This document shows, in pieces, positions 1-64,000 of a stretch of 64,000 bases of DNA (positions within the stretch are counted from its first letter, which is position 1; each line of letters opens with the position of its first letter). The position numbers were made by a program, and so were the translations under genes. Under the pieces are notes generated by a model. That model did not search any database. It saw nothing but the letters and a program-made list of their open reading frames with translations, and was not told where the DNA came from. Source of the stretch: an uncultured Acidobacteriota bacterium. GTDB taxonomy: Bacteria > Acidobacteriota > Vicinamibacteria > Vicinamibacterales > CAVPJW01. The stretch lies in the NCBI GenBank assembly GCA_963705525.1, contig CAVPJW010000004.1:448789-512788 (forward strand). The letters are read 5' to 3'.

Positions 1-170
1 ACGGTGACGATGCGCGTCGAGGACGTGCTTTCGATCGCTGATTGAAACCCGTCGAGAATCGCGCGCAGCGACGAGAACAGGAAAACGGCAATCGCCACGC
101 TCAGAATCGTGAGCGCGGTGCGCCGCTTGTTGCGCCGCGCGTTCTTGAAGAGGAGCGAGAAGTATTTCAT
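1..170 (-). CDS. ABC transporter permease (FtsX/MacB type), N-terminal fragment running off the window
   Basis: Minus-strand ATG at 170..168 overlaps the TGA of the upstream ATPase gene (ATGA). Translation [37 protein letters not shown] is the basic N-terminus plus first TM helix typical of MacB/LolE permeases. Absent from the ORF track because the window edge truncates it. Confidence 0.7.
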
Positions 171-862
171 CTGCCCGTCTCCAGTGCCTGCTGCTCGACG
201 AGCGACCCCTTCTCGAGGTGCAGCACGTGGCTGGCCCGCGCGACGGCATGAGGATCGTGGGTAACCATGACGACGGTCTTCCGGAATTCGGCGTTCAGCC
301 GCTGGACGAGCGTCAGCACGTCGGCCGCCGACGCGGCGTCGAGATCGCCCGTCGGCTCGTCGGCCAGAAGAACCGTGGGGTCTGTGACGATGGCGCGCGC
401 GATGGCCACGCGCTGCTCCTGACCGCCGGACAGCTGGCGCGGGTAATGGTCGGCGCGATCGGTGAGGCCGACGATCTCGAGGCCCGTCATCACATGCTCG
501 CGCCGCTCGCGCTTGGACAGGCTTGTCAGAAGGAGCGGAAGCTCGACGTTCTCAAATGCCGTGAGGACAGGAATGAGGTTGTACAGCTGAAAGATGAACC
601 CGATGTGTCGCGCGCGCCACGCCGCCAGTGCACCATCGGACAGCGTCGTGATGTCGGTGCCCGCGACGGAAATGCTGCCGCCAGAAGGCCGATCGATGCC
701 CGCGATCAAATTGAGGAGCGTGGACTTCCCCGACCCCGACGGTCCCATGAGCCCGAGGAAATCGCCTTCCGTGACGTCGATCGTCACATCTGCCAGGACG
801 GGAATCTCCAGCGCATCCCGTCGGTAGACCTTCGAGACGCCGCGCAGTTCGATGAGCGCCAT
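167..862 (-). CDS. ABC transporter ATP-binding protein (MacB/LolD-like)
   Basis: Walker [13 protein letters not shown] signature LSGGQEQR, Walker [13 protein letters not shown]-loop VTHD. 231 aa. Confidence 0.95.
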
Positions 863-866
863 CGCG

Positions 867-2150
867 CTATCGCTGCCCCCGAACCTTCACGAGCCCGCCG
901 TCGGTCACCCCTTCGGGCGGATTGAGGATGACCGCCTCGCCGGGCGCAATCCCCGACCGGACCTCGATCTGGTCGAGACGTTCCGTGCCGAGGCTGACCG
1001 CTCGAGACCGCGACGTGCCATCGATCACGACCCATACGGACGTCTGTCCCCCGCGCGTGACCACCGCCCGCTTCGGAATCAGCACAAGCGGTCCTTCATT
1101 CGAGGCAGCATGCTGACCCGCTGCGGTCGCCGCTCGTTCCTTGAAGGTCACCGTCGCCGTCATCTCGGGTTTGACGCGAGCGTCGGCATTGACGATGGTG
1201 ACACGCGCTTCCACGATGGCTTTGGCGCGATCCGCGGCCGGGAAGATCTGCCGCAGCCGACCCTCATAGGACATGTCGGGATAGGCCTGAAGCCTCACAT
1301 CGGCGGCCATGCGCGGACCGAGCTTCGCGACGTTCGTCTCGCTGATCTCGGTCTGCACTTCGAGATCCGACAGGTCCGCTATCTTGGCAATCGCGCCGCC
1401 ATCGCGCGTCGCCTGCCCCATGACGCCGAACGGCGAGACGGTTTCACCGACCTCCGCTCGCTTCGCGATGACGACGCCGTCGAATGGGGCTCGCACGTTG
1501 GTGTTCTCAATCGCTTCTTCGGCGACACGGACGCGCGCCAGGGCGCTCGCGAGCGCGGCCTGAGCCGATTCGACACGTGCGGCCGACACCTCGGCCGCGG
1601 CCTGCGCGCCGGTGACCGCCGCATCGGTGACAATGCCGTCCTTGCGAAGCGCCTGGAGGCGATCGAGATTGCGGCGATCCTCGGCGAGCGACGCCTGCGT
1701 CTGGGTCACCATCGCCCGGGCCTCGTCCACGGCGGTCCGCGAGGCGACGAGCTGCGCATCCAGATCGGCGTGCTCGAGGCGCGCAATCACCTGACCCGCT
1801 CGAACCGTGTCGCCCTCTTCCACGCCGAGATACCCGATGCGTCCACCGACTTTCCCGCCGACGTCCGAGCTGCGCCGCGCAACAACGTAGCCGCTCGCGA
1901 CCAGAACCGGAAGCGCCGCACCCGCGTCTCCGGGTGTGGTTGGAAGGCGCGTGGCCCTGACAATCTCAACCTCCGGTGCGCGGCGGGCGGCAAGATACGC
2001 GCCCGCGTAGGGGTACAACCCGATGGCAAGCGCCGCCAGGGCGGCCGCGATTGCCCAGGGAAGCCAGCGACGCCGAGGCCCATCGTCCCGGCGAATGCGA
2101 AGGCGCGACAGATCGGTGACAGGCATCCCCAGCGCCGAATCAATTGTCAC
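867..2150 (-). CDS. Efflux periplasmic adaptor subunit (HlyD/MacA family)
   Basis: N-terminal TM helix ([18 protein letters not shown]), long Ala/Gln/Arg-rich coiled-coil middle, beta-barrel C-terminus. Sits 4 nt upstream of the ABC ATPase on the same strand. Confidence 0.9.
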
Positions 2151-2225
2151 AGGTTACTGAGCGTGGAAGCAACGGCCGCGCTGACGTTCGGCGGCGCGAC
2201 GGAAACCGGCTGGCCAGCGCGCCAG

Positions 2226-2450
2226 TCAGCCTTCCTCTTCGTACTCTTCTTCGCCCGCCGGCCCCAGACGCGTCGAGGGGCGCAGTGCTTCGCGATGATC
2301 GTAGAGCGGAATGTCGCGCACGTGAAGACTCACGCCACACGCGGGCGATTTCTGATCGATGACGACCGTGACCGGACTGCCTTCAACGCCTTCGCGGAAC
2401 GCTACGCGGCAACCACAGGCGAGGCGGGCGTGGGTGAAACCCTTGAGCAT
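2226..2450 (-). CDS. Small hypothetical protein with acidic C-terminal tail
   Basis: 74-aa ORF with ATG start and strongly G/C-biased third codon positions, ending in EEEYEEEG. No family recognised. Confidence 0.45.
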   Translation of the reverse strand: MLKGFTHARLACGCRVAFREGVEGSPVTVVIDQKSPACGVSLHVRDIPLYDHREALRPSTRLGPAGEEEYEEEG

Positions 2451-2497
2451 CGTGACGCCCCTTCTGGTCCTCGGACAACAACTACCGAAGAATCATA

Positions 2498-3025
2498 CTA
2501 CAGCACGCCAAGGATCTCCTTCTCGAACTGCTCCTTGGTGGCCATGCCTGTGTGCTTCTTGCAGATGTTTCCGTCACGTCCGATGAGAAACGTCGTGGGA
2601 ATGCCCCAGATCGGCCCGTACGCGCTCTGAAAATCGTCCCGATCGACGCCGACCAGCACGGGGTAGTTCATCTTGAACTGATCGGCGAACGGCTTCAGCT
2701 TTTCCACTGGATCATCGACCGAGAGCCCCAGCACGAGGAGCCCCTTGTCCTTGTACTTCGTCTGCAGCTCGACGAACCCGGGAATCTCCAGCTTGCAGGG
2801 CCCGCACCACGTCGCCCAGAAATCGAGCAGGATGACCTTGCCCTTGTGCGCCGCGAGGTTGACGTCCTTGCCGTGCATGTCCTTGAGCGTGAAATTGAGA
2901 TTCGCCGGCTTCTGCTTTGCGTCGCAGACACCAGCCGCTTCCGCATCGGACACGCGAACAGACGGCAGCGTCAGCAACACGGCCGCAAGCGCCGCCGCTG
3001 CCGCTCCGATCCATCGCCACGCCAT
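2498..3025 (-). CDS. TlpA/ResA-like thiol:disulfide oxidoreductase (exported thioredoxin fold)
   Basis: FWATWCGPC active site. I chose the MAWRWIGAAAAALAAVLLTLP signal/anchor as start (ATG 3025), not the longer ORF-track start at 3124, which would overlap the upstream gene. Confidence 0.9.
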   Translation of the reverse strand: MAWRWIGAAAAALAAVLLTLPSVRVSDAEAAGVCDAKQKPANLNFTLKDMHGKDVNLAAHKGKVILLDFWATWCGPCKLEIPGFVELQTKYKDKGLLVLGLSVDDPVEKLKPFADQFKMNYPVLVGVDRDDFQSAYGPIWGIPTTFLIGRDGNICKKHTGMATKEQFEKEILGVL

Positions 3026-3065
3026 CGACTCGATCCTTTCTCTTTCAGGACGACCGTCCGTCCGC

Positions 3066-3818
3066 TCACTTCGTGCAGGTTCGTACGTATGATGCGAGGT
3101 GCTCGAGCTCCGGCCTGGTTTCACGCGCGACGAGGATATAGGTCTGCCCCCTCTCGGACCACATCAAGGCTTCGTGACCCATCACCTTGATTTCGTGGAA
3201 CGCCTCGCGCTTCTTGGGAACCACGAACAGCGAGACGTCGCGCCCCTGGTGTCGGTACATCAAGTGCGCCACGTCGCCGTCCGAGTAGCTGCAGCGGCGA
3301 GCGGTAATGAGCTGAAGACCCTCCTGGGACGATCCCGGCGGCACTCTCATCTGCCAGCCATATCGATCGGCCAGCCGCGCTTCGATCTCGCGAGGCTCGA
3401 TATTCACGGGAGCGCCCGTCACCTCGAAACACCGCACGTGATCGACCGTGAGCTGGGCCGCCAGCACCGTGGCCGAGCGGTCGGACAGCCAGAACGCGAG
3501 ACCGCCCGCCGCGAGCATGACCGTGGCCGCGACGGCCATGGGCAGCGCCCGGGCCTTGACACTCGGCGGAATCCATCCCGTCACCTGACTACGCAATTCG
3601 GCCGCGCAGCGCGAGTGAAGCGCGGTGGGGGCGGACGTGCGATTGAGGGTCTTGCAGCGAGCGCGGAGGACGTCGCGAGCAGTCGATTCGGCCTCCACCC
3701 GGTGCCGGCAGGGTGGGCAGGTGGCAAGATGGGCATCAACCCGAGCGCGGTCCGGGGGGGAGGCCTCGCCGTCCACGTATCGGGTCACCAGATGTTCAAC
3801 TTCGCGACAAGTAGCCAT
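3066..3818 (-). CDS. Anti-sigma factor, zf-HC2 (ZAS) type with one TM helix and an extracytoplasmic domain
   Basis: Start MATCREVEHLVTRYVDGE, HxxxCxxC motif (HLATCPPC), TM segment LPMAVAATVMLAAGGLAFWL. Immediately downstream of the ECF sigma gene. Confidence 0.85.
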   Translation of the reverse strand: MATCREVEHLVTRYVDGEASPPDRARVDAHLATCPPCRHRVEAESTARDVLRARCKTLNRTSAPTALHSRCAAELRSQVTGWIPPSVKARALPMAVAATVMLAAGGLAFWLSDRSATVLAAQLTVDHVRCFEVTGAPVNIEPREIEARLADRYGWQMRVPPGSSQEGLQLITARRCSYSDGDVAHLMYRHQGRDVSLFVVPKKREAFHEIKVMGHEALMWSERGQTYILVARETRPELEHLASYVRTCTK

Positions 3819-3874
3819 TCTGCCTCTATTGCTAAGACGCGCCACCAGGAGTCCAGGTCCCGCCGGACCGGCCC

Positions 3875-4468
3875 CTAACGCCCCCGGCTGACCACTTCCA
3901 GCCTGCGGAACTTGTCCGTGCGGGCCGTCAGCCGCTCGTAGAGCAGCCGTCGCCCCCGCGAAATCCGCGACATCACCGTGCCAACCGGCACGTCGAGCAT
4001 GCGCGCGATGTCCGCATACGAAAACTCCTCGACATCGCGGAGCCACACCGCTTCACGAAATGGCGAGGGCACGGCGTCGATGGCGACCTGGAGATCGGCA
4101 TCGAGCGACTCCCTCATGAGGATCTGCTCCGGCGTCTCGATCTGGCCGACCAGGTGGGCTTCGCTCCGCTCGACCAATTCACTGTCCACAATGGTTCCGT
4201 CGCGCGCTGCATCGCGCCGACGATTTCGAAAGGTGTTGTGGAGAATCGTGAACAGCCAGGCTTTGAGGTTGGTCCCGCGCTCGAAACGCTTTGCGAATCG
4301 GAACGCCTTCAGATAAGTCTCCTGCACCAGATCTTCGGCATCCGCCGGATTGCGCGTGAGGCGCATGGCCGTTCCGTACAAGGCATCGACGTAGCTCAAG
4401 GCCTCGGCCTCGAACGGGTCGCGCGGCCGGTCTGGCACGGTCGAAGGCGGCTCTCGTCGAAACAACAT
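3875..4468 (-). CDS. ECF (sigma-70 family) RNA polymerase sigma factor
   Basis: Region 2 [15 protein letters not shown]...[15 protein letters not shown] and region 4 [27 protein letters not shown] at 4468 preferred over the GTG at 4486. Confidence 0.9.
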
Positions 4469-4865
4469 AGGCTCGACGCGCCGCACGACGGAAACCCGCC
4501 AGCGGCGTCGATTATTCCTCGGCGCGCCGCCGGTTTCCCGCTGCGACGCACGAGCGGGGCTCCAGCCACGCCCGACGTTCAGTATAGGTCAGGTCGCCGG
4601 ATTTCTACGGCGGGCCGGACGGTTCCGCCGTGCGCGTCACCCCGAGGTGTCGCTCTGCCCTTCAGGCGGGACAGGGCGAGGCGGCCGAGCACAGCGGCTC
4701 GCCGCAAATCGCACGATTTCGCGGACTCCATAGAGGCCAGGTCCCCGGCACACCTCTTGCTCGGCGAGGTTCCAACCATTGCAGCAACCGTCTGACCCAC
4801 AGTAAGATCGAGGGCATTCAAGTGCGAAGCCGCCCTGCCCTGCTTGACTCCACGAGGTGACCCAT

Positions 4866-7800
4866 ATGCGCACGCGCTCCGCACGCGGCGCTCTCGCGCC
4901 TTTGGCCGCTCCGCTGCTCGTCGGCCTGTTCCTGGTTTCGAGCGCCCAGGACGTCGGCGCGCAGACGCCGATCATTCCTTACTACGGGAAGAACCAGATT
5001 CACTACGACACGTTCGAGTGGTTCACCTATAAGACCGATCACTTCGAGATTTACTACTACCCCGAGATCGAGCAGCATCTGGAGCGCGTCGCGTCCTACG
5101 CGGAGAGCGCGTACCAGAAAGTCAGCGCCGACCTGAAGCACGACCTCGCGTTCAAGGTCCCGCTCGTCATCTTCAAGACGCACAGCGAGTTCGAACAGGA
5201 AAACATTATTCCGGGTGCGGCCCAGGAGGGCGTCGCCGCGTTTGCCGAACCCACGCGGTCGCGCATGGTGCTGCCGATCGACGAGCCGAGCGATCTCCTC
5301 TACGGCCTCATCGTCCACGAGCTGACGCACATCTTCGAGTTCGACATCATTCCGCAGGGCCTCATCCGACGCGGCGTCCCGCTCTGGATCAATGAAGGGT
5401 TGTCGGACTACGAGCGCGGAGACTGGCAGTCGAGCGACCTCACTACTGTACGCGATGCAGCTGTCGCTGACATCGTGCCGAAGATGAGCGAGCTCGAGGG
5501 TTACGGCGATTTCTCGAACCCCCGAATCATCTACAACCTGGGGCACGCGGTCTTCGAGTTCATCGAATCGCGCTGGGGCAAGGAAGGCATTCGCCAGTTC
5601 CTCTTTTCGCTCCGCAAGAGCGTCATCGGCGGGTCGGACGACGCGTACGAGGAAGCGCTCGGGCTGAAGCCCGACGAATTCGACCAGCAATTCGAAAAAT
5701 ATCTGAAGGACCGCTTCAAGCCGTTCCGCGACAAGGAACGGCCGGCCGACTACGGGCGCGATCTGGCGCCCAATCCGTCCAAGACGAAATATGTGAGCGT
5801 CATTTCGGTTGAGGCCTCGCCTTCCGGCGACCTCATTGCCGCGATGACCGGCAACCGCAAGGACCGGGAACTCGACATCGTTCTCCTGTCGGCGACGGAT
5901 GGATCGGTCGTGCGAAATCTGACCGAGGGGTTCGACAAGGATAAGGGCTTCGCCTACATCTCTTATCCTGCAGACCCGTCCCGCTTCAACGCGATGCCGT
6001 GGATGTCGTGGGCGCCGAACGGCGACCGGCTCGCCTATTTCGTGAGGACCGAGAAGGAAAAAACACTGATCGTCCAGAACGTGATCACGCGCAAGGTCGA
6101 AGAGCGCGTCGAGATGAAGCAGGTCGACGAGCCGGAGTCGCCGGATATCTCGCCCGACGGCCAGACCATCGCCTTCTCTGCGCTCAAGAATGGCATCAAC
6201 GACATCTACACCGTGAATCTCGCGACGCGCGAAATTACCAATCTCACGAGCGACGACTTCGCGGACTTCGCGCCCACCTATTCGCGAGATGGGAAGTACC
6301 TCATTTACGTGGCACGGATCAGCGGCAACCACAAGCTCTTCCGGTACGATCTCGATACCAAGAAAAAGACGCAGCTGACCTTTGGGACACACGACGATGG
6401 CGGCGCGCAGTTCATCGACGACTCGAGTATCGTCTTTCCGTCCACGGCGACGGATCCCACGGTTCCCATCACGCCGGAGATCGCGCGAAACGGCAACATC
6501 TACAACATCTGGACGCTCAACCTCACGACCGGCGCCCTCAATCAGTACACGGACACCATCGGCGCCAATGCCTCCCCGGTCGTGCTGTCCGGCGGCAAGA
6601 CGACGCGCATCGCGTTCGTGACGTATTACAAGGGCGAGTTCGGGCTCCACACGATTGAGCCGAAGGAACCCCTGCACTCGGTGGCCTCGGCCGACTTCGG
6701 GGCACCGGGCCCGATCATCGATTTTCAGGCGCCTCTCCAGCACACGATCGTGGCCGACAACAAAAAGAAGAAGGGCACCTTCGAGAAAATGTTCCTCGAC
6801 GGGCGCCCGCCCGTGGCCCTCGGCGTGACGAGCGGCGGCGACGTCTTCGGCGGCACGCAGATCTCCTTCAGCGATGTGCTGGGGGATCAGCAGTTCAACT
6901 TCTTTGCCGCGTCGGTGTCGCAGTATCGGACGCTGGCGTTCCAGTACGTCAACCTGGCCAAGCGCTTTCAGTGGGCCGGGCAGGCTTACTCGCAGACCCT
7001 CTTCTACTACGGGAACTACGGCGGCGTGTTCTACGACCCGGCCTACAGCGGCTTCATCGATCGCGATCTCGCGCTGGCGACGAGAACGGTCCGCGGCGGG
7101 AGTGTCGTCGGGAGCTATCCGTTCAACCGCTACGCCCGCGTCGAGCTCTCTACCGGCGTCTTCAATTTCGACGAGAGCTACAGCGATCCGGCGCTCGAAG
7201 AATTTTCACAGGACTACCAGGAATCGGTGTACGGAACACAGATCTTCCGGAACGGTACATTCGTGCCCTTCACGGCGGCATTCGTCCAGGAGACAACCGT
7301 CTTCCGCGAGTTCGGTCCGCTCGCCGGCAACACGGTGAGATTTGCCTACGAAGTCGCCCCCAAGATCGGCAACACGCTTTCCAAGCAGACGCTCGATCTC
7401 GACGCGCGGTATTACATGCGGATCGGCGGCTCGGGACTCCTGGCGACGCGATTCCGCGGATTCAAGAGCTGGGGCGACGCGCCGGACTTCCTGTTCTTCG
7501 GCGGCAACTCCGAGATGCATGGCTACGACTACCTGTCCTTCCTGGGCCAGAACGCGTTCTTCGCCGACGCTGAACTGCGCTTCCCGCTCGTCGAGGCGAT
7601 GCTGACGCCGATCGGCGTGCTGGGCGGCATTCGTGGGGTCTTCTTCTTCAACACGTCGCTCGCCGGCTTCGACGAACAGCCGTACAAATACTTCGAGAAC
7701 AAGGATCAGCTGTATACACCAGTCATCGGTTACTCGGTGGACCCGGTCACCGGCATACCGGCCGAGGTTTTCGGGCCGCCGACGACGATCTCCGGCTTCA

Positions 7801-7991
7801 GGCTTCAGGACGGACGCGCGTCATACGGGATCGGCCTCGAGACGTTCGCGTTGGGATTCCCCGTGCATTTCGACTGGGCGTGGCGCACGCTGTTCAACAA
7901 GCAATGGGAAGACGCGCTTTTTGCCTCGTCCGGAGGAAGCGCGGCGTTTCGGAACGTGCAGTTCCAGTTCTGGATCGGGTACGACTTCTAG
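4866..7991 (+). CDS. Outer-membrane fusion protein: HExxH metallopeptidase-like domain + PD40/TolB-like beta-propeller + Omp85/surface-antigen-like beta-barrel
   Basis: Signal peptide ending VGAQ. HELTH at nt 5316..5330. Repeated SPDG/APNGD/SRDGK propeller blades. C-terminal alternating aromatic strands ending ...FWIGYDF (terminal Phe typical of OMPs). GAGG lies 8 nt before the ATG at 4866. Confidence 0.88.
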   Translation: MRTRSARGALAPLAAPLLVGLFLVSSAQDVGAQTPIIPYYGKNQIHYDTFEWFTYKTDHFEIYYYPEIEQHLERVASYAESAYQKVSADLKHDLAFKVPLVIFKTHSEFEQENIIPGAAQEGVAAFAEPTRSRMVLPIDEPSDLLYGLIVHELTHIFEFDIIPQGLIRRGVPLWINEGLSDYERGDWQSSDLTTVRDAAVADIVPKMSELEGYGDFSNPRIIYNLGHAVFEFIESRWGKEGIRQFLFSLRKSVIGGSDDAYEEALGLKPDEFDQQFEKYLKDRFKPFRDKERPADYGRDLAPNPSKTKYVSVISVEASPSGDLIAAMTGNRKDRELDIVLLSATDGSVVRNLTEGFDKDKGFAYISYPADPSRFNAMPWMSWAPNGDRLAYFVRTEKEKTLIVQNVITRKVEERVEMKQVDEPESPDISPDGQTIAFSALKNGINDIYTVNLATREITNLTSDDFADFAPTYSRDGKYLIYVARISGNHKLFRYDLDTKKKTQLTFGTHDDGGAQFIDDSSIVFPSTATDPTVPITPEIARNGNIYNIWTLNLTTGALNQYTDTIGANASPVVLSGGKTTRIAFVTYYKGEFGLHTIEPKEPLHSVASADFGAPGPIIDFQAPLQHTIVADNKKKKGTFEKMFLDGRPPVALGVTSGGDVFGGTQISFSDVLGDQQFNFFAASVSQYRTLAFQYVNLAKRFQWAGQAYSQTLFYYGNYGGVFYDPAYSGFIDRDLALATRTVRGGSVVGSYPFNRYARVELSTGVFNFDESYSDPALEEFSQDYQESVYGTQIFRNGTFVPFTAAFVQETTVFREFGPLAGNTVRFAYEVAPKIGNTLSKQTLDLDARYYMRIGGSGLLATRFRGFKSWGDAPDFLFFGGNSEMHGYDYLSFLGQNAFFADAELRFPLVEAMLTPIGVLGGIRGVFFFNTSLAGFDEQPYKYFENKDQLYTPVIGYSVDPVTGIPAEVFGPPTTISGFRLQDGRASYGIGLETFALGFPVHFDWAWRTLFNKQWEDALFASSGGSAAFRNVQFQFWIGYDF

Positions 7992-8053
7992 CCGCCGATG
8001 CGTCGTCGATCATCGAGGCCGGGTGACACCGACGCGCCCGGCCCGCTGAAGCC

Positions 8054-8287
8054 ATGCCCTGCTGTTCGCGCGTCCTGACGCTCCTAGTGGACTACCTCGA
8101 AGGCCGGCTGACTCCGACCGTCCAGGCCGGCCTGGAGCGCCACCTCTCGGGCTGCGCGCGCTGCGTGGAATACGTCGACAGTTATCGATCCACAGTCTCA
8201 CTGCTGCACTCACTGACGGAGAACGACCTGCCGCCCGAGCTGCGACATCGGTTGACGGCCTTCATCGATCACGCCGCGCGCAATTAG
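8054..8287 (+). CDS. Stand-alone zf-HC2 (putative anti-sigma/ZAS) zinc-finger protein
   Basis: 77 aa with HxxxCxxC (HLSGCARC) and no TM segment. Confidence 0.75.
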   Translation: MPCCSRVLTLLVDYLEGRLTPTVQAGLERHLSGCARCVEYVDSYRSTVSLLHSLTENDLPPELRHRLTAFIDHAARN

Positions 8288-8292
8288 ACCTT

Positions 8293-8371
8293 CGACCCGC
8301 GAACCACCGAACCGCCGAACCATCGGACTCTGGAACCTCGGAACCCTGGAACCTTGGGACCCTGGAACCCT
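8293..8371. repeat. Tandem degenerate 8-bp repeat (about 9-10 units, core GGAACC/CGAACC)
   Basis: CGAACCAC CGAACCGC CGAACCAT CGGACTCT GGAACCTC GGAACCCT GGAACCTT GGGACCCT GGAACCCT, read directly at 8300..8371. Intergenic. Confidence 0.85.
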
Positions 8372-8383
8372 TACAATCTCCCC

Positions 8384-8869
8384 ATGTCCCTGACGCCAAA
8401 GCGCGCTTCCGAATCGGCCACAGAAATGGTGCAGGTCGTGCTGCCGAACGATGCGAACCCCCTCGGGTTCATCCTCGGCGGCACCGTGATGCATCTCATC
8501 GACATCGCCGGCGCCATCGCCGCGCATCGACACACACGAACCCTGCTCGTTACGGCGGCCGTCGATGGCCTGCAGTTCCTGCATCCCATCAAGGTCGGCG
8601 ATCTGATCCTTCTGAAGTCGCGCGTCACGTGCACGTTCACCACGTCGCTCGAGGTCGAAGTGGACGTCTTCTGCGAGGAAACGCTGACGGGCGTGCGCCA
8701 GCTGACGAGCCACGCCTACCTGACGTTCGTCGCCATCTCGAAGGACGGCGAGCGGTTGAAGGTACCGCCACTGCTCGTTGAAACAGACGAGGAACGACAG
8801 CGCTGTGAAGAGGCGGGACGACGGCGGGCGGAGCGGTTGGAGAAGCGGGCGCCGCGAACGGACCGTTAG
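8384..8869 (+). CDS. Acyl-CoA thioesterase (hotdog fold, YciA-like)
   Basis: VLPNDANPLGFILGGTVMHLIDIAGAIAA motif block. Start MSLTPKR at 8384, because the ORF-track start at 8354 lies inside the tandem repeat. Confidence 0.9.
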   Translation: MSLTPKRASESATEMVQVVLPNDANPLGFILGGTVMHLIDIAGAIAAHRHTRTLLVTAAVDGLQFLHPIKVGDLILLKSRVTCTFTTSLEVEVDVFCEETLTGVRQLTSHAYLTFVAISKDGERLKVPPLLVETDEERQRCEEAGRRRAERLEKRAPRTDR

Positions 8870-10407
8870 CTGCCGGCGAGGACCGGTGGCGGGTTGAGCG
8901 CCTTCAAGCGCAGGACGCTGCGATCGAGATCGATGCCGACGCGGTACTTGCTCAGGAACCCGTGTCCGACGATTCCGCCCAGCTGAAAGCCGAGCAGAAC
9001 ACTGGGCGTCCGCAGGTTGAGCACGACCACGGGCAGGTTGCGGAACACGATCTCTTCGAATGCGAGATTGACGCCCGGCATCAGGAAGGCGTCTCGATCC
9101 CAGCCCGACGCGCCGAACACCTTGAGCGGGATCCTGCGCTGCGTCCCGTCCCGGTGAAGCGCCGTGGCGGTGTCCATGCTGATGGAAATGACCTCGCCGC
9201 CGGTGTCCACCACGAAGTTCGCCGGAAGCGAGCCGTCAACGGTTCCTCGGACCATGGCGAGGCGATGCAGCCGCAGCGGCAGTTCGAAGTCCGCGGGCTC
9301 CTGCGCGACGCTCCGACCGATCGTCAGCAGGCGCTTGCCGTAGTCGATGGTCATCGACAGTCCGAGCGCCAGCGGTGAAAAGCTCTCCGGCTCGCGGATC
9401 GGGATTCCCTTGAGCGGCGGGTTCTTGATCAGGCACGGCACGTTGGCCAGTTTGAGCGTCCCGATTTCCAGCGTGTCGAGACGGCCGAGTTGAAGGCCCC
9501 GCAGCCCGACCTCGCCAATCCCCGCGCTCAGCGTGAAGACAATCGGCTCCACGCCAACCTTCTCGGCGGTCTTGTTGGAGATCGTCGTCTGCTCGGAGCC
9601 TGTGTCGAGCACGAACTCCAGATCGGAGCGGTCGTTCGCGCGCGCCTTGACCACCACCTTGTCCTTGATGAGCCTGAACGGAACGGTGTGGAGCATCTGC
9701 TGATTGGCGCCGATCATCTCGAACGGCTTGCGCTCGCCAAACGATCGAAGAAACCGGATCTCCGCCCGCGACCACGCCGCTTTTTCGCTGCGGTCGCGAT
9801 TGGGAAGCAGGTTGACGTAGTTGCTGAACGCAGTCGCGGCCTCGTCGAATCGGTGCATCCGTTCGTAGATGGACCCGACGGTGTAGTGGATTTCGGCGTC
9901 GCGCGGCGCCGAGCGCAGCGCGGCCTGCGCTTCGTCCAGCCCACGTTCGAGCTGGTTGCGCGCGGCGAGGGAGCGCGCCTGGCCGTGACGGGCGCGCGCC
10001 TGCTCGCCATCGACGGCGAGCGCATCGGCAAACGCGCGCTCGGCCTCTTCGAAGAGACCCGAGGCCCACAGCGAATCACCATGCAAGGCCAGCGCTTCGG
10101 CGTCACGCGGGCGCGCCTTGAGGACGGTCTCGGCTTCGGAGCGCGCACGGCCGAACTCGGCGAGGCGAAGGAGCGCCTTGACGAGCCCGATGCGGGCACG
10201 CAGGCGGTTGGCGGCATTGTCGGTCTTGACCGCGCGCTCGAGCGCGTCGAGCGCCTCGAGGTAGCGGCCTTCTTCGAGGAACGAGGAGCCGAGCTGCAGC
10301 TGGATATCGGCCGCCGCCGAATCGATATCGACCGACGCAAGGGGAACGGCCACCAGTGCGGCGGCCAGCGTCGAGACAGCGAGAAAACGTCGGGCGATCT
10401 GCCCCAT
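8866..10407 (-). CDS. Exported TPR-repeat protein with two retropepsin-like aspartic-protease halves
   Basis: Signal-like N-terminus MGQIARRFLAVSTLAAALVAVPLA, about 200 aa of TPR-like helices, then two D-T-G motifs (FVLDTGSEQTTI and FVVDTGGEVISI). Confidence 0.82.
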   Translation of the reverse strand: MGQIARRFLAVSTLAAALVAVPLASVDIDSAAADIQLQLGSSFLEEGRYLEALDALERAVKTDNAANRLRARIGLVKALLRLAEFGRARSEAETVLKARPRDAEALALHGDSLWASGLFEEAERAFADALAVDGEQARARHGQARSLAARNQLERGLDEAQAALRSAPRDAEIHYTVGSIYERMHRFDEAATAFSNYVNLLPNRDRSEKAAWSRAEIRFLRSFGERKPFEMIGANQQMLHTVPFRLIKDKVVVKARANDRSDLEFVLDTGSEQTTISNKTAEKVGVEPIVFTLSAGIGEVGLRGLQLGRLDTLEIGTLKLANVPCLIKNPPLKGIPIREPESFSPLALGLSMTIDYGKRLLTIGRSVAQEPADFELPLRLHRLAMVRGTVDGSLPANFVVDTGGEVISISMDTATALHRDGTQRRIPLKVFGASGWDRDAFLMPGVNLAFEEIVFRNLPVVVLNLRTPSVLLGFQLGGIVGHGFLSKYRVGIDLDRSVLRLKALNPPPVLAGS

Positions 10408-10479
10408 CCGCCCTCCGCGATGCTGCGAACGGCCCAACGCGCAATCGCGCGCGTCATGGCCAGAATGCGACTCCGGATC

Positions 10480-10941
10480 TCAGTGCGTGTACTGCTCGAT
10501 CGGCACGCCGTCGTACATCTCGTCCACGCGAAGAATCTGCGTATCGCGGCTGTAGCTGCCCAGCTCGTAGTCTTCGCTCATGATGAGCGCCTTGACCGGC
10601 TTGGTGGGACAGACTTCCGAGCACAGCCCACAGAAGCTGCACCGCGACAGGTTGAAATCGAAGTAGTCGAGCACCTTGATCTTCTGACCCGGTTCCCGGT
10701 GTCCGCCGAGCGCGATGAGATCGTCAGGACAGGCCTTCGCGCACTGGTCGCACACGATGCAGGTCTGCGCGCCGGTTTCGGGCTCGACCTGCAAACGGAG
10801 CACGCCGCGGAAGCGAGGCGCCACGGGACGACGTTCGGCGGGGTACTGGAAGGTGAACGCCGGCTGCGGCGTGTACCGCAGGGTCACCCACAGGCCCTTC
10901 AGCAGATCGACGAGGAAGATTCGGCGAAGGAAGGCGATCAC
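10480..10941 (-). CDS. nuoI: NADH-quinone oxidoreductase subunit I-like 2x[4Fe-4S] protein
   Basis: Two CxxCxxCxxxCP motifs ([24 protein letters not shown]) and NuoI-like N-terminus [10 protein letters not shown]...YPAE...RFRG. Confidence 0.88.
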
Positions 10942-11474
10942 CCGCGCGCCTCCGTCAGCACCGGTTCGGACTCGCCGACCTTGATGACGCGCTCGCGCCG
11001 CAGGACGGTGTTCTCCTTGCGAATCTTGTCCTGGAGACGCATCAACCCGTAGAGGAGCGCTTCAGGACGAGGCGGGCACCCGGATACGTAGACGTCCACC
11101 GGGACGATCTTGTCGACCCCCTGCAGCACGCTGTACGTCGGAAACGGCCCGCCCGCATTCGAGCAGCTGCCCATCGAGATCACCCACTTGGGCTCCGGCA
11201 TCTGATCGTAGAGGCGCCTGAGGACGGGGGCCATCTTCTTGGTCACGGTGCCCGCCACGATGAGGAGGTCGGCTTGTCGTGGAGACGCGCGAAAGACTTC
11301 GGCACCGAACCGCGCGATGTCGAACCGCGAGGCCGACGCAGCCATCATCTCGATCGCACAGCAGGCCAGGCCAAACCCCATGGGCCAGAGCGACGACTGG
11401 CGCGCCCAGTTGAGGATCTTATCCACATTGGTGGTGATGAAATTGTCTTCGAAACGATGTTCGATCAGGCCCAT
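10938..11474 (-). CDS. nuoB: NADH-quinone oxidoreductase subunit B
   Basis: [31 protein letters not shown] and [14 protein letters not shown] (N2 cluster ligands). ATGA overlap with nuoI. Confidence 0.92.
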
Positions 11475-11532
11475 TTATTGACTCGTGTCGGTCGCAGGGT
11501 CGGCTAATTGCTAGTTGCTCATCGCTGACCCG

Positions 11533-11793
11533 CTACCTCTGATAATACCCCGCATTGATGCCGATGTAACCTGCCCATTTATCAGGGGTTTCGTCCAGCG
11601 TGAAGATGGCTTCGACCGGGCAGGCGGGCACGCAGGCGCCGCAATCAATGCACTCGTCGGGGTGGATATAGAGCATTTCCGCAGTCGCGAACTCGGGTTC
11701 GTCTTTCCGCGGATGGATGCAGTCCACGGGACACACATCCACACACGCCGTATCTTTGGTCCCCACGCAGGGTTCGCAGATGATGTACGCCAA
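11533..11793 (-). CDS. Ferredoxin (FdxA-like)
   Basis: MAYIICEPCVGTKDTACVDVCPVDCIH plus CIDCGACVPACPVEAI, the ferredoxin cysteine pattern. Confidence 0.9.
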   Translation of the reverse strand: MAYIICEPCVGTKDTACVDVCPVDCIHPRKDEPEFATAEMLYIHPDECIDCGACVPACPVEAIFTLDETPDKWAGYIGINAGYYQR

Positions 11794-11843
11794 CGGCCAC
11801 GCCTCGCTTCCCCTCGCACTCTAAGGCCCGGCTGTAAAGCCTG

Positions 11844-12314
11844 TCAAGGCACGACCGATCCCGTAACTCCTTGAAGACGTGAGACGTCTGTCACGATCAC
11901 GAGCGTGCCTGATCGAAGACGCTGGTACACCGCATCCGGAAACGGCGAGACCAGCGTGACGCTCCCCCACACGCGCCCCTGGCGGACCAGCGGCCCGCGC
12001 GCCATGCGCGGGAACGTCCCGCCGTACAGGCGCGCCACGCGCGACCGATCCCAACGCGGCACCGATCCGAATGCCTCGAGCAGCTCGGCGGGCCGAATCG
12101 TCCACGCGCCAGCGGGCGGCGGCGGCTCAGAGGCTCGACTGAGTCGCGCGGCGACGTCTTCGATGCGCGCGTCGGCAACGTAGGCGCGGTACGCGTCCGA
12201 CGGCGCATGGAGCGGCGTGAACACGCGGGTCAAGGACGGATCGAATCGTCCGAACAGCGACTCGTCGAATGGCGACGTCGCCAGCGCCAGCACCATCACT
12301 ATCCAGAAACGCAT
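11844..12314 (-). CDS. Hypothetical exported protein
   Basis: 156-aa ORF with hydrophobic N-terminus MRFWIVMVLALATSP and coding-like codon bias. No family recognised. Confidence 0.5.
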   Translation of the reverse strand: MRFWIVMVLALATSPFDESLFGRFDPSLTRVFTPLHAPSDAYRAYVADARIEDVAARLSRASEPPPPAGAWTIRPAELLEAFGSVPRWDRSRVARLYGGTFPRMARGPLVRQGRVWGSVTLVSPFPDAVYQRLRSGTLVIVTDVSRLQGVTGSVVP

Positions 12315-12326
12315 GAGACGACTGCC

Positions 12327-14272
12327 TCACCGGTTGCCCTGCGGCGCCGATTGAGATTGCGAAGGCTTCAGATATTCGTCGAACCAGGCCATCATGCGGC
12401 GCAGCAGGTCCAGAATGTGCGCCCGTTCCTCGAAGCCGTGGGGCTCGCGCGGATAGATGACGAGATCACTTCGCACGCCGTACCGCTTGAGGGCCCGGTA
12501 GAACGCCTGGCTCTGACCGAGGGGATCGACCGGGTCTTTCTCGCCGTGCAGAAGGAGGGTCGGCGTCCTGGCACGGCTGACGTAAGTCAGCGGCGAGCTC
12601 TTCGCAAAACCCTCGGGCCGCTCGTAGGGCAGGCCGTAGAACCATTCGTCGTACGCCGGATCCTGCTCGGTGCCGTATTCGGTGGCGAGATCCGACATCC
12701 CTGCTCCAGCAACCGCAGCGCGAAACCGGTTGGTTTGTGTCACCGCCCACGCCGCCATGTAGCCGCCGTACGACCAGCCGCCGATCCCCACGCGATCGCC
12801 ATCCACGACACCGGCCTTGACGAGATGGTCAACGCCGGCCATCACGTCCTTGAAATCGTCGCCTCCCCAGTCGCCCCGATTCATTTCGAGAAATGCCTGG
12901 CCGTACCCGCTCGAACCTCGGATGTTCGGCGACAGCACGACGTACCCGCGAGCGGCAAGAAGCTGTCCCCACGACTGAAAACTGTCCGACCAGCGGCCGG
13001 TCGGGCCACCGTGCACCAGGACGACGAGCGGCGGCCGGGCCACGGCGGCGCCCGACGCGGGTTTGAGCAGCATGGCTTCAATCTCCACTCCGCCCGCGCT
13101 CCGGTACTTGATGATCTCCGGCGCCGCAACGCCTGCGGGCTGCCACGCCGCATTGATGCTCGAGGCCTTTGCGACTGAGCCGTCGGTGCCGCGCAAGTAC
13201 ACCTCCGGCGCCCGCGTCGTCGTTTCTCCTACGAAAGCGATCGTTCCTTTGGACGACACCGCGACGGCCGACGGCATCACGTCGAGATCCGAGAGCCGCT
13301 CGACGCTCCCGTCGATCCGCACAACCCACTGCCGGGCCGTGAATCCGTCTTCGACGACGGCAAGGAGGGCTCCGTCGGATCGCCACGCGTAGGAGGTCAC
13401 AGGGCGATCGATCCGATTGCCGGTCAGGTTGGTGGCCGCACCCCCGCTGATCGGCTGGATGTAGAGGTCATGCGGTGAAGGTCCGTCCACTCTCGCACCG
13501 AGAAACGCGACGGTTCGGCCGTCCGGGGAAACGCTCGCATCTCCAATCGGACCCTTCGAGGTGCCAATCCATTTGGTGTCGCCTGTCTGAACATCGATGC
13601 TCGCCAGACGATCGGTGAACTGGTCCGATCCCGGCTTGTCGTTGACGATCGCCAGAAGTGGCCCGCCATTTGGCGGCCACTCGATCTCCGAGATCGCGCC
13701 ACCTCCTGAAGTGACCTGTCTCACGGCGCGCGTCTGCAGATTCACTGCCCAGACTTGCGGATGCGGATCATCGCGATCAACCACTCGCTCGTCGTCTTTT
13801 GCCTTCTCGAGCGCCTCGCGCTCCGGTGTCGGCGGAACCGCGGCAAGAAAGGCGATCGTCTGCCCGTCCGGCGCCCACGCGAAAGCCTGCACTGCGGACT
13901 TGGAACTGGTGAGCGCAACCGGCTCTCCGCCGGCGAGCGGCAAGAGATAGATCTGCGCGCGATCCACTCGGTCCGACAGGAACGCGAGCGTCTGACCGTC
14001 AGGCGACCAGCGGGCCGAACGATCCGACTTCTCGGAAGTGGTCACTCGCCGCGCCTTTCCGTCTTCGCAACGTCCAGTACCCAGACGTCTCGATCACGAC
14101 CCTGGGCTTCAGGTGGACCGGCCACCGTCATGGCGAGCTGTGATCCGTCGGGTGAGAAACGGAGGTCGGCGATCGACCGGCGGTCGATCGCCTGCTCAGG
14201 TGTGAGCTGAGCGGCCGCAATCCCACCGTTCGCGATCCACAACAGACCCGCCAGAACCATGTGTCGTCTCAT
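12327..14272 (-). pseudogene. S9 family serine peptidase (PD40 propeller + alpha/beta hydrolase), reading frame broken once near 14042-14047
   Basis: The 76-aa ORF (signal peptide + first blade LRFSPDGSQLA) and the 572-aa ORF (WSPDGQTLAF..., GGWSYGGYMAAW nucleophile elbow) abut as GGCGAGTGACCACT. They read as one protein if a single base is restored. Confidence 0.8.
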
Positions 14273-14342
14273 GTTTCGCTCCCGGACGGTTCATCACAGG
14301 TACTCGACAACTAGCCCGGTTGAAAGGCTCCGGTCATCGTGA

Positions 14343-15653
14343 TTGAATGAGGCCTCTGACACGCGCCACCGTTCGATGGAGGATCCGATGCCGAGCCGTT
14401 TTCTGCGCCCCGCCGCCGCCACGCTCATCGTCATGTCGGGCTTGTGGTGGCTGTCACACACCGTGCGGGGGCAGAGCGACCCGCTCGATCGTGCCAGGGC
14501 CCTCACCCGCCAGTCGCCGCTCATCGACACGCACAACGACTATCCATGGACCTTGCGGGACAAAGGGGCACGCAACTTTGCCAACCTGGACATTCGGCAA
14601 TCGCAGCCGACGATCATGACCGACATCCCGCGCCTCAGAACGGGCGGTGTCGGCGGGCAGTTCTGGTCTGTGTACGTCCCGGCGAGCCTTCAGGGGCAAA
14701 CGGCCGTGACGGCCACGCTCGAACAGATCGACATCGTCCATCGAATGGTACGGAGGTATCCGGACGTCTTCGAGCTGGCGTCCACGGCAGACGACGTCGA
14801 GAGGATCTTCAAGGCCGGACGGATTGCTTCGCTCATGGGCATGGAGGGCGGACACTCGATCGATTCATCGCTCGGCGCCCTTCGCATGTTCTACCAGCTT
14901 GGTGCGCGCTACATGACGCTGACACACGGGCGCAACGTCCCCTGGGCCGATTCCGCAACGGACAAGCCTGAGCACGGCGGCCTCACCCCATTCGGCGAAA
15001 CTATCGTCGGCGAGATGAACTGGCTCGGCATGCTGGTCGACCTGAGCCACGTCTCGCCCGAGACGATGGAGGACGCGATTCGCGTGTCGACAGCTCCGAT
15101 CATCTTCTCGCATTCATCCGCACGCGCGATCTGCGATCATCCGAGGAATGTTCCTGACAACATCCTGAGCATGCTGCCGAAGAACGGCGGCGTGGTGCAG
15201 GTGACCTTCGTCCCCGATTTCATCTCTGGCGAGGTCGCCGCCCATTCGAAGATGCAGGACGCAGAGGAAGCGCGGCTCAAGACCGAGAACCCCGACAACG
15301 AGGCCGCTCGCAAGGCTGGCTTGGACGCCTGGAAGGCGGCACATCCTGCGCCGCCCGCCACGCTCGCCCAGGTCGCCGATCATATCGATCACATTCGCAA
15401 GGTCGCCGGCATCGATCACATCGGCTTCGGCGGCGACTTCGATGGCATCACGACGGTCGTGCAGGGCCTCGAGGACGTGTCGACGTACCCCAAGCTGACG
15501 GCCGAGCTGCTGCGCCGCGGGTACACCGACGAGGACGTCAAGAAGGTCATGGGGATGAACCTGCTGCGAGTGATGCGTGCCGCCGAGAAGGACGCGTCGC
15601 GGCTCCAGAAGGAGCGTCCCGCGTCTGCCGCCGTGATGACGTCCAGCAACTGA
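14343..15653 (+). CDS. Membrane dipeptidase (peptidase family M19)
   Basis: LIDTHNDYPW..., MGMEGGH, TLTHGRN, VDLSHVS and IFSHSSA blocks. The true start may be MEDPM or MPSRF, 33-45 nt downstream of 14343. Confidence 0.9.
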   Translation: MNEASDTRHRSMEDPMPSRFLRPAAATLIVMSGLWWLSHTVRGQSDPLDRARALTRQSPLIDTHNDYPWTLRDKGARNFANLDIRQSQPTIMTDIPRLRTGGVGGQFWSVYVPASLQGQTAVTATLEQIDIVHRMVRRYPDVFELASTADDVERIFKAGRIASLMGMEGGHSIDSSLGALRMFYQLGARYMTLTHGRNVPWADSATDKPEHGGLTPFGETIVGEMNWLGMLVDLSHVSPETMEDAIRVSTAPIIFSHSSARAICDHPRNVPDNILSMLPKNGGVVQVTFVPDFISGEVAAHSKMQDAEEARLKTENPDNEAARKAGLDAWKAAHPAPPATLAQVADHIDHIRKVAGIDHIGFGGDFDGITTVVQGLEDVSTYPKLTAELLRRGYTDEDVKKVMGMNLLRVMRAAEKDASRLQKERPASAAVMTSSN

Positions 15654-15656
15654 CGG

Positions 15657-18003
15657 TTAGAACGCCACCTGAAATCCCAGACGCACCGTCCGGGGGATCG
15701 TGGGATGCGTGTGAATGTCGTCCACGCCCTCGAGTGGTTCACCCTGCAGGCGTGACGCATAGAAGTAGTCGATGTCGCTGTCTTTGGCGTCGAACAGGTT
15801 GAAGATGTCGAGCGCCACGCGCACGCGGTCGGAAATGGCGTAGCCGATCTGGCCGTTCACAAGACTGGTGGCATCCGAGCGAACGCTGTTGTCCTCGATG
15901 AGCGGACGCGGGCCAAAATAGCGGAGCCGAACACTGCCGAATACCCGGTGCTGTTGATCGATCGACATGCCCGCCGAGACGACAGTGTCCACGGCGCCCG
16001 AAATGCGATCGCCGGCCGGGTCGTCGTCCGTGAAGCGGGCGTTCGACCATGCCGCATCAAGATCGAACGTCAGCCACGGCTTCAGACTCACGTAGTTGGT
16101 CCACTCGACACCCTTGCGACGGCTTGGCCTGCTCGCTTCGGTCGTGCCCGCGTCACCGACAAAGAGCAGCTCTGACTCGATGCCCAGGCCCCAGATGGCC
16201 ACGGTGCTCTGAACGTGGGGAATCGCGACTGTCCGGACGCCGATTTCCGCTCCGCGCGCCCGCGCGAGCGGCGTCACACGCTGGACCGGCTCGCCCGTTG
16301 TCGGATCCACGGTGATCGTGGCGCCGCGCGCATCGTTGCTGTGAAATCCGTATCCGCCGTTGACATAGACCTCCGTCTTTCGCCATGGACCAAACGCGAC
16401 GCCAAACTTCGGACTGACTAAACCCGCAGTGTCTTTGCCCGAGTTCAAGGCGTTGTCATTGTCAACCTTGAACCGATAGATGTCTCCCCGCAGGCCCACC
16501 TGCGTGCGCACTTTGGTCGACAACTCGATTTCGTTCTGCGCGTAGAACGCCACCGAGGTCTGCAGCACCGAATCCTCGCGGACGGTGGACAGGCGTCGGC
16601 GCGCGCTGGTCTTGTAAAGCCCGACATTCGAGATATCGTCGTTCCGGAGCTGCACACCAAACAGGTTTTCGACGCGACGTCCGGCCCATCGAGTTTGACG
16701 ACGATGTGACGCGCGGAAGCCGGCGACGAAACGCTTGTCGGCCTGTTCGAACTGGTCGCCGTCGACCGGGTTGTCGAGGAAGTACGTGAAGTTCGAAAAG
16801 AGGTTCAACTTGTAGGCGAGGCCGTATGCCGTCAGATGGGACACGCTGTTGGCCTGAGCACGCTGGTAGTCCGCGGAGACGCTGTAGCGGTAGGTGCTCC
16901 CGCCATCGCTGTTGTCGATGAAACCAAATCGGGAAATGACGGCGGACTGGATGGCGCGATCGGGCACCTGATCGGTTGAATTCCAGGTCCCGTGTACCCA
17001 TCCCGGTTACCGAAAAAGCGTTCCGCGAGTCCCCACGGCTGTAGCCGAGGACCGCATTCACCTTCTCGTAGTCGTCCGGGAGCTCCCACGGACCGTCGTT
17101 GTGATTGAGCTCGAGCGCATAGAGCAAGTGTCCCGACCCGACGGACGGTGAACCGGCCCCGAGAAACCTTCCCCAGCCTTCCCCGCCAAAGCTGGCGCGG
17201 ACGATATTCCCATCGAGCACGTTCGCGTAGTTGATGTTGGCCGATCCTGCCGCCGAGAAGTCGCCCTGCTCGGCGAAGTACGGACCCTTGTTGTACTGCA
17301 CGCCGCTCACGAGCTCGGGTATCAGGAAGTTGGCATCAGCATAGCCGTGGCCGTGCGCATGTGTGGGCATGTTGACCGGCACGCCTGCCACGAATGTCGA
17401 GAAGTCGGTGCCGTGGTCGAGATTGAACCCTCGCAGGTAGTACTGGTTCGCTTTCCCCTCGCCGCTGTGCTGGCTGATGATCATCCCTGGGACCGTCTCC
17501 AGCACTTCGCCGGCCCTCATGATCGGACGCGTGTCGAACTGCCTGGCGGTCACCGCACCTTCGCTCGCCGCGTTGGCCAGGCCGACCAGGTTCTCTTCCG
17601 GGTTTGGCAGTTCGGCGAGGTTCCTGAATGTCAGCTTCCCCGTCACCGTGACATCCGCGTGGAGCGCCAGGTGCAGGACGGCGTCCGCCGTGACGTTTTG
17701 ATCGGCCAGCGTGATGCCGCGCCGTGCACCAGCAAAGTTGATCAGATCGAATGTCAGCTCGTATTGACCGGGCTTCAGCGCCTGGAACGCATAGGCGCCC
17801 GCCTCGTTGGTGGTGGCGCTCACGCGAGATCCCGCGACCTTGTCCAATAACTCGACCATCACGCCCGGTAGTACGCCGCCCGTTTCGTCGGTCACCCGAC
17901 CGGCCAGACGCGCGCCCTGAGCGAGTGCACCTGAACACAGACCAAGGCACACGACCGTGGCGAACGCCGCAACCGCCGCAGTGCGATTCAAGGGACGGGG
18001 CAT
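15657..18003 (-). pseudogene. TonB-dependent receptor with N-terminal carboxypeptidase-regulatory-like domain, frame broken once near 16980-16990
   Basis: The 513-aa ORF carries the signal peptide, the CarbopepD_reg-like domain (GRVTDETGGVLPGVMVEL) and the plug. The 436-aa ORF carries the barrel ending ...VRLGFQVAF. The junction reads ...AFSVTGMGT / GTWNSTDQVPDRAIQ in two frames. Confidence 0.85.
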
Positions 18004-18297
18004 GTTCTCCGGTTGTTCAATCTACGGACAATCGGCAGTGTCGGATTGAATCCGCCACTTTAGGTTATCGAGGCGATGTCAGGAAATGTGACGGGCCGCC
18101 GGCTGGCGTGACCAGCGGGCAACGCCCGGTGATCGGAACGCGGATTCTGTGATGAACTCTTTCAGAATCAATCACTTCGACATGAAAATGTCACAACTTT
18201 CCACGTCGTCGTTACGTCCAATCCTCCAGTTAGCCGAACCAGCGCTGCAGCGTGGGCGGATCGAGTCAACCACTCGAGATGAGTCGCGGAGGTCGCG

Positions 18298-18858
18298 ATG
18301 CGCCGCTCTGTCTGTGCCTTGGTATCGATCGTCGCCACGCTCGTCCTGCCATCTGCAAGTGAAGCTACGGAACGCTGTCTCGGACTGAGTCATGTGCGCG
18401 CGGTCGATCGATCGAGCGCACGGCTTGTCGAGGAGGGCTACAAGCGGTCACCGACCCTGCAGCGACTGCTTCACGCGCTCGAATCGAACAAGATCATCGT
18501 CTACATCGAGCAGCGGCCGCTGAAGGCGCAGGGCGTCGGCGGATTCCTGGCTCTCGTCGAAAACCCGGCGCTGCCCTTCGTCAGGATCGTGCTCGATCGG
18601 CAGATGGCGTCCGACCCGCTCCTAGGACTCCTCGGCCATGAACTGCAGCACGCGCTGGAAATCGCGCAAGGGAATGTGAAGACCAGCCGCGAGCTCGAGC
18701 GCCTGTACGACGCGATCGGCTCGGACGGGGTCGTGAAGCATTCGTACGACTCACTGGCCGCCCGGCGGATGGGCGAAGCCGTAATGCGTGATCTGCTCAA
18801 CCATGCGGACCTTGCGAGAGCCGCCGGAGATCCGGAACCCGCGCGCACCCGTAGCTGA
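18298..18858 (+). CDS. Hypothetical exported protein with HExxH motif
   Basis: Signal peptide MRRSVCALVSIVATLVLPSASEA. Single HELQH motif (GLLGHELQHALE). No family recognised. Confidence 0.6.
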   Translation: MRRSVCALVSIVATLVLPSASEATERCLGLSHVRAVDRSSARLVEEGYKRSPTLQRLLHALESNKIIVYIEQRPLKAQGVGGFLALVENPALPFVRIVLDRQMASDPLLGLLGHELQHALEIAQGNVKTSRELERLYDAIGSDGVVKHSYDSLAARRMGEAVMRDLLNHADLARAAGDPEPARTRS

Positions 18859-18906
18859 TAGCATGATGGCAGCAGACGATGGCTGCCATCGAAAGGAGCG
18901 ACGGCG

Positions 18907-19350
18907 ATGCGCAGGCTGGTGTCCTCGGTAGTAGTGTCGGTCGCGGTGATGGCCGGAACGGGCCTGGTTGCCCAGACAAAGTCTCTTTACGACCGGCTGG
19001 GTGGCAAGGAGGCCATCACGGCCGTGGTCGATGAGTTCGTCGGGCGCGTCGCCGCCGACAAGCGCATCAACGCATTCTTCGCGGCGACAGCCGCCGATCC
19101 GAAGCGCCTGGCGGCCTTCAAAGGCAAGCTCATCGATCAGATCTGTGAGGCGGCCGGCGGCCCATGCAGGTACACGGGCAAAGACATGAAGACGGCCCAC
19201 CAGGGCATGGGCATCAACAGCGCCGAGTTCGATGCGCTGGTGGAAGACCTCGTCGGCGCGCTCAACAAGTTCAAGGTCGGCGCCGACGAGCAGAAGGGAT
19301 TGCTCGGGGTGCTCGGTCCGATGAAGAGCGATATTGTGGAAAGAAAGTGA
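18907..19350 (+). CDS. Group I truncated hemoglobin (trHbN) with N-terminal export-type signal
   Basis: SLYDRLGG...AITAVVDEFVGRVAAD..INAFF...YTGKDMKTAHQGMGI matches the trHbN pattern. It is preceded by MRRLVSSVVVSVAVMAGTGLVAQT. Confidence 0.87.
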   Translation: MRRLVSSVVVSVAVMAGTGLVAQTKSLYDRLGGKEAITAVVDEFVGRVAADKRINAFFAATAADPKRLAAFKGKLIDQICEAAGGPCRYTGKDMKTAHQGMGINSAEFDALVEDLVGALNKFKVGADEQKGLLGVLGPMKSDIVERK

Positions 19351-19392
19351 CTCTTGATAAACTCTTCGACTCTTAAACGGACAGACTCGCAG

Positions 19393-20238
19393 TCAGTAGT
19401 CATATACCCCCCTTCCCACCTTCTTCCCCAATCGTCCCGCACGTACGTGTTGAACGAGCAATGGACAGGGACGATACTTCTCGCCGAGTGAGCGGTGCAT
19501 GAATTCCAGCACAGCCAGACGCGTGTCGAGCCCGACCAGGTCGACCAGCTCGAACGGCCCCATGGGGTGATTGAGGCCGAGCTTCAAGGCCTTGTCGATG
19601 TCGCGCGCGGAGGCGACGCCCTCCTGGAGCATGAAGAAGGCTTCATTTCCAATCATCGCGTTGATGCGGCTCGTGATGAAGCCGGGCGACTCGCGCACGA
19701 GGACGGTATCCTTCCCCATCCGGTGCGCGACGTCCTCGACGGCCGCGAGCGTCTCCGGCGCGGTCTCGAGGCCCCGCACAATCTCCACGAGCTTCATCTT
19801 GTGAACCGGGTTGAAGAAGTGCATGCCCGCAAAGCGGCCGGGTCTCGAGAGCACCGCCGCCATCTCCGTAATGCTCAGGCCTGATGTGTTCGATGTGATC
19901 ACGGCGGAAGCGGGCGCCAGTGAATCGACCTGTCCCAGGAGATCCGTCTTGAGATCGATGCGTTCGGGCGCCGCTTCGATGACGAGATCCGCCTGGCCTA
20001 CCGCTTCGCTCACCTCGGTCGTCGTCCGGAGTCGAGCGAGCGCGGCGTTCCGATCGACAGCCGACAGCTTGCCGATCTCGACCGCCGACGACGCAATCTT
20101 CTCGATTTGATTGCACGCTTCGTCCAAGACCAGCCTGGAGATATCGAAGAGAGTGGTATCAAAGCCGCCCGCAATGCCGGCATAGGCGATGCCGCGGCCC
20201 ATCGTGCCCGCGCCCAAAACCGCGATCCGCAGAATCAT
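19393..20238 (-). CDS. 3-hydroxyacyl-CoA dehydrogenase (NAD-binding)
   Basis: IAVLGAGTMGRGIA Rossmann motif and the HFFNPV..MKLVEI block. Confidence 0.92.
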   Translation of the reverse strand: MILRIAVLGAGTMGRGIAYAGIAGGFDTTLFDISRLVLDEACNQIEKIASSAVEIGKLSAVDRNAALARLRTTTEVSEAVGQADLVIEAAPERIDLKTDLLGQVDSLAPASAVITSNTSGLSITEMAAVLSRPGRFAGMHFFNPVHKMKLVEIVRGLETAPETLAAVEDVAHRMGKDTVLVRESPGFITSRINAMIGNEAFFMLQEGVASARDIDKALKLGLNHPMGPFELVDLVGLDTRLAVLEFMHRSLGEKYRPCPLLVQHVRAGRLGKKVGRGVYDY

Positions 20239-20258
20239 CCCGTGAGTCTCGTCATCAG

Positions 20259-20300
20259 CCCGAAGCCAGGAGTCAGGAGTCCGAAGCCGAGAGGCCGCGG
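20259..20300. repeat. Tandem degenerate 7-bp repeat (6 units)
   Basis: CCCGAAG CCAGGAG TCAGGAG TCCGAAG CCGAGAG GCCGCGG. Intercistronic. Confidence 0.8.
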
Positions 20301-20314
20301 ATCTCCAATTCTGG

Positions 20315-21775
20315 TCACGGATTCAGATCCACAAAAACGCTCTTCACTTGCGTATAGTGCTCGAGGGCATGCGCGCCTAACTCGCGCCCGAACCCGCTCT
20401 GCTTGTAGCCGCCGAACGGCGCGGCTGTATCGTACACGTTGTAGGTGTTCACCCAGACGGTGCCGGCCTGGAGGCGCCGCGCCACGTAATGGGCCTTCTT
20501 GATGTCCTTGGTCCAGACGGCTGCCGCCAAACCGTAGCCCGAGGCGTTCGCGCGGGCAATCGCCTCGTCCACATCGGCAAACTCTATCGCAGCCAGAACC
20601 GGCCCGAAGATTTCTTCTCGCGCGATTGTCATCTCGGGTGTCACGTGTGCGAAGACGGTCGGTTCGAGAAAGAAGCCCTTTCCCGTGCCGATGTCCGCAC
20701 GACGGCCTCCCGCGACGAGCGACGCACCCTCCTGCTTTCCGATCTCGATGTAATGAAGCACGCGGTCGAGCTGCGACTTCGACGCGATCGCTCCGAGCCT
20801 TGTCTTCGGATTCAGCGGATCGCCGGGTGTCATTTTCTGCGCTCGTGCGGCCACCTTCCCGACAAACTCGTCACGGATGCTCCGATCGACGAGCAATCGA
20901 GATCCGGCGGCGCACACCTCGCCCTTTCCGTAAAAGATCCCGGTGGTCGCGCCTCGCACGGCGGCCTCGAGGTCGGCATCCGGCAGCACGATGTTCGCCG
21001 ATTTTCCTCCCAGCTCGAGCGTGATGCGCTTGAGAGAATCGGCGGACCCCCGCATGATCTCCCGACCGGTTGACGTGTCGCCGGTGAACGCAATCTTGTC
21101 GATGCCGGGATGCTCGACAATCTGACGTCCCAGGGTTGCTCCCGACCCGGTCAACACGTTCAGCACTCCGGGAGGCAGCCCTGCCTCGATCGCAATCTCT
21201 CCGAGCGCGAGAGCCGTGAGCGGCGTCTGACTCGCGGGCTTGATGATGACGGTATTCCCGCACGCGAGCGCCGGGCCCACCTTCCACGTCGTCAGCAGCA
21301 GTGGAAAGTTCCACGGCACGATGGCGGCAACGACGCCAACGGGTTCGCGGAGCGTGTAGGTCAGGTAGTTGCCCTTGACGGGAATCGTTTCGCCATGGAT
21401 TTTGTCGGCCCACCCCGCGTAGTACCGAAGGCATTCGGCCGAGGCGGGAATCTCAATCTGCCGCGACTCGAAAATCGGCTTGCCGTTGTGCAGGGTTTCG
21501 AGCCGGGCGATTTCATCCGCCCGTTCGAGAAGTGCGTCGGCCATCTTCCAGATCAGAAGTCCACGCTCGCGCGCGGACATTCGACCCCATGGCCCGTCGA
21601 GCGCTGCGCGCGCAGCCGCCACCGCCCGATCGAGATCGTCCCGCTCAGCCGACGCCACGGCCGCGATCGTCTCTTCCGTGGCAGGGTTGATGACGTCGAT
21701 CGTTCGGCCCGCGGATCCTGCGCGCCACTCGTTGTTGATCAGGAGCTTGCCGGTGATGACGGAAGTGGAGGTCAT
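20315..21775 (-). CDS. Aldehyde dehydrogenase family protein (possible BoxD-type role)
   Basis: ALDH blocks FPLLLTTWKVGPALACGNTVIIKPA, ELGGKSANIV and GEVCAAGSR (catalytic Cys). 486 aa. Confidence 0.92.
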   Translation of the reverse strand: MTSTSVITGKLLINNEWRAGSAGRTIDVINPATEETIAAVASAERDDLDRAVAAARAALDGPWGRMSARERGLLIWKMADALLERADEIARLETLHNGKPIFESRQIEIPASAECLRYYAGWADKIHGETIPVKGNYLTYTLREPVGVVAAIVPWNFPLLLTTWKVGPALACGNTVIIKPASQTPLTALALGEIAIEAGLPPGVLNVLTGSGATLGRQIVEHPGIDKIAFTGDTSTGREIMRGSADSLKRITLELGGKSANIVLPDADLEAAVRGATTGIFYGKGEVCAAGSRLLVDRSIRDEFVGKVAARAQKMTPGDPLNPKTRLGAIASKSQLDRVLHYIEIGKQEGASLVAGGRRADIGTGKGFFLEPTVFAHVTPEMTIAREEIFGPVLAAIEFADVDEAIARANASGYGLAAAVWTKDIKKAHYVARRLQAGTVWVNTYNVYDTAAPFGGYKQSGFGRELGAHALEHYTQVKSVFVDLNP

Positions 21776-21834
21776 GTTGTTCAGAACGGAAATGGCACGG
21801 GGTTCAAAAGAACATCGCGCCGGGATTGGCTGCC

Positions 21835-21905
21835 AGTTTTAGTTGTCCGTTGTTCGTGTCACCAAAACTAAGAACTAAGAACCAAGAACTAAGAACTTCA
21901 GAAGC
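21835..21905. repeat. 7-bp tandem repeat arm (AAGAACT-type, 6 units) with a degenerate inverted arm
   Basis: AAAACTA AGAACTA AGAACCA AGAACTA AGAACTT CAGAAGC at 21864..21905, preceded by AGTTTTAGTTGTCCGTTGTTCGTG (partial reverse complement). Confidence 0.75.
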
Positions 21906-21906
21906 C

Positions 21907-22710
21907 TCATTCCCCCGTAAACCGCGGCGTTCGCTTCTCGAGATTCGCTCGCAGCCCTTCCTTCGCATCCTCGCCTTCGAACAACAGCTGCTGCAGCTCG
22001 CGTTCGAGCGTCAGGCCTTCGGCGAGGCCGACATCGAGGCCAGACTGCACCGCCCGCTTGATCCTGCCGACCGCTCGGCTCGCGCGCTGTGGCGCCGTGA
22101 ATTGCCTGGCGTAGTCGAGCAGCACATCCCGGAATGCGCGGCCCGCCAGGCGATCTTCGTCCCACACTTCATTGACGAGGCCCATCTGCAGCGCCTCGTC
22201 GAAGGTCATCAGGCGGCCCGTTGCCATCAGCTCGATGGCTCGCGACTTGCCGAGCAGCCTGGCCAGGCGCTGCGTGCCTCCCGTGCCGGGCAGCACGCCC
22301 AGCATGACTTCGGGCAGGCCGATCTTCCCGGCACCGCGACGGCCGATCCGCAGATCCGCGGCCAACGCCACCTCGAGTCCCCCGCCGACGGTATGACCGT
22401 TCAGCCCGGCGATGACCAGTTTCGGCGTCTGCTCGAACCGGTTGAGCGTCTCATTGGCGTGCAGGCAGAAGTAGTACTTCCACTGCGGGTCGGCGTCGGC
22501 AAGCATCTTGATGTTCGCGCCCGCGCAGAAAAATCGATCGCCGGATCCGGTAAGGACGATGGCGTGCACCGACGCGTCCATCCTGGCGACCAGGATCGCC
22601 TCGTCGAGCTCGCGCATCATCTCATAGCTGTAGGTATTCGCCGGCGGGTCGTTCAGCTCGAGGAGCGCGACCCGATCGTGAACCGAATACAGGATCTTGC
22701 TGGAAGACAT
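21907..22710 (-). CDS. Enoyl-CoA hydratase/isomerase family protein
   Basis: Crotonase fold blocks VLTGSGDRFFCAGANI and GHTVGGGLEVALAADLR. Start MSSSKILY at 22710. Confidence 0.9.
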   Translation of the reverse strand: MSSSKILYSVHDRVALLELNDPPANTYSYEMMRELDEAILVARMDASVHAIVLTGSGDRFFCAGANIKMLADADPQWKYYFCLHANETLNRFEQTPKLVIAGLNGHTVGGGLEVALAADLRIGRRGAGKIGLPEVMLGVLPGTGGTQRLARLLGKSRAIELMATGRLMTFDEALQMGLVNEVWDEDRLAGRAFRDVLLDYARQFTAPQRASRAVGRIKRAVQSGLDVGLAEGLTLERELQQLLFEGEDAKEGLRANLEKRTPRFTGE

Positions 22711-22738
22711 GAGGCCTATTCTATCCGGCACCGTGACG

Positions 22739-23449
22739 TCACTGCGCGGTCTCGCCAGGCCGAAGCTCGAGGACCTCAACGCCTGCTGGCTCCACAAGCG
22801 AGCGAAACGCGGCGACCGTTCCGGTCAACGAGGGGAACGTTCCGAAGTGCATCGGGATCGCCTGGCGCACTCCCAGCATCTGGCAGGCGCGGGCGGCCGC
22901 CGCGGGTCCCATCGTGAAACGATCGCCAATCGGAAGCATCGCGATGTCCGGGTGATGTAGCTCGCGGATGAGCGTCATGTCGCCGAAGAGCGCGGTATCC
23001 CCGGCGAAATACACGCATGGACCCGCCTCCATCGCCACGACGAATCCCGCCGGGTTCCCCAGCGTCATCACGTCGCCGTCGACGGTCACGCTGCTGCTGT
23101 GGAGCGCGGGGACCATCGTGATCGTCACGTCCCTGACGCGGATCGTGCCGCCAATATTCATCGCGTGGAGGCCCCGCAAGCCTCGACGCTCCAGCCAGCG
23201 ACACATCTCCAGGTTGGCGACCACACCGGCGCCGCTCCGGCGAGCCACCGGTTCGACATCGCCGAAATGATCGGCATGCGCGTGAGACGCCAGGATGAGA
23301 TCAACGGCCTCGAGATGCTTGTATGCGTCGGGACAGGCCGGGTTGTCGACCAGCCAGGGATCGAAGAGCAGCCGGGTGCCGTGGGGCGTCTTGAGCAGGA
23401 ACGTGCTGTGCCCCAGCCACGTGATGGCGAGACGGGAAGGTATCGTCAC
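22739..23449 (-). CDS. Metallo-beta-lactamase-fold hydrolase (UPF0173-like)
   Basis: ITWLGHSTFLL...ASHAHADHFGD motif. Confidence 0.85.
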   Translation of the reverse strand: MTIPSRLAITWLGHSTFLLKTPHGTRLLFDPWLVDNPACPDAYKHLEAVDLILASHAHADHFGDVEPVARRSGAGVVANLEMCRWLERRGLRGLHAMNIGGTIRVRDVTITMVPALHSSSVTVDGDVMTLGNPAGFVVAMEAGPCVYFAGDTALFGDMTLIRELHHPDIAMLPIGDRFTMGPAAAARACQMLGVRQAIPMHFGTFPSLTGTVAAFRSLVEPAGVEVLELRPGETAQ

Positions 23450-23461
23450 GAAGCCCGGATT

Positions 23462-24880
23462 CTACTCCTCCGTTCTCACGTATTCGAAATCGATAGGTTG
23501 GCGATTGATGCCGCGCTGAGGTGGAGCGATGTAGTTGGCGAAGAGCCCCGGCTGGTAGACGGGCTCGGTCATGATGCTCAGGAGATATTCCTTGTCCGCA
23601 GGCGACGGCAGCCACTCGTGCTTGCGGCGAGCCCACTCCTCGGCTGACAGGGGTTGTCCGGTGACGTCGCAGTGAAAGTTCGAGTACATCCCGATGCCCC
23701 TGTTGAACTTTCGATCCGGCAGCCTGAGGCGGTCCGACATTCCGTAGCGCTCGAAGATCCGGTTCCAGCGATCGACCCCCGACTGGCAGTCGTCCACATA
23801 CCAGTCGCGCAGCACCTCGTTGAGCGCGTTGCGCATCGGGACTTCTCTCGCCATGGCGTGGCCGTTTTCCATCATCGGGAGCCGGTAGAAGGCTTCCGTG
23901 ATGCGGTGATCCTCGAATTGATCCTCTTTGGCCCGGCCCTTCAACCCGTTGGCAAAATAGGACGCCGCATTGCTGGAGACCTCGCTGCCGTGGAGATCGA
24001 GGCTCTGGCTGAACCAGAAATTGAGGTGCTTCTGAATCGTCGGGAGATCGATCCCGCCGAGCTTGCGCACATCCTCAGAGTACCCGGACTCCTTCATCAG
24101 CTGACAGGTCCGCTCGATGATCCGCGCGACCCCGGTTTCGCCGACGAACATGTGGTGGGCTTCCTCGGTGAGCATGAATCGCGTGGTGCGCGAGAGCGGA
24201 TCGAGCGAGCTCTCGGACAGCGACATCAACTGCGACTTGCCGTCCCGATCCGTGAACATCGTGAACATGAAGAAGTCGAGCCAGGTCTCGATCGGCTCGT
24301 TGAACGCCTCGAGAATCCTCGGTTTGTCCCGGTTGCCGCTCGAACGCGCCAGGAGCTCCTCGGCCTCGTCTCGCCCATCACGCCCGAAGTACGAGTGCAG
24401 CAGGTAGACCATCGCCCAGAGATGGCGCCCCTCTTCGACGTTCACCTGGAAAAGGTTGCGCAGGTCGTACAGGCTTGGGCAGCGGCTCCCCAGACGCCGC
24501 TGCTGCTCGACGCTGGCCGGCTCGGTATCGCCTTGCGTCACGATAAGGCGGCGGAGCTGGTTGCGGAACTCTCCCGGCACTTCCTGCCAGACGGGCTGAC
24601 CGTAGAAGTCGCCGAACCCGATGCGGCGATCGTGCGTCGGCTCGGCGAGGAAGATGCCCCACCGATATTCCGGCAGCCGCACGTACTCGAAATGCGCCCA
24701 CCCTTCCGCGTCGACGCTGACCGCGGTCCGCAGATATACCTGATGATGCTGCTGGAACCCCTGCGGGCCCATGTCGCGCCACCACTCGAGATACTTCGGC
24801 TGCCAGTGCTCGAGCGCACGCTGCAGTCGTTTGTCGCTCGACAATCCGACGTTGTTCGGGATGCGTTCTGCGGAGATCAC
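23462..24880 (-). CDS. boxB: Benzoyl-CoA 2,3-epoxidase, oxygenase component B
   Basis: 472 aa. Blocks IPNNVGLS, IVTQGDTEPASVEQQR, LYDLRNLFQVNVEEGRHLWAMVYLLH, MLTEEAHHMFVGE and GINRQPIDFEYVR match my recollection of Azoarcus BoxB almost residue for residue. Confidence 0.92.
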   Translation of the reverse strand: MISAERIPNNVGLSSDKRLQRALEHWQPKYLEWWRDMGPQGFQQHHQVYLRTAVSVDAEGWAHFEYVRLPEYRWGIFLAEPTHDRRIGFGDFYGQPVWQEVPGEFRNQLRRLIVTQGDTEPASVEQQRRLGSRCPSLYDLRNLFQVNVEEGRHLWAMVYLLHSYFGRDGRDEAEELLARSSGNRDKPRILEAFNEPIETWLDFFMFTMFTDRDGKSQLMSLSESSLDPLSRTTRFMLTEEAHHMFVGETGVARIIERTCQLMKESGYSEDVRKLGGIDLPTIQKHLNFWFSQSLDLHGSEVSSNAASYFANGLKGRAKEDQFEDHRITEAFYRLPMMENGHAMAREVPMRNALNEVLRDWYVDDCQSGVDRWNRIFERYGMSDRLRLPDRKFNRGIGMYSNFHCDVTGQPLSAEEWARRKHEWLPSPADKEYLLSIMTEPVYQPGLFANYIAPPQRGINRQPIDFEYVRTEE

Positions 24881-26566
<1,686 letters not shown>

Positions 26567-26599
26567 TCAGATGTTCCGGGCGTCTCCGGACCTTGCGTG

Positions 26600-26619
26600 A
26601 TTTGAACGATCGTTCAAAT
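26600..26619. promoter_or_regulatory. Perfect 20-bp palindrome, candidate TetR operator in the boxC/tetR divergent region
   Basis: ATTTGAACGATCGTTCAAAT is its own reverse complement. It is followed by TATACT and further GAAC(C) half-site-like copies up to the tetR start codon. Confidence 0.5.
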
Positions 26620-26655
26620 TATACTGTAGCTCAGCGAACCGTTGAACCCTGAACG

Positions 26656-27315
26656 ATGAACCCTGAGCGCCCCCTTGACATCCTCAAATCGGCGGCGGCC
26701 GCCTTCCGGCGGCATGGTTATCACGGTTCGAGCGTCGGCAAGATCGCCGATGCGCTCGGCATGACGAAGGGCAGCCTCTACTATCACTTCAAAGACAAAG
26801 AGGCGATCCTGCTGGCCTGTCACACGTACTCGCTCGACGCGCTGCTCGCTCTCCTCGCCGACGTCGAGGACAGTTCAGCGCCGCCCGATGTGAAGCTCGA
26901 GCGGCTGGTCGCGGGGTTCGTGCACACGATTCTCGACGAGCTCCACGGCACGGCCCTGTTTCTCGACCTGGACGCACTCGGTCGACGCAACCTGCGACAG
27001 GTTGTCAAGCGTCGAGATCAGTTCGATCGCGGCATGAGGCGCGTCATCAGGGACGGCATTCGCCAGGGCGTGTTCGCGCCGGTCGATCCAAAGCTCGTCA
27101 GCTTCGCCATCCTTGGCGCGGTGAACTGGATCCCGCGCTGGTTCAAGCCGACCGGACGGGCCCACTCTGACGAGATCATCAGGACGTACAGCAGTTTCTT
27201 CATTCAGGGGCTTCGTTCCCGCAGCAAGGCCCCGAGGACTGTGGACAGAGGCCGACGCCGCCGACATCAGAAAGAGCGCCCTCGACGCCGGGTCGCAAAG
27301 CCTGGTGTACCATGA
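26656..27315 (+). CDS. TetR/AcrR family transcriptional regulator
   Basis: HTH block GYHGSSVGKIADALGMTKGSLYYHFKDKEAIL. Confidence 0.9.
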   Translation: MNPERPLDILKSAAAAFRRHGYHGSSVGKIADALGMTKGSLYYHFKDKEAILLACHTYSLDALLALLADVEDSSAPPDVKLERLVAGFVHTILDELHGTALFLDLDALGRRNLRQVVKRRDQFDRGMRRVIRDGIRQGVFAPVDPKLVSFAILGAVNWIPRWFKPTGRAHSDEIIRTYSSFFIQGLRSRSKAPRTVDRGRRRRHQKERPRRRVAKPGVP

Positions 27316-28247
27316 GCAGGATGCCGTCCACCGACACGCTGACACCGCAGAAGCCGCGCGAGCCAAAGCCCGAATGGCTGAAGGTCCGCGCGCCCGGCTC
27401 GGCCGGCTATCTGCGCCTCCAGGGGCTGATGCGGGAGCTCAAGCTTCACACCGTGTGCGAAGAGGCTCGCTGCCCCAACATCGGAGAGTGTTGGGGCTAC
27501 GGGACGGCGACCTTCATGATCCTTGGCGACCTGTGCACCCGCGCATGCACCTACTGCGCGGTCGGGCACGGGCGGCCCGGGGCATTGGACCCTGCAGAAC
27601 CGATTCGGCTTGCGCACGCCGTCAAGACGATGGCGCTCGACTACGTCGTTGTGACGTCCGTCGATCGCGACGACTTGCCGGACGGCGGCGCCTCCGTGTT
27701 CGCCGAGACGATCCGCCAAATCCGACAGCTCGTTCCGTCCTGTCGCATCGAAGTGCTGATTCCGGATTTCCAGGGCCGCGACAAGTCGCTGCGAGCCGTG
27801 CTCGACGCCGGCCCGGACATCCTGAACCACAACACGGAGACCGTTCCCAGACTGTATCGAGCCGTGCGATCGGGTGGACGATATGCGCGCACGCTCGAGC
27901 TCCTGGAACGCTCGAATCGGTACGCGCCACAGATTCCCACCAAGTCCGGCGTCATGGTGGGCCTCGGCGAAGAGTGGCCGGAGTTGCTCGCCACTTTTCG
28001 CGACCTCCGCAGTGCCGGGTGCCGGATTCTGACGATTGGGCAGTATCTGCGTCCCTCCGCCGACCATGCGCCGATGACCCGGTACTATCATCCGGATGAA
28101 TTCGCGGCGCTCAAGGCGGACGCGCTCGCGCTGGGATTCGCACACGTCGAATCGGGCCCTCTCGTCCGAAGCTCCTACCACGCGCACGAGCAGGCGGACG
28201 CGGCCATCCGCACGCACTCGGACTCCGATCGGCCAGCCGCCGGCTGA
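27312..28247 (+). CDS. lipA: Lipoyl synthase
   Basis: CEEARCPNIGECW auxiliary-cluster motif and radical-SAM CTRACTYC. Confidence 0.95.
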   Translation: MSRMPSTDTLTPQKPREPKPEWLKVRAPGSAGYLRLQGLMRELKLHTVCEEARCPNIGECWGYGTATFMILGDLCTRACTYCAVGHGRPGALDPAEPIRLAHAVKTMALDYVVVTSVDRDDLPDGGASVFAETIRQIRQLVPSCRIEVLIPDFQGRDKSLRAVLDAGPDILNHNTETVPRLYRAVRSGGRYARTLELLERSNRYAPQIPTKSGVMVGLGEEWPELLATFRDLRSAGCRILTIGQYLRPSADHAPMTRYYHPDEFAALKADALALGFAHVESGPLVRSSYHAHEQADAAIRTHSDSDRPAAG

Positions 28248-28258
28248 GCAGACGGCTC

Positions 28259-28951
28259 GTGCTCCTCGAGACAATTCGTCGTGACATCGTCGCATGCGGC
28301 CGCTGCCCTCGGTTGCGCGCGTACTGCCAGCGCGTCGCACATGAGAAGAAAGCCGCGCACCGAGATGACGAGTACTGGGGTCGGCCCGTACCCGGCTTCG
28401 GCGATCCCTCGGCTCGGCTGCTGATCCTCGGGCTGGCGCCCGCGGCGCACGGCGCCAATCGAACGGGGCGCGTATTCACCGGGGACGGCTCGGGCGATTT
28501 CCTGATGGCGGCGCTTCACCGGGCCGGGTTCGCCAATCTCACGACGTCCCAGCAGAGCGATGACGGGTTGACGCTGTCAGACGCCTACATCGCGGTGGCC
28601 GTGCGGTGCGCACCGCCTGGCAACAAGCCGTCGGCGACTGAGCTCGCCAACTGTCTGCCACACCTTCAGCGCGAAGTTGCCGCGCTCGGTGGCGTTCAAG
28701 TGGTGGTCGCGCTTGGAAGAATCGCGTTCGATGCGTACTGGAAGATCGTGGCGGATGCGACTCGGGACCTGGAGCGGGCGCAAATGCCCTTTGGTCACGC
28801 GCGCGTGTATCGACCACCAGGCGTGCCGGCCGTCGTGGCGTCGTACCATCCCAGCCGGCAGAACACGAACACGGGGCGCCTGACGGCGCCCATGTTCGAC
28901 CTCGTGTTCAGGAAGGCGAAAGCGCTGCTTACCCCTGCTCGTCGGGCCTGA
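28259..28951 (+). CDS. Uracil-DNA glycosylase superfamily protein (family 4/5-like)
   Basis: CGRCPRL Fe-S motif and [19 protein letters not shown] block. GTG start. Confidence 0.85.
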
Positions 28952-29948
28952 CGCTGACGGGATTCAGAAACGGCATCATCTGCCGCAGGCGGGCGCCGAC
29001 TTCCTCGATGAGCTGATCCTGTTCCTTCTGCCGGGTCGCCTTGAACCACGGACGCCCTTTCTCGTTCTCGGCCACCCACCGGCACGCGTACGTCCCGTTC
29101 TGAATCTCTTCGAGCATCTTCTTCATCTCGGCCCTGGTCTCGTTCGTGATCACGCGAGGCCCGCCGGTATAGTCCCCGTGCTCCGCGGTATCACTGACCG
29201 AGTACCGCATGTAATTCAAGCCGCCGCGATACATCAGATCGACGATGAGCTTGAGCTCGTGAAGACACTCGAAATAGGCAATCTCGGGCTGATACCCGGC
29301 CTCGACCAGCGTTTCAAATCCGGCCTTGATCAGGGCGCTGACGCCGCCGCAGAGGACCGCCTGCTCGCCGAACAAATCGGTCTCGGTCTCTTCCGCGAAC
29401 GTCGTTTCGAGCACGCCGGCTCGCGTGGCGCCGATGGCTTTCGCGTACGACAGCGCCAACGCCTTGGCCGATCCGGTCGCATCCTGGTGGACAGCGAGGA
29501 GCGACGGCGTGCCGCCACCCTCGACGAAGACTTCGCGCACGCGGTGTCCGGGCGCCTTGGGCGCAATCATCGCGACGTCCACGTCGGCGGGCGGCTGGAT
29601 GGTGCCGAACCTGATGTTGAACCCGTGCGCGAACATCAGCATCTTGCCGGCGGTGAGATGCGGGGCGATCGATTCCTTGTAGACGCGCGGCTGCGTCGTG
29701 TCGGGCACGAGCATCATGATCACGTCGGCCCACTTCGCGACGTCGGCGATCGAGCGGACTTCCAGCCCGGCGGCCTGCGCCTTTCCTCGAGATCGACTGC
29801 CCTCGTGCAGACCCACCTGCACGCTGACGCCGCTGTCCCTGAGATTCAAGGCGTGAGCATGTCCCTGCGAACCGTAGCCGATGACGGCCACGTGCTTCTT
29901 GCGAATGAGCGCGATGTCTGCGGAGTCGTCGTAGTAGATGGTGGCCAT
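28929..29948 (-). CDS. ilvC: Ketol-acid reductoisomerase
   Basis: [40 protein letters not shown]..., class I KARI. 339 aa. Confidence 0.96.
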
Positions 29949-29963
29949 GGGGAGATCCTCGCT

Positions 29964-30116
29964 AGGCTTCAGACTACGGGCTTCAGGCTACGGGCTACGG
30001 GTTTCAGGCTACAGGCTACAGGATCACGTTCCGCACAGGCGGGGCGGAACTCCCTTCAGGTGCCACGCTTCGAGAGCTCAAGCCCTGAAGCCGGGAGCCT
30101 GCAGCCCGGAGCCTAC
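29964..30116. repeat. Periodic inverted repeat: 9 heptads (AGGCTAC type) and 5 reverse-complement heptads about 55 bp away
   Basis: Left arm AGGCTTC AGACTAC GGGCTTC AGGCTAC GGGCTAC GGGTTTC AGGCTAC AGGCTAC AGGATCA. Right arm GCCCTGA AGCCGGG AGCCTGC AGCCCGG AGCCTAC. Lies between the ilvN stop and the ilvC start. Confidence 0.85.
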
Positions 30117-30679
30117 ACAGAATAAGAAATATTGTCTTCGTCTGACGCCGTCTCGGTGGTCGACGGGCCGACGGCGTCCGACACGGCCGAGCCGCGCGCC
30201 ATGGCGACACGCCCGGTGCGCGCCATCTCGATCACGCCGTACGGCAGCAGCATCTCCAGCATGCCGTCGATCTTGTCCTCGGATCCCGTGATCTCGATGA
30301 TGAGCGAATCGGTCGCCACGTCCACGACACGCGCGCGGAACACGTTGACGAGCTGCATGACGTGCGAGCGCGACTCAGCATTGGCGGCCACCTTGATCAT
30401 CGCAAGGTCCCTCACCACGCTCGGCTTCGTCGTCACATCATCGACGCGGAGAACGTTGACGAGCTTGTACAAATGGGCTTCAAGGCGTCGCGCGCCGCCC
30501 TCGTCGGTTTCGACGACGATAGTCATCCGCGACACGCCCGCGATCTCGGTGCGCCCGACCGTCAACGAGTCGATGTTGTACGCCCGCCGTCGAAAGAGCG
30601 ACGAGACCCGGTTCAAGACTCCGGGACGGTCCTCGACGAGCACGATGATCGTCCTCAGCATGAGTTGGCCTTCCTCCAA
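30113..30679 (-). CDS. ilvN: Acetolactate synthase small (regulatory) subunit
   Basis: ACT domain LRTIIVLVEDRPGVLNRVSSLFRRRAYNIDSLTVG. The start may be MLRT at 30661. Confidence 0.93.
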   Translation of the reverse strand: MEEGQLMLRTIIVLVEDRPGVLNRVSSLFRRRAYNIDSLTVGRTEIAGVSRMTIVVETDEGGARRLEAHLYKLVNVLRVDDVTTKPSVVRDLAMIKVAANAESRSHVMQLVNVFRARVVDVATDSLIIEITGSEDKIDGMLEMLLPYGVIEMARTGRVAMARGSAVSDAVGPSTTETASDEDNISYSV

Positions 30680-30683
30680 TCGG

Positions 30684-32405
30684 CTACACGTCCGCGCCCG
30701 TCTCGGCGAGCGGCGTCGGCGCGGGCCGGCGGATCATCTTGTCCAGATCGGCGCCGGCCGGCACCATCGGATACACCGAGTCCTCCTGCTCGACCTGAAA
30801 GTCGAGCACGACCGTGCCGGCATGTTCACGGGCGCGGAGGACGGCGGGCGCGACTTCGGCGCGCCGGGTGACGGCGGCGGCCGTCAGCCCGTAAGCCTCG
30901 GCCAGCTTGACGAAGTCAGGATTGACGAGCGGCGTCGCGGCGTACCGCTTCTCGTAGAAGAACTCCTGCCACTGCCGCACCATGCCGAGATAGCCGTTGT
31001 TGATGATGGCAATCTTGATGTCGATGTGTTCCTGGGCGATCGTCGCCAGCTCCGCCTGCGTCATCTGGAATCCGCCGTCGCCCGCGACGACCCACACCTC
31101 GGCTTCCGGCCGCGCGAATTTGGCGCCAATTGCCGCGGGGAGCGCGAATCCCATGGTGCCCAAACCGCCAGACGTGATCAACGAACGAGGCTCGTTGTGC
31201 TTGTAGTACTGGGCCTCCCACATCTGATGCTGACCCACGTCTGTCACCACGATGGCCGACCCCCCGGTCATGTGCCAGAGATCGTTGATCACGTGTGCCG
31301 CGTACAGGTGGCCGTTGTCCGGAAGGTTCTGAATGTCGCGAACGGCGGCATCCCCCTTCAGCTCGTCGAGGTATCCCAGCCAGTCGGATCGATCGCCGGC
31401 GGCGACGCGTGGGAGGATCGTTTCGAGGATTTCACGCAGGTCTCCGACGAGCCCGGCGTCCACCTTGACGTTCTTGCCGATCTCGGCGCCGTCGATATCG
31501 ATATGGAGCTTGCGCGCATTGAGTGCGTAGGTCTTGAGGTTCCCCGTGACGCGATCGTCGAACCGCATCCCGAAAGCCAGGAGGAGATCCGCCTCCTGAA
31601 TCGCCGTATTCACCCAGGCCTCGCCGTGCATGCCCATCATGCCGAGATTGAGCGGATGCGACGCCGGAATACCGCCGATGCCGAGCAGCGTCATCGCAAT
31701 GGGGATGTGCGTCTTTTCCGCGAACGCGCGAAGCACGTGCGACGCGCCCGACAGCATGACGCCGTGGCCGGCGAGGATGAGCGGACGCCTCGCCTGATGA
31801 ATCAGATCGAGCGCGGCGTCGAGCTCCGCCGGGCGCGGACGATGATCGGGTCGATAACCCGCCATGCGCGGCGCGGCGCTCTCCCAGTGAAACTCCGCCG
31901 ATGACTGCTGCGCGTCCTTGGTGATGTCGATGAGCACGGGACCCGGCCGGCCCGAGCTCGCCACGTAGAAGGCTTCCCGCACGGCCGGGGCCACATCCTC
32001 CGCACGCGTCACCAGATAGTTGTGCTTCGTGATGGGCAGCGTGATGCCGGTGATGTCGGTTTCCTGAAACGCGTCGGAGCCGATCAACTTGCTGCCGACC
32101 TGACCGGTGATGCACACAATCGGCGAGGAATCCATCATCGCCGTCGCGATGCCGGTTACCATGTTGGTCGCACCGGGCCCGGACGTGGCGATGGCGACAC
32201 CGACGCGTCCGCTCGCGCGCGCGTACCCGTCGGCCATGTGCGTCGCGCCCTGCTCGTGCCGCACGAGGACGTGATGAATCGGAAACTCGAGCATCGCGTC
32301 ATACGCGGGCAGAATGGCGCCGCCGGGATAGCCAAAAACGGTCGAGACCCCTTCCCGCACGAGCGATTCCCACAGGATCTGCGCGCCGGTTCTCTTCGCC
32401 ATCAT
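30684..32405 (-). CDS. ilvB: Acetolactate synthase large subunit
   Basis: ThDP enzyme blocks GYPGGAILP, GPGATN and GLGTMGFALPAAIGA...GDGGFQM. Start MMAKRTGAQ at 32405, because the longer ORF-track start translates the intergenic repeat. Confidence 0.95.
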   Translation of the reverse strand: MMAKRTGAQILWESLVREGVSTVFGYPGGAILPAYDAMLEFPIHHVLVRHEQGATHMADGYARASGRVGVAIATSGPGATNMVTGIATAMMDSSPIVCITGQVGSKLIGSDAFQETDITGITLPITKHNYLVTRAEDVAPAVREAFYVASSGRPGPVLIDITKDAQQSSAEFHWESAAPRMAGYRPDHRPRPAELDAALDLIHQARRPLILAGHGVMLSGASHVLRAFAEKTHIPIAMTLLGIGGIPASHPLNLGMMGMHGEAWVNTAIQEADLLLAFGMRFDDRVTGNLKTYALNARKLHIDIDGAEIGKNVKVDAGLVGDLREILETILPRVAAGDRSDWLGYLDELKGDAAVRDIQNLPDNGHLYAAHVINDLWHMTGGSAIVVTDVGQHQMWEAQYYKHNEPRSLITSGGLGTMGFALPAAIGAKFARPEAEVWVVAGDGGFQMTQAELATIAQEHIDIKIAIINNGYLGMVRQWQEFFYEKRYAATPLVNPDFVKLAEAYGLTAAAVTRRAEVAPAVLRAREHAGTVVLDFQVEQEDSVYPMVPAGADLDKMIRRPAPTPLAETGADV

Positions 32406-32419
32406 CAACCCCACACTCA

Positions 32420-32498
32420 GGTTCGAGGGTTCAAGGTTCGACGGTTCTACGGTTCCCAAAAGAACCCTGGAACTCTGGAACCATGGAACCCTTGAACA
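32420..32498. repeat. Periodic hairpin: five GGTTC octads, AAAA, five GAACC octads
   Basis: GGTTCGAG GGTTCAA GGTTCGAC GGTTCTAC GGTTCCC AAAA GAACCCTG GAACTCTG GAACCATG GAACCCTT GAAC. Lies between the ilvD stop and the ilvB start. Confidence 0.88.
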
Positions 32499-32501
32499 AT
32501 C

Positions 32502-34174
<1,673 letters not shown>

Positions 34175-34178
<4 letters not shown>

Positions 34179-35086
34179 GACAGCCGTCGTCCTTCCCCGT
34201 CGGTCGCATCGCTGGGCGGAGGTGCGCCTCCGGTTTCGGCCTTGGGTTCCACGACACCCTCGCGCTCCCTCCAGCTGGGATAGGAACCGAGCGTTCTGAG
34301 CGAGCGCGCAAATTCGGCGAGATGGACCAGGGCGCGCGCGCAGGTCAGATCTTCCCGGGCCGCCGAGACATCCACGTAGAAGTTGTACTCCCACGGGCGC
34401 CCGCGAATGGGCCGCGATTCGAGCTTCGTCAGGTCGATCCCTCTCAGCGCGAAAACGCTCAATGCCTTGAAGAGCGCGCCGGGCTCGTTCTTGCCAAGCT
34501 GAAAGACCACCGTCGTCTTGTCGGGATCGCCGAGAGGCACGGCCTTGCGCGCCACGATCAGGAATCGCGTGATGTTGTCGTCGTAGTCCTGGATGCCGGA
34601 CTTGAGGATCGACAGATCGAAGACCTCAGCGGCCCGTTCTGACGCGATGGCCGCCGCATCCTGCAAGTCCCCGTCGCGAATCATTTTCGCGCTGCCCGCC
34701 GTGTCGTACGTCGCGACCACTTCTCGATCGGGAAGCGTTCGGAGAAACTGTTCACACTGCGCAAGCGCCTGGGGGTGCGAGTAGATGCGGCGGATTCCCT
34801 CAATCCGCGATCCCGGATGCGCCAGCAGATGGTGGACGATGCGGTGCTCGACTTCGGCCACGATGGGCAGCTCGTGCTCGACCAGCAGGTCGTAGTTGTG
34901 ATGAATGCTGCCGCCGATGGAGTTCTCAATCGGGAGAATGCCGTGGGTGGCCTTGCCGCCCGCGACCGTCGCAAACACTTCCTCGAAGGTCTCGCAGGCC
35001 TTGAGGTCCACTCCCGGCTTGAACCTGAGCGCCGCCGCCTCGCTGTAGGCGCCTGGCTCACCTTGATACGCGATTCGCACGAACAC
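34175..35086 (-). CDS. pheA: Prephenate dehydratase with C-terminal ACT domain
   Basis: IAYQGEPGAYSE, TRFLIV and ESRP motifs. GTG start at 35086. Confidence 0.9.
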
Positions 35087-35184
35087 ACCCCATGCGACCC
35101 TGGCTGGGTCGGCAACACACCCCTCGCGGCTCGGGCCCTCGAAAGCGGGCTGGTGTGGTTATAGCCCGCGGGATGGACCCGATG

Positions 35185-35229
35185 CAAATTTATATTTCTT
35201 AGTATTCAATAATATTATTTTATATATAG
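35185..35229. other. About 45-bp AT-rich island (roughly 90% A+T by eye) in a GC-rich background, 100-140 bp upstream of pheA
   Basis: CAAATTTATATTTCTTAGTATTCAATAATATTATTTTATATATAGG, overlapping the last codons and TAA stop of lpdA. Candidate promoter/UP element or nucleoid-protein site. Confidence 0.6.
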
Positions 35230-36669
35230 GACTCAGGGGGCGCGCCCGGACGGGTCGCGGTGCGCCGCGGCCGGTAGACATGCGTGCTCTGACCAAAGAA
35301 GACCTCTGCGGCCTCCATCAGGGTCTCAGACAGCGTGGGATGGGGATGAATCGAGAGGCGGAGGTCATCGGCCGTGGCCCCCATCTCGACGGCGAGGACG
35401 CCTTCGGCGATCAGCTCCCCGGCGCCGGCCCCCACCAGGCCCACCCCCAACACGCGGCCGGTTTCCGGCTCGAGCACCAGCTTCGTGGTGCCATCCGTTC
35501 GATCGAGAGTCATGGCGCGGCCGGAGGCGCCCCACGGGAATTTGGCGATCTCGACCGCGCGCTTCTCCGCCGCGGCCTGAGCCTCGGTCAATCCGCACCA
35601 GGCGATCTCCGGATCGGTGAACACGACGGCGGGAATCGCGAGCGGTGCGAACACCGACTTGTGGCCCGCGATGGCTTCGACCGCCACGCGTCCTTCGTGC
35701 GACGCCTTGTGCGCGAGCATGGGTTCGCCGGCGACGTCGCCGATCGCGAAGATGGATGGTTCCGCGGTCCGACGCTGGCCATCAACCGTGATGAATCCCC
35801 GTTCGTCGCGTTCGACGCGCGTGCGCTCGAGGCCGGGGATTTGCGAGTTAGGCTTGCGGCCCACCGCGACGAGCACGCGATCGAACAGATCTTCGGACAC
35901 GGTGCCCGAGGATTCGAACGCGACGCGAATGCCCGCAGCCTCGTCCGTCATCCGCGTCACGCGCGTGCTCAGCATGACGCGCTTCGCCACCTTCTCCATG
36001 CGCCGGGCAAGGATGGCGACGAGGTCGCGGTCCACGCCGGGAAGGAGGCTGGGCATCATTTCAACAACAGACACCTCGGTCCCAAGCGCCGCATACACGG
36101 TCCCCAGTTCGAGGCCGATGTAGCCTCCGCCCACGACGAGCAGCGTGCGCGGGATGTCGGCCACGTCGAGGGCCGAGGTCGAATCCATGACGCGACGGCT
36201 GTCGGGCACGCCCGGGATCATCGAGGGTCGCGAGCCGGTGGCTAGAATCAGATGGTCGAAGGAAGCGGTCTCTTCGCCGGACGCGCCGCGCGTCCGAAGT
36301 GTGTGGGCATCGACGATCTCGGCGAGGCCCTGGACGAAGCGGACCTTCCGCTGCCGCGTCAGTTGGCCCAGCCCGCCGGTCAGCTTCTGCACCACTTCGT
36401 CTTTCCATGCGCGCAGTCGCGCCGCGTCGATCGACGGCGGTCCGAAACTGACCCCCCAGGCCGAGGCGTGACGCGCCTCGTTCAGCAAGCCTGCCGACAT
36501 GGAGGAGCGCCTTGGACGGGATGCACCCGCGATACAGGCACACGCCTCCAGGATTGATCTCGGGATCGACGAGCGTCACGCTGAGGCCGAGATCTGCGGC
36601 CAGAAACGCCGCCGCATAACCTCCCGGCCCGGCGCCGACGATCGCAACAGCGGTGGATGGGGTCGCCAT
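35220..36669 (-). pseudogene. lpdA: Dihydrolipoyl dehydrogenase (E3), frame broken once near 36497-36502
   Basis: The 5' ORF gives [22 protein letters not shown]...[18 protein letters not shown] (FAD site and redox disulfide). The 3' ORF continues (S)[10 protein letters not shown]... to the end. Removing one base from CATGTCGGCAGG restores LLHVAGLLNEA. Confidence 0.85.
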
Positions 36670-36753
36670 GAAGGGTCAGGCTCCGAGCGCACACATCTCA
36701 GGCTCAGGACAGAACGACCTTCGCGAGGCTGAGATCGCGATACGACCCGGCGG

Positions 36754-38112
36754 CTACGAGAGCCGGGTCAGAAAGAACGGCTGTTCCAGCGCGTCGACGA
36801 TCCACCGCACGAAGCGGATGGCATCGGCGCCGTCTATCACGCGGTGATCGTACGAGAGCGAGAGCGGCAGCACGAGTCGCGCCTGGAACTGACCGTTCAG
36901 AAACACCGGCTGCACGCTCGCGCGCGACAGGCCGAGGATGGCCACCTCCGGCGCATTGACGATCGGCGAGAAGAGCGTGCCCCCGATGCCGCCAAGGTTA
37001 CTGATGGTGAACGATCCGCCTTCCATGTCCTGAAGCGCGAGCTTCCGCGAGCGCGCCTTCTCGGCCGCCTGCGTCAGCTCGACGGCAATCTCGATCAGGT
37101 TCTTCCTGTTGACATCGCGAATGACGGGCACCAGCAGGCCGCGATCCGTGTCGACGGCCACGCCGATATGCGTGTACTTCTTGAGAACGATCTCCTCGCT
37201 CGCCATGTCCACCGACGAGTTGAACTGTGGAAACACGGCGAGCGCTTCGGCCACGACCTTGACCGCAATCGCCGTCACCGTCATGCTGCCGCCGGCCTCT
37301 TCCGCCCTCCTGGCAAGCCGCTTCCGAAGCTCCTCGAGATTCGTGATGTCGGCACGCTCGTGCTGCGTCACGTGCGGAATCGTCGCCCAGGCCTCACTCA
37401 GATGCTGCGCAGTCTTCCGCCTGATCCCGCTCATCGGCCTGCGCTCGATCTCGCCCCACTTCGTAAAATCGGGCAGCGGGACCGGCATCGCGGGAATCAC
37501 GGACACCGCTCCAGTGCCGCTGGCGATGATCGTCTTCGCGTGCGCTTTGACGTCCTCGATCGTGATGCGCCCGCCTGCCCCGCTGCCGCTGACCAGTGCG
37601 ACATCCACGCCGAGCTCGCGCGCGAGGCGGCGGACCGATGGGGCCGCCGGAGCAGACGACGCGGGTCGCGCCGGTCGTTCAGAGACCGGTCGAGGGACGC
37701 TCGTAATGTCAACGACTTCGCCACGTCTCGAACGCGAGGCTGATTCGGCGACGGGAGGATCGACGTCCGGCGAGGCCACCGGCGAGACAGCGACGGGACC
37801 CGCGGCCGTCTTCTGTGGCACAGGAGCGGCCACGCTCGTCTCGCGCGCGGCCGAGGGCGTCGCGCCAGCGCCGGCCGATCCATCGACCACCAGGATGACC
37901 TGTCCGACGGCGACCTTGTCGCCGGCCTTCACACGCAGATCGGTCACACGTCCCTCGGCAGAGGAAGGCACTTCGAGGGTCGCCTTGTCGGTCTCGAGCT
38001 CCAGGATCGGTTGATCGCGCGTGACGGCGTCGCCCGCCGCCACGAGGACGCGCAGCACGTCCCCGCCCGTGATGTTCTCGCCGAGTTCCGGCAGCCTGAC
38101 CTCGACGCTCAT
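36754..38112 (-). CDS. aceF: Dihydrolipoamide acetyltransferase (PDH E2)
   Basis: Lipoyl domain ELETDKATLEVPS, Ala/Pro linker, PSBD, and catalytic domain ending SLSYDHRVIDGA. Confidence 0.93.
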   Translation of the reverse strand: MSVEVRLPELGENITGGDVLRVLVAAGDAVTRDQPILELETDKATLEVPSSAEGRVTDLRVKAGDKVAVGQVILVVDGSAGAGATPSAARETSVAAPVPQKTAAGPVAVSPVASPDVDPPVAESASRSRRGEVVDITSVPRPVSERPARPASSAPAAPSVRRLARELGVDVALVSGSGAGGRITIEDVKAHAKTIIASGTGAVSVIPAMPVPLPDFTKWGEIERRPMSGIRRKTAQHLSEAWATIPHVTQHERADITNLEELRKRLARRAEEAGGSMTVTAIAVKVVAEALAVFPQFNSSVDMASEEIVLKKYTHIGVAVDTDRGLLVPVIRDVNRKNLIEIAVELTQAAEKARSRKLALQDMEGGSFTISNLGGIGGTLFSPIVNAPEVAILGLSRASVQPVFLNGQFQARLVLPLSLSYDHRVIDGADAIRFVRWIVDALEQPFFLTRLS

Positions 38113-40796
38113 GACGTGGCCGGGTTGGACTTCTCGGAATTGATACCGAGATCCTTGATCGCGCGCTCGACGACAGCTGCCGCCACCTGGCGGTCCCCCA
38201 GCAGTTCCGACAGCGTCGCAAGGACGACAAACCGCGCATCGACCTCGAAGAAGTCACGGAGCGCGCTTCGCGTTTCGCTGCGGCCGAATCCATCCGTGCC
38301 AAGTGCACGCAGCCGGCGCGGCAACCATCGGTCGATCGAATCGGGAAGGGCCTTGACGTAATCGGATGCGGCGACGAACACGCCCGGGGCGTTGGCCAGG
38401 CACTGAGTGACATAAGGAACGCGAGGCGTAGCGCCGGGATGGAGCATGTTCCACCGCTCGGCCGCGTGGCCATCGCGATAGAGCTCGCCGTAGCTGGTGA
38501 CGCTCCAGACATCGGCCGCGACGCCGTATGTCTCGAGCATCTGCTGCGCCTTGATCACTTCGGGAAGGATCGCCCCGCTGCCGAAGAGTTGCGCGCGAAG
38601 CGGCAGATCTCGCGGCGACTGGGAGAGCCGGTACATCCCCTTGAGGATGCCCTCACGGCAGCCTTCGGGCATCACCGGCATCTCGTACTGCTCGTTCATC
38701 ACCGTGAGGTAGTAGAAGATGCTTTCCTGCTCGCGATACATGCGGCGGATGCCGTCCTCGATGATGACCGCTATCTCATACGCGAAGGCGGGATCGTACG
38801 AGAGCACGTTCGGCACGGTGTACGCCAGCAGATGGCTGTTGCCGTCCTGGTGCTGCAGGCCTTCTCCAGCCAGCGTCGTGCGGCCCGAGGTTCCACCGAG
38901 CAGAAACCCGCGTGTCCGACAGTCGGCGGCGGCCCAGATGAGGTCGCCGATCCGCTGGAAGCCGAACATCGAGTAGAAGATGAAGAAGGGAATCATGTTG
39001 ATGCCGTGCGTCGCGTACGCCGTGCCGGCGGCGATGAACGACCCCATCGACCCGGCTTCCGTGATGCCCTCCTCGAGAATCTGGCCGTCGGTGGCCTCCT
39101 TGTAATAGAGCAGCGTCGCATGATCGACGGGCTCGTACAGCTGCCCGACGTGCGAGTAGATGCCCACCTGACGGAACAGCGCCTCCATACCGAAGGTCCG
39201 CGCCTCGTCTGGAACGATCGGGACGATGAGATTGCCGATGTCCTTGTCGCGAAGCAGCTTCGACAGCATGCGCACGAACACCATCGTGGTCGAGGCCGTG
39301 CGCCCTTCTGTGCCCTTGTGGAACTCGTCGAACACCCCCTCGAGCGGTGCGGTCAGCGGCTCGCACTTGACAGTCCGCTTCGGCGTGTAGCCGTTCAGCG
39401 AGCGCCGCCGCTCGCGCAAGTATTCGATCTCGGAGCTGTCGTCGGGCGGGCGATAGAACGGCGCCTGTGCAATCTCCGCGTCCGATACGGGGATGCCGAA
39501 GCGCGTGCGAAAGGCCTTCAGCTCTTCCTCGTTGAGCTTCTTCTGCTGGTGCGTGATGTTCTTGCCTTCCCCGCTCTCGCCGAGGCCGTATCCCTTGATG
39601 GTTCGCGCGAGGACGACGGTCGGCGATCCTCGATGCTCGACCGCCGCCTTGAACGCGTTATAGACCTTGATTGGATCGTGGCCGCCGAGGCTCATCTTCT
39701 TGAGCTGTTCGTCCGACAGATGGCGGACCATCTCGAGAAGACGCGGATCGGCCCCCCAGAAGTGCTCGCGGACGTACGAGCCCGACTCCACGGCATAGCG
39801 TTGATACTGCCCGTCAACGATCTCACCCATCCGCTTCACGAGCAGGCCGTCGTGGTCTTTGGCGAGCAACGGATCCCATTCACGTCCCCACAGCACCTTG
39901 ATGACGTTCCAGCCGGAGCCGCGGAAGATCGCCTCGAGCTCCTGGATGATCTGGCCGTTGCCGCGGACGGGCCCGTCGAGCCGCTGCAGGTTGCAGTTGA
40001 TGACGAAGATCAGGTTGTCGAGCTTTTCGCGCGCGGGCAGCGTGATGGCGCCAAGGGCCTCGGGTTCGTCCGTCTCGCCGTCGCCCAGGAACGCCCAGAC
40101 CTTCGAGTCCGTCGGACGCTTGAGGCCGCGATCCTCGAGATAGCGGTTGAACCGCGCCTGATAGATCGCCATCAGGGGGTTGAGTCCCATCGACACCGTC
40201 GGGAATTCCCAGAAGTCGGGCATCAGCCAGGGATGCGGGTAGGAGGACAGGCCGCCATTGCCCTTCAGTTCCCGCCGGAAATGCTCCAGCTGTTCGACCG
40301 ACAGACGTCCCTCGAGAAACGCGCGACCGTAGATGCCAGGCGAGGCATGCCCCTGAAAGTAAATGACGTCGCCATCGTGGTTGTCCCCCCGGCCCCGGAA
40401 GAAGTGATTGAAGCCCACCTCGTAGAGAGTGGCTGCAGAGGCGTAGGTCGAAATGTGCCCGCCGATGCCCTCCTCGGACCGATTGGCCTTCACGACCATG
40501 GCAAGAGCGTTCCAGCGGACGAGGCTCTTGATGCGACGCTCAACCTCGGAGCTCCCTGGCATGGGCGACTGGTCTTCGGCACGAATCGAATTGATGTAGG
40601 GGGTGTTGGCGGTAAACGGCAGGCTCACTCCGTTCATACGGGCGTGAATGCTCAGTTCCTGCAGGAGCCGGCCCACGCGGGCGGGTCCGCCGCTCTGGAG
40701 TACATAGTCGAGCGAATCGAGCCACTCGCGAGTCTCGACGGCGTCGAGATCCGCAGCGTCCTTGGGTGCCATGTTTCGCATCGGAATCTCTTTCAA
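38109..40796 (-). CDS. aceE: Pyruvate dehydrogenase E1 component (homodimeric AceE type)
   Basis: About 890 aa. ETREWLDSL, GGHISTYAS and GDGETDEPE blocks. ATGA overlap with E2. Confidence 0.95.
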   Translation of the reverse strand: MKEIPMRNMAPKDAADLDAVETREWLDSLDYVLQSGGPARVGRLLQELSIHARMNGVSLPFTANTPYINSIRAEDQSPMPGSSEVERRIKSLVRWNALAMVVKANRSEEGIGGHISTYASAATLYEVGFNHFFRGRGDNHDGDVIYFQGHASPGIYGRAFLEGRLSVEQLEHFRRELKGNGGLSSYPHPWLMPDFWEFPTVSMGLNPLMAIYQARFNRYLEDRGLKRPTDSKVWAFLGDGETDEPEALGAITLPAREKLDNLIFVINCNLQRLDGPVRGNGQIIQELEAIFRGSGWNVIKVLWGREWDPLLAKDHDGLLVKRMGEIVDGQYQRYAVESGSYVREHFWGADPRLLEMVRHLSDEQLKKMSLGGHDPIKVYNAFKAAVEHRGSPTVVLARTIKGYGLGESGEGKNITHQQKKLNEEELKAFRTRFGIPVSDAEIAQAPFYRPPDDSSEIEYLRERRRSLNGYTPKRTVKCEPLTAPLEGVFDEFHKGTEGRTASTTMVFVRMLSKLLRDKDIGNLIVPIVPDEARTFGMEALFRQVGIYSHVGQLYEPVDHATLLYYKEATDGQILEEGITEAGSMGSFIAAGTAYATHGINMIPFFIFYSMFGFQRIGDLIWAAADCRTRGFLLGGTSGRTTLAGEGLQHQDGNSHLLAYTVPNVLSYDPAFAYEIAVIIEDGIRRMYREQESIFYYLTVMNEQYEMPVMPEGCREGILKGMYRLSQSPRDLPLRAQLFGSGAILPEVIKAQQMLETYGVAADVWSVTSYGELYRDGHAAERWNMLHPGATPRVPYVTQCLANAPGVFVAASDYVKALPDSIDRWLPRRLRALGTDGFGRSETRSALRDFFEVDARFVVLATLSELLGDRQVAAAVVERAIKDLGINSEKSNPATS

Positions 40797-40889
40797 GGCA
40801 GCGACAGGACCGACCCTGGTCTGCCGTCCGGCATTTCGGCTAAGTCAGCCGTCGTCTGTAGCGACCGACGGGTGGAGCAACCTTTTATT

Positions 40890-41861
40890 TTAGCCCTTCC
40901 CGCCTCCCCGCAACACCCAGCCAAGCTTGGCGGCATCGATGTTGCCCCCGCTCATGACGCAGACGACGGTCTTGCCCGCGAGTTGCGACCGCATCTTCCA
41001 GGCCGCCATGAGCGCCGCCGCGCCGGCCCCTTCGGCGAGGTTGTGCGTCAGGCGCAGCGCGAGTCGCACGCCTTCGGCGAGCTCATCCTCGGTGAGCACG
41101 ACGATGTCGTCGAGGCCTTTCTTCAGGATGCCGAACGGCAGGTCGAAGGTGACGCGGGTGGCCATGCCTTCCGCAAACGTGTCGGCCCGGTCGCCGACCA
41201 CTCGGTCGGGCCCATGCCACGATCTGGCGAAGGCGTCGGCGCCGGCCGCCTGCACGCCGATGACGCGCGCCGAGGTCTTCAAGCCGCTCCGGACCGTCAC
41301 AAGGCCGCAGGCGCCGCTGCCTCCGCCGATCGGCACGAAGATCACGTCGACCTCGGGCAGCTCTTCAAAGATTTCGAGGGCATAGGTGCCTACGCCGGCA
41401 ATGAGGAGCGGCTCGTTCGCTGAATGGATGTAGCGCAAGCCACGCTCGGCGACGAGCGCCTCGACGTGCTCGCGCGCCTCGTCGAAGTCGCGTCCGTGTT
41501 CGAGAACGGTCGCCCCGTAGCCGCGCATGTTGGCATTCTTCTCAGGATTGTTCCCGAGGGGGACCGCAATCGTGCAGGGAACCTGTCGTCGCTGGCACGC
41601 GAACGCCACTGACTGTCCATGATTGCCAGTACTCGCACTGATGACGCCGCGTCGCCGATCCTCCTCCCCGAGCGTGCCCACCAGGTTGACGCCTCCGCGG
41701 ACCTTGAACGCGCCCGTTGGATTGTGGTTCTCGTGCTTGACGAATACGCGGCAGCCGAACTCACCGGCCAGAAGCGGATGAGGAATGAGCGGCGACGCGC
41801 GAAGGGCCTGATACACGCGCGGTCTGGCGGCATACACGTCGAGCAATGTCGGAGGGTTCAT
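40890..41861 (-). CDS. PLP-dependent threonine/serine dehydratase (no ACT domain)
   Basis: FVKHENHNPTGAFKVRG (PLP lysine) and SGGNID blocks. Start MNPPTLLD at 41861 overlaps the upstream stop (ATGA). Confidence 0.85.
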   Translation of the reverse strand: MNPPTLLDVYAARPRVYQALRASPLIPHPLLAGEFGCRVFVKHENHNPTGAFKVRGGVNLVGTLGEEDRRRGVISASTGNHGQSVAFACQRRQVPCTIAVPLGNNPEKNANMRGYGATVLEHGRDFDEAREHVEALVAERGLRYIHSANEPLLIAGVGTYALEIFEELPEVDVIFVPIGGGSGACGLVTVRSGLKTSARVIGVQAAGADAFARSWHGPDRVVGDRADTFAEGMATRVTFDLPFGILKKGLDDIVVLTEDELAEGVRLALRLTHNLAEGAGAAALMAAWKMRSQLAGKTVVCVMSGGNIDAAKLGWVLRGGGKG

Positions 41862-42676
41862 GAATGCATGTGCTCCCGTAGCGTCTGGACCGCCCGATCG
41901 GGTCGGTCCGTGATCAACGCGTCGGCGCCCCACGCGAGCAGCCGCCGCATGTCTTCGAGCTCGTTCACCGTCCATATCTGCACGACGAGCCCTCCGCGAT
42001 GGGCCGCGCGGATGAACCTCGGCGAGACCACGGTGGTTGCGCCATATCGTTCCGGCACCTGGAACGCCACGTAGGGCCGGTCGCGGATCGGCCAGCCGAT
42101 CCGCGACCCATACAGCGCCCACCTCACCTCTTCAAGGGACGCGCTGGTGGCCAGAAAGGGTTCGAGATGCCTGGCCTCGCGTATCCCCGCGGTCTCGAAG
42201 CACCCGATGCACACCTGCTCGACAGCGTCGGTCTGCCTGACATCTTCGATCACCGCACGAATGAGCGCGGGAGCACTTGTCTTCAGCTCGATGATGAAGC
42301 GCGTCTCGCGGTACCGGACGAGCACGGTCCTCAGCGTGGGTACGCCGATGCCACGTCCGCGGAATGGATACGCGCCTTCAGCCGAAAAGCGAGCGCCGGC
42401 ATCGACGTGCGCGAGTTCCGCTGCCGTTCGATCGGCGATCGCCCCGTGGGCGTCGGTCGTGCGGTCGAGGCCGGCATCGTGATGCACGACCGCCACGCCG
42501 TCGCGCGAGAGATGGACGTCGAGCTCCAGCCCGTCGGCGCCCAGCGCGAGGCCGTTGTCGAAGGCTGGAAGAGTGTTTTCAGGTGCCAGCGCGCTGCCGC
42601 CGCGGTGCGCGTACACCAGCGGCCTGGTGGAGGACACCGCCGGATGAGCCATCGATCGCTGTCGGTATCTTGCCAC
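41858..42676 (-). CDS. Glycerophosphodiester phosphodiesterase
   Basis: VYAHRGGSALAPENTLPAF...GADGLELDVHLSRDGVAVVHHD motif. Confidence 0.88.
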   Translation of the reverse strand: MARYRQRSMAHPAVSSTRPLVYAHRGGSALAPENTLPAFDNGLALGADGLELDVHLSRDGVAVVHHDAGLDRTTDAHGAIADRTAAELAHVDAGARFSAEGAYPFRGRGIGVPTLRTVLVRYRETRFIIELKTSAPALIRAVIEDVRQTDAVEQVCIGCFETAGIREARHLEPFLATSASLEEVRWALYGSRIGWPIRDRPYVAFQVPERYGATTVVSPRFIRAAHRGGLVVQIWTVNELEDMRRLLAWGADALITDRPDRAVQTLREHMHS

Positions 42677-42796
42677 AGGACATCGCCCGACGACGATGCT
42701 CGAGCATATCCAGAGCCGATTGCATGGATGTGACGTGCACGAACCGAAGGGACCGATCGCGTCGATCGCCTCTAACCTGCGTGATAGAATCGCGAT

Positions 42797-44326
42797 ATGA
42801 ACGCGCAGTCGAACTCAGTTGACAGGATCAAGACCCTCGGAGGCCTGCGGACCGCGCTGGCCGATCCGACCGCCGGCCTTATCCGACATCGGTCGGTCAA
42901 GGAAGAAATCAGGCATAACCTGATTGCCAAGCTTCGCCTGAACGAGGCGCTCTTCCCCGGCATCATCGGCTATGACGAGAGTGTGATTCCGCAAATCACC
43001 AACGCGATCCTCTCGCGTCACAATTTCATCCTGCTGGGCCTTCGCGGACAGGCGAAAAGCCGGATTCTTCGCGGACTCGCCGATTTGCTCGACGATGTCG
43101 TCCCGGTCGTGCCGGGCTGCGAGATCAACGACGATCCGTTTCGTCCGATCTGTTCGGCCTGCCGTGCGCGCGTCGCGCGCGAAGGCGACAACACGCCCGT
43201 CGCGTGGCTTCCCCGCACCGCGCGCTACGTGGAAAAACTCGCCACGCCAGACGTCACGATCGCCGACATGGTCGGCGACATCGATCCGATCAAGGCCGCG
43301 CGATCGGGTCTCCAGCTCTCTGATGAGATGACGATGCACTACGGACTGCTGCCGCGGTCGAACCGGGGGATTTTCGCCATCAACGAGCTGCCGGATCTGG
43401 CCGGGAAGATCCAGGTGGGTCTCTTTAACATCCTGCAGGAAGGCGACATTCAGATTAAGGGATATCCGGTCAGGCTGCCCCTCGATGTGCTGCTCGTCTT
43501 TACCGCCAACCCGGAGGACTACACCGCGCGGGGCAAGATCATCACGCCGCTCAAGGACCGCATCGGATCGGAGATTCGGACGCACTATCCCGCAAGCCGC
43601 CAGCATGCGATGGACATCACGAAGCAGGAGGCATGGCTCGAGCGCGCGAGCGGCACCGAGGTGGCCGTGCCTCCTTACGTGCGGGAAGTCGTCGAGGAGA
43701 TCGCGTTCCAGGCGCGGGGAGACCGCAAGATCGACAAGCGATCGGGCGTCAGCCAGCGGCTAGCAATCACGTGTCTTGAGAACGTCGTGTCGAACGCCGA
43801 ACGCCGGGCGATCACCAACGGCGAAGGCTGCGCGGTGGCGCGCGTCACCGATGTGTACGCGGCACTGCCGTCAATCACCGGCAAGTTCGAGCTCGAGTAC
43901 GAGGGCGAATTGCGGGGAGCCGATGCGGTGGCCCGCGATCTCATTCGCGCGGCCGTCGCCAATGTCTTCTCGGAGCGGATGCAGACATCCGACACGAAGT
44001 CGATCGTGGAATGGTTCGATCTCGGCGGCTCCCTCAAGCTGTCCGACATGGCATCATCGGCCGACGTTCTGACCGAAGCGCGGAAAGTGCAGGGGCTCGT
44101 CGAGCTCGCCCGCCACCTCGGCGTGCCCTCGAACGCCGCCCCACCCATCGTGGCCGCCGCCGTGGATTTCGTGCTCGAAGGCCTGCACGCGGTGAAGAAG
44201 ATCAGCCGCAACGACGAACGCGGGTATCACGCGGCGGAGCCCCCACGCCGCACGAACCGGCAGACCGAGCCGGCGCTCGACGAAGGAATCCTTCTGCCGG
44301 GATCGAAGAAGAAGTACTACAACTGA
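42797..44326 (+). CDS. AAA+ ATPase, Mg-chelatase ChlI/BchI-like branch, with degenerate Walker motifs
   Basis: GLRGQAKS (Walker A-like) and RGIFAINELPDL (Walker B-like, NE instead of DE). 509 aa. Separated from the VWA gene by 1 nt. Confidence 0.78.
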   Translation: MNAQSNSVDRIKTLGGLRTALADPTAGLIRHRSVKEEIRHNLIAKLRLNEALFPGIIGYDESVIPQITNAILSRHNFILLGLRGQAKSRILRGLADLLDDVVPVVPGCEINDDPFRPICSACRARVAREGDNTPVAWLPRTARYVEKLATPDVTIADMVGDIDPIKAARSGLQLSDEMTMHYGLLPRSNRGIFAINELPDLAGKIQVGLFNILQEGDIQIKGYPVRLPLDVLLVFTANPEDYTARGKIITPLKDRIGSEIRTHYPASRQHAMDITKQEAWLERASGTEVAVPPYVREVVEEIAFQARGDRKIDKRSGVSQRLAITCLENVVSNAERRAITNGEGCAVARVTDVYAALPSITGKFELEYEGELRGADAVARDLIRAAVANVFSERMQTSDTKSIVEWFDLGGSLKLSDMASSADVLTEARKVQGLVELARHLGVPSNAAPPIVAAAVDFVLEGLHAVKKISRNDERGYHAAEPPRRTNRQTEPALDEGILLPGSKKKYYN

Positions 44327-44327
44327 G

Positions 44328-45623
44328 ATGAAGTACACGTACACGAAGTTCGTCGGCGATGATCTCTCCGATCTCGATCTCGAGGAACTCGTGTCGCGCC
44401 TGTCCGACCTCCTGCTGTCGAGCGGTTTCCGCAACCCTTACGGCTCATCGTCCGACGAGGATGAGGACGACCGGACCATTCAGGCGCTGCACGATGCGAT
44501 TCTCGAAGCGCTGATGAGCGGCGGATTGCTCTCGGACGAGACGATCGAAAAACTCCTCGGCGATCCCGCCGACGCCGACCAGTCGGGCACGAGATCCGCG
44601 CTCGAGGAGCTCATCCAGAAAATCATCGAGAAGCTCGAGACCGAAGGCTTCATTTCCACCGCGCCCGACCAGAGCGGCGAACGCACCCGCCGCCAGGGCG
44701 GCCACGGCTCCGAGCAGGACGAGGCGTCTCCGCCCGTGACCTTCGAAGTGACCGACAAGAGCCTGGACTTTCTGGGTTATCGCGCCCTGCGGGATTTGCT
44801 GGGCTCGCTGGGCAAGAGCAGCCACGGGCGGCACGATACGCGCGATCCCGCGACCGGCATCGAAGCGCTGGCGGCGCCCAAGCCGTACGAGTTCGGCGAC
44901 ACCCTCAATCTCGATCCAAGCAGCACGATCCTGAGCGCCGTCCGCCGAGCCTTGAGTGCGGGCCGGCCCATCGCAGGCAAGGACGGCAGCCTGGACGTGG
45001 ACTATCAGGACCTCATGGTCGCGCAGGGCGAGTATCAGAGCTCCTGCGCGACGGTGCTCATGCTCGACTGCAGTCACAGCATGATTCTCTACGGCGAGGA
45101 CCGGTTCACGCCGGCGAAGCGCGTGGCGCTGGCGCTCTCCAACCTGATCCGCCTTCAGTATCCGGGCGACGCGCTCAAGCTCGTGCTGTTTCACGATTCC
45201 GCGGAGGAAGTGCCGCTTCAGCAACTCGGTCGTGTGCGCGTCGGTCCCTACTACACGAATACGCGCGAGGGCCTGAGGCTGGCGCGGCGGCTGCTCGAAA
45301 AGCAGCGCAAGGACATGCGGCAGATCATCATGATCACCGACGGCAAGCCGTCGGCGCTCACACAGCCAGACGGCCGGATCTACAAGAACGCCTTCGGCCT
45401 CGATCCGTTCATCGTGGCTGAGACGATTGCGGAGGTTGGCGCCTGCCGCCGAAGCGGCATTCTCATCAACACGTTCATGCTGGCCCGCGACCACGATCTG
45501 GTCAGCTTCGTGCGCCGCGTCGCGCAGATCTGCCGCGGAAAGGCGTATTTCACGACGCCGTTCACGCTCGGGCAGTATGTGTTGATGGATTACATGGACA
45601 AGAAGACGCGAACGATTCACTGA
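44328..45623 (+). CDS. von Willebrand factor A (VWA) domain protein with acidic N-terminal region
   Basis: MIDAS-like DCSHSM ... ITDGKPS in the C-terminal half. N-terminal 150 aa rich in D/E/S. Confidence 0.85.
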   Translation: MKYTYTKFVGDDLSDLDLEELVSRLSDLLLSSGFRNPYGSSSDEDEDDRTIQALHDAILEALMSGGLLSDETIEKLLGDPADADQSGTRSALEELIQKIIEKLETEGFISTAPDQSGERTRRQGGHGSEQDEASPPVTFEVTDKSLDFLGYRALRDLLGSLGKSSHGRHDTRDPATGIEALAAPKPYEFGDTLNLDPSSTILSAVRRALSAGRPIAGKDGSLDVDYQDLMVAQGEYQSSCATVLMLDCSHSMILYGEDRFTPAKRVALALSNLIRLQYPGDALKLVLFHDSAEEVPLQQLGRVRVGPYYTNTREGLRLARRLLEKQRKDMRQIIMITDGKPSALTQPDGRIYKNAFGLDPFIVAETIAEVGACRRSGILINTFMLARDHDLVSFVRRVAQICRGKAYFTTPFTLGQYVLMDYMDKKTRTIH

Positions 45624-45630
45624 GTGGGTC

Positions 45631-46263
45631 ATGCTGCCGCCCGTTATCCCGATCTTCCCGCTGCCGAACGTGGTGCTCTTCCCCGGCGTCTTTCTGCCTC
45701 TTCACATCTTCGAGCCGCGCTATCGGGACATGGTGCGAGACGCGCTCACCGGCGATCGCGTGATTGGCATGGTGTTGCTTCGCCCGGAAGGGCTCCAGGA
45801 CTATGAAGGACGGCCGCCGGTCTACCCCATCGGATGCGCCGGCCTCATCACGCATGCAGAGCGGCTTCAGGATGGTCGCTTCAACATCATTCTGCGAGGG
45901 CTCGAAAAATTCCAGGTCGTTGGCGAGGAGCACGACCGGACGTACCGACGCGCACACGTCACGCCGCTGCCCGAGCCCGCATCGGACGCCGAGCGTCGCG
46001 GGATCCGAGACGAACGGCGAAAGCTCGAGGCCCTGCTGAAGCTCGCCACCGAGCACTCGGGCACCGATCCTCGCGTGCCGTCTTCAGTGGCCGACGAAGA
46101 CCTCGTCAACGCGCTTGCCCAGTACCTGGAACTGGAGCCTGTCGAGAAACAGGCGCTCCTCGAGCGCGAAGGACCGCTCGCGCGCTGTCAGTCGCTCGTC
46201 GAGCTGCTCGAGATGAAAGTGATGGCCGCCCGCAACCCGATGTCCCTCGATTGGGCGCACTAG
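45631..46263 (+). CDS. Lon N-terminal (LON substrate-binding) domain protein, stand-alone
   Basis: IPIFPLPNVVLFPGVFLPLHIFEPRYRDMV is the hallmark start of the Lon N domain. No ATPase or protease domain follows. 7 nt after the VWA stop. Confidence 0.88.
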   Translation: MLPPVIPIFPLPNVVLFPGVFLPLHIFEPRYRDMVRDALTGDRVIGMVLLRPEGLQDYEGRPPVYPIGCAGLITHAERLQDGRFNIILRGLEKFQVVGEEHDRTYRRAHVTPLPEPASDAERRGIRDERRKLEALLKLATEHSGTDPRVPSSVADEDLVNALAQYLELEPVEKQALLEREGPLARCQSLVELLEMKVMAARNPMSLDWAH

Positions 46264-47255
46264 CCGGACGTTCCCACCGGAAACCGCTCGCAAAGCACCT
46301 TCACAATCGCGTCCCCGTGGAACCGCCCGTTCTCGATGAAGATCGGCGCGGTGTTCTTGCCCGTGATGGCTCCGCCGGCGATGAAGAGATTGGGAACGTT
46401 CGTCTCGAAAGTCTGGGGGTCGTGCTGCGCGACGCCATTACTCTCATTGACGACCACTCCCGCAGAGCGTAGTAACGCGAAGTCCGGATGGTAGCCCGTC
46501 AGCAGCAGCACGTTGTCGGCGTCGAGGTCCCGCGCCGTTCCTTTCGCGTCCACGCGAATCGTTCGGGGACCAATCTCGAGAATGCGGGTATCGAAATACG
46601 CCTTGACCGCCCCCTCCTTGATTCGATTCTCGATGTCAGGCTTCACCCAGTACTTGATGGTCGACTTGAGGGCCGAACGGTAGTGAACGAGCGTCACGAA
46701 CGCGCCGGCTCGGTGAAGGTCGAGCGCCGCCTCCGCCGCCGAATTCCCGCCTCCAACCACCACGACGCGTCGTCCATAGAACGCATGCGTTTCACTGAAG
46801 TAGTGAGACACGTGCGGAAGATCTTCACCCGGCACCCCCAGGCGATTTGGATGATCGTAGTACCCGATGGCCAGAACCACCGCACGGCACTTCCGTGTCG
46901 TCTCCCCGTCGCTCGTCACGCCGGTGACCGTGAAGGAACCATCATCGCTCGGACTGATGCCGCGGACGACTTCCCCGTAGTGAATCGGCAGCCGGAAGAT
47001 GTCCTGGACGCGACGGTAGTACCGCAGCACTTCGTGGCGCGTTGGCTTGTCGTAGGGCGACACAAACGGCACGTTTCCAATCTCGAGGAGATCGGCGGTC
47101 GTGAAGAACACCATCTGGGGCGGAAAGTGAAAGATCGAATTGACGAGGACACCCTTCTCGACGATCACGTAATCGAAACCGGCCTGCCCGGCCGCAATGC
47201 CCGCCGCCATTCCGGCGGGTCCGGCCCCCACGATGATCAGATCGTGAACGGTCAT
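46260..47255 (-). CDS. ypdA: YpdA-family FAD/NAD(P)-dependent disulfide reductase (putative bacillithiol disulfide reductase family)
   Basis: IIVGAGPAGMAAG, HYFSETHAFYGRRVVVVGGGNSA, TGYHPDF and IFIENGRFHG align with my recollection of B. subtilis YpdA. Start MTVHDL at 47255. Confidence 0.82.
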   Translation of the reverse strand: MTVHDLIIVGAGPAGMAAGIAAGQAGFDYVIVEKGVLVNSIFHFPPQMVFFTTADLLEIGNVPFVSPYDKPTRHEVLRYYRRVQDIFRLPIHYGEVVRGISPSDDGSFTVTGVTSDGETTRKCRAVVLAIGYYDHPNRLGVPGEDLPHVSHYFSETHAFYGRRVVVVGGGNSAAEAALDLHRAGAFVTLVHYRSALKSTIKYWVKPDIENRIKEGAVKAYFDTRILEIGPRTIRVDAKGTARDLDADNVLLLTGYHPDFALLRSAGVVVNESNGVAQHDPQTFETNVPNLFIAGGAITGKNTAPIFIENGRFHGDAIVKVLCERFPVGTSG

Positions 47256-47396
47256 ATGTCGGTGGTCCCGCGAACGTGTGCGGCCACCATGGTCGGCCGG
47301 CCGCACATCCACATTGCCCAGCATCTTGACACAATCGAGCGTCCGTCGGCCCGGACCGAGCGGGGTAGAATGCGTGTCGTCCAAGGAGCCCTCGCC

Positions 47397-49568
47397 ATGT
47401 CACATCCTCACCGCTTCGTGGTCGTCTCCATCGCTCTCGTGATCGCCACCCTCGCCGTGACAGGTGCGCAGGGGCGTCGGCCGATCGCCGAAACGGACCT
47501 GCTGAAGTTCGTCTGGGCCGCCGATCCGCAGGTGTCGCCCGACGGCAAACAGATTGCGTTCGTTCGTGTTGTGGTGAATGAAGACGAAGATCGATATGAG
47601 CACGCCATCTGGACCGCGCCCGTCGACCGATCGCAGCCACCACGCCCCCTGACGACCGGCGTGCGGGACACCGCGCCCCGCTGGTCGCCGGACGGCCGCT
47701 GGCTCGCATTTCTTCGTTCCGTGGACACGGATGGCAAGCCGCAGCCGGCGCAGTTGTTCGTCATGCCGACCGATGGTGGAGAGGCGCGCGCCGTCACCAA
47801 CCTTCCGAAGGGCGCCGCCGAGCCAGTCTGGTCGCCCGACAGCCGAATGGTGGCGTTCCAGTCCACGACGAGTCTGGAGGATCTGGAAAAACAGCAGGCG
47901 GAATCCCGCAAAGACCAGCCGGGCTCCACCGAACCGAAAAAAAAGCGCGAGAGCGACGTCCGGATCATCACGCGTGCGGTGTATCGATCGAACGGCAGAG
48001 GCTATCTCGATGCGGAACGTCACTCGCACATCTGGACGATAGCGATCCCTGCGGAAGGCGAGTCTCCAGCACCGACGCAGATCACCCGCGGGCAATTCGA
48101 TGAGAACGATGTCGTCTGGAGCCCCGACGGCGCGCGGTTGTTCTACACCTCAAACCGGGTCGATGAGGCGTACTACCTTGCCCAGGACGCCGATCTGTAC
48201 GCCGTGCCATCGACGGGCGGCGAGGCGCAGCTCATTGCCTCGATCGACGGCCAGATCGCCAATCCCGTCCCGTCGTCGGACGGCAAACGCATCGCCTTCA
48301 TCGGCACCCTGTCCGGCACACCGCTTCGTTCGTACAGCGAGGCCGACCTCTTCGTGACGGACAGCACCGCGGGAGCCACGCCCGTCAACCTGACGACGGG
48401 ATATGACTTCGACATCGATGGCGGCATCGGCGGCGATCAACGCGCGCCTCGCGGGACCGCTCATTCGACCGCGATCTGGACGAGCGACGGCAAGGGCATC
48501 ATCGTCGTGACGAGCGCGCACGGCAGCGCGAATTTGACGCGCATCGATGCGGCGACAGGAGCCGTGTCCCCGATCACCGATGGCGCACGTGATGTGATCT
48601 CCTACACGGCCAGTCGCGATGGCAACAGGCTCGCGCTGCTGGTGTCCACGCCGACCAGTGTTGGTGACATCTTCACGACCACTCTCTCCGGGTCGTCGTC
48701 TACGCTCGAACGCGTGACGTCGTTGAACGACAACCTCTTCGGCCAGCTCGCCGTGAGCGAGCCCGAGGAGATTTGGTATACGACCTTCGACGGGCGGAAG
48801 ATTCAGGGCTGGATCCTGAAACCTCCCGATTTCGATTCATCGAAGAAATATCCGTTCATTCTCGAAATTCATGGCGGGCCGCACGCCGCATATGGGAATA
48901 CGTTCACGCATGAGTTCTCGTGGCTCGCGGCCCGTGGTTACGTCGTGCTGTACACCAATCCGCGCGGCAGCACGTCATACGGCCAGGAATTCGGCAACCT
49001 CATTCAGTATCACTATCCCGGTGACGACTATCGCGATCTGATGGCTGGCGTCGATGAGGTCCTCAAACGCGGATACCTCGATGCCAAGCGTCTCGGGGTC
49101 ACCGGCGGGAGTGGTGGCGGCGTGTTGACGAACTGGACGATCACGCACACCAATCGATTCGCCGCCGCGGTCTCGCAGCGATCCATCGCCGACTGGTCGG
49201 GCTTCTGGTACACCGCCGACTTCACGCTCTACACGCCGACCTGGTTCAAAGCCGCGCCGTGGGAGGACACCGACGACTTTCGAGAACGATCTCCCATCAC
49301 ACACATCGCCAGCGTGATGACGCCGTTGATGCTCGTGGAGGGCGAAGCCGACTTGCGCACGCCTCCGTCCGACGGCGGAGAGCAGATGTTCCGCGCCTTG
49401 AAGTATCTGAAGCGTCCGGTGGTCATGGTCCGGTTCCCCGATGAAACGCACGAGCTCTCTCGATCCGGAAAACCCTGGCACCGCATCGAGCGGCTGCGCC
49501 ACATCGCCGGCTGGCTCGACAAGTACCTGCTGGGGAAAGACGCGGGAACGTACGCGCTTCCAGAATAA
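47397..49568 (+). CDS. S9 family serine peptidase (PD40 propeller + prolyl-oligopeptidase-type hydrolase)
   Basis: Signal peptide MSHPHRFVVVSIALVIATLAVTGAQG, SPDG blades, and GVTGGSGGGVLTNW nucleophile elbow. The ORF-track 5' extension (46488..47396) is antisense to ypdA. Confidence 0.9.
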   Translation: MSHPHRFVVVSIALVIATLAVTGAQGRRPIAETDLLKFVWAADPQVSPDGKQIAFVRVVVNEDEDRYEHAIWTAPVDRSQPPRPLTTGVRDTAPRWSPDGRWLAFLRSVDTDGKPQPAQLFVMPTDGGEARAVTNLPKGAAEPVWSPDSRMVAFQSTTSLEDLEKQQAESRKDQPGSTEPKKKRESDVRIITRAVYRSNGRGYLDAERHSHIWTIAIPAEGESPAPTQITRGQFDENDVVWSPDGARLFYTSNRVDEAYYLAQDADLYAVPSTGGEAQLIASIDGQIANPVPSSDGKRIAFIGTLSGTPLRSYSEADLFVTDSTAGATPVNLTTGYDFDIDGGIGGDQRAPRGTAHSTAIWTSDGKGIIVVTSAHGSANLTRIDAATGAVSPITDGARDVISYTASRDGNRLALLVSTPTSVGDIFTTTLSGSSSTLERVTSLNDNLFGQLAVSEPEEIWYTTFDGRKIQGWILKPPDFDSSKKYPFILEIHGGPHAAYGNTFTHEFSWLAARGYVVLYTNPRGSTSYGQEFGNLIQYHYPGDDYRDLMAGVDEVLKRGYLDAKRLGVTGGSGGGVLTNWTITHTNRFAAAVSQRSIADWSGFWYTADFTLYTPTWFKAAPWEDTDDFRERSPITHIASVMTPLMLVEGEADLRTPPSDGGEQMFRALKYLKRPVVMVRFPDETHELSRSGKPWHRIERLRHIAGWLDKYLLGKDAGTYALPE

Positions 49569-49575
49569 GTAGAAC

Positions 49576-49597
49576 GCCGACCAAGTCGGTCGGCTTT
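49576..49597 (+). terminator. Weak hairpin after the S9 peptidase gene
   Basis: GCCGACC AAGTC GGTCGGC followed by TTTA. 7-bp stem with a short U-run. Confidence 0.4.
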
Positions 49598-49779
49598 ATC
49601 CAACCTGGACAGCCGTGGTGCCCGGTCGGCGGGGACAAATGCCCGCCCACTGGAAAACCAGCAGGAAACAGCCGAGATTTGGCTATGATCGTGCCCGAAC
49701 TCAGACTGGCCGTCATCCGTCCTGTCCCGTTCGGGACGCGGCTGGGCGGCACCCGAGTGTCCTGTCGTCAAGGAGAGCG

Positions 49780-51900
49780 ATGCGTATGCACGCACCGATC
49801 AAGTACGTCGAAAAAGGCGTGAGCGTAGCGGCCAACGGGGCCTGGTCCGTCTTTCAGTTCCTGAACAGTTTCAACCAGCGGCCATCGTTCATCCCGAAGT
49901 GGTCGGAGAAGCCCCTTCTGAAGTCGTACGAGAAGACCAAGCCGCCGCTCGGCTGGCCCCGCCAGACCGATTCGCTCTGTCCCGTCTGCGTGCGCGAAGC
50001 TCGTCAGGAGATTCTCGACGGCAAGAAGGATGTCAGCATCCTCCTGAACGAGAAGGTCGGCGAGATCAAGGCGACCATTCTCGAACGCGACGGCAAGATC
50101 CTGATGGTCAAGGACTGCCCGATTCACGGCCACTTCGAAGACGTCATGGCCATCGACACCGCGTTCTTCAAGCACCTCGAAGAGGTGTTCCCGGGACGCG
50201 ACATCCGCGCGCACAACGACGAGACGCTCCACAACCACGGCAGCAGCACCATCAAGCACGGACGCGGCTCGGTGCTCACCGTGGATCTGACGAACCGCTG
50301 CAACATGATGTGCGACCCCTGCTTCATGGACGCGAACCAGGTCGGGTTCGTCCACGAGCTCTCGTGGGAAGACATCCAAATGGTGCTGGACAACGCGATC
50401 AGCATCAAGCCGCGGCGCCAGATGTCGGTGCAGTTCTCCGGCGGCGAGCCGACGATCTCGCCGTATTTCCTCGACGCGGTGCGGTATGCGCGCAAGGTGG
50501 GCTACAACAGCGTGCAGGCTGCCACCAACGGCATCGAGTTCGCCAAGAGCCCTGAGTTCGCCAAGGCCGCCGCTGAGGCGGGGCTTCGCTACGCTTACCT
50601 GCAGTTCGACGGCATCGGCAACGCCGCCAATTCGCATCGCCGCGTCGGCAACCTCTTCGACGTGAAGCTGCGTGCGATCGAGAATTTGTACAACGCCGGC
50701 GTCGACATCGTGCCGGTCGTCACGATCGTCAACGGCGTGAACAACGAGCAGGTCGGTCGGATCATCGAGTTCGCGCTCGACAACCCGAAGAAGATCAACT
50801 TCCTCTCGTTCCAGCCGGTGAGCTTCACCGGCCGTGACGAGGAAATCACCGACGAGCGGCGTCACGCGCAGCGCTACACGCTGTCGCACCTCGCCCACGA
50901 CGTGAAGAACCAGACCGGTCTGGGCGAACCCACCCGCGACTGGTTCCCCATTTCCTTCATGGGCACCTTCACCGACTGGGCCGACGTCGTCCATGGACCG
51001 GACACGCAGTGGGGTCAGCTGACCTGCGGCTGCCATCCGAACTGCGGCGTCGGCATGGGTGTGATGATCGACAAGGAAACGAAGGAGGCCGTCCCCGTGA
51101 CGGCGTTCCTGAAGGCCGAGCAGCTGGCCAAGGACCTCGCGAAGGTCAACGACGCGGCCCGTGGCAAGTTCCTGTCGGTCGTGGGACTCGCCCTCGCGGT
51201 CGTCCGCAACTATGACCCGTTCAAGTCGCCGACGCACTTCAAGCTCACCGACCTCTTGAAGAAGTTCGACAAGACGTTCGGGGCGACGAAGAAGGCGCAG
51301 TCGGGTGGCTACGGCAAGGTCGAAGGCGATCGGACGGCGGACGACATCGCGAAGCGCCGCGCCGACCGCTGGAACTTCCTGTTCATCGCAGGCATGTGGT
51401 TCCAGGATCTCTTCAACTACGACTTCCGCAGGACGGAGATGTGCATCATCCCGTACGCCACGCAGCAAGGCGAGATTTCGTTCTGCGCCTACAACACGGG
51501 GATCGGGTGGCGGAACATCATCGAGAAGATGCACATGACGGCCACACTGACGAAGTGGTACGAGGAGCACGGCCGCCACGAGATCTTCGCGGGCGGCAAG
51601 AGCGTGCAGCTCGAGTCGAAGAATCATTCGCTGGCGCTCAACCCGGTCGCCGTGGCGGCGGGTGAGCAGCAGGACCTCGTCCTGGCCGGCGTCGCACGCA
51701 ACGCACGCGAGGAGAAGATCGCCGCGCGGGCGCGAACGCACGAGAAAGACCTCGAAGGCAGCCTGAAGGACGCGGCGCACCACCGCCAGATGGAGCAGCT
51801 CTACCGGCAGCATGTGCTGAAGGAGGCACCGGCCCCTCCCGTCATTCAGATTGCGGGACTCAAAGGCACGCCGAAGCCCGAGCCGACCACCGTCGGCTGA
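49780..51900 (+). CDS. tes: Radical SAM protein of the tetraether lipid synthase (Tes / GDGT-MAS, MJ0619) family
   Basis: AGGAGA lies 4 nt before the ATG. CPVC...DCPIHGH N-terminal Cys/His knuckle. TNRCNMMCDPC (CX3CX2C, nt 50299..50322). QFSGGEPT, ATNG, YLQFDG, SFQPVSFTGR, CGCHPNCG and the C-terminal CIIPYATQQGEISFCAYN. 706 aa. Confidence 0.85.
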   Translation: MRMHAPIKYVEKGVSVAANGAWSVFQFLNSFNQRPSFIPKWSEKPLLKSYEKTKPPLGWPRQTDSLCPVCVREARQEILDGKKDVSILLNEKVGEIKATILERDGKILMVKDCPIHGHFEDVMAIDTAFFKHLEEVFPGRDIRAHNDETLHNHGSSTIKHGRGSVLTVDLTNRCNMMCDPCFMDANQVGFVHELSWEDIQMVLDNAISIKPRRQMSVQFSGGEPTISPYFLDAVRYARKVGYNSVQAATNGIEFAKSPEFAKAAAEAGLRYAYLQFDGIGNAANSHRRVGNLFDVKLRAIENLYNAGVDIVPVVTIVNGVNNEQVGRIIEFALDNPKKINFLSFQPVSFTGRDEEITDERRHAQRYTLSHLAHDVKNQTGLGEPTRDWFPISFMGTFTDWADVVHGPDTQWGQLTCGCHPNCGVGMGVMIDKETKEAVPVTAFLKAEQLAKDLAKVNDAARGKFLSVVGLALAVVRNYDPFKSPTHFKLTDLLKKFDKTFGATKKAQSGGYGKVEGDRTADDIAKRRADRWNFLFIAGMWFQDLFNYDFRRTEMCIIPYATQQGEISFCAYNTGIGWRNIIEKMHMTATLTKWYEEHGRHEIFAGGKSVQLESKNHSLALNPVAVAAGEQQDLVLAGVARNAREEKIAARARTHEKDLEGSLKDAAHHRQMEQLYRQHVLKEAPAPPVIQIAGLKGTPKPEPTTVG

Positions 51901-51925
51901 TTCAGGTCCCATCAAGAAACAGAAA

Positions 51926-51956
51926 GGGCGGGTGGATGTCCACCCGCCCTTTTTTA
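51926..51956. terminator. Rho-independent terminator between convergent genes
   Basis: GGGCGGGTGG ATGT CCACCCGCCC followed by TTTTTT. Perfect 10-bp GC stem. Confidence 0.8.
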
Positions 51957-51984
51957 TTGGGTACCGTGAGGGCCCGGAGAATCG

Positions 51985-52644
51985 TCAGCGTCGCGTGCGT
52001 GGCGCGGGACCCGGGCGATATTCGACGCGGACGTTGCTGATCACCGCAATCGGTCGGCCGGGAGCCGAATACGTCGAGTCGCCATCCAGCCGCCCCACTG
52101 CGAGCTTCTCACCCAGGATCGACACCTCGTTCTCGACCTGCGGAATCGTGATCGTGACGCGCTCGGTTCCAGTCGGTGCGACGGCCTTGAACCCGCCCGG
52201 AAGCGCACCTCCAAGGATGCGGTCGACGAGATCCGTGGCCTTCCTGAACTCGCTTTGCACCACGGCGCGCTCAATCAGCGTATTGTCCATAGCCAGGACG
52301 CCGATCGTGGCGGTGTAGCGAGCGTACGCCTGATTGGTCCGGACTTCGGTTTCCGAGTAGGTGTGGCGGTTGTGAAGATCGAAGAACAGCTTCGTCGTGC
52401 CGCGATGGGGTGGAAGCTTGATGAGAACGCCCGCCTTGGGATCCGCGCCGGTAAGGATGTCGCAGAACGACCGCTTGGTGGACGCGCCGATTCCCAGCAC
52501 AGAAGGGCATATCATGTCGGCGGCGACGGTCTTGACGCTGGTCGTGGGGGTGGTGGCCTTTGTTGGTGGGCGTTTCTTCGTCTGCGCATCGGCAAACGAC
52601 GCGCACGCCACGACCAGAGCGACCGCAAGCGAGCAGGCGCGCAT
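51985..52644 (-). CDS. Hypothetical exported protein
   Basis: Signal peptide MRACSLAVALVVACASFADAQ. 219 aa with coding-like codon bias. No family recognised. Confidence 0.6.
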   Translation of the reverse strand: MRACSLAVALVVACASFADAQTKKRPPTKATTPTTSVKTVAADMICPSVLGIGASTKRSFCDILTGADPKAGVLIKLPPHRGTTKLFFDLHNRHTYSETEVRTNQAYARYTATIGVLAMDNTLIERAVVQSEFRKATDLVDRILGGALPGGFKAVAPTGTERVTITIPQVENEVSILGEKLAVGRLDGDSTYSAPGRPIAVISNVRVEYRPGPAPRTRR

Positions 52645-52709
52645 GCGCTCAGTATAACCGCCGCGTCGACGATGATGTAGCTGCAGAGAAAGATGAGGCG
52701 ATCAACGCG

Positions 52710-53315
52710 TCAGACGTCGGCGAGGCAGGCGACGGCATCCTTCGCCGATTCCATCGGAGGGGTGACGCTTCGGAGCCTCACGAGCTCGAGGAACTCCATT
52801 CGCGTTCTCGCATTGTCGCGGAACGCTCCGAGCATCGTGCTCGTCACGGCGAACGAGTTCTGCTTTTCCACGCCGCGCATGGACATGCAGAGGTGCGTGG
52901 CTTCCATCACGACGGCAACCCCCAGCGGCGCGACCTTCTCGCTGATGGTCTCGGCGATTTGGGCGGTCAGCCGCTCCTGAATCTGCAACCGCCGGCTGAA
53001 GATCTCGACGAGCCGGGGAATCTTGCTGAGGCCGATGACGCGATCGCGCGGGATGTAGGCCACGTGACACTTACCGAAGAACGGCAGCAGATGATGTTCA
53101 CAGAGGCTGTAGAAGTCGATGTCCTTTACGATCACCATCTCGCTATAATCGACCGTGAAGAGCGCGCCGTTCAGCACCTGATCGACGTCCATGTCGTAGC
53201 CGCTCGTGAGGAACCGGAGCGAGCGCTCGACGCGGGCCGGCGTATTGACGAGCCCTTCCCTCTCTGGATCCTCGCCAAGCTCGACGAGCATCTGTCTGAT
53301 GAGTTCCTTCATCAT
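52710..53315 (-). CDS. folE: GTP cyclohydrolase I
   Basis: [11 protein letters not shown] and [18 protein letters not shown] motifs. Confidence 0.95.
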
Positions 53316-53337
53316 CGGGTCATTTTACCTCACATGG

Positions 53338-54099
53338 ATGCTGTCCTTTTCGGGCAGGAGTGCACCAGGCACGGCCTGCGGTGCGGTCGTTTCAGTGGCG
53401 GCGCCACAGACGACTGCCAGCGTGCCGTCACCTGCGAACGACGATCCCGATACGCTCTATGCGCATCGCGCGGATCCGGCGAGCGCCGCACGCGCAGCCG
53501 ACATCTGGACCGCGGCAATTACACGGAATCCCAAGGACTTCGAAGCGGCCTGGAAACTCGCACGCGCCCGGTATTGGCTTGGCAGTCACGTCGCGCCCGA
53601 TCAGCAGAAGCGGACGCTCGAATCCGGGATCGACGCAGCCCGCCTGGCGATCGCGGCCCAGCCGTCGAGGCCCGAAGGACACTTCTGGCTGGCGGCGAAC
53701 ATGGGCGCACTGGCTGAGTCGTTCGGTCTGCGCCAGGGCATCAAGTACCGCGGTCAGATTCGAGAGGCGCTCGAAACAGTGCTGAAGATCGACCCGGCGT
53801 TTCAAAAAGGTTCCGCCGACCGCGCACTGGGCAGATGGTACTTCAAGGTGCCGGGACTCTTCGGCGGCAGCAACAAGAAATCAGAAGAGCACCTGCGACG
53901 CTCGTTGACCTACGATCCCCACAGCACGGCCTCGAGGTATTTTCTCGCGGAGACCCTGTACGACATGAATCGAAACGCCGAGGCGCGGGCAGAGCTGCAG
54001 AAGGTGATCGACGCACCGCTCGATCCTGACTGGACACCGGAGGATCAGGAGTTCAAGCAGAAGGCGAAGGTGATGCTGGAAAAGATCGGGAAGAAATAG
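53338..54099 (+). CDS. TPR-like helical repeat protein (possibly TatT-like family)
   Basis: All-helical repeat sequence with ...ADRALGRWYFKVPGLFGGSNKKSEEHLRRSL... The start is uncertain, since the ORF-track start overlaps folE. Confidence 0.6.
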   Translation: MLSFSGRSAPGTACGAVVSVAAPQTTASVPSPANDDPDTLYAHRADPASAARAADIWTAAITRNPKDFEAAWKLARARYWLGSHVAPDQQKRTLESGIDAARLAIAAQPSRPEGHFWLAANMGALAESFGLRQGIKYRGQIREALETVLKIDPAFQKGSADRALGRWYFKVPGLFGGSNKKSEEHLRRSLTYDPHSTASRYFLAETLYDMNRNAEARAELQKVIDAPLDPDWTPEDQEFKQKAKVMLEKIGKK

Positions 54100-54102
54100 C
54101 GA

Positions 54103-54195
54103 AGTTCTTAGTGCTCAGTTCTTTGTGCTTAGGGTGCCAAAGAACGAAGCAATGAGCAGCGCACCAAGAACTGAGCACCAAGCACTAAGAACTAC
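54103..54195. repeat. Periodic hairpin of heptads between convergent genes
   Basis: AGTTCTT AGTGCTC AGTTCTT TGTGCTT AGGGTGC ... GCACCAA GAACTGA GCACCAA GCACTAA GAACTAC. The outer 13 bp, AGTTCTTAGTGCT / AGCACTAAGAACT, are perfectly complementary. Confidence 0.88.
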
Positions 54196-55043
54196 TGGTA
54201 TTCATAAAACCCCCTTCCACTCTTCTTCCCCAGCCTGCCGGCCAGCACCATTCGCTTGAGGAGCGGCGGCGGTGCATAGGCAGGCTCGCGAAACTCTTCG
54301 AACATGATGTTGGCGATGTAGTACGTCGTGTCGAGGCCGACGAAATCGAGCAGCGTGAACGGTCCCATCGGATAGCCACATCCGAGCTTCATGCCCTTGT
54401 CGATGTCCTCGAGCGAGCCGAGCCCATACTCGTAGGCGCGGACCGCCTCGAGCAGATACGGCACCAGCAGTCGATTCACGATGAAACCCGGGCGATCCGG
54501 CGCGGTGATCGGCTCCTTCCCCAGCGACTGCGCAAACGCAAAGACGACCTTGTAGGTCTCGTCGCTGGTCGTCAGGGCGCGGATGACCTCGACGAGCTTC
54601 ATGAGCGGCACCGGGTTGAAGAAGTGCAGCCCCGCGAATCGATCGGGCCGCTTCGTCGCCGCCGCCAGCTCGGTAATGCAGAGCGACGAGGTATTGGAGA
54701 CGATGATGGTGCCGGGCTTGACGGCGGCTTCGAGCGCCGCGTAGGTGCGCCTCTTCTCGTCGAGGTTTTCGACGATCGCCTCGATGACGATGTCGCAGTC
54801 CTTCATTGCGGCAAAGTCCGTGACCCCTGAAAGGTTGGCCAGCGTATGCTCGCGAACCTCGCTCGCGACTTTCCCTCGCGCGACGCCGTCGCTCAGGAAC
54901 TTGTCGATGCGGCCCAGCCCCTTCTTCAACACCGCATCATCCACTTCGCGGACGATGGTCTTGTAGCCAGCCTGAGCCGACACCTGGGCGATGCCGGCGC
55001 CCATCAATCCGCAGCCCAGTACTCCGACGGTTTTGATTTCCAT
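54192..55043 (-). CDS. hbd: 3-hydroxybutyryl-CoA dehydrogenase
   Basis: VGVLGCGLMGAGIAQV, HFFNPVPLMKLVEV and GFIVNRLL blocks. Confidence 0.93.
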   Translation of the reverse strand: MEIKTVGVLGCGLMGAGIAQVSAQAGYKTIVREVDDAVLKKGLGRIDKFLSDGVARGKVASEVREHTLANLSGVTDFAAMKDCDIVIEAIVENLDEKRRTYAALEAAVKPGTIIVSNTSSLCITELAAATKRPDRFAGLHFFNPVPLMKLVEVIRALTTSDETYKVVFAFAQSLGKEPITAPDRPGFIVNRLLVPYLLEAVRAYEYGLGSLEDIDKGMKLGCGYPMGPFTLLDFVGLDTTYYIANIMFEEFREPAYAPPPLLKRMVLAGRLGKKSGRGFYEYQ

Positions 55044-55051
55044 ATCAACTC

Positions 55052-55065
55052 CTGTCGATCGACAG
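55052..55065. promoter_or_regulatory. Perfect 14-bp palindrome abutting the hbd Shine-Dalgarno sequence
   Basis: CTGTCGATCGACAG. On the minus-strand mRNA it reads CTGTCGATCGACAGGAGTTGATATG, so the AGGAG overlaps the last 2 nt of the palindrome. Confidence 0.45.
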
Positions 55066-55172
55066 TTTCAGAGTTGAAGGGTTGAAGAGTTCTACAGTTA
55101 CAGACCGTAGAGAGTCCGATCTGAAACCCTGACTGAATCTTCAACTCTTTAGACTCTTGAGCTCTTCAACTT
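55064..55172. repeat. Periodic hairpin of octads (AGTTGAAG type and complement)
   Basis: AGTTTCAG AGTTGAAG GGTTGAAG AGTTCTAC AGTTACAG ... CTGAAACC CTGACTGA ATCTTCAA CTCTTTAGA CTCTTGAG CTCTTCAA CT. Lies between the thiolase stop and the hbd start. Confidence 0.85.
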
Positions 55173-56365
55173 TCACTTTTCGACATCGATGAGCGCCGCG
55201 ATTCCCTGTCCTCCGCCAATGCAGGCCGTGGCGATGCCACGACGCCTACCCCGCCGGCGAAGTTCGAGAAGCAGCGTCAGGATCAGACGCGTACCGGTCA
55301 TGCCGAGCGGGTGACCGAGCGCGATGGCGCCGCCGTTGACGTTCACCTTGTCGCGATCGAGGCCGAGCTCCTTCTCGACCGCGAGGTACTGCGCCGCAAA
55401 GGCCTCGTTGACCTCGATGAGATCGATGTCGTCGAGCGACAGCCCCGCGCGTTCCAGCAACCTTCGAGTGGCCGGCGCGGGACCCATACCCATTAGAGAC
55501 GGCTCGACGCCGACGACGGCCCAGCCGGTCAAGCGACCGAGCGGCTTCAGCCCTCGCCGTTCAACCGCCTTGGCGGACGCGAGCAGAAGCGCCGCGCCGC
55601 CATCGACGATGCCGCTGGCGTTGCCTGCGGTCACGCCGCCTTCCTTGGAAAATGCCGGCGGCAGCTTCGCGAGCGTCTCGAGGGTCGTGTCCGGGCGCAG
55701 ATGATCGTCCCGGGAAAATACGTCCACGCCTTTCCTGGTCTTGATCTCAACCGCGACGACCTCTTCGGCGAGCCGTCCTTCATTCCAGGCGCGCGCGGCG
55801 AGCTGCTGGCTCCGAAGCGCATAGCAGTCCTGCTCCTCGACGCGAGATGCCGTACTTCGCCGCGCAGTTCTCGGCGGTGCCCGCCATCGTGCAACCCGCA
55901 CTGCGTGTCGAGCAGACCCTCCCAGAGCGTGTCTTCGAGCTTGCCCTGTCCCAGCCGGAGGCCGCCCCGCAGTCCGCGAATGACGTGCGGCGCCTGACTC
56001 ATGCTCTCCATGCCGCCGGCGAGCACGATCTCCGCCTCGCCGAGCAGGATCATCTGTGCACCGCTCACCGCGGCTTGAATGCCCGATCCGCACAGCCGAT
56101 TCACCGTGAGGGCCGGCACCTCGATCGGCAGCCCCGCTTTGAGCGCGACATGACGGGCGCCGTAGAGGGCGTCGGGACTCGTCTGCAGGACGTTGCCGAA
56201 GACGACGTGATCGACCCATTCAGGCTCCACACCGGTCCGTGCGAGGGCGCCGCGCGAGGCGATGGCTCCCAGCTCGATCGCCGACACATCCTTGAGCGCG
56301 CCGACGTACGACGCCATCGGCGTCCTGGCGCCCCCCACGATGAACACATCCTGAGACATGGACAT
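55173..56365 (-). pseudogene. Acetyl-CoA C-acyltransferase (thiolase), two frameshifts (about 55839-55841 and 55888-55891)
   Basis: Three frames read MSMSQDVFIVGGARTPM...[10 protein letters not shown]...DTQCGL / [15 protein letters not shown] / [12 protein letters not shown]...[17 protein letters not shown]...CIGGGQGIA. Each junction is fixed by removing one base. Confidence 0.85.
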
Positions 56366-56393
56366 GGCTCCCTTGCTTCCGCCTTCCGATGGA

Positions 56394-57463
56394 TCAGCCT
56401 GCCGTCTTCCGGGCGTCCCGAATCGACCTGGCGATGCCGTCGCCCGTTTCGGTCGTGCCGAGACGGCCGCCGGCGTCGGCCGTGACACGGCCAGACAGCA
56501 CAGCGTCCTTGACAGCGTGCTCGACCGCCGCGGCTTCCGTTCCGAGGCCAAGGAACTCCAGCATCAGAGCCGCCGACAGGATGGCGCCAATCGGATTCGC
56601 CACGTTCTTGCCGGCAAACTTCGGCGCCGATCCGTGCACGGGCTCGAACATCGACGTGCGTCCCGGATGCAGGTTGCCGGACGCCGCCATGCCCAGCCCG
56701 CCCTGAAGCGGCGCGCCCAGATCCGTGATGATGTCGCCGAACAGATTGTTCGTGACGATGACCTCGAACTGCGACGGGATCCTTCACCAGGAACATCGCA
56801 AGCGCGTCGATGTAGACGTGCGTCGCGGCGATGTCCGGATACTCGGCTGACACTTCCTTGAACACGCGCTGCCAGAGCGCGTGGCCCTGCGGCCATGGCG
56901 TTGCTCTTGTCGGCCATGCACACCTTGCGTCGGCCCGTCTGTCGCGCGAACTCGAAGGCGTGCCGGACGATGCGATGCACACCCTTGTAGGTGTTCACCT
57001 CTTCCTGGATCGCGATCTCGTCGTCGGTTCCCGCCTTGAAGCGGCCGCCGATGCCGACATAGAGGCCCTCGGTGTTCTCGCGGAACACGACGAAGTTGAC
57101 GTCCTCGGGGCGCGCGACCCTTGAGCGGACACAGGCGCTCGTCGAGCAGGCGCACGGGACGGTAGTTGACGTACAGATCGAGCTCGAAGCGCGTGCCGAG
57201 CAGGATGTCGCGCGCGTGCCGCTTGTCGGGCACGCGCGGATCGCCGAGCGCGCCGATGAAGATCGCGTCGAATTCGTCGCGCAGCATGGCGTAGCCGTTG
57301 GGCGGCAGCGTGATGCCGGTCTGCAGGTAGTGGTCCGCGCCCACGGCAGCAAGTCGAGATCGAACGAGCGGCCGAACACGTCGCCGACGGCCCGGAGGAC
57401 CTTGACGGCTTCCGCCGTGACGTCCTTGCCGATCCCGTCACCGGGGATGACGGCGATTCGCAT
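56394..57463 (-). pseudogene. Tartrate dehydrogenase / 3-isopropylmalate dehydrogenase family enzyme, four frameshifts
   Basis: Segments [15 protein letters not shown]...LLPW / GADHYLQTG...CPLKGRAP / [16 protein letters not shown]...DKSNAM / GHALWQRVF...LVKDP / [19 protein letters not shown]...[19 protein letters not shown] lie in alternating frames. Junctions are near 57344, 57108, 56888 and 56775. Confidence 0.85.
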
Positions 57464-57500
57464 GATTAGTCGGCCGTACGAAACATCACGCCTTGAACCG

Positions 57501-58706
57501 TCAGACACGCTCGATCGCCAGCGCCATGCCCATCCCGCCGCTGACGCAGAGCGTCGCGAGCCCGCGACGCGCTGACGCCGCTCGAGCTCGTGCAGGAGCG
57601 TGACGACGATGCGGGCGCCGGTGCAGCCGATCGGATGGCCGAGCGCGATGGCGCCGCCGTTCACGTTCAGCCGCTCGGGCGCAATCGGCACGTCGCGGAG
57701 CACCGCGAGCACCTGCGGTGCAAACGCTTCGTTCAGCTCGACCAGATCGAAGTCGTCGAGGCCGAGCTGCGATCGCTCGAACAGCTTTCGCATCGCCGGC
57801 ACAGGACCGATCCCCATGATGCGCGGGTCGACGCCGGCGCTCGCCCAGCCAAGAATGCGCGCGCGCGGCGTCAGCCCGCGCGCGACCGCCGCGCTGCGGC
57901 TCGCCAGAACGACCGCCGCGCCGCCGTCGGTGATGCCCGAGGACGATCCCCGCCGTGATGATGCCGGGCTGTCCCTCGACATCGCCGAAGACGGGCGGAA
58001 GCTTCCGCAGGCTCTCGATCGTCGTATCGGGCCGCGGGTGCTCGTCGCGCTCCACCACGGTCGGCCTGCCCTTGGCGTCGGCGACCGTGACCGGCGCGAT
58101 CTCGCGGGCGAATCGACCCTCCGCGGCTGCGCGAGCCGCACGCCGCTGACTCTCGAGCGCATACGCATCGGACTCCTCGCGCGTGATGCCGTATTGACGC
58201 GCCAGCACCTCGGCGGTCTCGCCCATGATCAGTCCGGACAGCGGACAGTGGAATCCGTCGCGGTACATCGCGTCCACGAGCGGGAAGTTGCCCATCCGTG
58301 GCCCCACCGCGCGTCCTCGGAATCGAGCAGATACGGCATGCGGCTCATCGACTCGATGCCGCCGGCCAGCACGAATGTCGATTCGCCCAGCTGGATCTGT
58401 TGAGCGCCTGACACGATCGCCTGCAGGCTCGACGCGCAGGCCTTGTTGATCGTCTGGGCAGGAACCGAGACTGGAATGCCGGCGCGATGACCGACCTGCC
58501 GCGCGGGATTGGGACCGGAGCCCGCCTGGCGCCCGTGACCAATCAGAATGTCGTCGAGATCGGTCTCCCTCGAGGCGGGATCGCTCGAGAGCGGCCCGCG
58601 CCGCCACCGCGCCGAGCTCGGCGGGATGGACCGCGCGAAAGGCGCCGCCATATCGCCCGATCGGCGTTCGAGCAGCGCCCAGGATCACGACCTCAGGATG
58701 TGCCAT
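57501..58706 (-). pseudogene. Acetyl-CoA C-acyltransferase (thiolase), four frameshifts
   Basis: Segments MAHPEVVILGAARTPIGRYGG...AALERS / DPASRETDLDDILIG...INKACASSLQA...DARWG / PRMGNFPLVD...GIITAG / [11 protein letters not shown]...[17 protein letters not shown]...LHELERR / [23 protein letters not shown]. Junctions are near 58585, 58303, 57945 and 57573. Confidence 0.85.
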
Positions 58707-58753
58707 GACGGATGACGATCGCCGGCAGGCGCGAACAGTGACCTCGGAACGGT

Positions 58754-60268
58754 TCAGACCTCCGTCGGGTCAATCTGCGCGCGCTGCAGCTTGCCGCTGA
58801 AGTCCACGTAGACGGATTTCCACTCCGAGAAGACATCGAGCGCGGCAGTACCTGCCTCGCGGTGTCCGTTGCCCGTCGCCTTCGTCCCCCCGAAAGGCAG
58901 GTGCACTTCGGCACCGATCGTCGGCGCATTGACGTAGAAGATGCCGGTGTAGAGATCCCGCATCGCCGTAAAGGCCGAATTGATGTCCTGCGTGTAAATG
59001 GACGCCGACAGCCCGTACTGGACGCCGTTGCCTATCTCGATCGCCTCTTCGAGCGAACCGCACGGGATGACCGAGACAACCGGACCGAAGATCTCGTCCT
59101 GCGCGATCCTCATCTTGGGGCTGACGTCGGCAAAAACCGTCGGCTCGTGGAAATAACCGTTCTTGTGCGCGCCCTGGTCGAGCGCATGTCCGCCGGCTGC
59201 AAGTGTCGCCCCCTCACGTTTGCCGATTTCGACATACTCCTTCACAGTTTCGAGCTGACTTGCACTGACCACCGGACCCATCTGAGTCGACGCGTCGAGC
59301 CCGTCGCCGACGCGCAGCGTGCGCGCCCGCGCCACGAACTTGTCGACGAACTGACGGTACACGTCGCGGTGCACGACGACGCGGCTTGCCGCGGTGCAGC
59401 GCTGGCCGGCAGTGCCGAAGCCGCCCCAGAGGCAGCCGTCGACGGCGAGGTCGATCGAGGCGTCCGACATCACCATGATGACGTTCTTGCCGCCCATCTC
59501 GAGGTGCACTTTCTTGAAATCCGGTGCACCCCGCTCAGACACCGTGCGCCCCACGCTGGTCGAACCGGTAAACGACACGACTCTGACCGACTGGTCAACG
59601 ACCATGGCCGTGCCGACTTCGTCGCCCCCCCCGGTTACCAGATTCACGACGCCGGCCGGAATCCCGGCATCCTCGAGGACCTTGACGAAATTGACCGCCG
59701 AGAGCGGCGTCAACGTCGCCGGCTTGAACACGACCGTGTTTCCGCAAATCAGCGCGGGAATAATCTTCCAGGACGGAATCGCCATCGGGAAATTCCAGGG
59801 CGTGATGATCGAGCACACGCCCAGCGGCTGCCGCACGGACATCGCAAACTTGTCGCGCAGCTCCGATGGCACCGTCTGCCCGTACTGGCGCCGGCCCTCG
59901 CCGGCGATGAAATAGGTCATATCGATGGCTTCCTGGACGTCTCCCCGCGTCTCATCCAGGACCTTCCCCATCTCGCGGGTCATCTCCCGGGCAAACTCCT
60001 CTTTCCGCTGAATGAGGAGTTCGGCGGCCCGGAACAGCAGCTCCGCCCGCTTGGGTGCCGGCACGAGACGCCATTTCTCATAGGCGGCACGCGCGGCCTC
60101 GAGCGCCGCCTGCACATCCTTGCGCGTGGACCGCTGGAATAGCCCAACCAGGTCGTCCGTGTTCGCCGGATTCTTGTTTTCGAACACTTCCCCGGAGGCT
60201 GCAGGTACCCAAGATCCGCCGATAAAGTTGTTGTACGTGGTCACTCGCGTGTTGGTTGTCACTGGCAT
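58754..60268 (-). CDS. Aldehyde dehydrogenase family protein
   Basis: Intact 504-aa [36 protein letters not shown] and GQRCTAASR blocks. Confidence 0.92.
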
Positions 60269-60444
60269 AACCCCACAAGAGTGCCGTACTTAGCGAGGAG
60301 GACGCAAGCCGCGCCGACCGGCTGGCGCCCTCCGGAGGAAGACAGACGGCAACGATAACGACAGGTGAGAACGGGACCATCGTCGACGAAATGATTCACT
60401 TTGGAGCCGGGTTCTTCGAAAAGCACATGACCCTCAGATTGAGA

Positions 60445-60477
60445 CGCCAAAACCCAAGGAATTTGGCGCATCTTTTT
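60445..60477 (+). terminator. Terminator-like hairpin with U-run inside a 5' intergenic region (candidate attenuator or sRNA end)
   Basis: CGCCAAA ACCCAAGGAA TTTGGCG followed by CATCTTTTT. Lies 55 nt upstream of the pseudo-receiver start codon. Confidence 0.4.
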
Positions 60478-60531
60478 CGATTTGTGAGTGGCGCGATTCT
60501 TGAATGGTTAAGGGGTGTCGGAGGAAAAGGC

Positions 60532-60919
60532 ATGATCGCGGCACCTGACACCACCACTCGCGAGAAACACGTCGCCACCACGCAGCGCGTGGTGATCGTC
60601 AACGGCAACGGTGACGTGCTCGAGCAGCTTGAAACGGTGCTCGATGCGGGCCACTACGACGTCAGTCTTCGTCGAGTCTGTTGATCACGCGTACTCGCAG
60701 GTCAAGCGCCTGCGGCCGAACCTCATCATCCTCTGCGTGCACATCGAAGACCTGGACGGATTCCAGGTTTTGTCGATGCTCAAGATGGACGAGGAGACGG
60801 CCGATATCCCGGTTTTGACCTACACCACGGAATATGAAGGGCAGGACGTCGAAGGCCAGATCCCACGGCGGGCCGAAGACGATTCGCTCCTGCGACGACC
60901 GAGCCTGCGGATGAACTGA
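60532..60919 (+). pseudogene. Single-domain receiver-like (pseudo-receiver) protein, one frameshift near 60660-60668
   Basis: GGAGGAAAAGGCATG start context. QRVVIVNGNGDVLEQLETVLDAGHYDV / VFVESVDHAYSQVKRLRPNLIILCVHIEDLDGFQVLSMLK...IPVLTYT lies in two frames. The acidic pocket DD is NG here, and Cys occupies the phospho-acceptor position. Confidence 0.55.
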
Positions 60920-60935
60920 CCGCCCCTGCGCGGGA

Positions 60936-61289
60936 ATGTCCGACCCTCACGACCACGGGCGTGCCGCCGAGCGAATCGAGATACTGGGCGATCTCGCGGG
61001 CGAGGTGCAGATCCTTCAACCCGTATCAATCAAAGAAATCAGCGTCACGGGAGCGCAGGTCGAATCGACGTTCCCGCTGCACGTCGATTCGCTGCACGAG
61101 TTCCGCCTGATGCTCGGCGGTCAGCCGGTCGTCGTCCACGGAATCGTGGCGCACTCGAGCATCAGCGAAGTGGAAGCGGAGCAGGTGCTCTACCAATCAG
61201 GAATCCAATTCGTCGAAATGCCCCCTCGCATTCGAGAGGTGGTCGAGCGCTTCATCGAGGCGTTGAAGGCGGCGCGGGCACGGTCTTGA
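60936..61289 (+). CDS. PilZ domain protein
   Basis: RAAER (RxxxR) followed about 25 aa later by EISVTGAQV ([D/N/E]xSxxG). 117 aa. Confidence 0.68.
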   Translation: MSDPHDHGRAAERIEILGDLAGEVQILQPVSIKEISVTGAQVESTFPLHVDSLHEFRLMLGGQPVVVHGIVAHSSISEVEAEQVLYQSGIQFVEMPPRIREVVERFIEALKAARARS

Positions 61290-62619
61290 TATCCCCTTCG
61301 GCTCGCGAGGGATTGACGTAGGCGGACACCAGGCCTTCGTGGCCGCCGGATCCGACGGCCGCCAGCCCGAAGACATAGTCGTCGATCGAGACGTTGGACA
61401 GGACGGCCTCGGTCGCTTTGCCCACATTCATCTCGTGTTCCCAGTCGGGCGACCAGGCTCTACGCCAGAAGACCCGATAGCTCGCCGCACCGTCAACCGG
61501 CATCCAGCGAAGCCGCGCATCATAGCCGCTCGCCCCCCGATCGAGGAGCGGCTGCCCACGGTCGTTGACGACGACGGGCGACATCGGCGCCAAGGCCAGG
61601 TTGGCGAGCGCGGCGGCGTTCACGCGCACGTTGCGCGCGAGATACGGAAAGGACACCCCGTCGATCGTGTCCTCGACCGCATGCTGGCGCGAGTAGTTCT
61701 CGTTCGCTTCGGTGATCCTCACAGCGGTGAATCCGCGCTGATTGAACGACGTGTGGTCGCCTCCGCGGCCGAAGCGGTCGTGCCGCGCGATGAGCGTCAC
61801 GCGGTGTGAAGGCACATAGCGGGCAGCCTGTCGTGCGACATACCGCGCGAGTTGCCTGGAGGTCGAATCCTCCGGTCCTTCCGAAAACACGCGAACGCCC
61901 TCACCGTCGTCGATGCCGTTCCCTCCGTGTGAATTGCCGACGATATCGTTGTTCAGCACGGCGACAATCGGCCAGCCCTCCGCGCGAGCCTTCTGCGCGT
62001 GGAGATTCGAGCCGACGAGCCCCTGCTCTTCCCCTGCGAACAGGACGAAGACGATCGTCGCATCGAAGTCCAGCCCGCTTCCCGCGAACACCCGCGCCAG
62101 CTCCATGGTGAGGGCCGTGCCACTACCGTCGTCATTGGCGCCCGGCGCGTAATTGTCGGAGGACGAGAAATCGAACGACGCGGCGGCGCCGGTCGTCGTC
62201 ACACGACGGGCCAGGCTGTCGTAGTGCCCGGAGACGTAAATCCGTCGCGGAGTCCTGCCGGGCAATGTCGCGACGACATTCCTCAGTTCCACATCCCGGG
62301 TAATGCGATCGCCCTGCTTAGCCACCTGGTAGCTGTCGAACGTCACCTGGAGCCGGCCGTAGCCGGAAGCCGTCAGTTCGTCGAAGATCCATTGGCGGGC
62401 GGCTCCGATGCCCTTGTCGCGCGAATCGGTCGACGAGAGCGTGTTGCGCGTTTCGAACCCTTGCAGGCGGCGGAGGATCGATTCGAGGCGCTCCGGAGAA
62501 ATCTGCTCCAGCAACCCAACGACTCGCGGGTCCAGGTCTGCGCTCTGTGCCTGCGCCGACGCCGGATGACTTGAGAGTACCGTGGCGATGAGTGCGAGTG
62601 TTGCCAGCGCTGCGCGCAT
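61252..62619 (-). CDS. M28 family metallopeptidase (aminopeptidase) with C-terminal beta-sandwich domain
   Basis: Signal peptide ending ASAQAQS, and GANDDGSGTALTMELARVF, FAGEEQGLVGS and GGDHTSF blocks. Confidence 0.9.
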   Translation of the reverse strand: MRAALATLALIATVLSSHPASAQAQSADLDPRVVGLLEQISPERLESILRRLQGFETRNTLSSTDSRDKGIGAARQWIFDELTASGYGRLQVTFDSYQVAKQGDRITRDVELRNVVATLPGRTPRRIYVSGHYDSLARRVTTTGAAASFDFSSSDNYAPGANDDGSGTALTMELARVFAGSGLDFDATIVFVLFAGEEQGLVGSNLHAQKARAEGWPIVAVLNNDIVGNSHGGNGIDDGEGVRVFSEGPEDSTSRQLARYVARQAARYVPSHRVTLIARHDRFGRGGDHTSFNQRGFTAVRITEANENYSRQHAVEDTIDGVSFPYLARNVRVNAAALANLALAPMSPVVVNDRGQPLLDRGASGYDARLRWMPVDGAASYRVFWRRAWSPDWEHEMNVGKATEAVLSNVSIDDYVFGLAAVGSGGHEGLVSAYVNPSRAEGDIKTVPAPPSTPR

Positions 62620-62628
62620 CGTTGTCGG

Positions 62629-63030
62629 CTATTTGACCTTCAGGTGCTCGAGGTAGTCGCCGGAGGCAATCCGCTGCGCCTTGCCGAGCGGGGCGTTGTA
62701 GAAGTACACCCACGCGGGCTCGACGCGCCCGTCTTCAAAGGTCACTGGAGCCTGGACCCGCGTGTACAGACTGCGTTCCGGCTCGCTCGGGCGATATCCC
62801 TCGATCTCGTCGAGGATCGACAGGACCAGTTCGGGATCCTGCATGTCGTGGACCTCTCCCCAGACCCGTCCGTCTGGAGACGGAACAGCGGCGGGATAGA
62901 TGCCCAGATCGAACAGGGCGGCTTGAATCGTGCCGCGACCGACGAACGACAGCTTCGGATCGACGCCCGCCCCCGGGCGCCGGCTGAATCCCGTCCTCAG
63001 CGTGCCGTAGAAGAAGACGCGCTCGGCCAT
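62629..63030 (-). CDS. Gamma-glutamylcyclotransferase (AIG2/GGACT-like) family protein
   Basis: FFYGTLR N-terminal motif and a ~130-aa size typical of the family. Confidence 0.82.
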   Translation of the reverse strand: MAERVFFYGTLRTGFSRRPGAGVDPKLSFVGRGTIQAALFDLGIYPAAVPSPDGRVWGEVHDMQDPELVLSILDEIEGYRPSEPERSLYTRVQAPVTFEDGRVEPAWVYFYNAPLGKAQRIASGDYLEHLKVK

Positions 63031-63159
63031 GTTCAGAACCGTGAGGACGAAGCAGAGAGCAGACCCGCAGGTTCGCTCGGAACGTTCGGTGCGGACTAGC
63101 GGCTGGGGGTGACGGGCAGTTTAGGGGCTCGGTCGGAGCGAGTCAAGCGCCCGCGTGGT

Positions 63160-64000
63160 CTAGTTCTGGTGATCGTGCTCTTTGGCCATCGCGTCGAAGA
63201 GCTGCACCGGAACGGAGAACGACATGACGACCGTCTTGCCCGTTCCGCTGAGCTGCAGCGACTGCAACAGCACTTGAAGCTCGGGCTTCGAGCCAGCCTG
63301 CAGCTTGGCGAGCGCCATGAAGCCGCGGATGACATCCCGGAGATTCTGCGCGGCTGCCTCGTCGCGCGCCTCGGCCTTGAGCACGCCGCTCAGGCCGCCG
63401 TTGATCCGTCCGGTTGCGGATACCCACGTGATTGGGGGAATCTGGCTCGCGACGCCCTCGGGCAGTCTCGCTTCACTCGCCAGGGTATCGAAGCGGCCAA
63501 CGGCCCACGCGTTTCCCGGATCCAGTTCGGCCACCATGCGCATCAGTTCGGCATTGCCCGTGATGCTCTCGCCGCCCCTGGCCAGGTCGATTGCCTGGCG
63601 CACGAGCTGGTCGCTGCCAAGCGCCACCAGGCCCGCCTCGAGGAATGCCATCGCGAGTTCTTCGTCGTCTTTTCCCGCGTGGGTAACGATCCGCTTGCCC
63701 TTGTACTCCTCGACCATGCCGCCGTGTTCCTTGGCAAATCCCTCGAGCCGCACTTCGTCAAAGCGGCCGCGCGCGAGCACGAGGCCCTTGCCCTTCGACT
63801 TCTCGTCCGCCGATTCCTCATCGCGCGTCATGCACGCGACCACCCGATCGATGTCGGTTTCGATGTTGATGCCCGTGCGCTCCTGAAACTCCTGCCGGCC
63901 GCCCTTTTTTTCCTCTGGTTCGAGGTCCTTGAGGCGCTGCCGGAGCTCCGAACTCATGACGTCACGAACGTCGGCGTACGCCAGCACCGTGGCGTCGCGG
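63160..64000 (-). CDS. Hypothetical protein, 5' end beyond the window
   Basis: The open frame continues without a stop through 64000. Coding-like codon bias. No family recognised. Confidence 0.55.
   Translation of the reverse strand, partial: RDATVLAYADVRDVMSSELRQRLKDLEPEEKKGGRQEFQERTGINIETDIDRVVACMTRDEESADEKSKGKGLVLARGRFDEVRLEGFAKEHGGMVEEYKGKRIVTHAGKDDEELAMAFLEAGLVALGSDQLVRQAIDLARGGESITGNAELMRMVAELDPGNAWAVGRFDTLASEARLPEGVASQIPPITWVSATGRINGGLSGVLKAEARDEAAAQNLRDVIRGFMALAKLQAGSKPELQVLLQSLQLSGTGKTVVMSFSVPVQLFDAMAKEHDHQN

Follow-up and report, generated by a model that had tools for sequence, protein, structure and literature searches.

Short tandem units set in opposed arrays between genes have already been published, without a name, for Xanthomonas campestris and Geobacter metallireducens. 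In X. campestris, inverted pairs of four GGGAATC units lie in the atpA-atpG, atpD-atpC, groES-groEL and gltB-gltD spacers (Rehm et al. 2015, PMC4692102); the two arrays of a pair are 21-67 nt apart, and a gap of a few nt separates them from the upstream stop and one of 13-24 nt from the following gene (PMC4692102). These arrays are under-represented between divergent genes, related strains carry them at corresponding junctions though varying in length and sequence, and no regulatory role was found for the heptamers (PMC4692102). XCC0516 (PDB 2GSC), the X. campestris prototype of PF05635, adjoins a GGGAATC array beside bccP (PMC4692102). G. metallireducens has classes 1-3 of "predicted global regulator binding sites", opposite-strand pairs of 3-5 tandem units of 7-9 nt (GTTGCTYN, TCTCCGTS[Y] and MTYCTGA) with 8-24 pairs per class in one genome, found in spacers such as proB-proA and read by the authors as putative IHF/HU sites (Aklujkar et al. 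2009, PMC2700814). Long simple-sequence repeats have units of 5-11 nt, among which heptamers are commonest (Mrazek et al. 2007, as reported in PMC4679880 and PMC4692102), and the TAACTGA repeats of Beggiatoaceae, cyanobacteria and Bacteroidetes are heptamer arrays directly upstream of start codons (MacGregor 2015, PMC4679880). The 23S rRNA intervening sequences of Coxiella, Leptospira and others consist of a terminal inverted-repeat stem, which RNase III cuts and whose loop holds an S23p/PF05635 ORF; the Coxiella stem has on its 5' side three to four tandem heptamers (GACAGAT), the copy number of which varies among strains (PMC4990558).

The original prediction for the DNA analysed here (the window, 64 kb in all) presented its intergenic periodic hairpins as a type of element not described before. 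This view has to be given up, the same architecture being tabulated for X. campestris and G. metallireducens and heptamer-rich long repeats having been noted in 2007. Our search of the literature returned no paper joining Acidobacteria with such repeats, and it found PF05635 tied to tandem-repeat arms nowhere but in the Coxiella paper (PMC4990558).

Periodic elements in the window

The main element occupies the whole spacer from the ilvD stop codon to the ilvB ATG (Table 1). The hairpin predicted at this place is present, with five GGTTC units, a CCAAAA loop and five GAACC-like units. Its GGTTC cores start at 32420, 32428, 32435, 32443 and 32451 (spacing 8, 7, 8 and 8 nt), and the right-arm cores at 32462 (GAACC), 32470 (GAACT), 32478 and 32486 (both GAACC) and 32494 (GAACA) are spaced by 8 nt throughout; three of the five are exact GAACC and two differ by one base. 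The hairpin is a chain of 5-bp helices with internal loops and no long perfect duplex, and a GGGG stretch resembling a ribosome-binding site before ilvB sits outside it. The ilvD orthologue in the related locus L083 is an ILVD_EDD Pfam match. The further positions named in the prediction hold as well, with 20259 and 36695 as marginal cases and 26634 as a four-unit GAACC mini-array at the start codon of a TetR-family gene. Inverted pairs are found, as proposed, at 32420, 29964, 54103 and 55064 and in weak form at 21835. The ilvN-ilvC element has arms at 29964-30022 (8.4 units) and 30084-30115 (4.4 units) around a centre of about 61 nt; the array at 20259 lies between an aldehyde dehydrogenase stop and a 3-hydroxyacyl-CoA dehydrogenase start, and the element at 21835 lies between an enoyl-CoA hydratase stop and an aldehyde dehydrogenase start.

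Table 1. Periodic elements of the window and the genes flanking the main element
Feature	Position	Strand	Remarks
Direct-only array, ~10 GAACC-type units, period 8	8293..8376	+	Spacer of anti-sigma zf-HC2 gene and 4HBT thioesterase gene
Short period-7 array GGCTTCG, GACTCCT, GACTCCT, GGCTTCG (minus strand), with flank GGAGATCCGCG	20259..20306	-	
Two-arm element, strong right arm (AAGAACT) x 4.6, decayed left arm	21835..21900	.	
Mini-array of 4 GAAC(C) units, weak member of GAACC family	26637..26665	+	Overlaps start codon of TetR-family gene
Two-arm period-7 element, GGCTNNR family, ilvN-ilvC spacer	29949..30115	.	
ilvB, acetolactate synthase large subunit	30684..32405	-	ATG (32402/32405) ~15 nt past left arm
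Main element, left arm, 5 x GGTTC, unit GGTTCNN[N]	32420..32455	.	Tandem Repeats Finder: period 8, 4.6 copies, 82% match
Main element, loop CCAAAA	32456..32461	.	Hairpin loop of '+' strand fold
Main element, right arm, GAACC/GAACT/GAACC/GAACC/GAACA	32462..32498	.	Followed by ACAATCTC, common to 8293 element
ilvD, dihydroxy-acid dehydratase	32502..34178	-	Stop codon 32502-32504, 3 nt from right arm
Weak GGCTCAG-type remnant hairpin	36695..36735	.	Spacer of 2-oxoacid dehydrogenase E2/E3 genes
Two-arm element, period 7/14, AGTTCTT/AGTGCTC vs AAGAACT/GAGCACC	54103..54193	.	Exactly between two convergent stop codons
Two-arm period-8 element, GTTGAAGA / TCTTCAAC	55064..55175	.	Fills spacer from thiolase stop to 3-hydroxyacyl-CoA dehydrogenase start

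The scan for 7-8 bp periodicity that the prediction had called for was run on the window by lag autocorrelation (at least 68% self-match over 28 nt, against dinucleotide shuffles). It finds five arrays of period 8 against 0.03 expected and two of period 7 against 0.17 expected; only these periods and their doubles exceed the shuffles, every match is non-coding, and Tandem Repeats Finder recovers the same arrays. In 544 kb of DNA labelled Acidobacteriota, period 7 is represented by 47 arrays, period 8 by 14 and any other period by at most 12. The class is very common in the Acidobacteriota and Chloroflexota loci: about one element occurs per 9 kb of the DNA examined from these phyla, nearly all intercistronic spacers of L085 and L087 hold one, and inverted pairs total 24 in the window and the other loci. 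Two of 38 contig ends fall inside arrays (p = 0.02), which lends weak support to a multicopy nature.

About 22 spacers of the window are co-directional or convergent, and 7 of these carry an element; of the 6 divergent regions none does, the weak TetR mini-array excluded. Typically an element spans from the upstream stop codon to just short of the next ribosome-binding site, and stretches resembling such sites, together with the start codons, are left outside the arms. The units run head to tail beyond chance length, as in long simple-sequence repeats, and, as in the paired sites on record, opposite-strand arrays of 3-5 or more units in the 7-9-nt range stand tens of nt apart in intergenic DNA, often in operons near stop codons. 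The prediction is right in that intergenic, often two-armed 7-8-nt periodic elements form a real class, most of them between co-directional genes. Stop codons in the units are only mildly raised (40 of 63, with 31 expected), too little to build on, and across genomes CTGA is observed 16 times in units against 4.9 expected, GAAG and GGCT being in excess too. CRISPR arrays alternate repeats of 24-48 nt with unique spacers of similar size; the arrays here, with a period of 7-8 nt and no spacers, are not CRISPR, as had been stated; likewise no Rfam family matches the 64 kb at gathering score, or the elements themselves at the permissive E <= 1.

Unit families shared between spacers

It had been argued that the unit differs at almost every locus and that the elements are therefore no copies. 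The window speaks otherwise: GAACC units occur at three loci (8293, 26637 and 32420), AAGAACT units at two (21866 and 54103) and GGCTNNR units at two or three (29964, 20259 and ~36695), with non-periodic flanks in common. The elements at 8293 and 32420 share GGAACCCTT(GA)ACAATCTC with a local alignment score of 49 (shuffles 14.6 +/- 2.4), and GGAACCCTTACAATCTC, with which the 8293 array ends on its 3' side, has its homologue at the end of the 32420 element. Those at 29964 and 20259 share GGAGATCC[T/G]CG, and in both of them five variant units follow each other in identical order (score 36, shuffles 16 +/- 2.4); an 11-mer common to the two occurs exactly at those two sites only, and the 20259 array is a partial copy of that at 29964. 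The shared flanks, picked out after viewing the alignments, are 8-11 nt long. ATCTCC, considered as a shared terminal motif, is not enriched alone (3 near elements against 0.9 expected), and only the longer shared flanks are significant. Raw unit similarity, in which base composition is included, is 0.68 within a genome and 0.60 between genomes (permutation p < 0.0005), and in L084 and L085 one unit family is reused at several spacers. A transposase, a target-site duplication or a defined second terminus was looked for and not found. Since same-family copies have non-repeat flanks in common, the comparison indicates that each genome holds a few unit families which were evidently copied between spacers and not born independently at each.

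Turnover at orthologous junctions

At the ilvD-ilvB junction the window carries GGTTC units, L083 carries CACGAAGN and L002 carries ACGACGAC; the spacer in L006-8, L081 and L082 is merely 4-40 nt long and array-free, and a metagenome scan with a degenerate ilvD C-terminus pattern gave two distant loci with short, array-free spacers. In the window ilvB and ilvN are about 22 nt apart, or 4 nt if the TTG start of the ORF in the list is taken, whereas in L084 132 nt of CAGATTT arms lie between them. The ilvN-ilvC element has orthologues in L083 and L084 that differ in copy number, with about 4+8 GGCTNNR units in the window, 4+6 in L084 and 2+2 in L083; here one unit family is retained across ~75-80% nucleotide identity, which could reflect constraint rather than neutrality. 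The comparison of orthologous spacers suggested by the original prediction thus finds the period of 7-8 kept with another unit, or the same unit family kept with another copy number, and elements come, go and get replaced at orthologous junctions.

Length changes go by whole units. In related loci other than the window's, arms next to identical proteins are 83, 91, 107 and 131 nt long in one set, 34 and 20 nt in another and 20 and 27 nt in a third, and the steps between strains with an identical neighbouring protein are 8, 16, 24 and 40 nt, and also 7 and 14 nt. Arrays lengthen and shorten by whole units, as replication slippage would have it, and the two arms change independently. Exact-protein searches with ilvB and ilvC gave no match, and L083, the closest relative obtained, is only 73-83% identical to the window in coding DNA, so that these strain-level dynamics are shown only in other lineages.

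Folding of the elements

Against shuffled controls, the '+' strand of 32405-32501 reaches -43.9 kcal/mol (z -5.4) and the sense ('-') strand -35.6 kcal/mol (z -2.05). The values are z ~-5 on both strands for 54100-54194, z -2.8 / -2.4 for 55044-55175, z -1.7 / -2.7 for 29964-30113 and a weak z -1.6 / +0.6 for 21776-21906. The arrays at 8293 and 20259, predicted to have a direct arm only, are unstructured (z +1.3 for 8288-8384 and z -0.5 for 20239-20314). In this folding test, which had been proposed with the prediction, the stems at 32420 and 54103 are strong.

Among 17 oriented elements the antisense strand folds better in about 11 and the sense strand in about 6, and a comparison of the two energies gives no sign of selection on an mRNA-sense hairpin. 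The arms are often unbalanced and most pair equally well in several registers, for which reason we dropped the idea that they are exact mirror copies from a recent inverted duplication. In a search for intrinsic terminators no T-tail, and no G+C-rich stem with a T-run, was found at any element. Antisense folding, absent T-tails, unbalanced arms and the many empty orthologous spacers all weigh against the functional role that had been suggested for the stem-loops on the mRNA.

PF05635 cassettes in related lineages

PF05635/TIGR02436 is a four-helix-bundle family that takes in the ORFs of 23S rRNA intervening sequences and is homologous to Avd of diversity-generating retroelements. When contexts of PF05635 genes were fetched by protein homology alone, the gene was flanked by inverted arrays in 4/4 of them (ilvC-leuA, cas6-cas4, thiolase-3HCDH and ilvB-ilvN). 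This cassette layout, an ORF between arms, is found in L069 and L085-L146, with the gene co-oriented with the host operon and arm complementarity of 18/18 to 37/43; in L097-L116 the cassette sits at the thiolase/3-hydroxyacyl-CoA dehydrogenase type of junction that holds the 55064 element in the window. A GTRGTCNN octamer family flanks PF05635 in three different operons of different genomes. In L087 the octamer arrays found around the cassette fill ORF-less spacers too. The ordinary genes cas6 and cas4 likewise lie between opposed arrays in L087, so bracketing is not unique to PF05635. No PF05635 gene is present within the 64-kb window, and we infer the link between its elements and the cassettes from common architecture and lineage, without sequence homology. 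The PF05635 gene between tandem-unit arms inside operons is a new lead.

Origin and nature of the elements

We propose, at a probability of about one half, that the 32420 hairpin and its roughly eight relatives in the window are ORF-less, intervening-sequence-like intercistronic inverted tandem-repeat elements of a selfish or neutral kind. Each would be made of two opposed microsatellite-like arrays of 7-8-nt units that span from a stop codon to near the next ribosome-binding site, and the window elements may be miniature or decayed relatives of the PF05635 cassettes, or may have spread by the same copying process. In the polycistronic transcript the two arms would pair, fold the insert aside and bring the stop codon close to the start codon that follows; by analogy with rRNA intervening sequences, RNase III would probably cut the stem. 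The elements would be tolerated as passengers whose influence on the mRNA goes no further than REP-like side effects, and would not be dedicated regulators of the flanking genes. A broader proposal, possible but doubtful, makes the inverted hairpins, the heptamer microsatellite excess in many phyla and the rRNA intervening sequences one family of selfish intercistronic cassettes, whose parental or autonomous form would carry an Avd-like PF05635 four-helix-bundle gene and whose miniatures would be the ORF-less hairpins. The PF05635 protein may then bind the units, or may cooperate with RNase III or a reverse transcriptase in copying or processing the element.

The whole-unit length polymorphism and the copy-number differences at orthologous arrays are in favour of purely local microsatellites, in which a 7-8-nt stretch of the spacer slips in place and template switching supplies the second arm, with no inter-locus copying and no function. 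In three genomes the ilvN stop codon keeps the phase of the first unit and differs from that unit by a single substitution (GTGTAGG vs CTGCAGG), the Acidobacteriaceae right-arm units CTAGAGG/CTAGAAG resemble the native ribosome-binding-site region, and the L084 unit TAGATTG/CAGATTT resembles the empty-site sequence of the window, TAGCCGATTG; the literature on heptamer long simple-sequence repeats, as far as summarised in the sources at hand, ascribes them to polymerase slippage. Such an origin is nevertheless unlikely in view of the unit families spread over several spacers of one genome with non-repeat flanks and variant-unit order in common, and of the GTRGTCNN octamers around PF05635 in three operons of different genomes. 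Classical REP/REPIN or MITE families, moved by a RAYT-type or other transposase, are another explanation. In their favour are the location of the hairpins outside genes and their length of 80-150 nt, the existence of several families in a genome, the patchy presence at orthologous sites, the GTAG every 7 nt of the GGCT family and the insertion sequences at a fixed distance from the Geobacter sites. However, a conserved full-length consensus is lacking, terminal inverted repeats with target-site duplications are absent (none of the element ends has a duplicated flank), and neither the window nor the loci hold a transposase, a RAYT (Y1 transposase) being absent among the proteins scanned; the families have only the period in common, the arms are internally tandem, unlike REPs, and GTAG occurs solely within the GGCT-family unit. 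We regard this explanation as highly improbable. The earlier denial of one mobile REP/MITE family is right as to the REP and MITE features, which are absent, and wrong as to copying, same-family units recurring with shared flanks.

Two functional explanations remain to be weighed, both with low odds. Phased binding arrays for a sequence-specific protein (IHF/HU-like, cold-shock, S1, CsrA-type or the PF05635 protein), with favoured units reflecting the binder of each genome, are suggested by a conserved core of 4-5 nt with variable spacers of 2-3 nt (GAACC, GGCT); the direct-only array keeps this core as well, and there it cannot be put down to pairing. The unit vocabulary is genome-specific, the excess of CTGA, GAAG and GGCT across genomes echoes the published TAACTGA and MTYCTGA, and similar proposals are already in print. 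What makes binding arrays improbable is that several unrelated unit families occur within one 64-kb window, that pristine arrays are uniform over the entire unit, that units are exchanged or elements lost at orthologous junctions without any visible compensation, and that sites repeated every 7-8 bp come to face different sides of the double helix. Slightly more improbable still are selected RNA elements, hairpins that would stabilise, process or terminate polycistronic mRNA in a REP-like manner or as dedicated RNase III sites. The intercistronic placement with the ribosome-binding site left free, the strong predicted stems at 32420 and 54103, the persistence of the ilvN-ilvC array across three genomes and the arms around PF05635 in Terracidiphilus-like genomes, which remain complementary while protein identity falls from 100% to 75%, would suit them. 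Yet the sense strand has no advantage (~6 vs ~11; at 32420 the sense RNA is weaker by 8 kcal/mol), T-tails are lacking, direct-only arrays are unstructured, arms are often unbalanced with several registers, and many orthologous spacers have no element.

The elements break assemblies and are absent from Rfam and annotation pipelines, and they add very stable hairpins to operons of central metabolism (ilv, leu, atp-type junctions and beta-oxidation). If the PF05635 link is true, the dominance of heptamers among bacterial long microsatellites, a question since 2007, and the origin of rRNA intervening sequences with S23p ORFs become testable with one model, and TIGR02436, a very large "four helix bundle" protein family, gains a context. 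If it is false, a known repeat class is still extended to new phyla, and turnover by whole-unit slippage and inter-locus copying still stands.

Comparison with known systems

REP, BIME and REPIN sequences resemble the elements in being palindromes outside genes, located where the neighbouring genes are co-directional or convergent; a genome has several families of them, their presence at orthologous sites is labile, and they may affect mRNA stability. A REP, however, is one imperfect palindrome of 20-40 nt that follows a conserved consensus, carries a GTAG/CGTC tag and is linked to RAYT transposases, whereas the window arms are tandem arrays whose consensus extends no further than the unit and a short flank. 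Long simple-sequence repeats and the cyanobacterial STRR heptamers agree, in the accounts consulted, in tandem 7-nt units, intergenic bias, patchy phylogeny and a proposed slippage origin; the surveys, as reported there, cover direct arrays only and mention no inverted pairing, shared-flank families or enclosed gene. With the TAACTGA repeats the elements share the over-represented CTGA core, and L003 and L012 have TAACTGA-like units; those repeats have a single unit sequence and are nearly all direct, with 1 inverted set in 170 (PMC4679880).

The G. metallireducens sites come from a different phylum and have longer centres (~75-115 nt between start points) than the window elements, and their unit CTCCTGA is the sense-strand unit of the 20259 element. 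The Xanthomonas GGGAATC and Nostoc GGGGAYT heptamers likewise form intergenic arrays inside operons, many of them as inverted pairs; Xanthomonas has one dominant G-rich unit, read by the authors as a G-quadruplex former (PMC4692102), whereas the window has several unit families that are not G-rich and a period of 8 besides 7. Unlike the intervening sequences, which lie in rRNA helices, the elements lie in mRNA spacers, those of the window are ORF-less and their stem is predicted from complementarity. In the cassettes of L069 and L085-L146 the likeness is closest in plan: as in the rRNA intervening sequences, an ORF stands between inverted arms, and here these arms are built of tandem units.

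Periodic arrays in the window

The ilvD-ilvB spacer is filled by the main element (32420-32498), an inverted 7-8-nt tandem-repeat hairpin, since the end of ilvD and the start of ilvB flank it directly (see table); about 15 nt, including a GGGG stretch, remain before the ilvB start codon. The original prediction of five GGTTC units followed by five GAACC units holds for the arms and their spacing; on the right arm, three cores are exact GAACC and two are not. Both arms are called as period-8 arrays by Tandem Repeats Finder, which also calls a period-7 or period-8 array at every other predicted coordinate, those at 20259 and 36695 being marginal. In a lag-autocorrelation scan of the window against dinucleotide-preserving shuffles, only periods 7 and 8 (two arrays vs 0.17 expected and five vs 0.03, respectively) and their doubles 14 and 16 rose above the controls; periods 4-6 and 9-13 stayed at background level, and 100% of the hits were non-coding.

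Positions of arrays, genes and cassettes (in the window unless another locus is named)
Feature	Position	Units or remark
Main element, left arm	32420, 32428, 32435, 32443, 32451	GGTTC
Main element, loop	between the arms	CCAAAA
Main element, right arm	32462, 32470, 32478, 32486, 32494	GAACC, GAACT, GAACC, GAACC, GAACA
ilvD (dihydroxy-acid dehydratase)	ends 32502	upstream ORF, minus strand
ilvB (acetolactate synthase large subunit)	start 32402/32405	downstream ORF
GAACC family	8293, 26637, 32420	
AAGAACT family	21866, 54103-54193	
GGCTNNR family	29964/30084, 20259, ~36695	
Exact 11-mer at start codons	8376-8386 (+), 29946-29956 (-)	ATCTCCCCATG
Split genes	15657-18003 (-), 55173-58706 (-)	
ilvD/ilvB spacer		window GGTTC, L083 CACGAAGN, L002 ACGACGAC (each period 8); L004, 130 nt, no period; L006-8, L081, L082, 4-40 nt only
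ilvB/ilvN spacer		window ~22 nt (4 nt to TTG start of listed ORF); L083 16 nt; L084 132 nt, (CAGATTT) x 7, then (AATCTGC) x 4
ilvN/ilvC spacer		GGCTNNR family; window ~4+8, L084 4+6, L083 2+2 units
ilvN stop and first unit	30113-30125 (-); L083 5013-5030; L084 1068-1085	GTGTAGG vs CTGCAGG
leuC/leuD spacer	L085 7618-7842	~27 direct CACTGYT units (period 7/14)
ilvB/ilvN right arm, Acidobacteriaceae	L080, L061, L056, L067; ~5790-5840	CTAGAGG/CTAGAAG
Contig ends inside arrays	L084 2909-2935; L085 1-60	
PF05635 ORFs	L085 4091-4450; L069 1803-2189	
Arrays, CRISPR-associated operon	L087 500-597, 1437-1487, 1868-1960, 2605-2714, 2741-2804	octamers GACCAC / GTGGTC, and (CGATAYG) x 9
Cassettes ilvC/ORF/leuA, cas6/ORF/cas4, thiolase/ORF/3HCDH		arms 5'-(GTRGTCNN)n ... 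(NNGACYAC)n-3' in all
Cassette ilvB/ORF/ilvN	Terracidiphilus-like acidobacteria	arms (CAGAGMT)n ... (AKCTCTG)n

An element is present in 7 of ~22 co-directional or convergent spacers of at least 40 nt and in none of six divergent regions, where the one exception is a mini-array of four GAACC units by the start codon of a TetR gene. The hosts are metabolic operons (ilvD/ilvB; ilvN/ilvC; enoyl-CoA hydratase/aldehyde dehydrogenase/3-hydroxyacyl-CoA dehydrogenase; thiolase/3-hydroxyacyl-CoA dehydrogenase; the E2/E3 genes of a 2-oxoacid dehydrogenase; anti-sigma factor/thioesterase), plus one spacer between two convergent stop codons. No window element is followed by a T-tail or matches Rfam; across window positions 1-64000, no Rfam family reaches gathering score, and no tRNA, riboswitch or leader was found, the ilv upstream regions included. 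The expected excess of folding over shuffled controls is strong at 32405-32501 ('+' strand, -43.9 kcal/mol, z -5.4) and 54100-54194 (z about -5), moderate at 55044-55175 and 29964-30113 and weak at 21776-21906; the arrays at 8293 and 20259, which have a direct arm only, are predicted to form no hairpin better than shuffles.

The window has ~64% G+C, its ilvB is closest to those of Vicinamibacterales metagenome-assembled genomes (78-79% amino-acid identity), and among its genes is one for a TonB-dependent receptor that has a CarboxypepD_reg domain. The DNA is probably acidobacterial. The split genes suggest long-read-assembly indel errors or pseudogenes: TonB-dependent receptor N-terminal domains lie in ORF 16462-18003, which overlaps a second long ORF (15657-16967), and thiolase and isopropylmalate/isocitrate dehydrogenase pieces are fused or split over three overlapping ORFs. 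The true ilvD start is probably an ATG near 34178, not the listed 34394; this ATG and the stop of the prephenate dehydratase gene (34175-35086) overlap as ATGA (34175-34178).

Unit families

The units had been thought specific to each locus, a view refuted by three families that recur within the window. Elements 8293 and 32420 align over 40 nt that include a terminal GGAACCCTT(GA)ACAATCTC (score 49 vs 14.6 +/- 2.4 for shuffles). Elements 29964 and 20259, in opposite orientation, have in common GGAGATCC[T/G]CG and, after it, an identical succession of five variant units (score 36 vs 16 +/- 2.4), and an exact 11-mer common to both occurs only at those two sites in the window. Two unrelated genes, ilvC and the one for a 4HBT thioesterase, have another exact 11-mer, ATCTCCCCATG, running up to and including their start codons, and each gene directly follows an array, of a different family in the two cases; the thioesterase, downstream of the 8293 array, is without a purine-rich ribosome-binding site.

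One unit family is likewise reused at several spacers in L084, L085 and L028, three loci from other genomes. Mean best-rotation identity of units, raw for base composition, is 0.68 between different elements of one genome vs 0.60 between genomes (all loci), and 20% vs 6.6% of unit pairs match in at least 6/7 positions (permutation p < 0.0005).

The same class in other genomes

We compared 80 ilvB loci totalling 710 kb, with each species represented by a single genome. In Acidobacteriota-labelled DNA (544 kb, counting the window) period 7 is the dominant one, at 47 arrays with at least three copies; period 8 has 14 arrays and any other period at most 12. The other phyla (230 kb) gave six period-7 arrays. 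Inverted-complement array pairs within 120 nt number 24, many directly 3' of the ilvB stop or 5' of an ilvB, ilvN or ilvC start. Periodicity was indeed kept at orthologous spacers while the unit drifted, as predicted; the elements are also labile, some spacers having no array. Coding DNA of the window, L084 and L083 is only 73-83% identical.

In these three genomes the ilvN stop keeps phase with the first unit of the array, from which it differs by one substitution, and arrays may be seeded from, or expand up to, this stop-codon heptamer. In Acidobacteriaceae the right-arm units at ilvB/ilvN resemble a tandem of the native ribosome-binding-site region (AGAGG/GAAAGG) of array-less relatives. 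Nearly all spacers of the 10-kb L085 ilv-leu locus hold an array, the one at leuC/leuD having a short, decayed opposite arm. Two of 38 contig ends lie inside arrays (background 0.6%), both on short metagenome contigs where the unit recurs elsewhere, consistent with repeats breaking assemblies.

Arrays bracketing PF05635 genes

In two of the first 85 loci (L085, L069) a small ORF lies between two inverted arrays. Both ORFs belong to Pfam PF05635/TIGR02436 ('four helix bundle protein'), and their match in the PDB is 2GSC, Xanthomonas XCC0516. The family comprises ORFs inside 23S-rRNA intervening sequences, and its homology to the Avd proteins of diversity-generating retroelements has been published. 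Further homologues, fetched by protein identity alone, had the bracketed layout in every context, the ORF always reading in the direction of its host operon and arm complementarity ranging from 18/18 to 37/43. The octamer arrays also fill ORF-less spacers in L087, where cas6, the PF05635 gene and cas4 of a CRISPR-associated operon are each bracketed in alternating orientation and nine CGATAYG units form a second array 5' of cas1. The window holds no PF05635 gene; its thiolase/3-hydroxyacyl-CoA dehydrogenase spacer carries an ORF-less two-arm element, and Anaerolineae-labelled L097-L116 carry the cassette at such a junction.

Possible origin of the elements

Non-coding arrays of specific period and their inverted pairing are established, and so is the turnover of elements at orthologous junctions. 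Arrays change in length by whole units, elements within a genome fall into families that share flanks, and such arms bracket PF05635 genes. We favour, at a probability of about 0.5, a composite reading in which the ORF-less hairpins of the window would be related to intervening-sequence-like cassettes, as miniatures or in decayed form, or would be products of the same spreading process; the arms would pair on the transcript, folding out the insert and keeping stop and next start codon close, the stem would be a likely RNase III substrate, and the elements would be tolerated passengers, not dedicated regulators.

Purely local slippage would explain the length changes, and whole-unit slippage is directly visible among contigs encoding an identical neighbouring protein: arms measure 83, 91, 107 or 131 nt (in 8-nt steps), 34 vs 20 nt (2 x 7) and 20 vs 27 nt (a single 7-nt unit), and the change affects one arm with the other constant. 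Because elements share non-periodic flanks and units are alike within genomes, they have also been copied between spacers, and slippage is an unlikely sole cause. No target-site duplication, second defined terminus or transposase was found, and we consider an origin as REP/MITE-type elements very improbable. Sequence-specific protein-binding arrays, which over-represented unit words would suit (in 63 arrays of the window and L001-L085, CTGA/TCAG 16 vs 4.9 expected, GAAG/CTTC 11 vs 3.3, GGCT/AGCC 13 vs 4.5, CpG-containing words depleted), seem improbable given several unrelated unit families in one window. Also improbable are selected mRNA structures, the stem-loops with a role of the original prediction, for which the strong folds speak. 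Stems kept for the transcript should have G-U-compatible mismatches favouring the sense strand; among 17 two-arm elements of known orientation the better fold is sense in ~6 and antisense in ~11, and at 32420 the sense RNA folds 8 kcal/mol more weakly. Unbalanced arms are frequent (8 vs 4, 6 vs 11, 4 vs 27 units) and pair about equally well in several registers. The mRNA hairpin shows no sign of selection, which argues against such a role.

Comparison with published repeats

The architecture, not recognised as a described type in the original prediction, had already been published, unnamed and unexplained. Rehm et al. 2015 (PMC4692102) tabulate inverted 4 x GGGAATC pairs 21-67 nt apart at atpA/atpG, atpD/atpC, groES/groEL, gltB/gltD and pepA/holC; the repeats are rarer between divergent genes, a regulatory role was not detectable, and position is conserved with variable length between X. 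campestris pv. campestris and X. axonopodis pv. citri. Aklujkar et al. 2009 (PMC2700814) list 24, 21 and 8 opposite-strand site pairs of 3-5 tandem 7-9-nt units in Geobacter metallireducens, IHF or HU binding being a guess. Among long microsatellites, according to Mrazek et al. 2007 as cited in PMC4679880 and PMC4692102, heptamers form the most abundant class in many bacteria, with polymerase slippage suggested as the cause. MacGregor 2015 (PMC4679880) describes TAACTGA arrays upstream of start codons; this heptamer occurs in Beggiatoaceae, cyanobacteria and Bacteroidetes, and CTGA, over-represented here, is the core of both the Beggiatoaceae TAACTGA and the Geobacter MTYCTGA units.

The Coxiella 23S intervening sequence combines an S23p ORF with an inverted-repeat stem cut by RNase III and has 3-4 tandem GACAGAT heptamers, their number strain-variable (PMC4990558); X. 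campestris repeat number 15 (4 x GGGAATC), located between bccP and XCC0516, extends over the annotated XCC0516 start (Rehm et al., PMC4692102). Both fit the PF05635 lead. That heptamer microsatellites, window-type hairpins and rRNA intervening sequences are all unified around PF05635 cassettes is a speculative proposal, which we rather doubt. As far as the literature consulted shows, the abundance and unit diversity in Acidobacteriota and Chloroflexota, the shared flanks of same-family elements, the strain-level whole-unit polymorphism and the systematic bracketing of PF05635 genes by inverted arrays appear to be new. The window elements belong to a known but poorly understood kind; the finding stands and reaches further than the window by itself could reveal.

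What the first reader, a model, noticed from the sequence alone, without database searches (positions are those of the whole stretch)
49780..51900. Bacterial homologue of the archaeal tetraether lipid synthase (Tes / GDGT-MAS) as a stand-alone gene
The 706-aa product has, in order, seven motif blocks. (1) CPVC (aa 67-70) and DCPIHGH (aa 112-118). (2) TNR-C174NMMC178DPC181, the radical-SAM CX3CX2C. (3) QFSGGEPT. (4) ATNG. (5) YLQFDG and SFQPVSFTGR. (6) A second Cys group, C416-G-C418-HPN-C422. (7) C555IIPYATQQGEISFC569AYN near the end of the core. As I recall it, this motif series defines the MJ0619-type radical SAM family. That family was shown in archaea to join two archaeol tails head to head, making membrane-spanning GDGTs. 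Bacterial homologues have been proposed, but to my knowledge not demonstrated, as the missing enzyme for branched GDGT or other membrane-spanning lipids, notably in Acidobacteria. This copy has its own strong SD (AGGAGA), a ~180-nt leader and a perfect terminator (51926..51956). It also carries a ~60-aa N-terminal extension and a ~130-aa Lys/Glu/Ala-rich C-terminal extension that I do not associate with the archaeal enzymes. No other lipid gene is adjacent.
Basis: partly seen in the sequence, partly recalled or inferred. Interest (0 to 1): 0.8.

Follow-up and report, generated by a model that had tools for sequence, protein, structure and literature searches.

The report
Acidobacterial tetraether-synthase-like radical SAM gene
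This is an intact, stand-alone gene from a soil acidobacterium (order Vicinamibacterales) whose enzyme is related to the archaeal one that welds two lipid tails into membrane-spanning lipids; it belongs to a very highly conserved acidobacterial branch that has lost one of the archaeal iron-sulfur clusters, and it is a good but untested candidate for the missing bacterial membrane-spanning-lipid synthase.

Summary

- **Homology.** It is a real Tes/GDGT-MAS homologue. The match to PDB 7TOL has E=7e-64 over aa 95-594. The AlphaFold model matches 7TOM/7TOL with target TM 0.85.
- **Gene structure.** It is monocistronic, and 80 related loci show no conserved gene partner.
- **Not a canonical Tes.** The archaeal N-terminal [4Fe-4S] motif (CX3CX2C) is absent here and in all 82 orthologues examined.
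  - The protein scores 315 bits against NCBIfam Tes, whose cutoff is 450.
  - It falls in a 100%-bootstrap clade separate from archaeal Tes and from the cluster-bearing homologues that pass that cutoff.
- **What is kept.** The radical SAM cluster, the rubredoxin-like site, the catalytic C-terminal cluster triad, and the equivalents of Met439 and Tyr459 are all retained.
- **Distribution.** Full-length orthologues at 74-89% identity occur in Vicinamibacterales, Bryobacterales, Terriglobales and Blastocatellia. They are more conserved than the neighbouring orthologous genes that could be compared.
- **Prior literature.** By length and BLAST statistics it matches the second, unstudied Tes homologue of Solibacter usitatus (Acid_2410).

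The best reading is a tail-to-tail coupler of iso-fatty-acyl lipid chains (iso-diabolic acid / brGDGT core), confidence about 0.55. Nobody has tested this. The class is already in the literature; the cluster-less architecture appears to be undescribed.

The parts
49576..49594 (+). Hairpin just after the stop codon of the upstream S9 peptidase gene. It probably terminates that gene and isolates the Tes-like gene transcriptionally.
   Evidence: 8 pairs, 6 G-C. The peptidase ORF ends at 49568.
49771..49776 (+). Shine-Dalgarno AGGAGA.
   Evidence: It lies 3 nt from ATG 49780 and 9 nt from ATG 49786.
49786..51900 (+). Coding sequence of the Tes-like radical SAM protein. It is 704 aa from the likelier start, or 706 aa if ATG 49780 is used. 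Residue numbers in this report count from 49780.
49780..49959 (+). N-terminal extension (aa 1-60), specific to this clade. It is predicted to form a helix at aa 6-31, is moderately amphipathic and carries a net charge of +6. It is conserved across the cluster-less clade.
49960..50151 (+). Rubredoxin-like metal site (Pfam Zn_ribbon_HMPTM) with ligands C67, C70, C113 and H116. It carries a 22-aa insert (aa 71-94) that archaeal Tes lacks.
   Evidence: The MJ0619 ligands C9, C12, C33 and H36 are from PMC9433317.
50188..50274 (+). Loop that replaces the archaeal [4Fe-4S]N motif (aa 137-165, FPGRDIRAHNDETLHNHGSSTIKHGRGSV). It has no cysteine. It is rich in histidine and highly conserved (H145, H151 and H153 at 90% or more). 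Model confidence is low here.
50275..50859 (+). Radical SAM core (aa 166-360). It holds C174/C178/C181, GGEPT, ATNG, YLQFDG, R288 and FQPVSFTGR. All the SAM / 5'-dA contact residues described for GDGT-MAS are conserved.
   Evidence: The contact residues are from PMC9433317.
50860..51546 (+). C-terminal helical (lipid-pocket) and auxiliary-cluster domain (aa 361-589). C422, C555 and C569 plus M539 correspond to the [4Fe-4S]C ligands with Met439. Y559 corresponds to Tyr459. C416 and C418 are extra invariant cysteines, and there is an insert of about 22 aa within aa 503-530.
   Evidence: Met439 and Tyr459 are from PMC9433317.
51547..51897 (+). C-terminal extension (aa 590-706). Residues 590-612 are conserved throughout the clade. 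The distal part is polar and rich in Lys, Arg, Glu and Ala, with a long helix at 642-678 and conserved islands ARNAREEK and LYRQHVLKE. The last ~20 residues are probably disordered.
51923..51952 (.). Bidirectional intrinsic terminator shared with the convergent gene 51985..52644 (-).
   Evidence: 13 pairs, 9 G-C; T-runs on both strands.

Best explanation
The gene encodes a peripheral (not transmembrane) radical SAM enzyme of the Tes/GDGT-MAS family. Its most likely job is to join the terminal carbons of two iso-branched acyl or alkyl chains of membrane glycerolipids. That would produce the iso-diabolic-acid (C30) core of acidobacterial membrane-spanning lipids, including brGDGT precursors.

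**Inferred mechanism, by analogy with the solved archaeal enzyme**
1. The C174/C178/C181 cluster cleaves SAM to give a 5'-deoxyadenosyl radical.
2. That radical abstracts H from the terminal methyl of one lipid tail.
3. The lipid radical is parked as a C-S adduct on the C-terminal [4Fe-4S] cluster (C422/C555/C569, with labile M539).
4. A second SAM cleavage activates the second tail, which attacks the adduct and forms the C-C bond.

**Electron supply.** Electrons probably enter through the retained rubredoxin-like site (C67/C70/C113/H116). The surface [4Fe-4S]N relay of the archaeal enzyme has been replaced by a conserved His-rich loop.

**Shown here:** homology, fold, retention or loss of each metal site, clade structure, phyletic breadth, degree of conservation, and monocistronic organisation.

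**Inferred:** the substrate, the product, the role of the extensions, and the electron path.
For: **Family membership by sequence and fold**
- PDB 7TOL matches at E=7e-64 over aa 95-594.
- BLASTP against MJ0619 gives 32% identity, E=1e-70.
- Pfam finds Zn_ribbon_HMPTM plus Radical_SAM.
- The AlphaFold model has pLDDT 80 and pTM 0.83. Its best PDB matches are 7TOM/7TOL at E=1e-39 with target TM 0.85-0.86; the next hit is at 1e-7.

**Catalytic residues are kept**
- The RS triad, the [4Fe-4S]C triad, and the equivalents of Met439 and Tyr459 are invariant in 58 aligned archaeal and acidobacterial sequences and in 82 acidobacterial orthologues.
- The SAM-contact residues reported for GDGT-MAS (PMC9433317) are conserved.

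**Phyletic fit**
- At least 596 genome hits were found. The best 80 are full-length orthologues at 74-89% identity.
- They come from Vicinamibacterales, Bryobacterales, Terriglobales (including cultured Acidipila rosea) and Blastocatellia.
- These lineages correspond (my own mapping) to subdivisions 6, 3, 1 and 4, the ones reported to make iso-diabolic acid. The same paper found no Mss in Acidobacteria (PMC13159169).

**E. aggregans.** It makes iso-diabolic acid and brGDGT-Ia. It is reported to have one Tes homologue, whose statistics (32%, 4e-61; PMC8941075) match this clade and not the 40-42% archaeal-like type.

**Strength of selection.** In the genome pairs where a neighbouring orthologue could be compared, the protein was more conserved than each of them, including LipA. 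That fits a core function.

**Possible explanation of the negative literature result.** The published screen that found Tes homologues in only 3 of 14 iso-diabolic-acid producers required at least 30% identity. This clade sits at 30-32% identity.
Against: - No member of this clade has been tested.
- A published screen found Tes homologues in only 3 of 14 iso-diabolic-acid-producing acidobacteria (PMC13159169). I could not re-screen those genomes.
- A distant Tes homologue of Thermoanaerobacter ethanolicus gave no membrane-spanning lipid in E. coli (preprint 10.1101/2022.04.21.487849).
- S. usitatus also carries an archaeal-like, N-cluster-bearing homologue (Acid_5929, 40%). Ca. Koribacter versatilis has a 42% homologue that is presumably of the same type. 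Either could be the real synthase in those organisms.
- One cluster of the archaeal enzyme is missing, so the electron path differs.
- Most acidobacteria are aerobes, and the enzyme needs oxygen-sensitive clusters.
- No lipid gene is linked in any of the 80 loci.
- Divergent relatives in the same clade, for example Terriglobus roseus WP_014786616.1, have lost the catalytic cluster cysteines. The clade is therefore not functionally uniform.
Confidence: 0.55

Rival explanations
1. It is a lipid-modifying Tes-family enzyme that makes a different product from the iso-diabolic / brGDGT core. Examples would be an intramolecular macrocycle, a cross-link on an already formed spanning lipid (Gms-like), or coupling of some other hydrophobic chain. 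On this reading the archaeal-like homologue (Acid_5929 type) or an unknown aerobic enzyme makes the spanning core.
For: - The clade is separate from canonical Tes with 100% bootstrap and fails the Tes equivalog cutoff.
- It has extra invariant cysteines, C416 and C418, and clade-specific extensions.
- S. usitatus carries both types.
- The family is known to generate more than one product: GDGT, GTGT and macrocyclic archaeol (PMC8941075, PMC9433317).
Against: - By the published statistics, E. aggregans appears to have only this type and still makes spanning lipids.
- The pan-acidobacterial distribution matches the phenotype that is widespread in the phylum, iso-diabolic acid.
- The catalytic residues for terminal C-C coupling are all retained.
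Confidence: 0.22
2. It is a radical SAM methylase or another non-coupling enzyme. This follows the family's older annotation as a class D methyltransferase (7,8-dihydro-6-hydroxymethylpterin dimethyltransferase, HMPTM). It could act on a pterin, or it could install the mid-chain C5/C6 methyl groups of brGDGT-type lipids.
For: - JGI labels several orthologues as 7,8-dihydro-6-hydroxymethylpterin dimethyltransferase.
- InterPro IPR034474 is named Methyltransferase_Class_D (PMC9433317).
- GTP cyclohydrolase I (FolE), the first pterin enzyme, lies about 0.8 kb downstream at 52710..53315.
Against: - MJ0619 itself has been shown structurally and biochemically to be the lipid coupler (PMC9433317).
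- The FolE adjacency occurs in only 5 of the clustered loci, all close relatives, and FolE is on the opposite strand.
- Pfam finds no cobalamin- or folate-binding domain in the protein.
Confidence: 0.08
3. It is a conserved protein with a non-catalytic or otherwise unrelated role. The Tes-like fold would be retained for lipid binding or redox sensing, not for lipid coupling.
For: - Divergent members of the clade (T. roseus P0256, P0270, P0315) have lost some or all of the [4Fe-4S]C cysteines (C422, C555, C569) and still persist.
- A surface cluster has been lost and replaced by a conserved His-rich loop.
Against: In the core orthologues, including the window protein, every SAM-binding and catalytic-cluster residue is invariant in 82 sequences. 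That is the signature of a working radical SAM enzyme.
Confidence: 0.05

Closest known systems
Archaeal tetraether synthase Tes / GDGT-MAS (MJ0619, PDB 7TOL/7TOM; MA_1486; NCBIfam NF045702)
   Same: - Overall fold: target TM 0.85.
- Rubredoxin-like CX2C...CX2H site.
- Radical SAM CX3CX2C.
- SAM-contact residues.
- C-terminal [4Fe-4S] triad, with the labile Met and the conserved Tyr.
   Different: - No [4Fe-4S]N cysteine triad.
- A 58-aa N-terminal extension and a C-terminal extension of about 115 aa.
- Two internal inserts of about 22 aa each.
- Extra invariant cysteines C416 and C418.
- 32% identity to MJ0619, and 315 bits against a 450-bit cutoff.
- The presumed substrate is an ester- or ether-linked iso-fatty-acyl lipid, not archaeol.
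Archaeal-like bacterial Tes homologues (S. usitatus Acid_5929, 545 aa, 40%; Ca. Koribacter versatilis, 42%; representatives P0304, P0309-P0312, P0316)
   Same: - Bacterial members of the same family.
- Proposed in the literature for brGDGT or tetraester synthesis.
- Not tested biochemically in anything I could read.
   Different: - The sequenced representatives keep the CPxxCGxC N-cluster motif.
- They pass the Tes equivalog cutoff with 474-593 bits.
- They are about 500-630 aa long and are only 35-38% identical to the window protein.
- They fall on the archaeal side of the tree.
- That Acid_5929 and the Koribacter protein belong with these representatives is my inference from their length and identity; I did not see their sequences.
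S. usitatus Acid_2410 (Q025C7, 714 aa), the 'second Tes homolog' listed by Halamka et al. 2022
   Same: Its length and its BLAST statistics against MA_1486 (30.1%, 4e-62) match the window protein. Bryobacterales and Solibacter-like MAGs carry orthologues 75-78% identical to the window protein.
   Different: Orthology is inferred from these numbers. I could not retrieve the Acid_2410 sequence itself.
Bacterial membrane-spanning lipid synthase Mss (Thermotoga maritima, Thermoanaerobacter ethanolicus)
   Same: A radical SAM enzyme that performs the proposed chemistry, tail-to-tail coupling of fatty acyl chains to diabolic or iso-diabolic acids. It is reported to share the catalytic architecture of Tes in 3D models (PMC13274423).
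   Different: - A separate family, not detected as a Tes homologue (PMC13159169).
- Found only in anaerobes and reported absent from the acidobacterial genomes screened (PMC13159169).
GMGT synthase Gms and the radical SAM (seleno)protein TrsS (NF045646)
   Same: Related radical SAM enzymes. TrsS is the second-best NCBIfam hit, at 214 bits.
   Different: - The TrsS score is far below its cutoff of 490.
- The best-scoring TrsS stretch covers only aa 95-380.
- Gms lacks the rubredoxin domain (PMC13459092).

Membership tests
Tes / GDGT-MAS (tetraether lipid synthase) | Radical SAM CX3CX2C cluster motif and SAM-binding residues | tested here: met
   C174/C178/C181, GGEPT, YLQFDG, R288 and FQPVSFTGR are invariant.
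Tes / GDGT-MAS (tetraether lipid synthase) | N-terminal rubredoxin-like Fe site, CX2C...CX2H | tested here: met
   C67, C70, C113 and H116 are invariant. Pfam PF23545 matches at 1.1e-13. The spacer is X42 compared with X20 in MJ0619, because of a 22-aa insert.
Tes / GDGT-MAS (tetraether lipid synthase) | N-terminal auxiliary [4Fe-4S]N cluster (C73-X3-C77-X2-C80 plus His in MJ0619) | tested here: not met
   The aligned segment is LHNHGSSTIKHG. None of the 82 orthologues has a Cys in aa 137-165. Only H153, which aligns with MJ0619 His83, is kept.
Tes / GDGT-MAS (tetraether lipid synthase) | C-terminal auxiliary [4Fe-4S]C cluster (3 Cys plus labile Met439) and conserved Tyr459 | tested here: met
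   C422, C555, C569, M539 and Y559 are invariant across archaeal and acidobacterial sequences. The assignment of the three MJ0619 cysteines is inferred from invariance; it was not read from the crystal structure.
Tes / GDGT-MAS (tetraether lipid synthase) | Overall four-domain fold with hydrophobic lipid pockets | tested here: met
   Foldseek against 7TOM/7TOL gives E=1e-39 and target TM 0.85-0.86. The pocket lining was not examined residue by residue.
Tes / GDGT-MAS (tetraether lipid synthase) | Score at or above the curated NCBIfam equivalog cutoff (NF045702, 450 bits) | tested here: not met
   The window protein scores 315 bits. The whole cluster-less clade scores 239-414. MJ0619 scores 744, and N-cluster-bearing homologues score 474-593.
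Tes / GDGT-MAS (tetraether lipid synthase) | Catalyses Csp3-Csp3 coupling of lipid tail termini | not testable with these tools
   This needs enzyme assays or genetics with lipidomics.
Mss (bacterial membrane-spanning lipid synthase) | Sequence homology to T. maritima / T. ethanolicus Mss | not tested
The literature reports no Mss homologues in the acidobacterial genomes screened (PMC13159169).
Class D radical SAM methyltransferase (HMPTM annotation) | Pterin-linked genomic or domain context | tested here: not met
   FolE is adjacent only in close relatives, 5 of the clustered loci. Pfam finds no folate- or cobalamin-binding domain.

The most novel reading that the evidence does not exclude
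This pan-acidobacterial Tes-like enzyme, which lacks the N-cluster, is the long-sought synthase that works in aerobes and makes the iso-diabolic-acid / brGDGT membrane-spanning core in soil Acidobacteriota. Earlier genome screens under-counted it because it sits right at the 30% identity threshold. Loss of the surface-exposed [4Fe-4S]N cluster, together with the added N- and C-terminal segments, would be an adaptation that lets a Tes-type radical enzyme work in oxygen-exposed cells.
Probability: 0.4. Interest if true: 0.85.

Novelty: new variant of a known kind. Interest (0 to 1): 0.55.

Why it matters
Branched GDGTs are among the most widely used continental palaeotemperature and pH proxies. 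The enzyme that makes their membrane-spanning core in aerobic soil bacteria is still unidentified.

- **A sharper candidate list.** Acidobacteria carry two distinct Tes-like types. The one that is widespread across the phylum and extremely conserved is the cluster-less long form found in this window. PGAP names it only 'radical SAM protein', and 30%-identity screens can miss it.
- **A concrete marker.** If it is the synthase, it gives a specific gene for tracing brGDGT and iso-diabolic-acid producers in metagenomes.
- **A mechanistic question.** It would also be a natural experiment on which metal centres of Tes are dispensable.
- **The alternative.** If it is not the synthase, its conservation still points to an important unknown lipid or redox function in one of the most abundant soil phyla.

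Tried and rejected
1. **Gene neighbourhood as a functional clue.** I clustered ORFs from 80 loci, ran Pfam on the most frequent neighbours, and searched specifically for the TPR, peptidase and Yip1 neighbours. No partner occurs in more than 9 loci, and none is lipid-related.
2. **Leader RNA and promoter.** Rfam found nothing below E=0.1 in 49300-52300. No sigma-70-like promoter was found.
3. **Pterin link through FolE.** Rejected, because the adjacency is not conserved.
4. **Exact look-up of the window protein's contig.** Not on record.
5. **Genome scan with the 8-sequence alignment A3.** It was repeated with A4.
6. **Identifying cultured hosts.**
   - The third homologue search returned mostly unnamed metagenome proteins.
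   - Three look-ups of Mb-scale contigs returned long-read metagenome contigs without organism names.
   - Only Acidipila rosea, Terriglobus roseus (divergent paralogue) and genus-level MAG labels were obtained.
7. **Published presence/absence tables.** The Sahonero-Canavesi supplements are not held. The Zeng supplements contain no strain names. Chen et al. 2025 (GCA) is not held.
8. **First tree attempt.** It timed out and was redone with numpy distances. The result is a neighbour-joining tree only, midpoint-rooted, with no outgroup.
Full report
**1. The observation**

The window has 64% G+C. The ORF at 49780..51900 (+) has the codon-position GC pattern of a real gene, 0.61/0.42/0.87. The equally long ORF on the opposite strand is the usual high-GC mirror artefact.

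The Shine-Dalgarno AGGAGA (49771-49776) sits 3 nt from the first ATG and 9 nt from the second ATG at 49786. Public orthologues are called from the second Met (704 aa), so 49786 is the more likely start.

A strong hairpin with T-tracts on both strands (51923-51952) lies between this gene and a convergent gene. Another hairpin (49576-49594) follows the upstream S9-peptidase gene. The gene is therefore a monocistronic unit. No Rfam family and no sigma-70-like promoter was found in the leader.

**2. What the protein is**

- Pfam finds the Zn_ribbon_HMPTM domain (aa 60-124) and a Radical_SAM domain (aa 170-332).
- The only close solved relative is GDGT-MAS of Methanocaldococcus jannaschii (7TOL, E=7e-64, aa 95-594). 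BLASTP identity to full-length MJ0619 is 32%.
- An AlphaFold model built on 58 sequences has mean pLDDT 80 and pTM 0.83. It matches 7TOM/7TOL at E=1e-39 with TM 0.85-0.86 normalised to the crystal structure. The next hits (SkfB, MoaA, HydE) are at 1e-7 and cover only the radical SAM core.

Homology to the tetraether synthase family is therefore secure.

**3. Site-by-site comparison with the archaeal enzyme**

The ligands of MJ0619 are taken from Lloyd et al. (PMC9433317). They are:
- a rubredoxin-like Fe site, C9-X2-C12-X20-C33-X2-H36;
- [4Fe-4S]N, bound by C73, C77, C80 and a His;
- the radical SAM CX3CX2C cluster;
- [4Fe-4S]C, with three Cys and the labile Met439;
- Tyr459, fully conserved in archaeal homologues.

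Alignments with MJ0619 and other archaeal Tes proteins show the following for the window protein.

*Kept:*
- the rubredoxin-like site (C67, C70, C113, H116), which here carries a 22-aa insert;
- the radical SAM triad (C174, C178, C181);
- the residues that contact SAM or 5'-dA (GGEPT, YLQFDG, R288, Q345, S348, T350, R352);
- the invariant C-terminal triad C422/C555/C569, with M539 (equivalent to Met439) and Y559 (equivalent to Tyr459).

*Missing:* the [4Fe-4S]N triad. Where archaea have G-C-P-x-D-C-G-L-C-x-x-H, this protein has LHNHGSSTIKHG. Only the histidine (H153) remains.

The model is poorly defined exactly there (aa 143-161, pLDDT about 45).

*Added features:*
- a 58-aa N-terminal extension, with a moderately amphipathic helix at 6-31 and net charge +6;
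- an insert of about 22 aa within aa 503-530;
- two extra cysteines, C416 and C418, next to C422;
- a C-terminal extension of about 115 aa with a long polar helix at 642-678.

There is no transmembrane segment.

**4. A clade, not an oddity**

An exhaustive search of 1.84 billion cluster representatives found 625 clusters at E<=1e-30. The full-length representatives fall into two groups.

| Feature | Cluster-bearing group | Cluster-less group |
|---|---|---|
| N-cluster cysteine motif | kept | absent |
| Identity to the window protein | 35-38% | 40-64%, plus the core orthologues |
| N-terminal extension | absent | usually present |
| Rubredoxin insert | absent | usually present |
| NCBIfam Tes score (cutoff 450) | 474-593 | 239-414 |

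A neighbour-joining tree on 479 trimmed columns recovers the cluster-less group in 100% of 300 bootstraps. It is separate from archaeal Tes and from the cluster-bearing homologues.

NCBIfam's curated Tes model draws the same line. MJ0619 scores 744 bits, the window protein 315 and the Acidipila orthologue 333. This explains why NCBI names these proteins only 'radical SAM protein'.

**5. Distribution and conservation**

A scan of one genome per GTDB species found at least 596 matches. The best 80 are full-length orthologues (aa ~3-700) at 74-89% identity. They come from:
- Vicinamibacterales;
- Bryobacterales, including a Ca. Solibacter MAG;
- Terriglobales / Acidobacteriaceae, including cultured Acidipila rosea DSM 103428;
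- Blastocatellia;
- Ca. Angelobacter and Ca. Acidiferrales.

A few loci carry non-acidobacterial MAG labels, which are probably binning or labelling errors.

In 82 orthologues, all 16 key residues checked are invariant, including C416, C418 and H153. None has a cysteine in the former N-cluster loop, yet that loop is itself highly conserved and His-rich (H145, H151 and H153 at 90% or more). Residues 590-612 of the C-terminal extension are conserved throughout. The distal part is patchy.

Wherever a neighbouring orthologue could be compared in the same pair of genomes, the Tes-like protein was the more conserved:

| Neighbour | Neighbour identity | Tes-like identity |
|---|---|---|
| LipA | 64% | 75% |
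| PheA | 52% | 78% |
| MoxR-like | 62% | 76% |
| 3-hydroxyacyl-CoA dehydrogenase | 60% | 77% |

Selection on this protein is very strong.

**6. Genomic context**

The whole window was annotated. It holds the pyruvate dehydrogenase complex, IlvBNCD, LipA, a box/paa-like CoA pathway, peptidases, FolE, a 3-hydroxyacyl-CoA dehydrogenase and thiolases. There are no glycerolipid, plasmalogen, Ger, ElbD or Grs-type genes.

Across 80 loci, no neighbour is shared by more than 9. The most frequent ones (QueG-like, TPR, amidohydrolase, MsrQ-like) are unrelated to lipids. 'Stand-alone' therefore holds for the whole orthologous group.

**7. What is already known**

- Zeng et al. (PMC8941075) reported 456 bacterial Tes homologues and proposed a role in brGDGT synthesis. 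They quote Koribacter (42%) and Solibacter (40%) as top hits, and one E. aggregans homologue at 32% and 4e-61.
- Lloyd et al. noted bacterial homologues in their similarity network.
- Halamka et al. list two homologues in S. usitatus: Acid_5929 (545 aa, 40.2%, 1e-139) and Acid_2410 (714 aa, 30.1%, 4e-62). By length and statistics the window protein is of the Acid_2410 type.
- Sahonero-Canavesi et al. (PMC13159169) found no Mss in Acidobacteria. They found Tes homologues in only 3 of 14 iso-diabolic-acid producers, using thresholds of E<=1e-50 and identity >=30%. This clade lies at 30-32% identity, so that screen sits on its edge.
- Their preprint reports that a distant Tes homologue of T. ethanolicus gave no product in E. 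coli.
- Later papers and a 2026 review still describe bacterial Tes homologues as bioinformatic candidates, supported only by correlative culture data.

In the library I could search, I found no description of the loss of the N-cluster, or of two distinct acidobacterial types.

**8. Most likely function**

The residues that define the Tes mechanism are all retained under strong selection. These are SAM cleavage, the sulfur-adduct cluster with its labile Met, and the conserved Tyr. The lipid-pocket domain has the same fold.

The orthologue is found in the acidobacterial lineages that correspond, by my own mapping, to subdivisions 6, 3, 1 and 4. Those subdivisions are reported to make iso-diabolic acid, and Acidobacteria lack Mss.

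I therefore favour tail-to-tail coupling of iso-C15 chains on membrane glycerolipids (confidence 0.55).

Loss of the surface [4Fe-4S]N cluster means electrons must reach the radical SAM cluster by another path. The retained rubredoxin-like site, the conserved His-rich loop or an external flavodoxin or ferredoxin are the candidates. It is tempting, but unproven, to see the loss as an adaptation to oxygen exposure.

The rivals are:
- a different lipid modification (0.22);
- a methylase or pterin role, following the old annotation (0.08);
- a non-catalytic role (0.05).

Divergent clade members that have lost the catalytic cysteines, such as Terriglobus roseus WP_014786616.1, show that the clade is not functionally uniform. 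T. roseus is a useful test organism for that reason.

**9. Verdict**

The gene is one member of a published class of candidates, so the class is not new.

What the analysis adds:
- it belongs to a distinct cluster-less long-form clade;
- that clade is widespread across Acidobacteriota and exceptionally conserved;
- curated annotation and identity-threshold screens under-detect it.

This makes a long-standing question in lipid biogeochemistry more directly testable, but it does not answer it.

Noticed in passing
P0256 (Terriglobus roseus DSM 18391, WP_014786616.1); also P0270 and P0315: These divergent members of the cluster-less clade (40-41% identical to the window protein) keep the radical SAM triad and the rubredoxin-like site. 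P0256 has lost all three cysteines of the C-terminal catalytic cluster (C422, C555, C569). P0270 and P0315 have lost C422 but keep cysteines at or near the C555 and C569 positions. They may be a neofunctionalised or degenerate paralogue. I could not tell whether T. roseus also has the core orthologue.
   Followed up: partly
window 55173..58168 (-); L001 17372..19646: The thiolase region looks odd. One 534-aa ORF combines a Thiolase_C domain with an isocitrate/isopropylmalate dehydrogenase (Iso_dh) domain, next to a 348-aa thiolase lacking most of its N-terminal domain. The related contig L001 shows a similar Iso_dh/thiolase fusion call. This could be a real fusion, overlapping genes or frameshifts.
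   Followed up: no
window 52710..53315 (-): GTP cyclohydrolase I (FolE) lies about 0.8 kb downstream of a gene family once annotated as a pterin methyltransferase. The adjacency is confined to close relatives and looks coincidental.
   Followed up: yes
window 46260..47384 (-); L001 8925..9770: A Pyr_redox_3 / thioredoxin-reductase-like flavoprotein lies divergently upstream. In L001 it is directly adjacent to the Tes-like gene; in the window it is separated from it by the S9 peptidase gene. It is shared only within Vicinamibacterales loci (59-60% identity). A role as electron donor is conceivable but unsupported.
   Followed up: partly
window 46488..49568 (+): The mechanical ORF of 1026 aa overlaps the flavoprotein gene on the other strand. 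The Pfam domains (PD40 repeats plus Peptidase_S9) start only after about 47460, so the real peptidase gene is about 700 aa.
   Followed up: partly
window 20315..27315: A cluster with an aldehyde dehydrogenase, two enoyl-CoA hydratase-family proteins (one of 561 aa), a weak PaaA/PaaC-like di-iron protein (472 aa), a metallo-beta-lactamase-fold protein and a divergent TetR regulator. It resembles an aerobic benzoyl-CoA (box) or phenylacetate-type CoA pathway.
   Followed up: no
L002, L006, L012 (genome-contig hits): Orthologues 81-89% identical to the window protein sit on MAG contigs labelled Betaproteobacteria, 'uncultured proteobacterium' and Bifidobacteriaceae. These are almost certainly mis-binned or mislabelled acidobacterial contigs.
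   Followed up: no
window 50188..50274 (aa 137-165): The loop that replaces the archaeal N-cluster has no cysteine. It is nevertheless among the best conserved parts of the protein and is rich in histidine (H145, H151, H153, H160). It could bind a different metal or a partner protein.
   Followed up: partly
L042 8732..9787 and 8 other, mostly Bryobacterales-labelled, loci: A QueG-like epoxyqueuosine-reductase-type Fe-S protein, together with a TPR protein, lies divergently upstream of the Tes-like gene in 9 loci. The link is lineage-specific and of unknown relevance.
   Followed up: partly

Follow-up and report, generated by a model that had tools for sequence, protein, structure and literature searches.

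Our analysis indicates that a cluster of ten frameshifts in the window (the whole stretch of DNA analysed, 64,000 nucleotides from an uncultured soil bacterium of the Acidobacteriota) is almost certainly an artefact, and thus an ordinary finding, rather than gene decay. The frameshifts lie in three adjacent genes, two for thiolases and one for a dehydrogenase between them, and very probably reflect a stretch of roughly 3 kb of low-quality, long-read-type consensus. The organism most likely has all three genes intact. A preliminary description had favoured a localised sequencing or assembly error, and this reading is supported by lesions that are indels only, by repaired proteins that are perfectly conserved, by a lesion of the same type in the dihydrolipoamide dehydrogenase (E3) gene elsewhere, and by relatives, which look alike when assembled from Nanopore reads only and are clean when assembled from short reads.

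The ten indels and the genes that carry them

The indels were mapped by three-frame translation of the minus strand and nucleotide alignment to the intact orthologous locus of a relative, L001 (JGI contig Ga0533583_0010392), and the letters of the window were re-read directly at three sites (indels 2, 3, and 6). Exactly ten net single-base indels, seven insertions and three deletions, were found inside the three adjacent genes. This reproduces the ten frameshifts with intact flanks described previously, and none of the junctions proposed then is more than about 21 bases away from an aligned indel. The earlier statement that the lesions are all of one base holds for all ten. No in-frame stop or multi-base indel was found within the three coding regions (1152 codons). 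Six or seven of them are within runs of 2–4 identical bases, and three are outside runs.

Thiolase C (acetyl-CoA C-acyltransferase family; 57501..58706, minus strand; about 400 aa when repaired) contains four single-base indels, and its frame path on the minus strand is 1, 2, 1, 2, 1. Indel 1 is an insertion at 58564..58566 whose exact base is ambiguous. At indel 2 (58298..58299) one base is lost, CC being read as C, where L001 has GGGGCCACCGG and the window has GGGGCCACGG. The GGGG run at 58302–58305, in which this junction had been placed, does exist, but what has been lost is a C at 58298, just downstream of the run. Indel 3 is an extra G in GGGG (57948..57951), the removal of which gives ITAGSSSGI, and indel 4 is a one-base deletion at 57570..57571. 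The repaired protein matched TIGR01930 over residues 8–398 with 457.7 bits (cut-off 240.55), and its orthologue in L001 is intact with 401 aa.

The second gene, of the isocitrate/isopropylmalate dehydrogenase family (PF00180; 56394..57463, minus strand; 355 aa when repaired), also contains four single-base indels. Indel 5 is a deletion at 57340..57342 (GGG for GGGG, the expected codons being TGG GGC, W G); indel 6 is an extra C in CCCC (57107..57110); indel 7 is an insertion in a GG, CC, or GGG run, ambiguous within about 15 bases (56880..56894); and indel 8 is an extra C in CCC (56776..56778), the removal of which gives VKDPSQFEV. The closest sequence among 5.8 billion protein clusters is an intact protein of 355 aa (P0001), to which the repaired protein is 87% identical. 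With 403.3 bits against NF002898 (cut-off 393), it scores above the curated equivalog cut-off for 3-isopropylmalate dehydrogenase and is, by profile score, a putative member of that family. The gene had been called tartrate/IPM-dehydrogenase-like. The second part of this name agrees with the profile result, but tartrate dehydrogenase appears unsuitable, since the scores with both tartrate models are below their cut-offs (347.6 against 470.4 for TIGR02089, and 333.1 against 501 for a second model).

Thiolase A (BktB-like acetyl-CoA C-acyltransferase family; 55173..56365, minus strand; about 396 aa when repaired) contains two single-base insertions. Indel 9 is an extra T (TT) at 55893..55894, the removal of which gives QCGCTMAGT and restores Cys 158; indel 10, at 55836..55840, is outside any homopolymer. 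Its score with TIGR01930 is 472.7 bits, above the same cut-off. In both repaired thiolases the Cys/His/Cys motifs are recognisable and intact, and neither protein reached the own cut-off of any equivalog model in the profile search. The downstream gene, for 3-hydroxybutyryl-CoA dehydrogenase (hbd; 54192..55043, minus strand; 283 aa), and the upstream gene, for aldehyde dehydrogenase (58754..60268, minus strand; 504 aa), are both intact, with 95% and 97% identity to L001, respectively.

Frameshifts elsewhere in the window

Four isolated frameshifts were identified outside the cluster: one of −1 in an S9 peptidase gene with an N-terminal beta-propeller (14040..14065, minus strand), and three of +1 in the genes of a TonB-dependent receptor (16976..17006, minus strand), E3 (36485..36505, minus strand), and a response-regulator receiver (gene at 60547–60862, frameshift at 60660..60670, plus strand). 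When these sites (near 14050, 16990, 36495, and 60665) are repaired, one Pfam domain crosses each junction: propeller matches at residues 33–142 and 62–127 span the junction near residue 71, PF00593 (residues 312–737) that near residue 333, PF07992 (residues 7–326) that at residue 58, and PF00072 (residues 20–106) that at residue 44. The frameshifted E3 gene sits downstream of those for E1 and E2 in a pyruvate-dehydrogenase-type operon. Five further frameshifts had been counted before; the four that were listed are real, but scanning the window from end to end with a codon model did not reveal a fifth. This hidden Markov model detects only seven of the ten events in the cluster, as it overlooks segments of fewer than about 50 codons. 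One frame switch that it called, at 27210/27330, proved to be an ordinary gene boundary, with a TetR-family regulator on one side and lipoyl synthase on the other.

Ten of the 14 events lie inside 2.73 kb of the 64 kb, much more densely than chance would produce (P < 5e-9; scan-statistic upper bound 4.6e-9, with none of 2,000,000 simulations as extreme). The indel rate is about 1 per 270 bases (0.37%) in the patch versus a background of about 1 per 15 kb. Insertions make up ten of the 14 events. The presence of the same type of lesion at four other sites, including the E3 gene, indicates that the assembly carries such lesions generally.

The sequence itself does not explain why the affected stretch was hit. 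The density of homopolymers (runs of 3, 4, and at least 5) is average or below that of the window, and GATC, CCGG, GGCC, CCWGG, and GANTC occur there as often as expected; an impression that GATC adjoins three of the sites was dropped after this count. The GC content of the region is moderately high (0.66–0.69), and the maximum of the window is at 57–58 kb.

Repaired proteins and orthologous loci

In an alignment with 120 homologues, the repaired dehydrogenase showed no deviation at any column with at least 95% conservation, against a mean of 2.2 for intact homologues and 8 for the closest of these. Similarly, both repaired thiolases showed no deviation at columns invariant in 10–11 orthologues (10 for thiolase C), while each intact orthologue showed 1–20. 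When six outgroups are used to polarise the amino-acid changes in the three genes, 23 fall on the lineage of the window and 54 on that of L001. The preliminary description had proposed a dN/dS calculation; pairwise values for the three repaired genes are 0.06–0.11, without excess amino-acid change, the codon-level comparison being valid without hbd, in which L001 has an in-frame stop.

In bacterial mutation accumulation, indels make up about one tenth of neutral mutations. On this assumption ten indels would be accompanied by 50–100 substitutions, about 18–36 of them at invariant residues, and none of the latter was observed; the chance of finding no stop under the same assumption is 0.04–0.3. 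Repaired proteins free of stops, larger indels, excess change, and any departure at invariant or highly conserved positions are incompatible with neutral decay lasting long enough to collect ten indels. Two marks of pseudogenes, relaxed constraint and a mixed lesion spectrum, were not seen in the three repaired genes: conserved residues are kept with no excess of non-synonymous change, and the lesions are exclusively indels of one base.

The genes belong to a block conserved in Vicinamibacterales, in the order aldehyde dehydrogenase, thiolase, Iso_dh-family dehydrogenase, thiolase, and 3-hydroxybutyryl-CoA dehydrogenase. The window has the same order and the same repaired lengths as eight related loci (L001, L002, L003, L004, L006, L021, L025, and L034). 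Frame disruptions within the block were found only in the window, from thiolase through dehydrogenase to thiolase, and in a Nanopore MAG, L005, from dehydrogenase through thiolase to hbd. Several relatives lack part or all of the block beside the aldehyde dehydrogenase gene. Amino-acid identity to L001 is 87–91% for the three broken genes and 95–97% for the flanks. A hypervariable locus was considered and rejected: in each of the close pairs compared, no gene of the block is as well conserved as that for aldehyde dehydrogenase, so that the difference is no special signal. Look-ups of the exact protein sequences of both intact flanking genes gave no match. The best aldehyde dehydrogenase among the genome matches listed has 81% identity, and the best dehydrogenase among the metagenome matches listed has 82%.

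Comparison with the orthologous locus, which had also been proposed, showed unshifted frames in relatives assembled from short reads and shifts at other places in L005. In every one of the 80 metagenome relatives listed, and in the syntenic loci of short-read genomes, the dehydrogenase is a single tblastn segment or is cut only by a contig end. We then compared two control sets. In 19 loci (408 kb) from MAGs assembled from Nanopore reads only and polished once with Medaka (PMC12313526), 15 frame switches were called, of which several form clusters (L005, L034, and L036). In 52 short-read loci (910 kb), whose class was taken from contig names, the codon-model scan found no real frame switch; in L027, L031, and L046 it placed one about 450 bases upstream of the gene for aldehyde dehydrogenase, at what is an ordinary boundary between the genes of a response regulator and a PilZ protein. 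L005 itself (on contig CAVOIY010000003.1; affected stretch L005:11500–15800) has about seven insertion-biased frameshifts over dh-thlA-hbd (six of seven are insertions, as read from tblastn tiles) and one deviation in 491 invariant columns, a signature like that of the window, although none of its frameshift positions is shared with the window. If the frameshifts are artefacts, a second cluster at the orthologous locus is a coincidence, whose chance we estimated at roughly 1 in 5 and which keeps some weight against that reading.

Origin of the cluster

We propose that the source assembly has a residual background of single-base indels of about 1 per 15 kb, as a long-read-only or incompletely polished assembly would, and we infer the platform accordingly. 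A patch of 3.7 kb or less, bounded by the ends of the genes for 3-hydroxybutyryl-CoA dehydrogenase and aldehyde dehydrogenase, would have been called from very few reads or from reads that disagreed with one another, and the clustering would probably be due to reduced effective depth or agreement of the reads there. Raw single-read sequence would be expected to bring several substitution errors at invariant residues, and none was seen, so that on this reading the error process must have been strongly indel-biased. Frameshifting indels have been documented in low-coverage long-read MAGs (PMC9262707; proovframe preprint 10.1101/2021.08.23.457338). As with the residual indels of Nanopore or PacBio CLR assemblies, those of the window are single-base, split otherwise perfectly conserved genes, come with background events, and are not accompanied by substitutions, and they may resemble them also in lying partly in short homopolymers. 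However, such indels are usually uniform, whereas in the window they are strongly concentrated, although L005, L034, and L036 have clusters too, of smaller size. The shortness of the homopolymers involved, the sites outside runs, and the lack of a sequence feature that explains the location are points that we counted against consensus error.

The lesions could instead be genuine and very recent, with ten real one-base indels accumulated in a redundant, decaying operon or introduced by a local burst of indels from error-prone repair. The clustering is indeed real and extreme, the flanking genes are clean, the orthologous locus of L005 is hit in a similar way, and a block that several relatives lack may be dispensable; moreover, frameshift pseudogenes in bacteria undergoing reductive genome evolution also occur as adjacent genes with multiple disruptions each between intact neighbours. 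The window differs from them in having no stops, deletions, loss of conserved residues, or raised amino-acid change, the lineage of the window having in fact changed less than its sister lineage, although hits after the first frameshift would be neutral and should bring about ten times as many substitutions. Bacterial indel mutation is usually biased toward deletion, opposite to the 7:3 ratio of insertions to deletions found here. In addition, housekeeping genes elsewhere in the window carry the same type of lesion, and the lesions of L005 are at other positions in a Nanopore-only assembly. Genuine inactivation is consequently very unlikely, and the recent decay of a redundant operon, which had been suggested as compatible with the data, is disfavoured by the absence of the accompanying substitutions, stops, and larger indels. 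More improbable still are real indels left by a local burst, for instance in a patch of error-prone repair synthesis, that very recently knocked out a block prone to such bursts in the lineage of L005 as well, as a locus-specific indel hotspot would be.

Consensus error could also have arisen from mixed strains, if reads of two or more co-occurring close relatives were collapsed and the polisher emitted the bases of both alleles wherever these differ densely; this would yield mainly insertions and give the localisation a specific cause. Insertions predominate both in the window and in L005, some lie where the codon of L001 differs (for example near 55838 and 56894), divergence from L001 is greater in the three genes than in the flanks, and microdiversity limited MAG recovery according to the Microflora Danica paper. 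But the aldehyde dehydrogenase is so regularly the best conserved gene of the block that this divergence is nothing special, and most of the excess falls on the branch of L001. We regard this sub-type of artefact as possible, though on balance rather unlikely. Collapsed paralogues had been suggested because the thiolases are related; confusion during assembly or polishing might involve the two thiolases or another genomic copy, and the dehydrogenase is indeed flanked by two genes of one family. Yet the two thiolase genes align over only 426 bases with 68.5% nucleotide identity (about 50% between the proteins), no other DNA similar to the region was found in the window, and the dehydrogenase, which has no paralogue here, holds four of the ten indels; this origin is hardly credible. 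As for programmed frameshifting or another form of recoding that restores the frames during expression, nothing speaks for it beyond the frame changes themselves. It would have to act at ten sites, in both directions, and in three genes, while short-read orthologues are in one frame there and L005 is shifted at other residues. The unshifted orthologues effectively refute it, and its probability is close to nil.

Consensus error thus being favoured over decay, the consequence named earlier for the case of real frameshifts, that the window lacks any functional thiolase for the box and butyryl-CoA pathways, should not be drawn. Annotation at face value would leave both thiolases and the dehydrogenase missing and make metabolic reconstructions wrong; the three genes are to be treated as intact, and frameshift-aware gene calling, or polishing, is required for this assembly. 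The approach also offers a reusable test that requires no reads: lesions that are all single-base indels, together with no departure from invariant positions after repair, point to an artefact rather than to decay.

Frame-broken genes of the thiolase block

Three-frame translation and family models placed three adjacent frame-broken genes on the minus strand of the window (GC ~64%): thiolase C (58706-57501), a gene of the isocitrate/isopropylmalate dehydrogenase family (57463-56394), and a second thiolase, thiolase A (56365-55173). They are flanked by an intact aldehyde dehydrogenase gene (58754-60268) and an intact 3-hydroxybutyryl-CoA dehydrogenase gene (hbd; 54192-55043). The nearest relatives of the window are soil-derived uncultured Vicinamibacterales (Acidobacteriota). 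The block (window 55173-60268) is conserved throughout this order and consists of aldehyde dehydrogenase, thiolase, Iso_dh-family dehydrogenase, thiolase, and 3-hydroxybutyryl-CoA dehydrogenase. The gene order is the same in eight relatives' loci (L001, L002, L003, L004, L006, L021, L025, and L034), where the genes are uninterrupted except for a stop in L001 hbd and a frameshift in the L034 aldehyde dehydrogenase. It is unusual to find an isopropylmalate-dehydrogenase-like enzyme with a thiolase on either side. The dehydrogenase scored above the cut-off of the NCBI 3-isopropylmalate dehydrogenase model (403 vs 393 bits) and under those of the tartrate dehydrogenase models.

At each junction listed in the preliminary description the gene continues in another frame. 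Nucleotide alignment to L001, the orthologous locus of the closest relative (JGI soil contig Ga0533583_0010392, 84.6% identity), resolved every one as one net single-base gap, in agreement with the 1-base indels proposed. Seven bases are extra in the window (~58564, 57948-57951, 57107-57110, ~56880-56894, 56776-56778, 55893-55894, and ~55838) and three are missing from it (58298/9, 57570/1, and 57340-57342); three of the ten sites were also checked by direct re-reading of the sequence. Runs of 2-4 identical bases occur at 6-7 of the sites (short homopolymers had been noted at several), and 3 sites lie outside runs. The coding regions of the three genes contain no further gaps and no in-frame stops, again as described. 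After repair the genes encode ~400, 355, and ~396 aa, in line with orthologues of 401, 355, and 394 aa. The reported clustering between intact flanks also held: 10 of the 14 single-base events of the window are confined to 2.73 kb (scan-statistic bound 4.6e-9), a concentration reached in 0 of two million simulations. The frameshift observation is thus confirmed in full.

Single-base events elsewhere in the window and in other assemblies

The four isolated frameshifts were tested by one-base repair followed by a search for a Pfam domain spanning the junction. All four are real, as first described, with a single domain spanning each repaired junction: the S9 peptidase beta-propeller (~14050), the TonB receptor barrel (~16990), Pyr_redox_2 of dihydrolipoamide dehydrogenase (E3; minus strand, 36485-36505, ~36495), and a response-regulator receiver (plus strand, +1, 60665). 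They are of the same type as the ten clustered ones. The broken E3 gene lies directly downstream of E1 (38124-40790) and E2 (36757-38253) in a pyruvate-dehydrogenase-type operon, and the best reading of its frameshift is a further consensus error. When a self-trained codon model was used to segment the window from end to end, no additional candidates survived inspection. A short response-regulator gene and, after it, a PilZ-domain gene are conserved beside the aldehyde dehydrogenase (window 60547-61289, plus strand; L027:9166-9803; L031:9152-9786), and the codon model makes false frameshift calls there because the boundary between the two genes is close.

As an external control, the same frame-switch caller was run on loci fetched around aldehyde dehydrogenase orthologues. 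The Nanopore-only set (19 loci, 408 kb) was drawn from the MAGs of Microflora Danica, assembled with Flye and given a single Medaka polish (PMC12313526). Of its 15 calls, several form clusters of 2-3 kb (L005, L034, and L036), and tblastn tiling confirmed the L034 aldehyde dehydrogenase frameshift and the L005 events. The comparison set (52 loci, 910 kb), whose short-read class was assigned from contig names, gave 3 calls, all at one conserved response-regulator/PilZ gene boundary; since this is a normal boundary, none is real. The small call clusters outside L005 fall at unrelated genes of Nanopore-only MAGs (L034:8617-10185, L036:6546-8510, and L045:1143-1443). This points to patchy indel errors as a common trait of Nanopore-only assemblies, and frameshifting indels are known in long-read MAGs under ~40-fold coverage (PMC9262707; proovframe preprint).

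L005 (CAVOIY010000003.1, MFD10113.bin.2.70) is the clearest case of the error signature among the Nanopore loci. About 7-8 mostly +1 frameshifts run across its dehydrogenase, thiolase A, and hbd genes (L005:11579-15750) and probably take in a TPR gene as well, bounded by intact aldehyde dehydrogenase and GTP cyclohydrolase I genes. The repaired proteins show 1 deviation in 491 invariant columns. The genes hit are orthologous to those of the window, at other residues. From the cluster frequency in Nanopore loci, the chance of such an overlap is estimated at roughly one in five, so two error patches have probably come to lie on the same genes by coincidence.

Consensus error or gene decay

The ten frameshifts are very probably an artefact of the local consensus. 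Localised sequencing or assembly error, the preferred reading of the preliminary description, agrees with the presence of one-base lesions only, the conservation of the repaired genes, and the same lesion type elsewhere in the window and in Nanopore-only MAGs. The frameshifts fit a class already known, residual consensus indels in long-read assemblies, but neither pseudogene decay nor programmed frameshifting. Genuine recent inactivation of the three genes, offered as the fallback, appears most improbable, because ten indels' worth of drift should also bring substitutions. Indels make up about one tenth of neutral mutations in bacterial mutation-accumulation work, so that 50-100 substitutions are expected alongside ten indels; with about half of all columns invariant, ~18-36 changes of invariant residues are predicted, and none was observed. 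The repaired dehydrogenase has 0 deviations at columns at least 95% conserved among 120 database homologues, vs a mean of 2.2 in intact homologues and 8 in the closest relative. At columns invariant in 10-11 orthologues, repaired thiolase C has 0 deviations; thiolase A shows 1, which is lost on correct removal of the extra T at 55893/4, while intact thiolase orthologues have 1 to 20 each. No stops are present, although a random substitution in these codons would produce one in 2.4-3.2% of cases, and pairwise dN/dS to L001 is 0.06-0.11. Polarisation of the amino-acid differences with six outgroup orthologues assigned 23 lineage-specific changes in the three genes to the window (several at approximate junction joins) and 54 to L001; for the intact flanks the counts were 5 and 8. 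Moreover, lesions that are all exactly one base and insertion-biased are not the spectrum of natural decay. With the three gene breaks read as artefact, the earlier inference that the window lacks any functional thiolase should be dropped. L001 is not a perfect reference either, given the 8 deviations of its dehydrogenase at highly conserved columns and the in-frame stop in its hbd (L001:5729-6586), which is called as two genes of 75 and 195 aa.

As to why this stretch was affected, no property of the sequence itself accounts for it: homopolymer density in the region is at or below average, common methylation-type motifs show no enrichment, and GC is raised only moderately, 57-58 kb being the GC maximum of the window. 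Paralogue collapse, raised before because the two thiolases are related, or cross-mapping between them, is unsupported: thiolases C and A are far too unlike (68.5% identity over 426 bases), and the window holds no second copy of the region. At the indel rate of the patch (3.7 per kb), the chance of an indel-free gene is e^-5.6 for the aldehyde dehydrogenase (1.5 kb) and e^-3.1 for hbd (0.85 kb); the flanking genes would rarely be clean by chance, so the limits of the patch are sharp. We infer that consensus error over ~3 kb at ~0.37% indels fits a patch whose consensus would draw on a very small number of long reads or on a mixture of strains.

Elsewhere in the window, 49615-51900 (plus strand) encodes a 761-aa radical SAM protein similar to Tes, the tetraether lipid synthase of archaea; its score against NF045702 (Tes), 314.8 bits, is under the cut-off of 450. 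The protein may bear on membrane-spanning lipid synthesis in Acidobacteriota.
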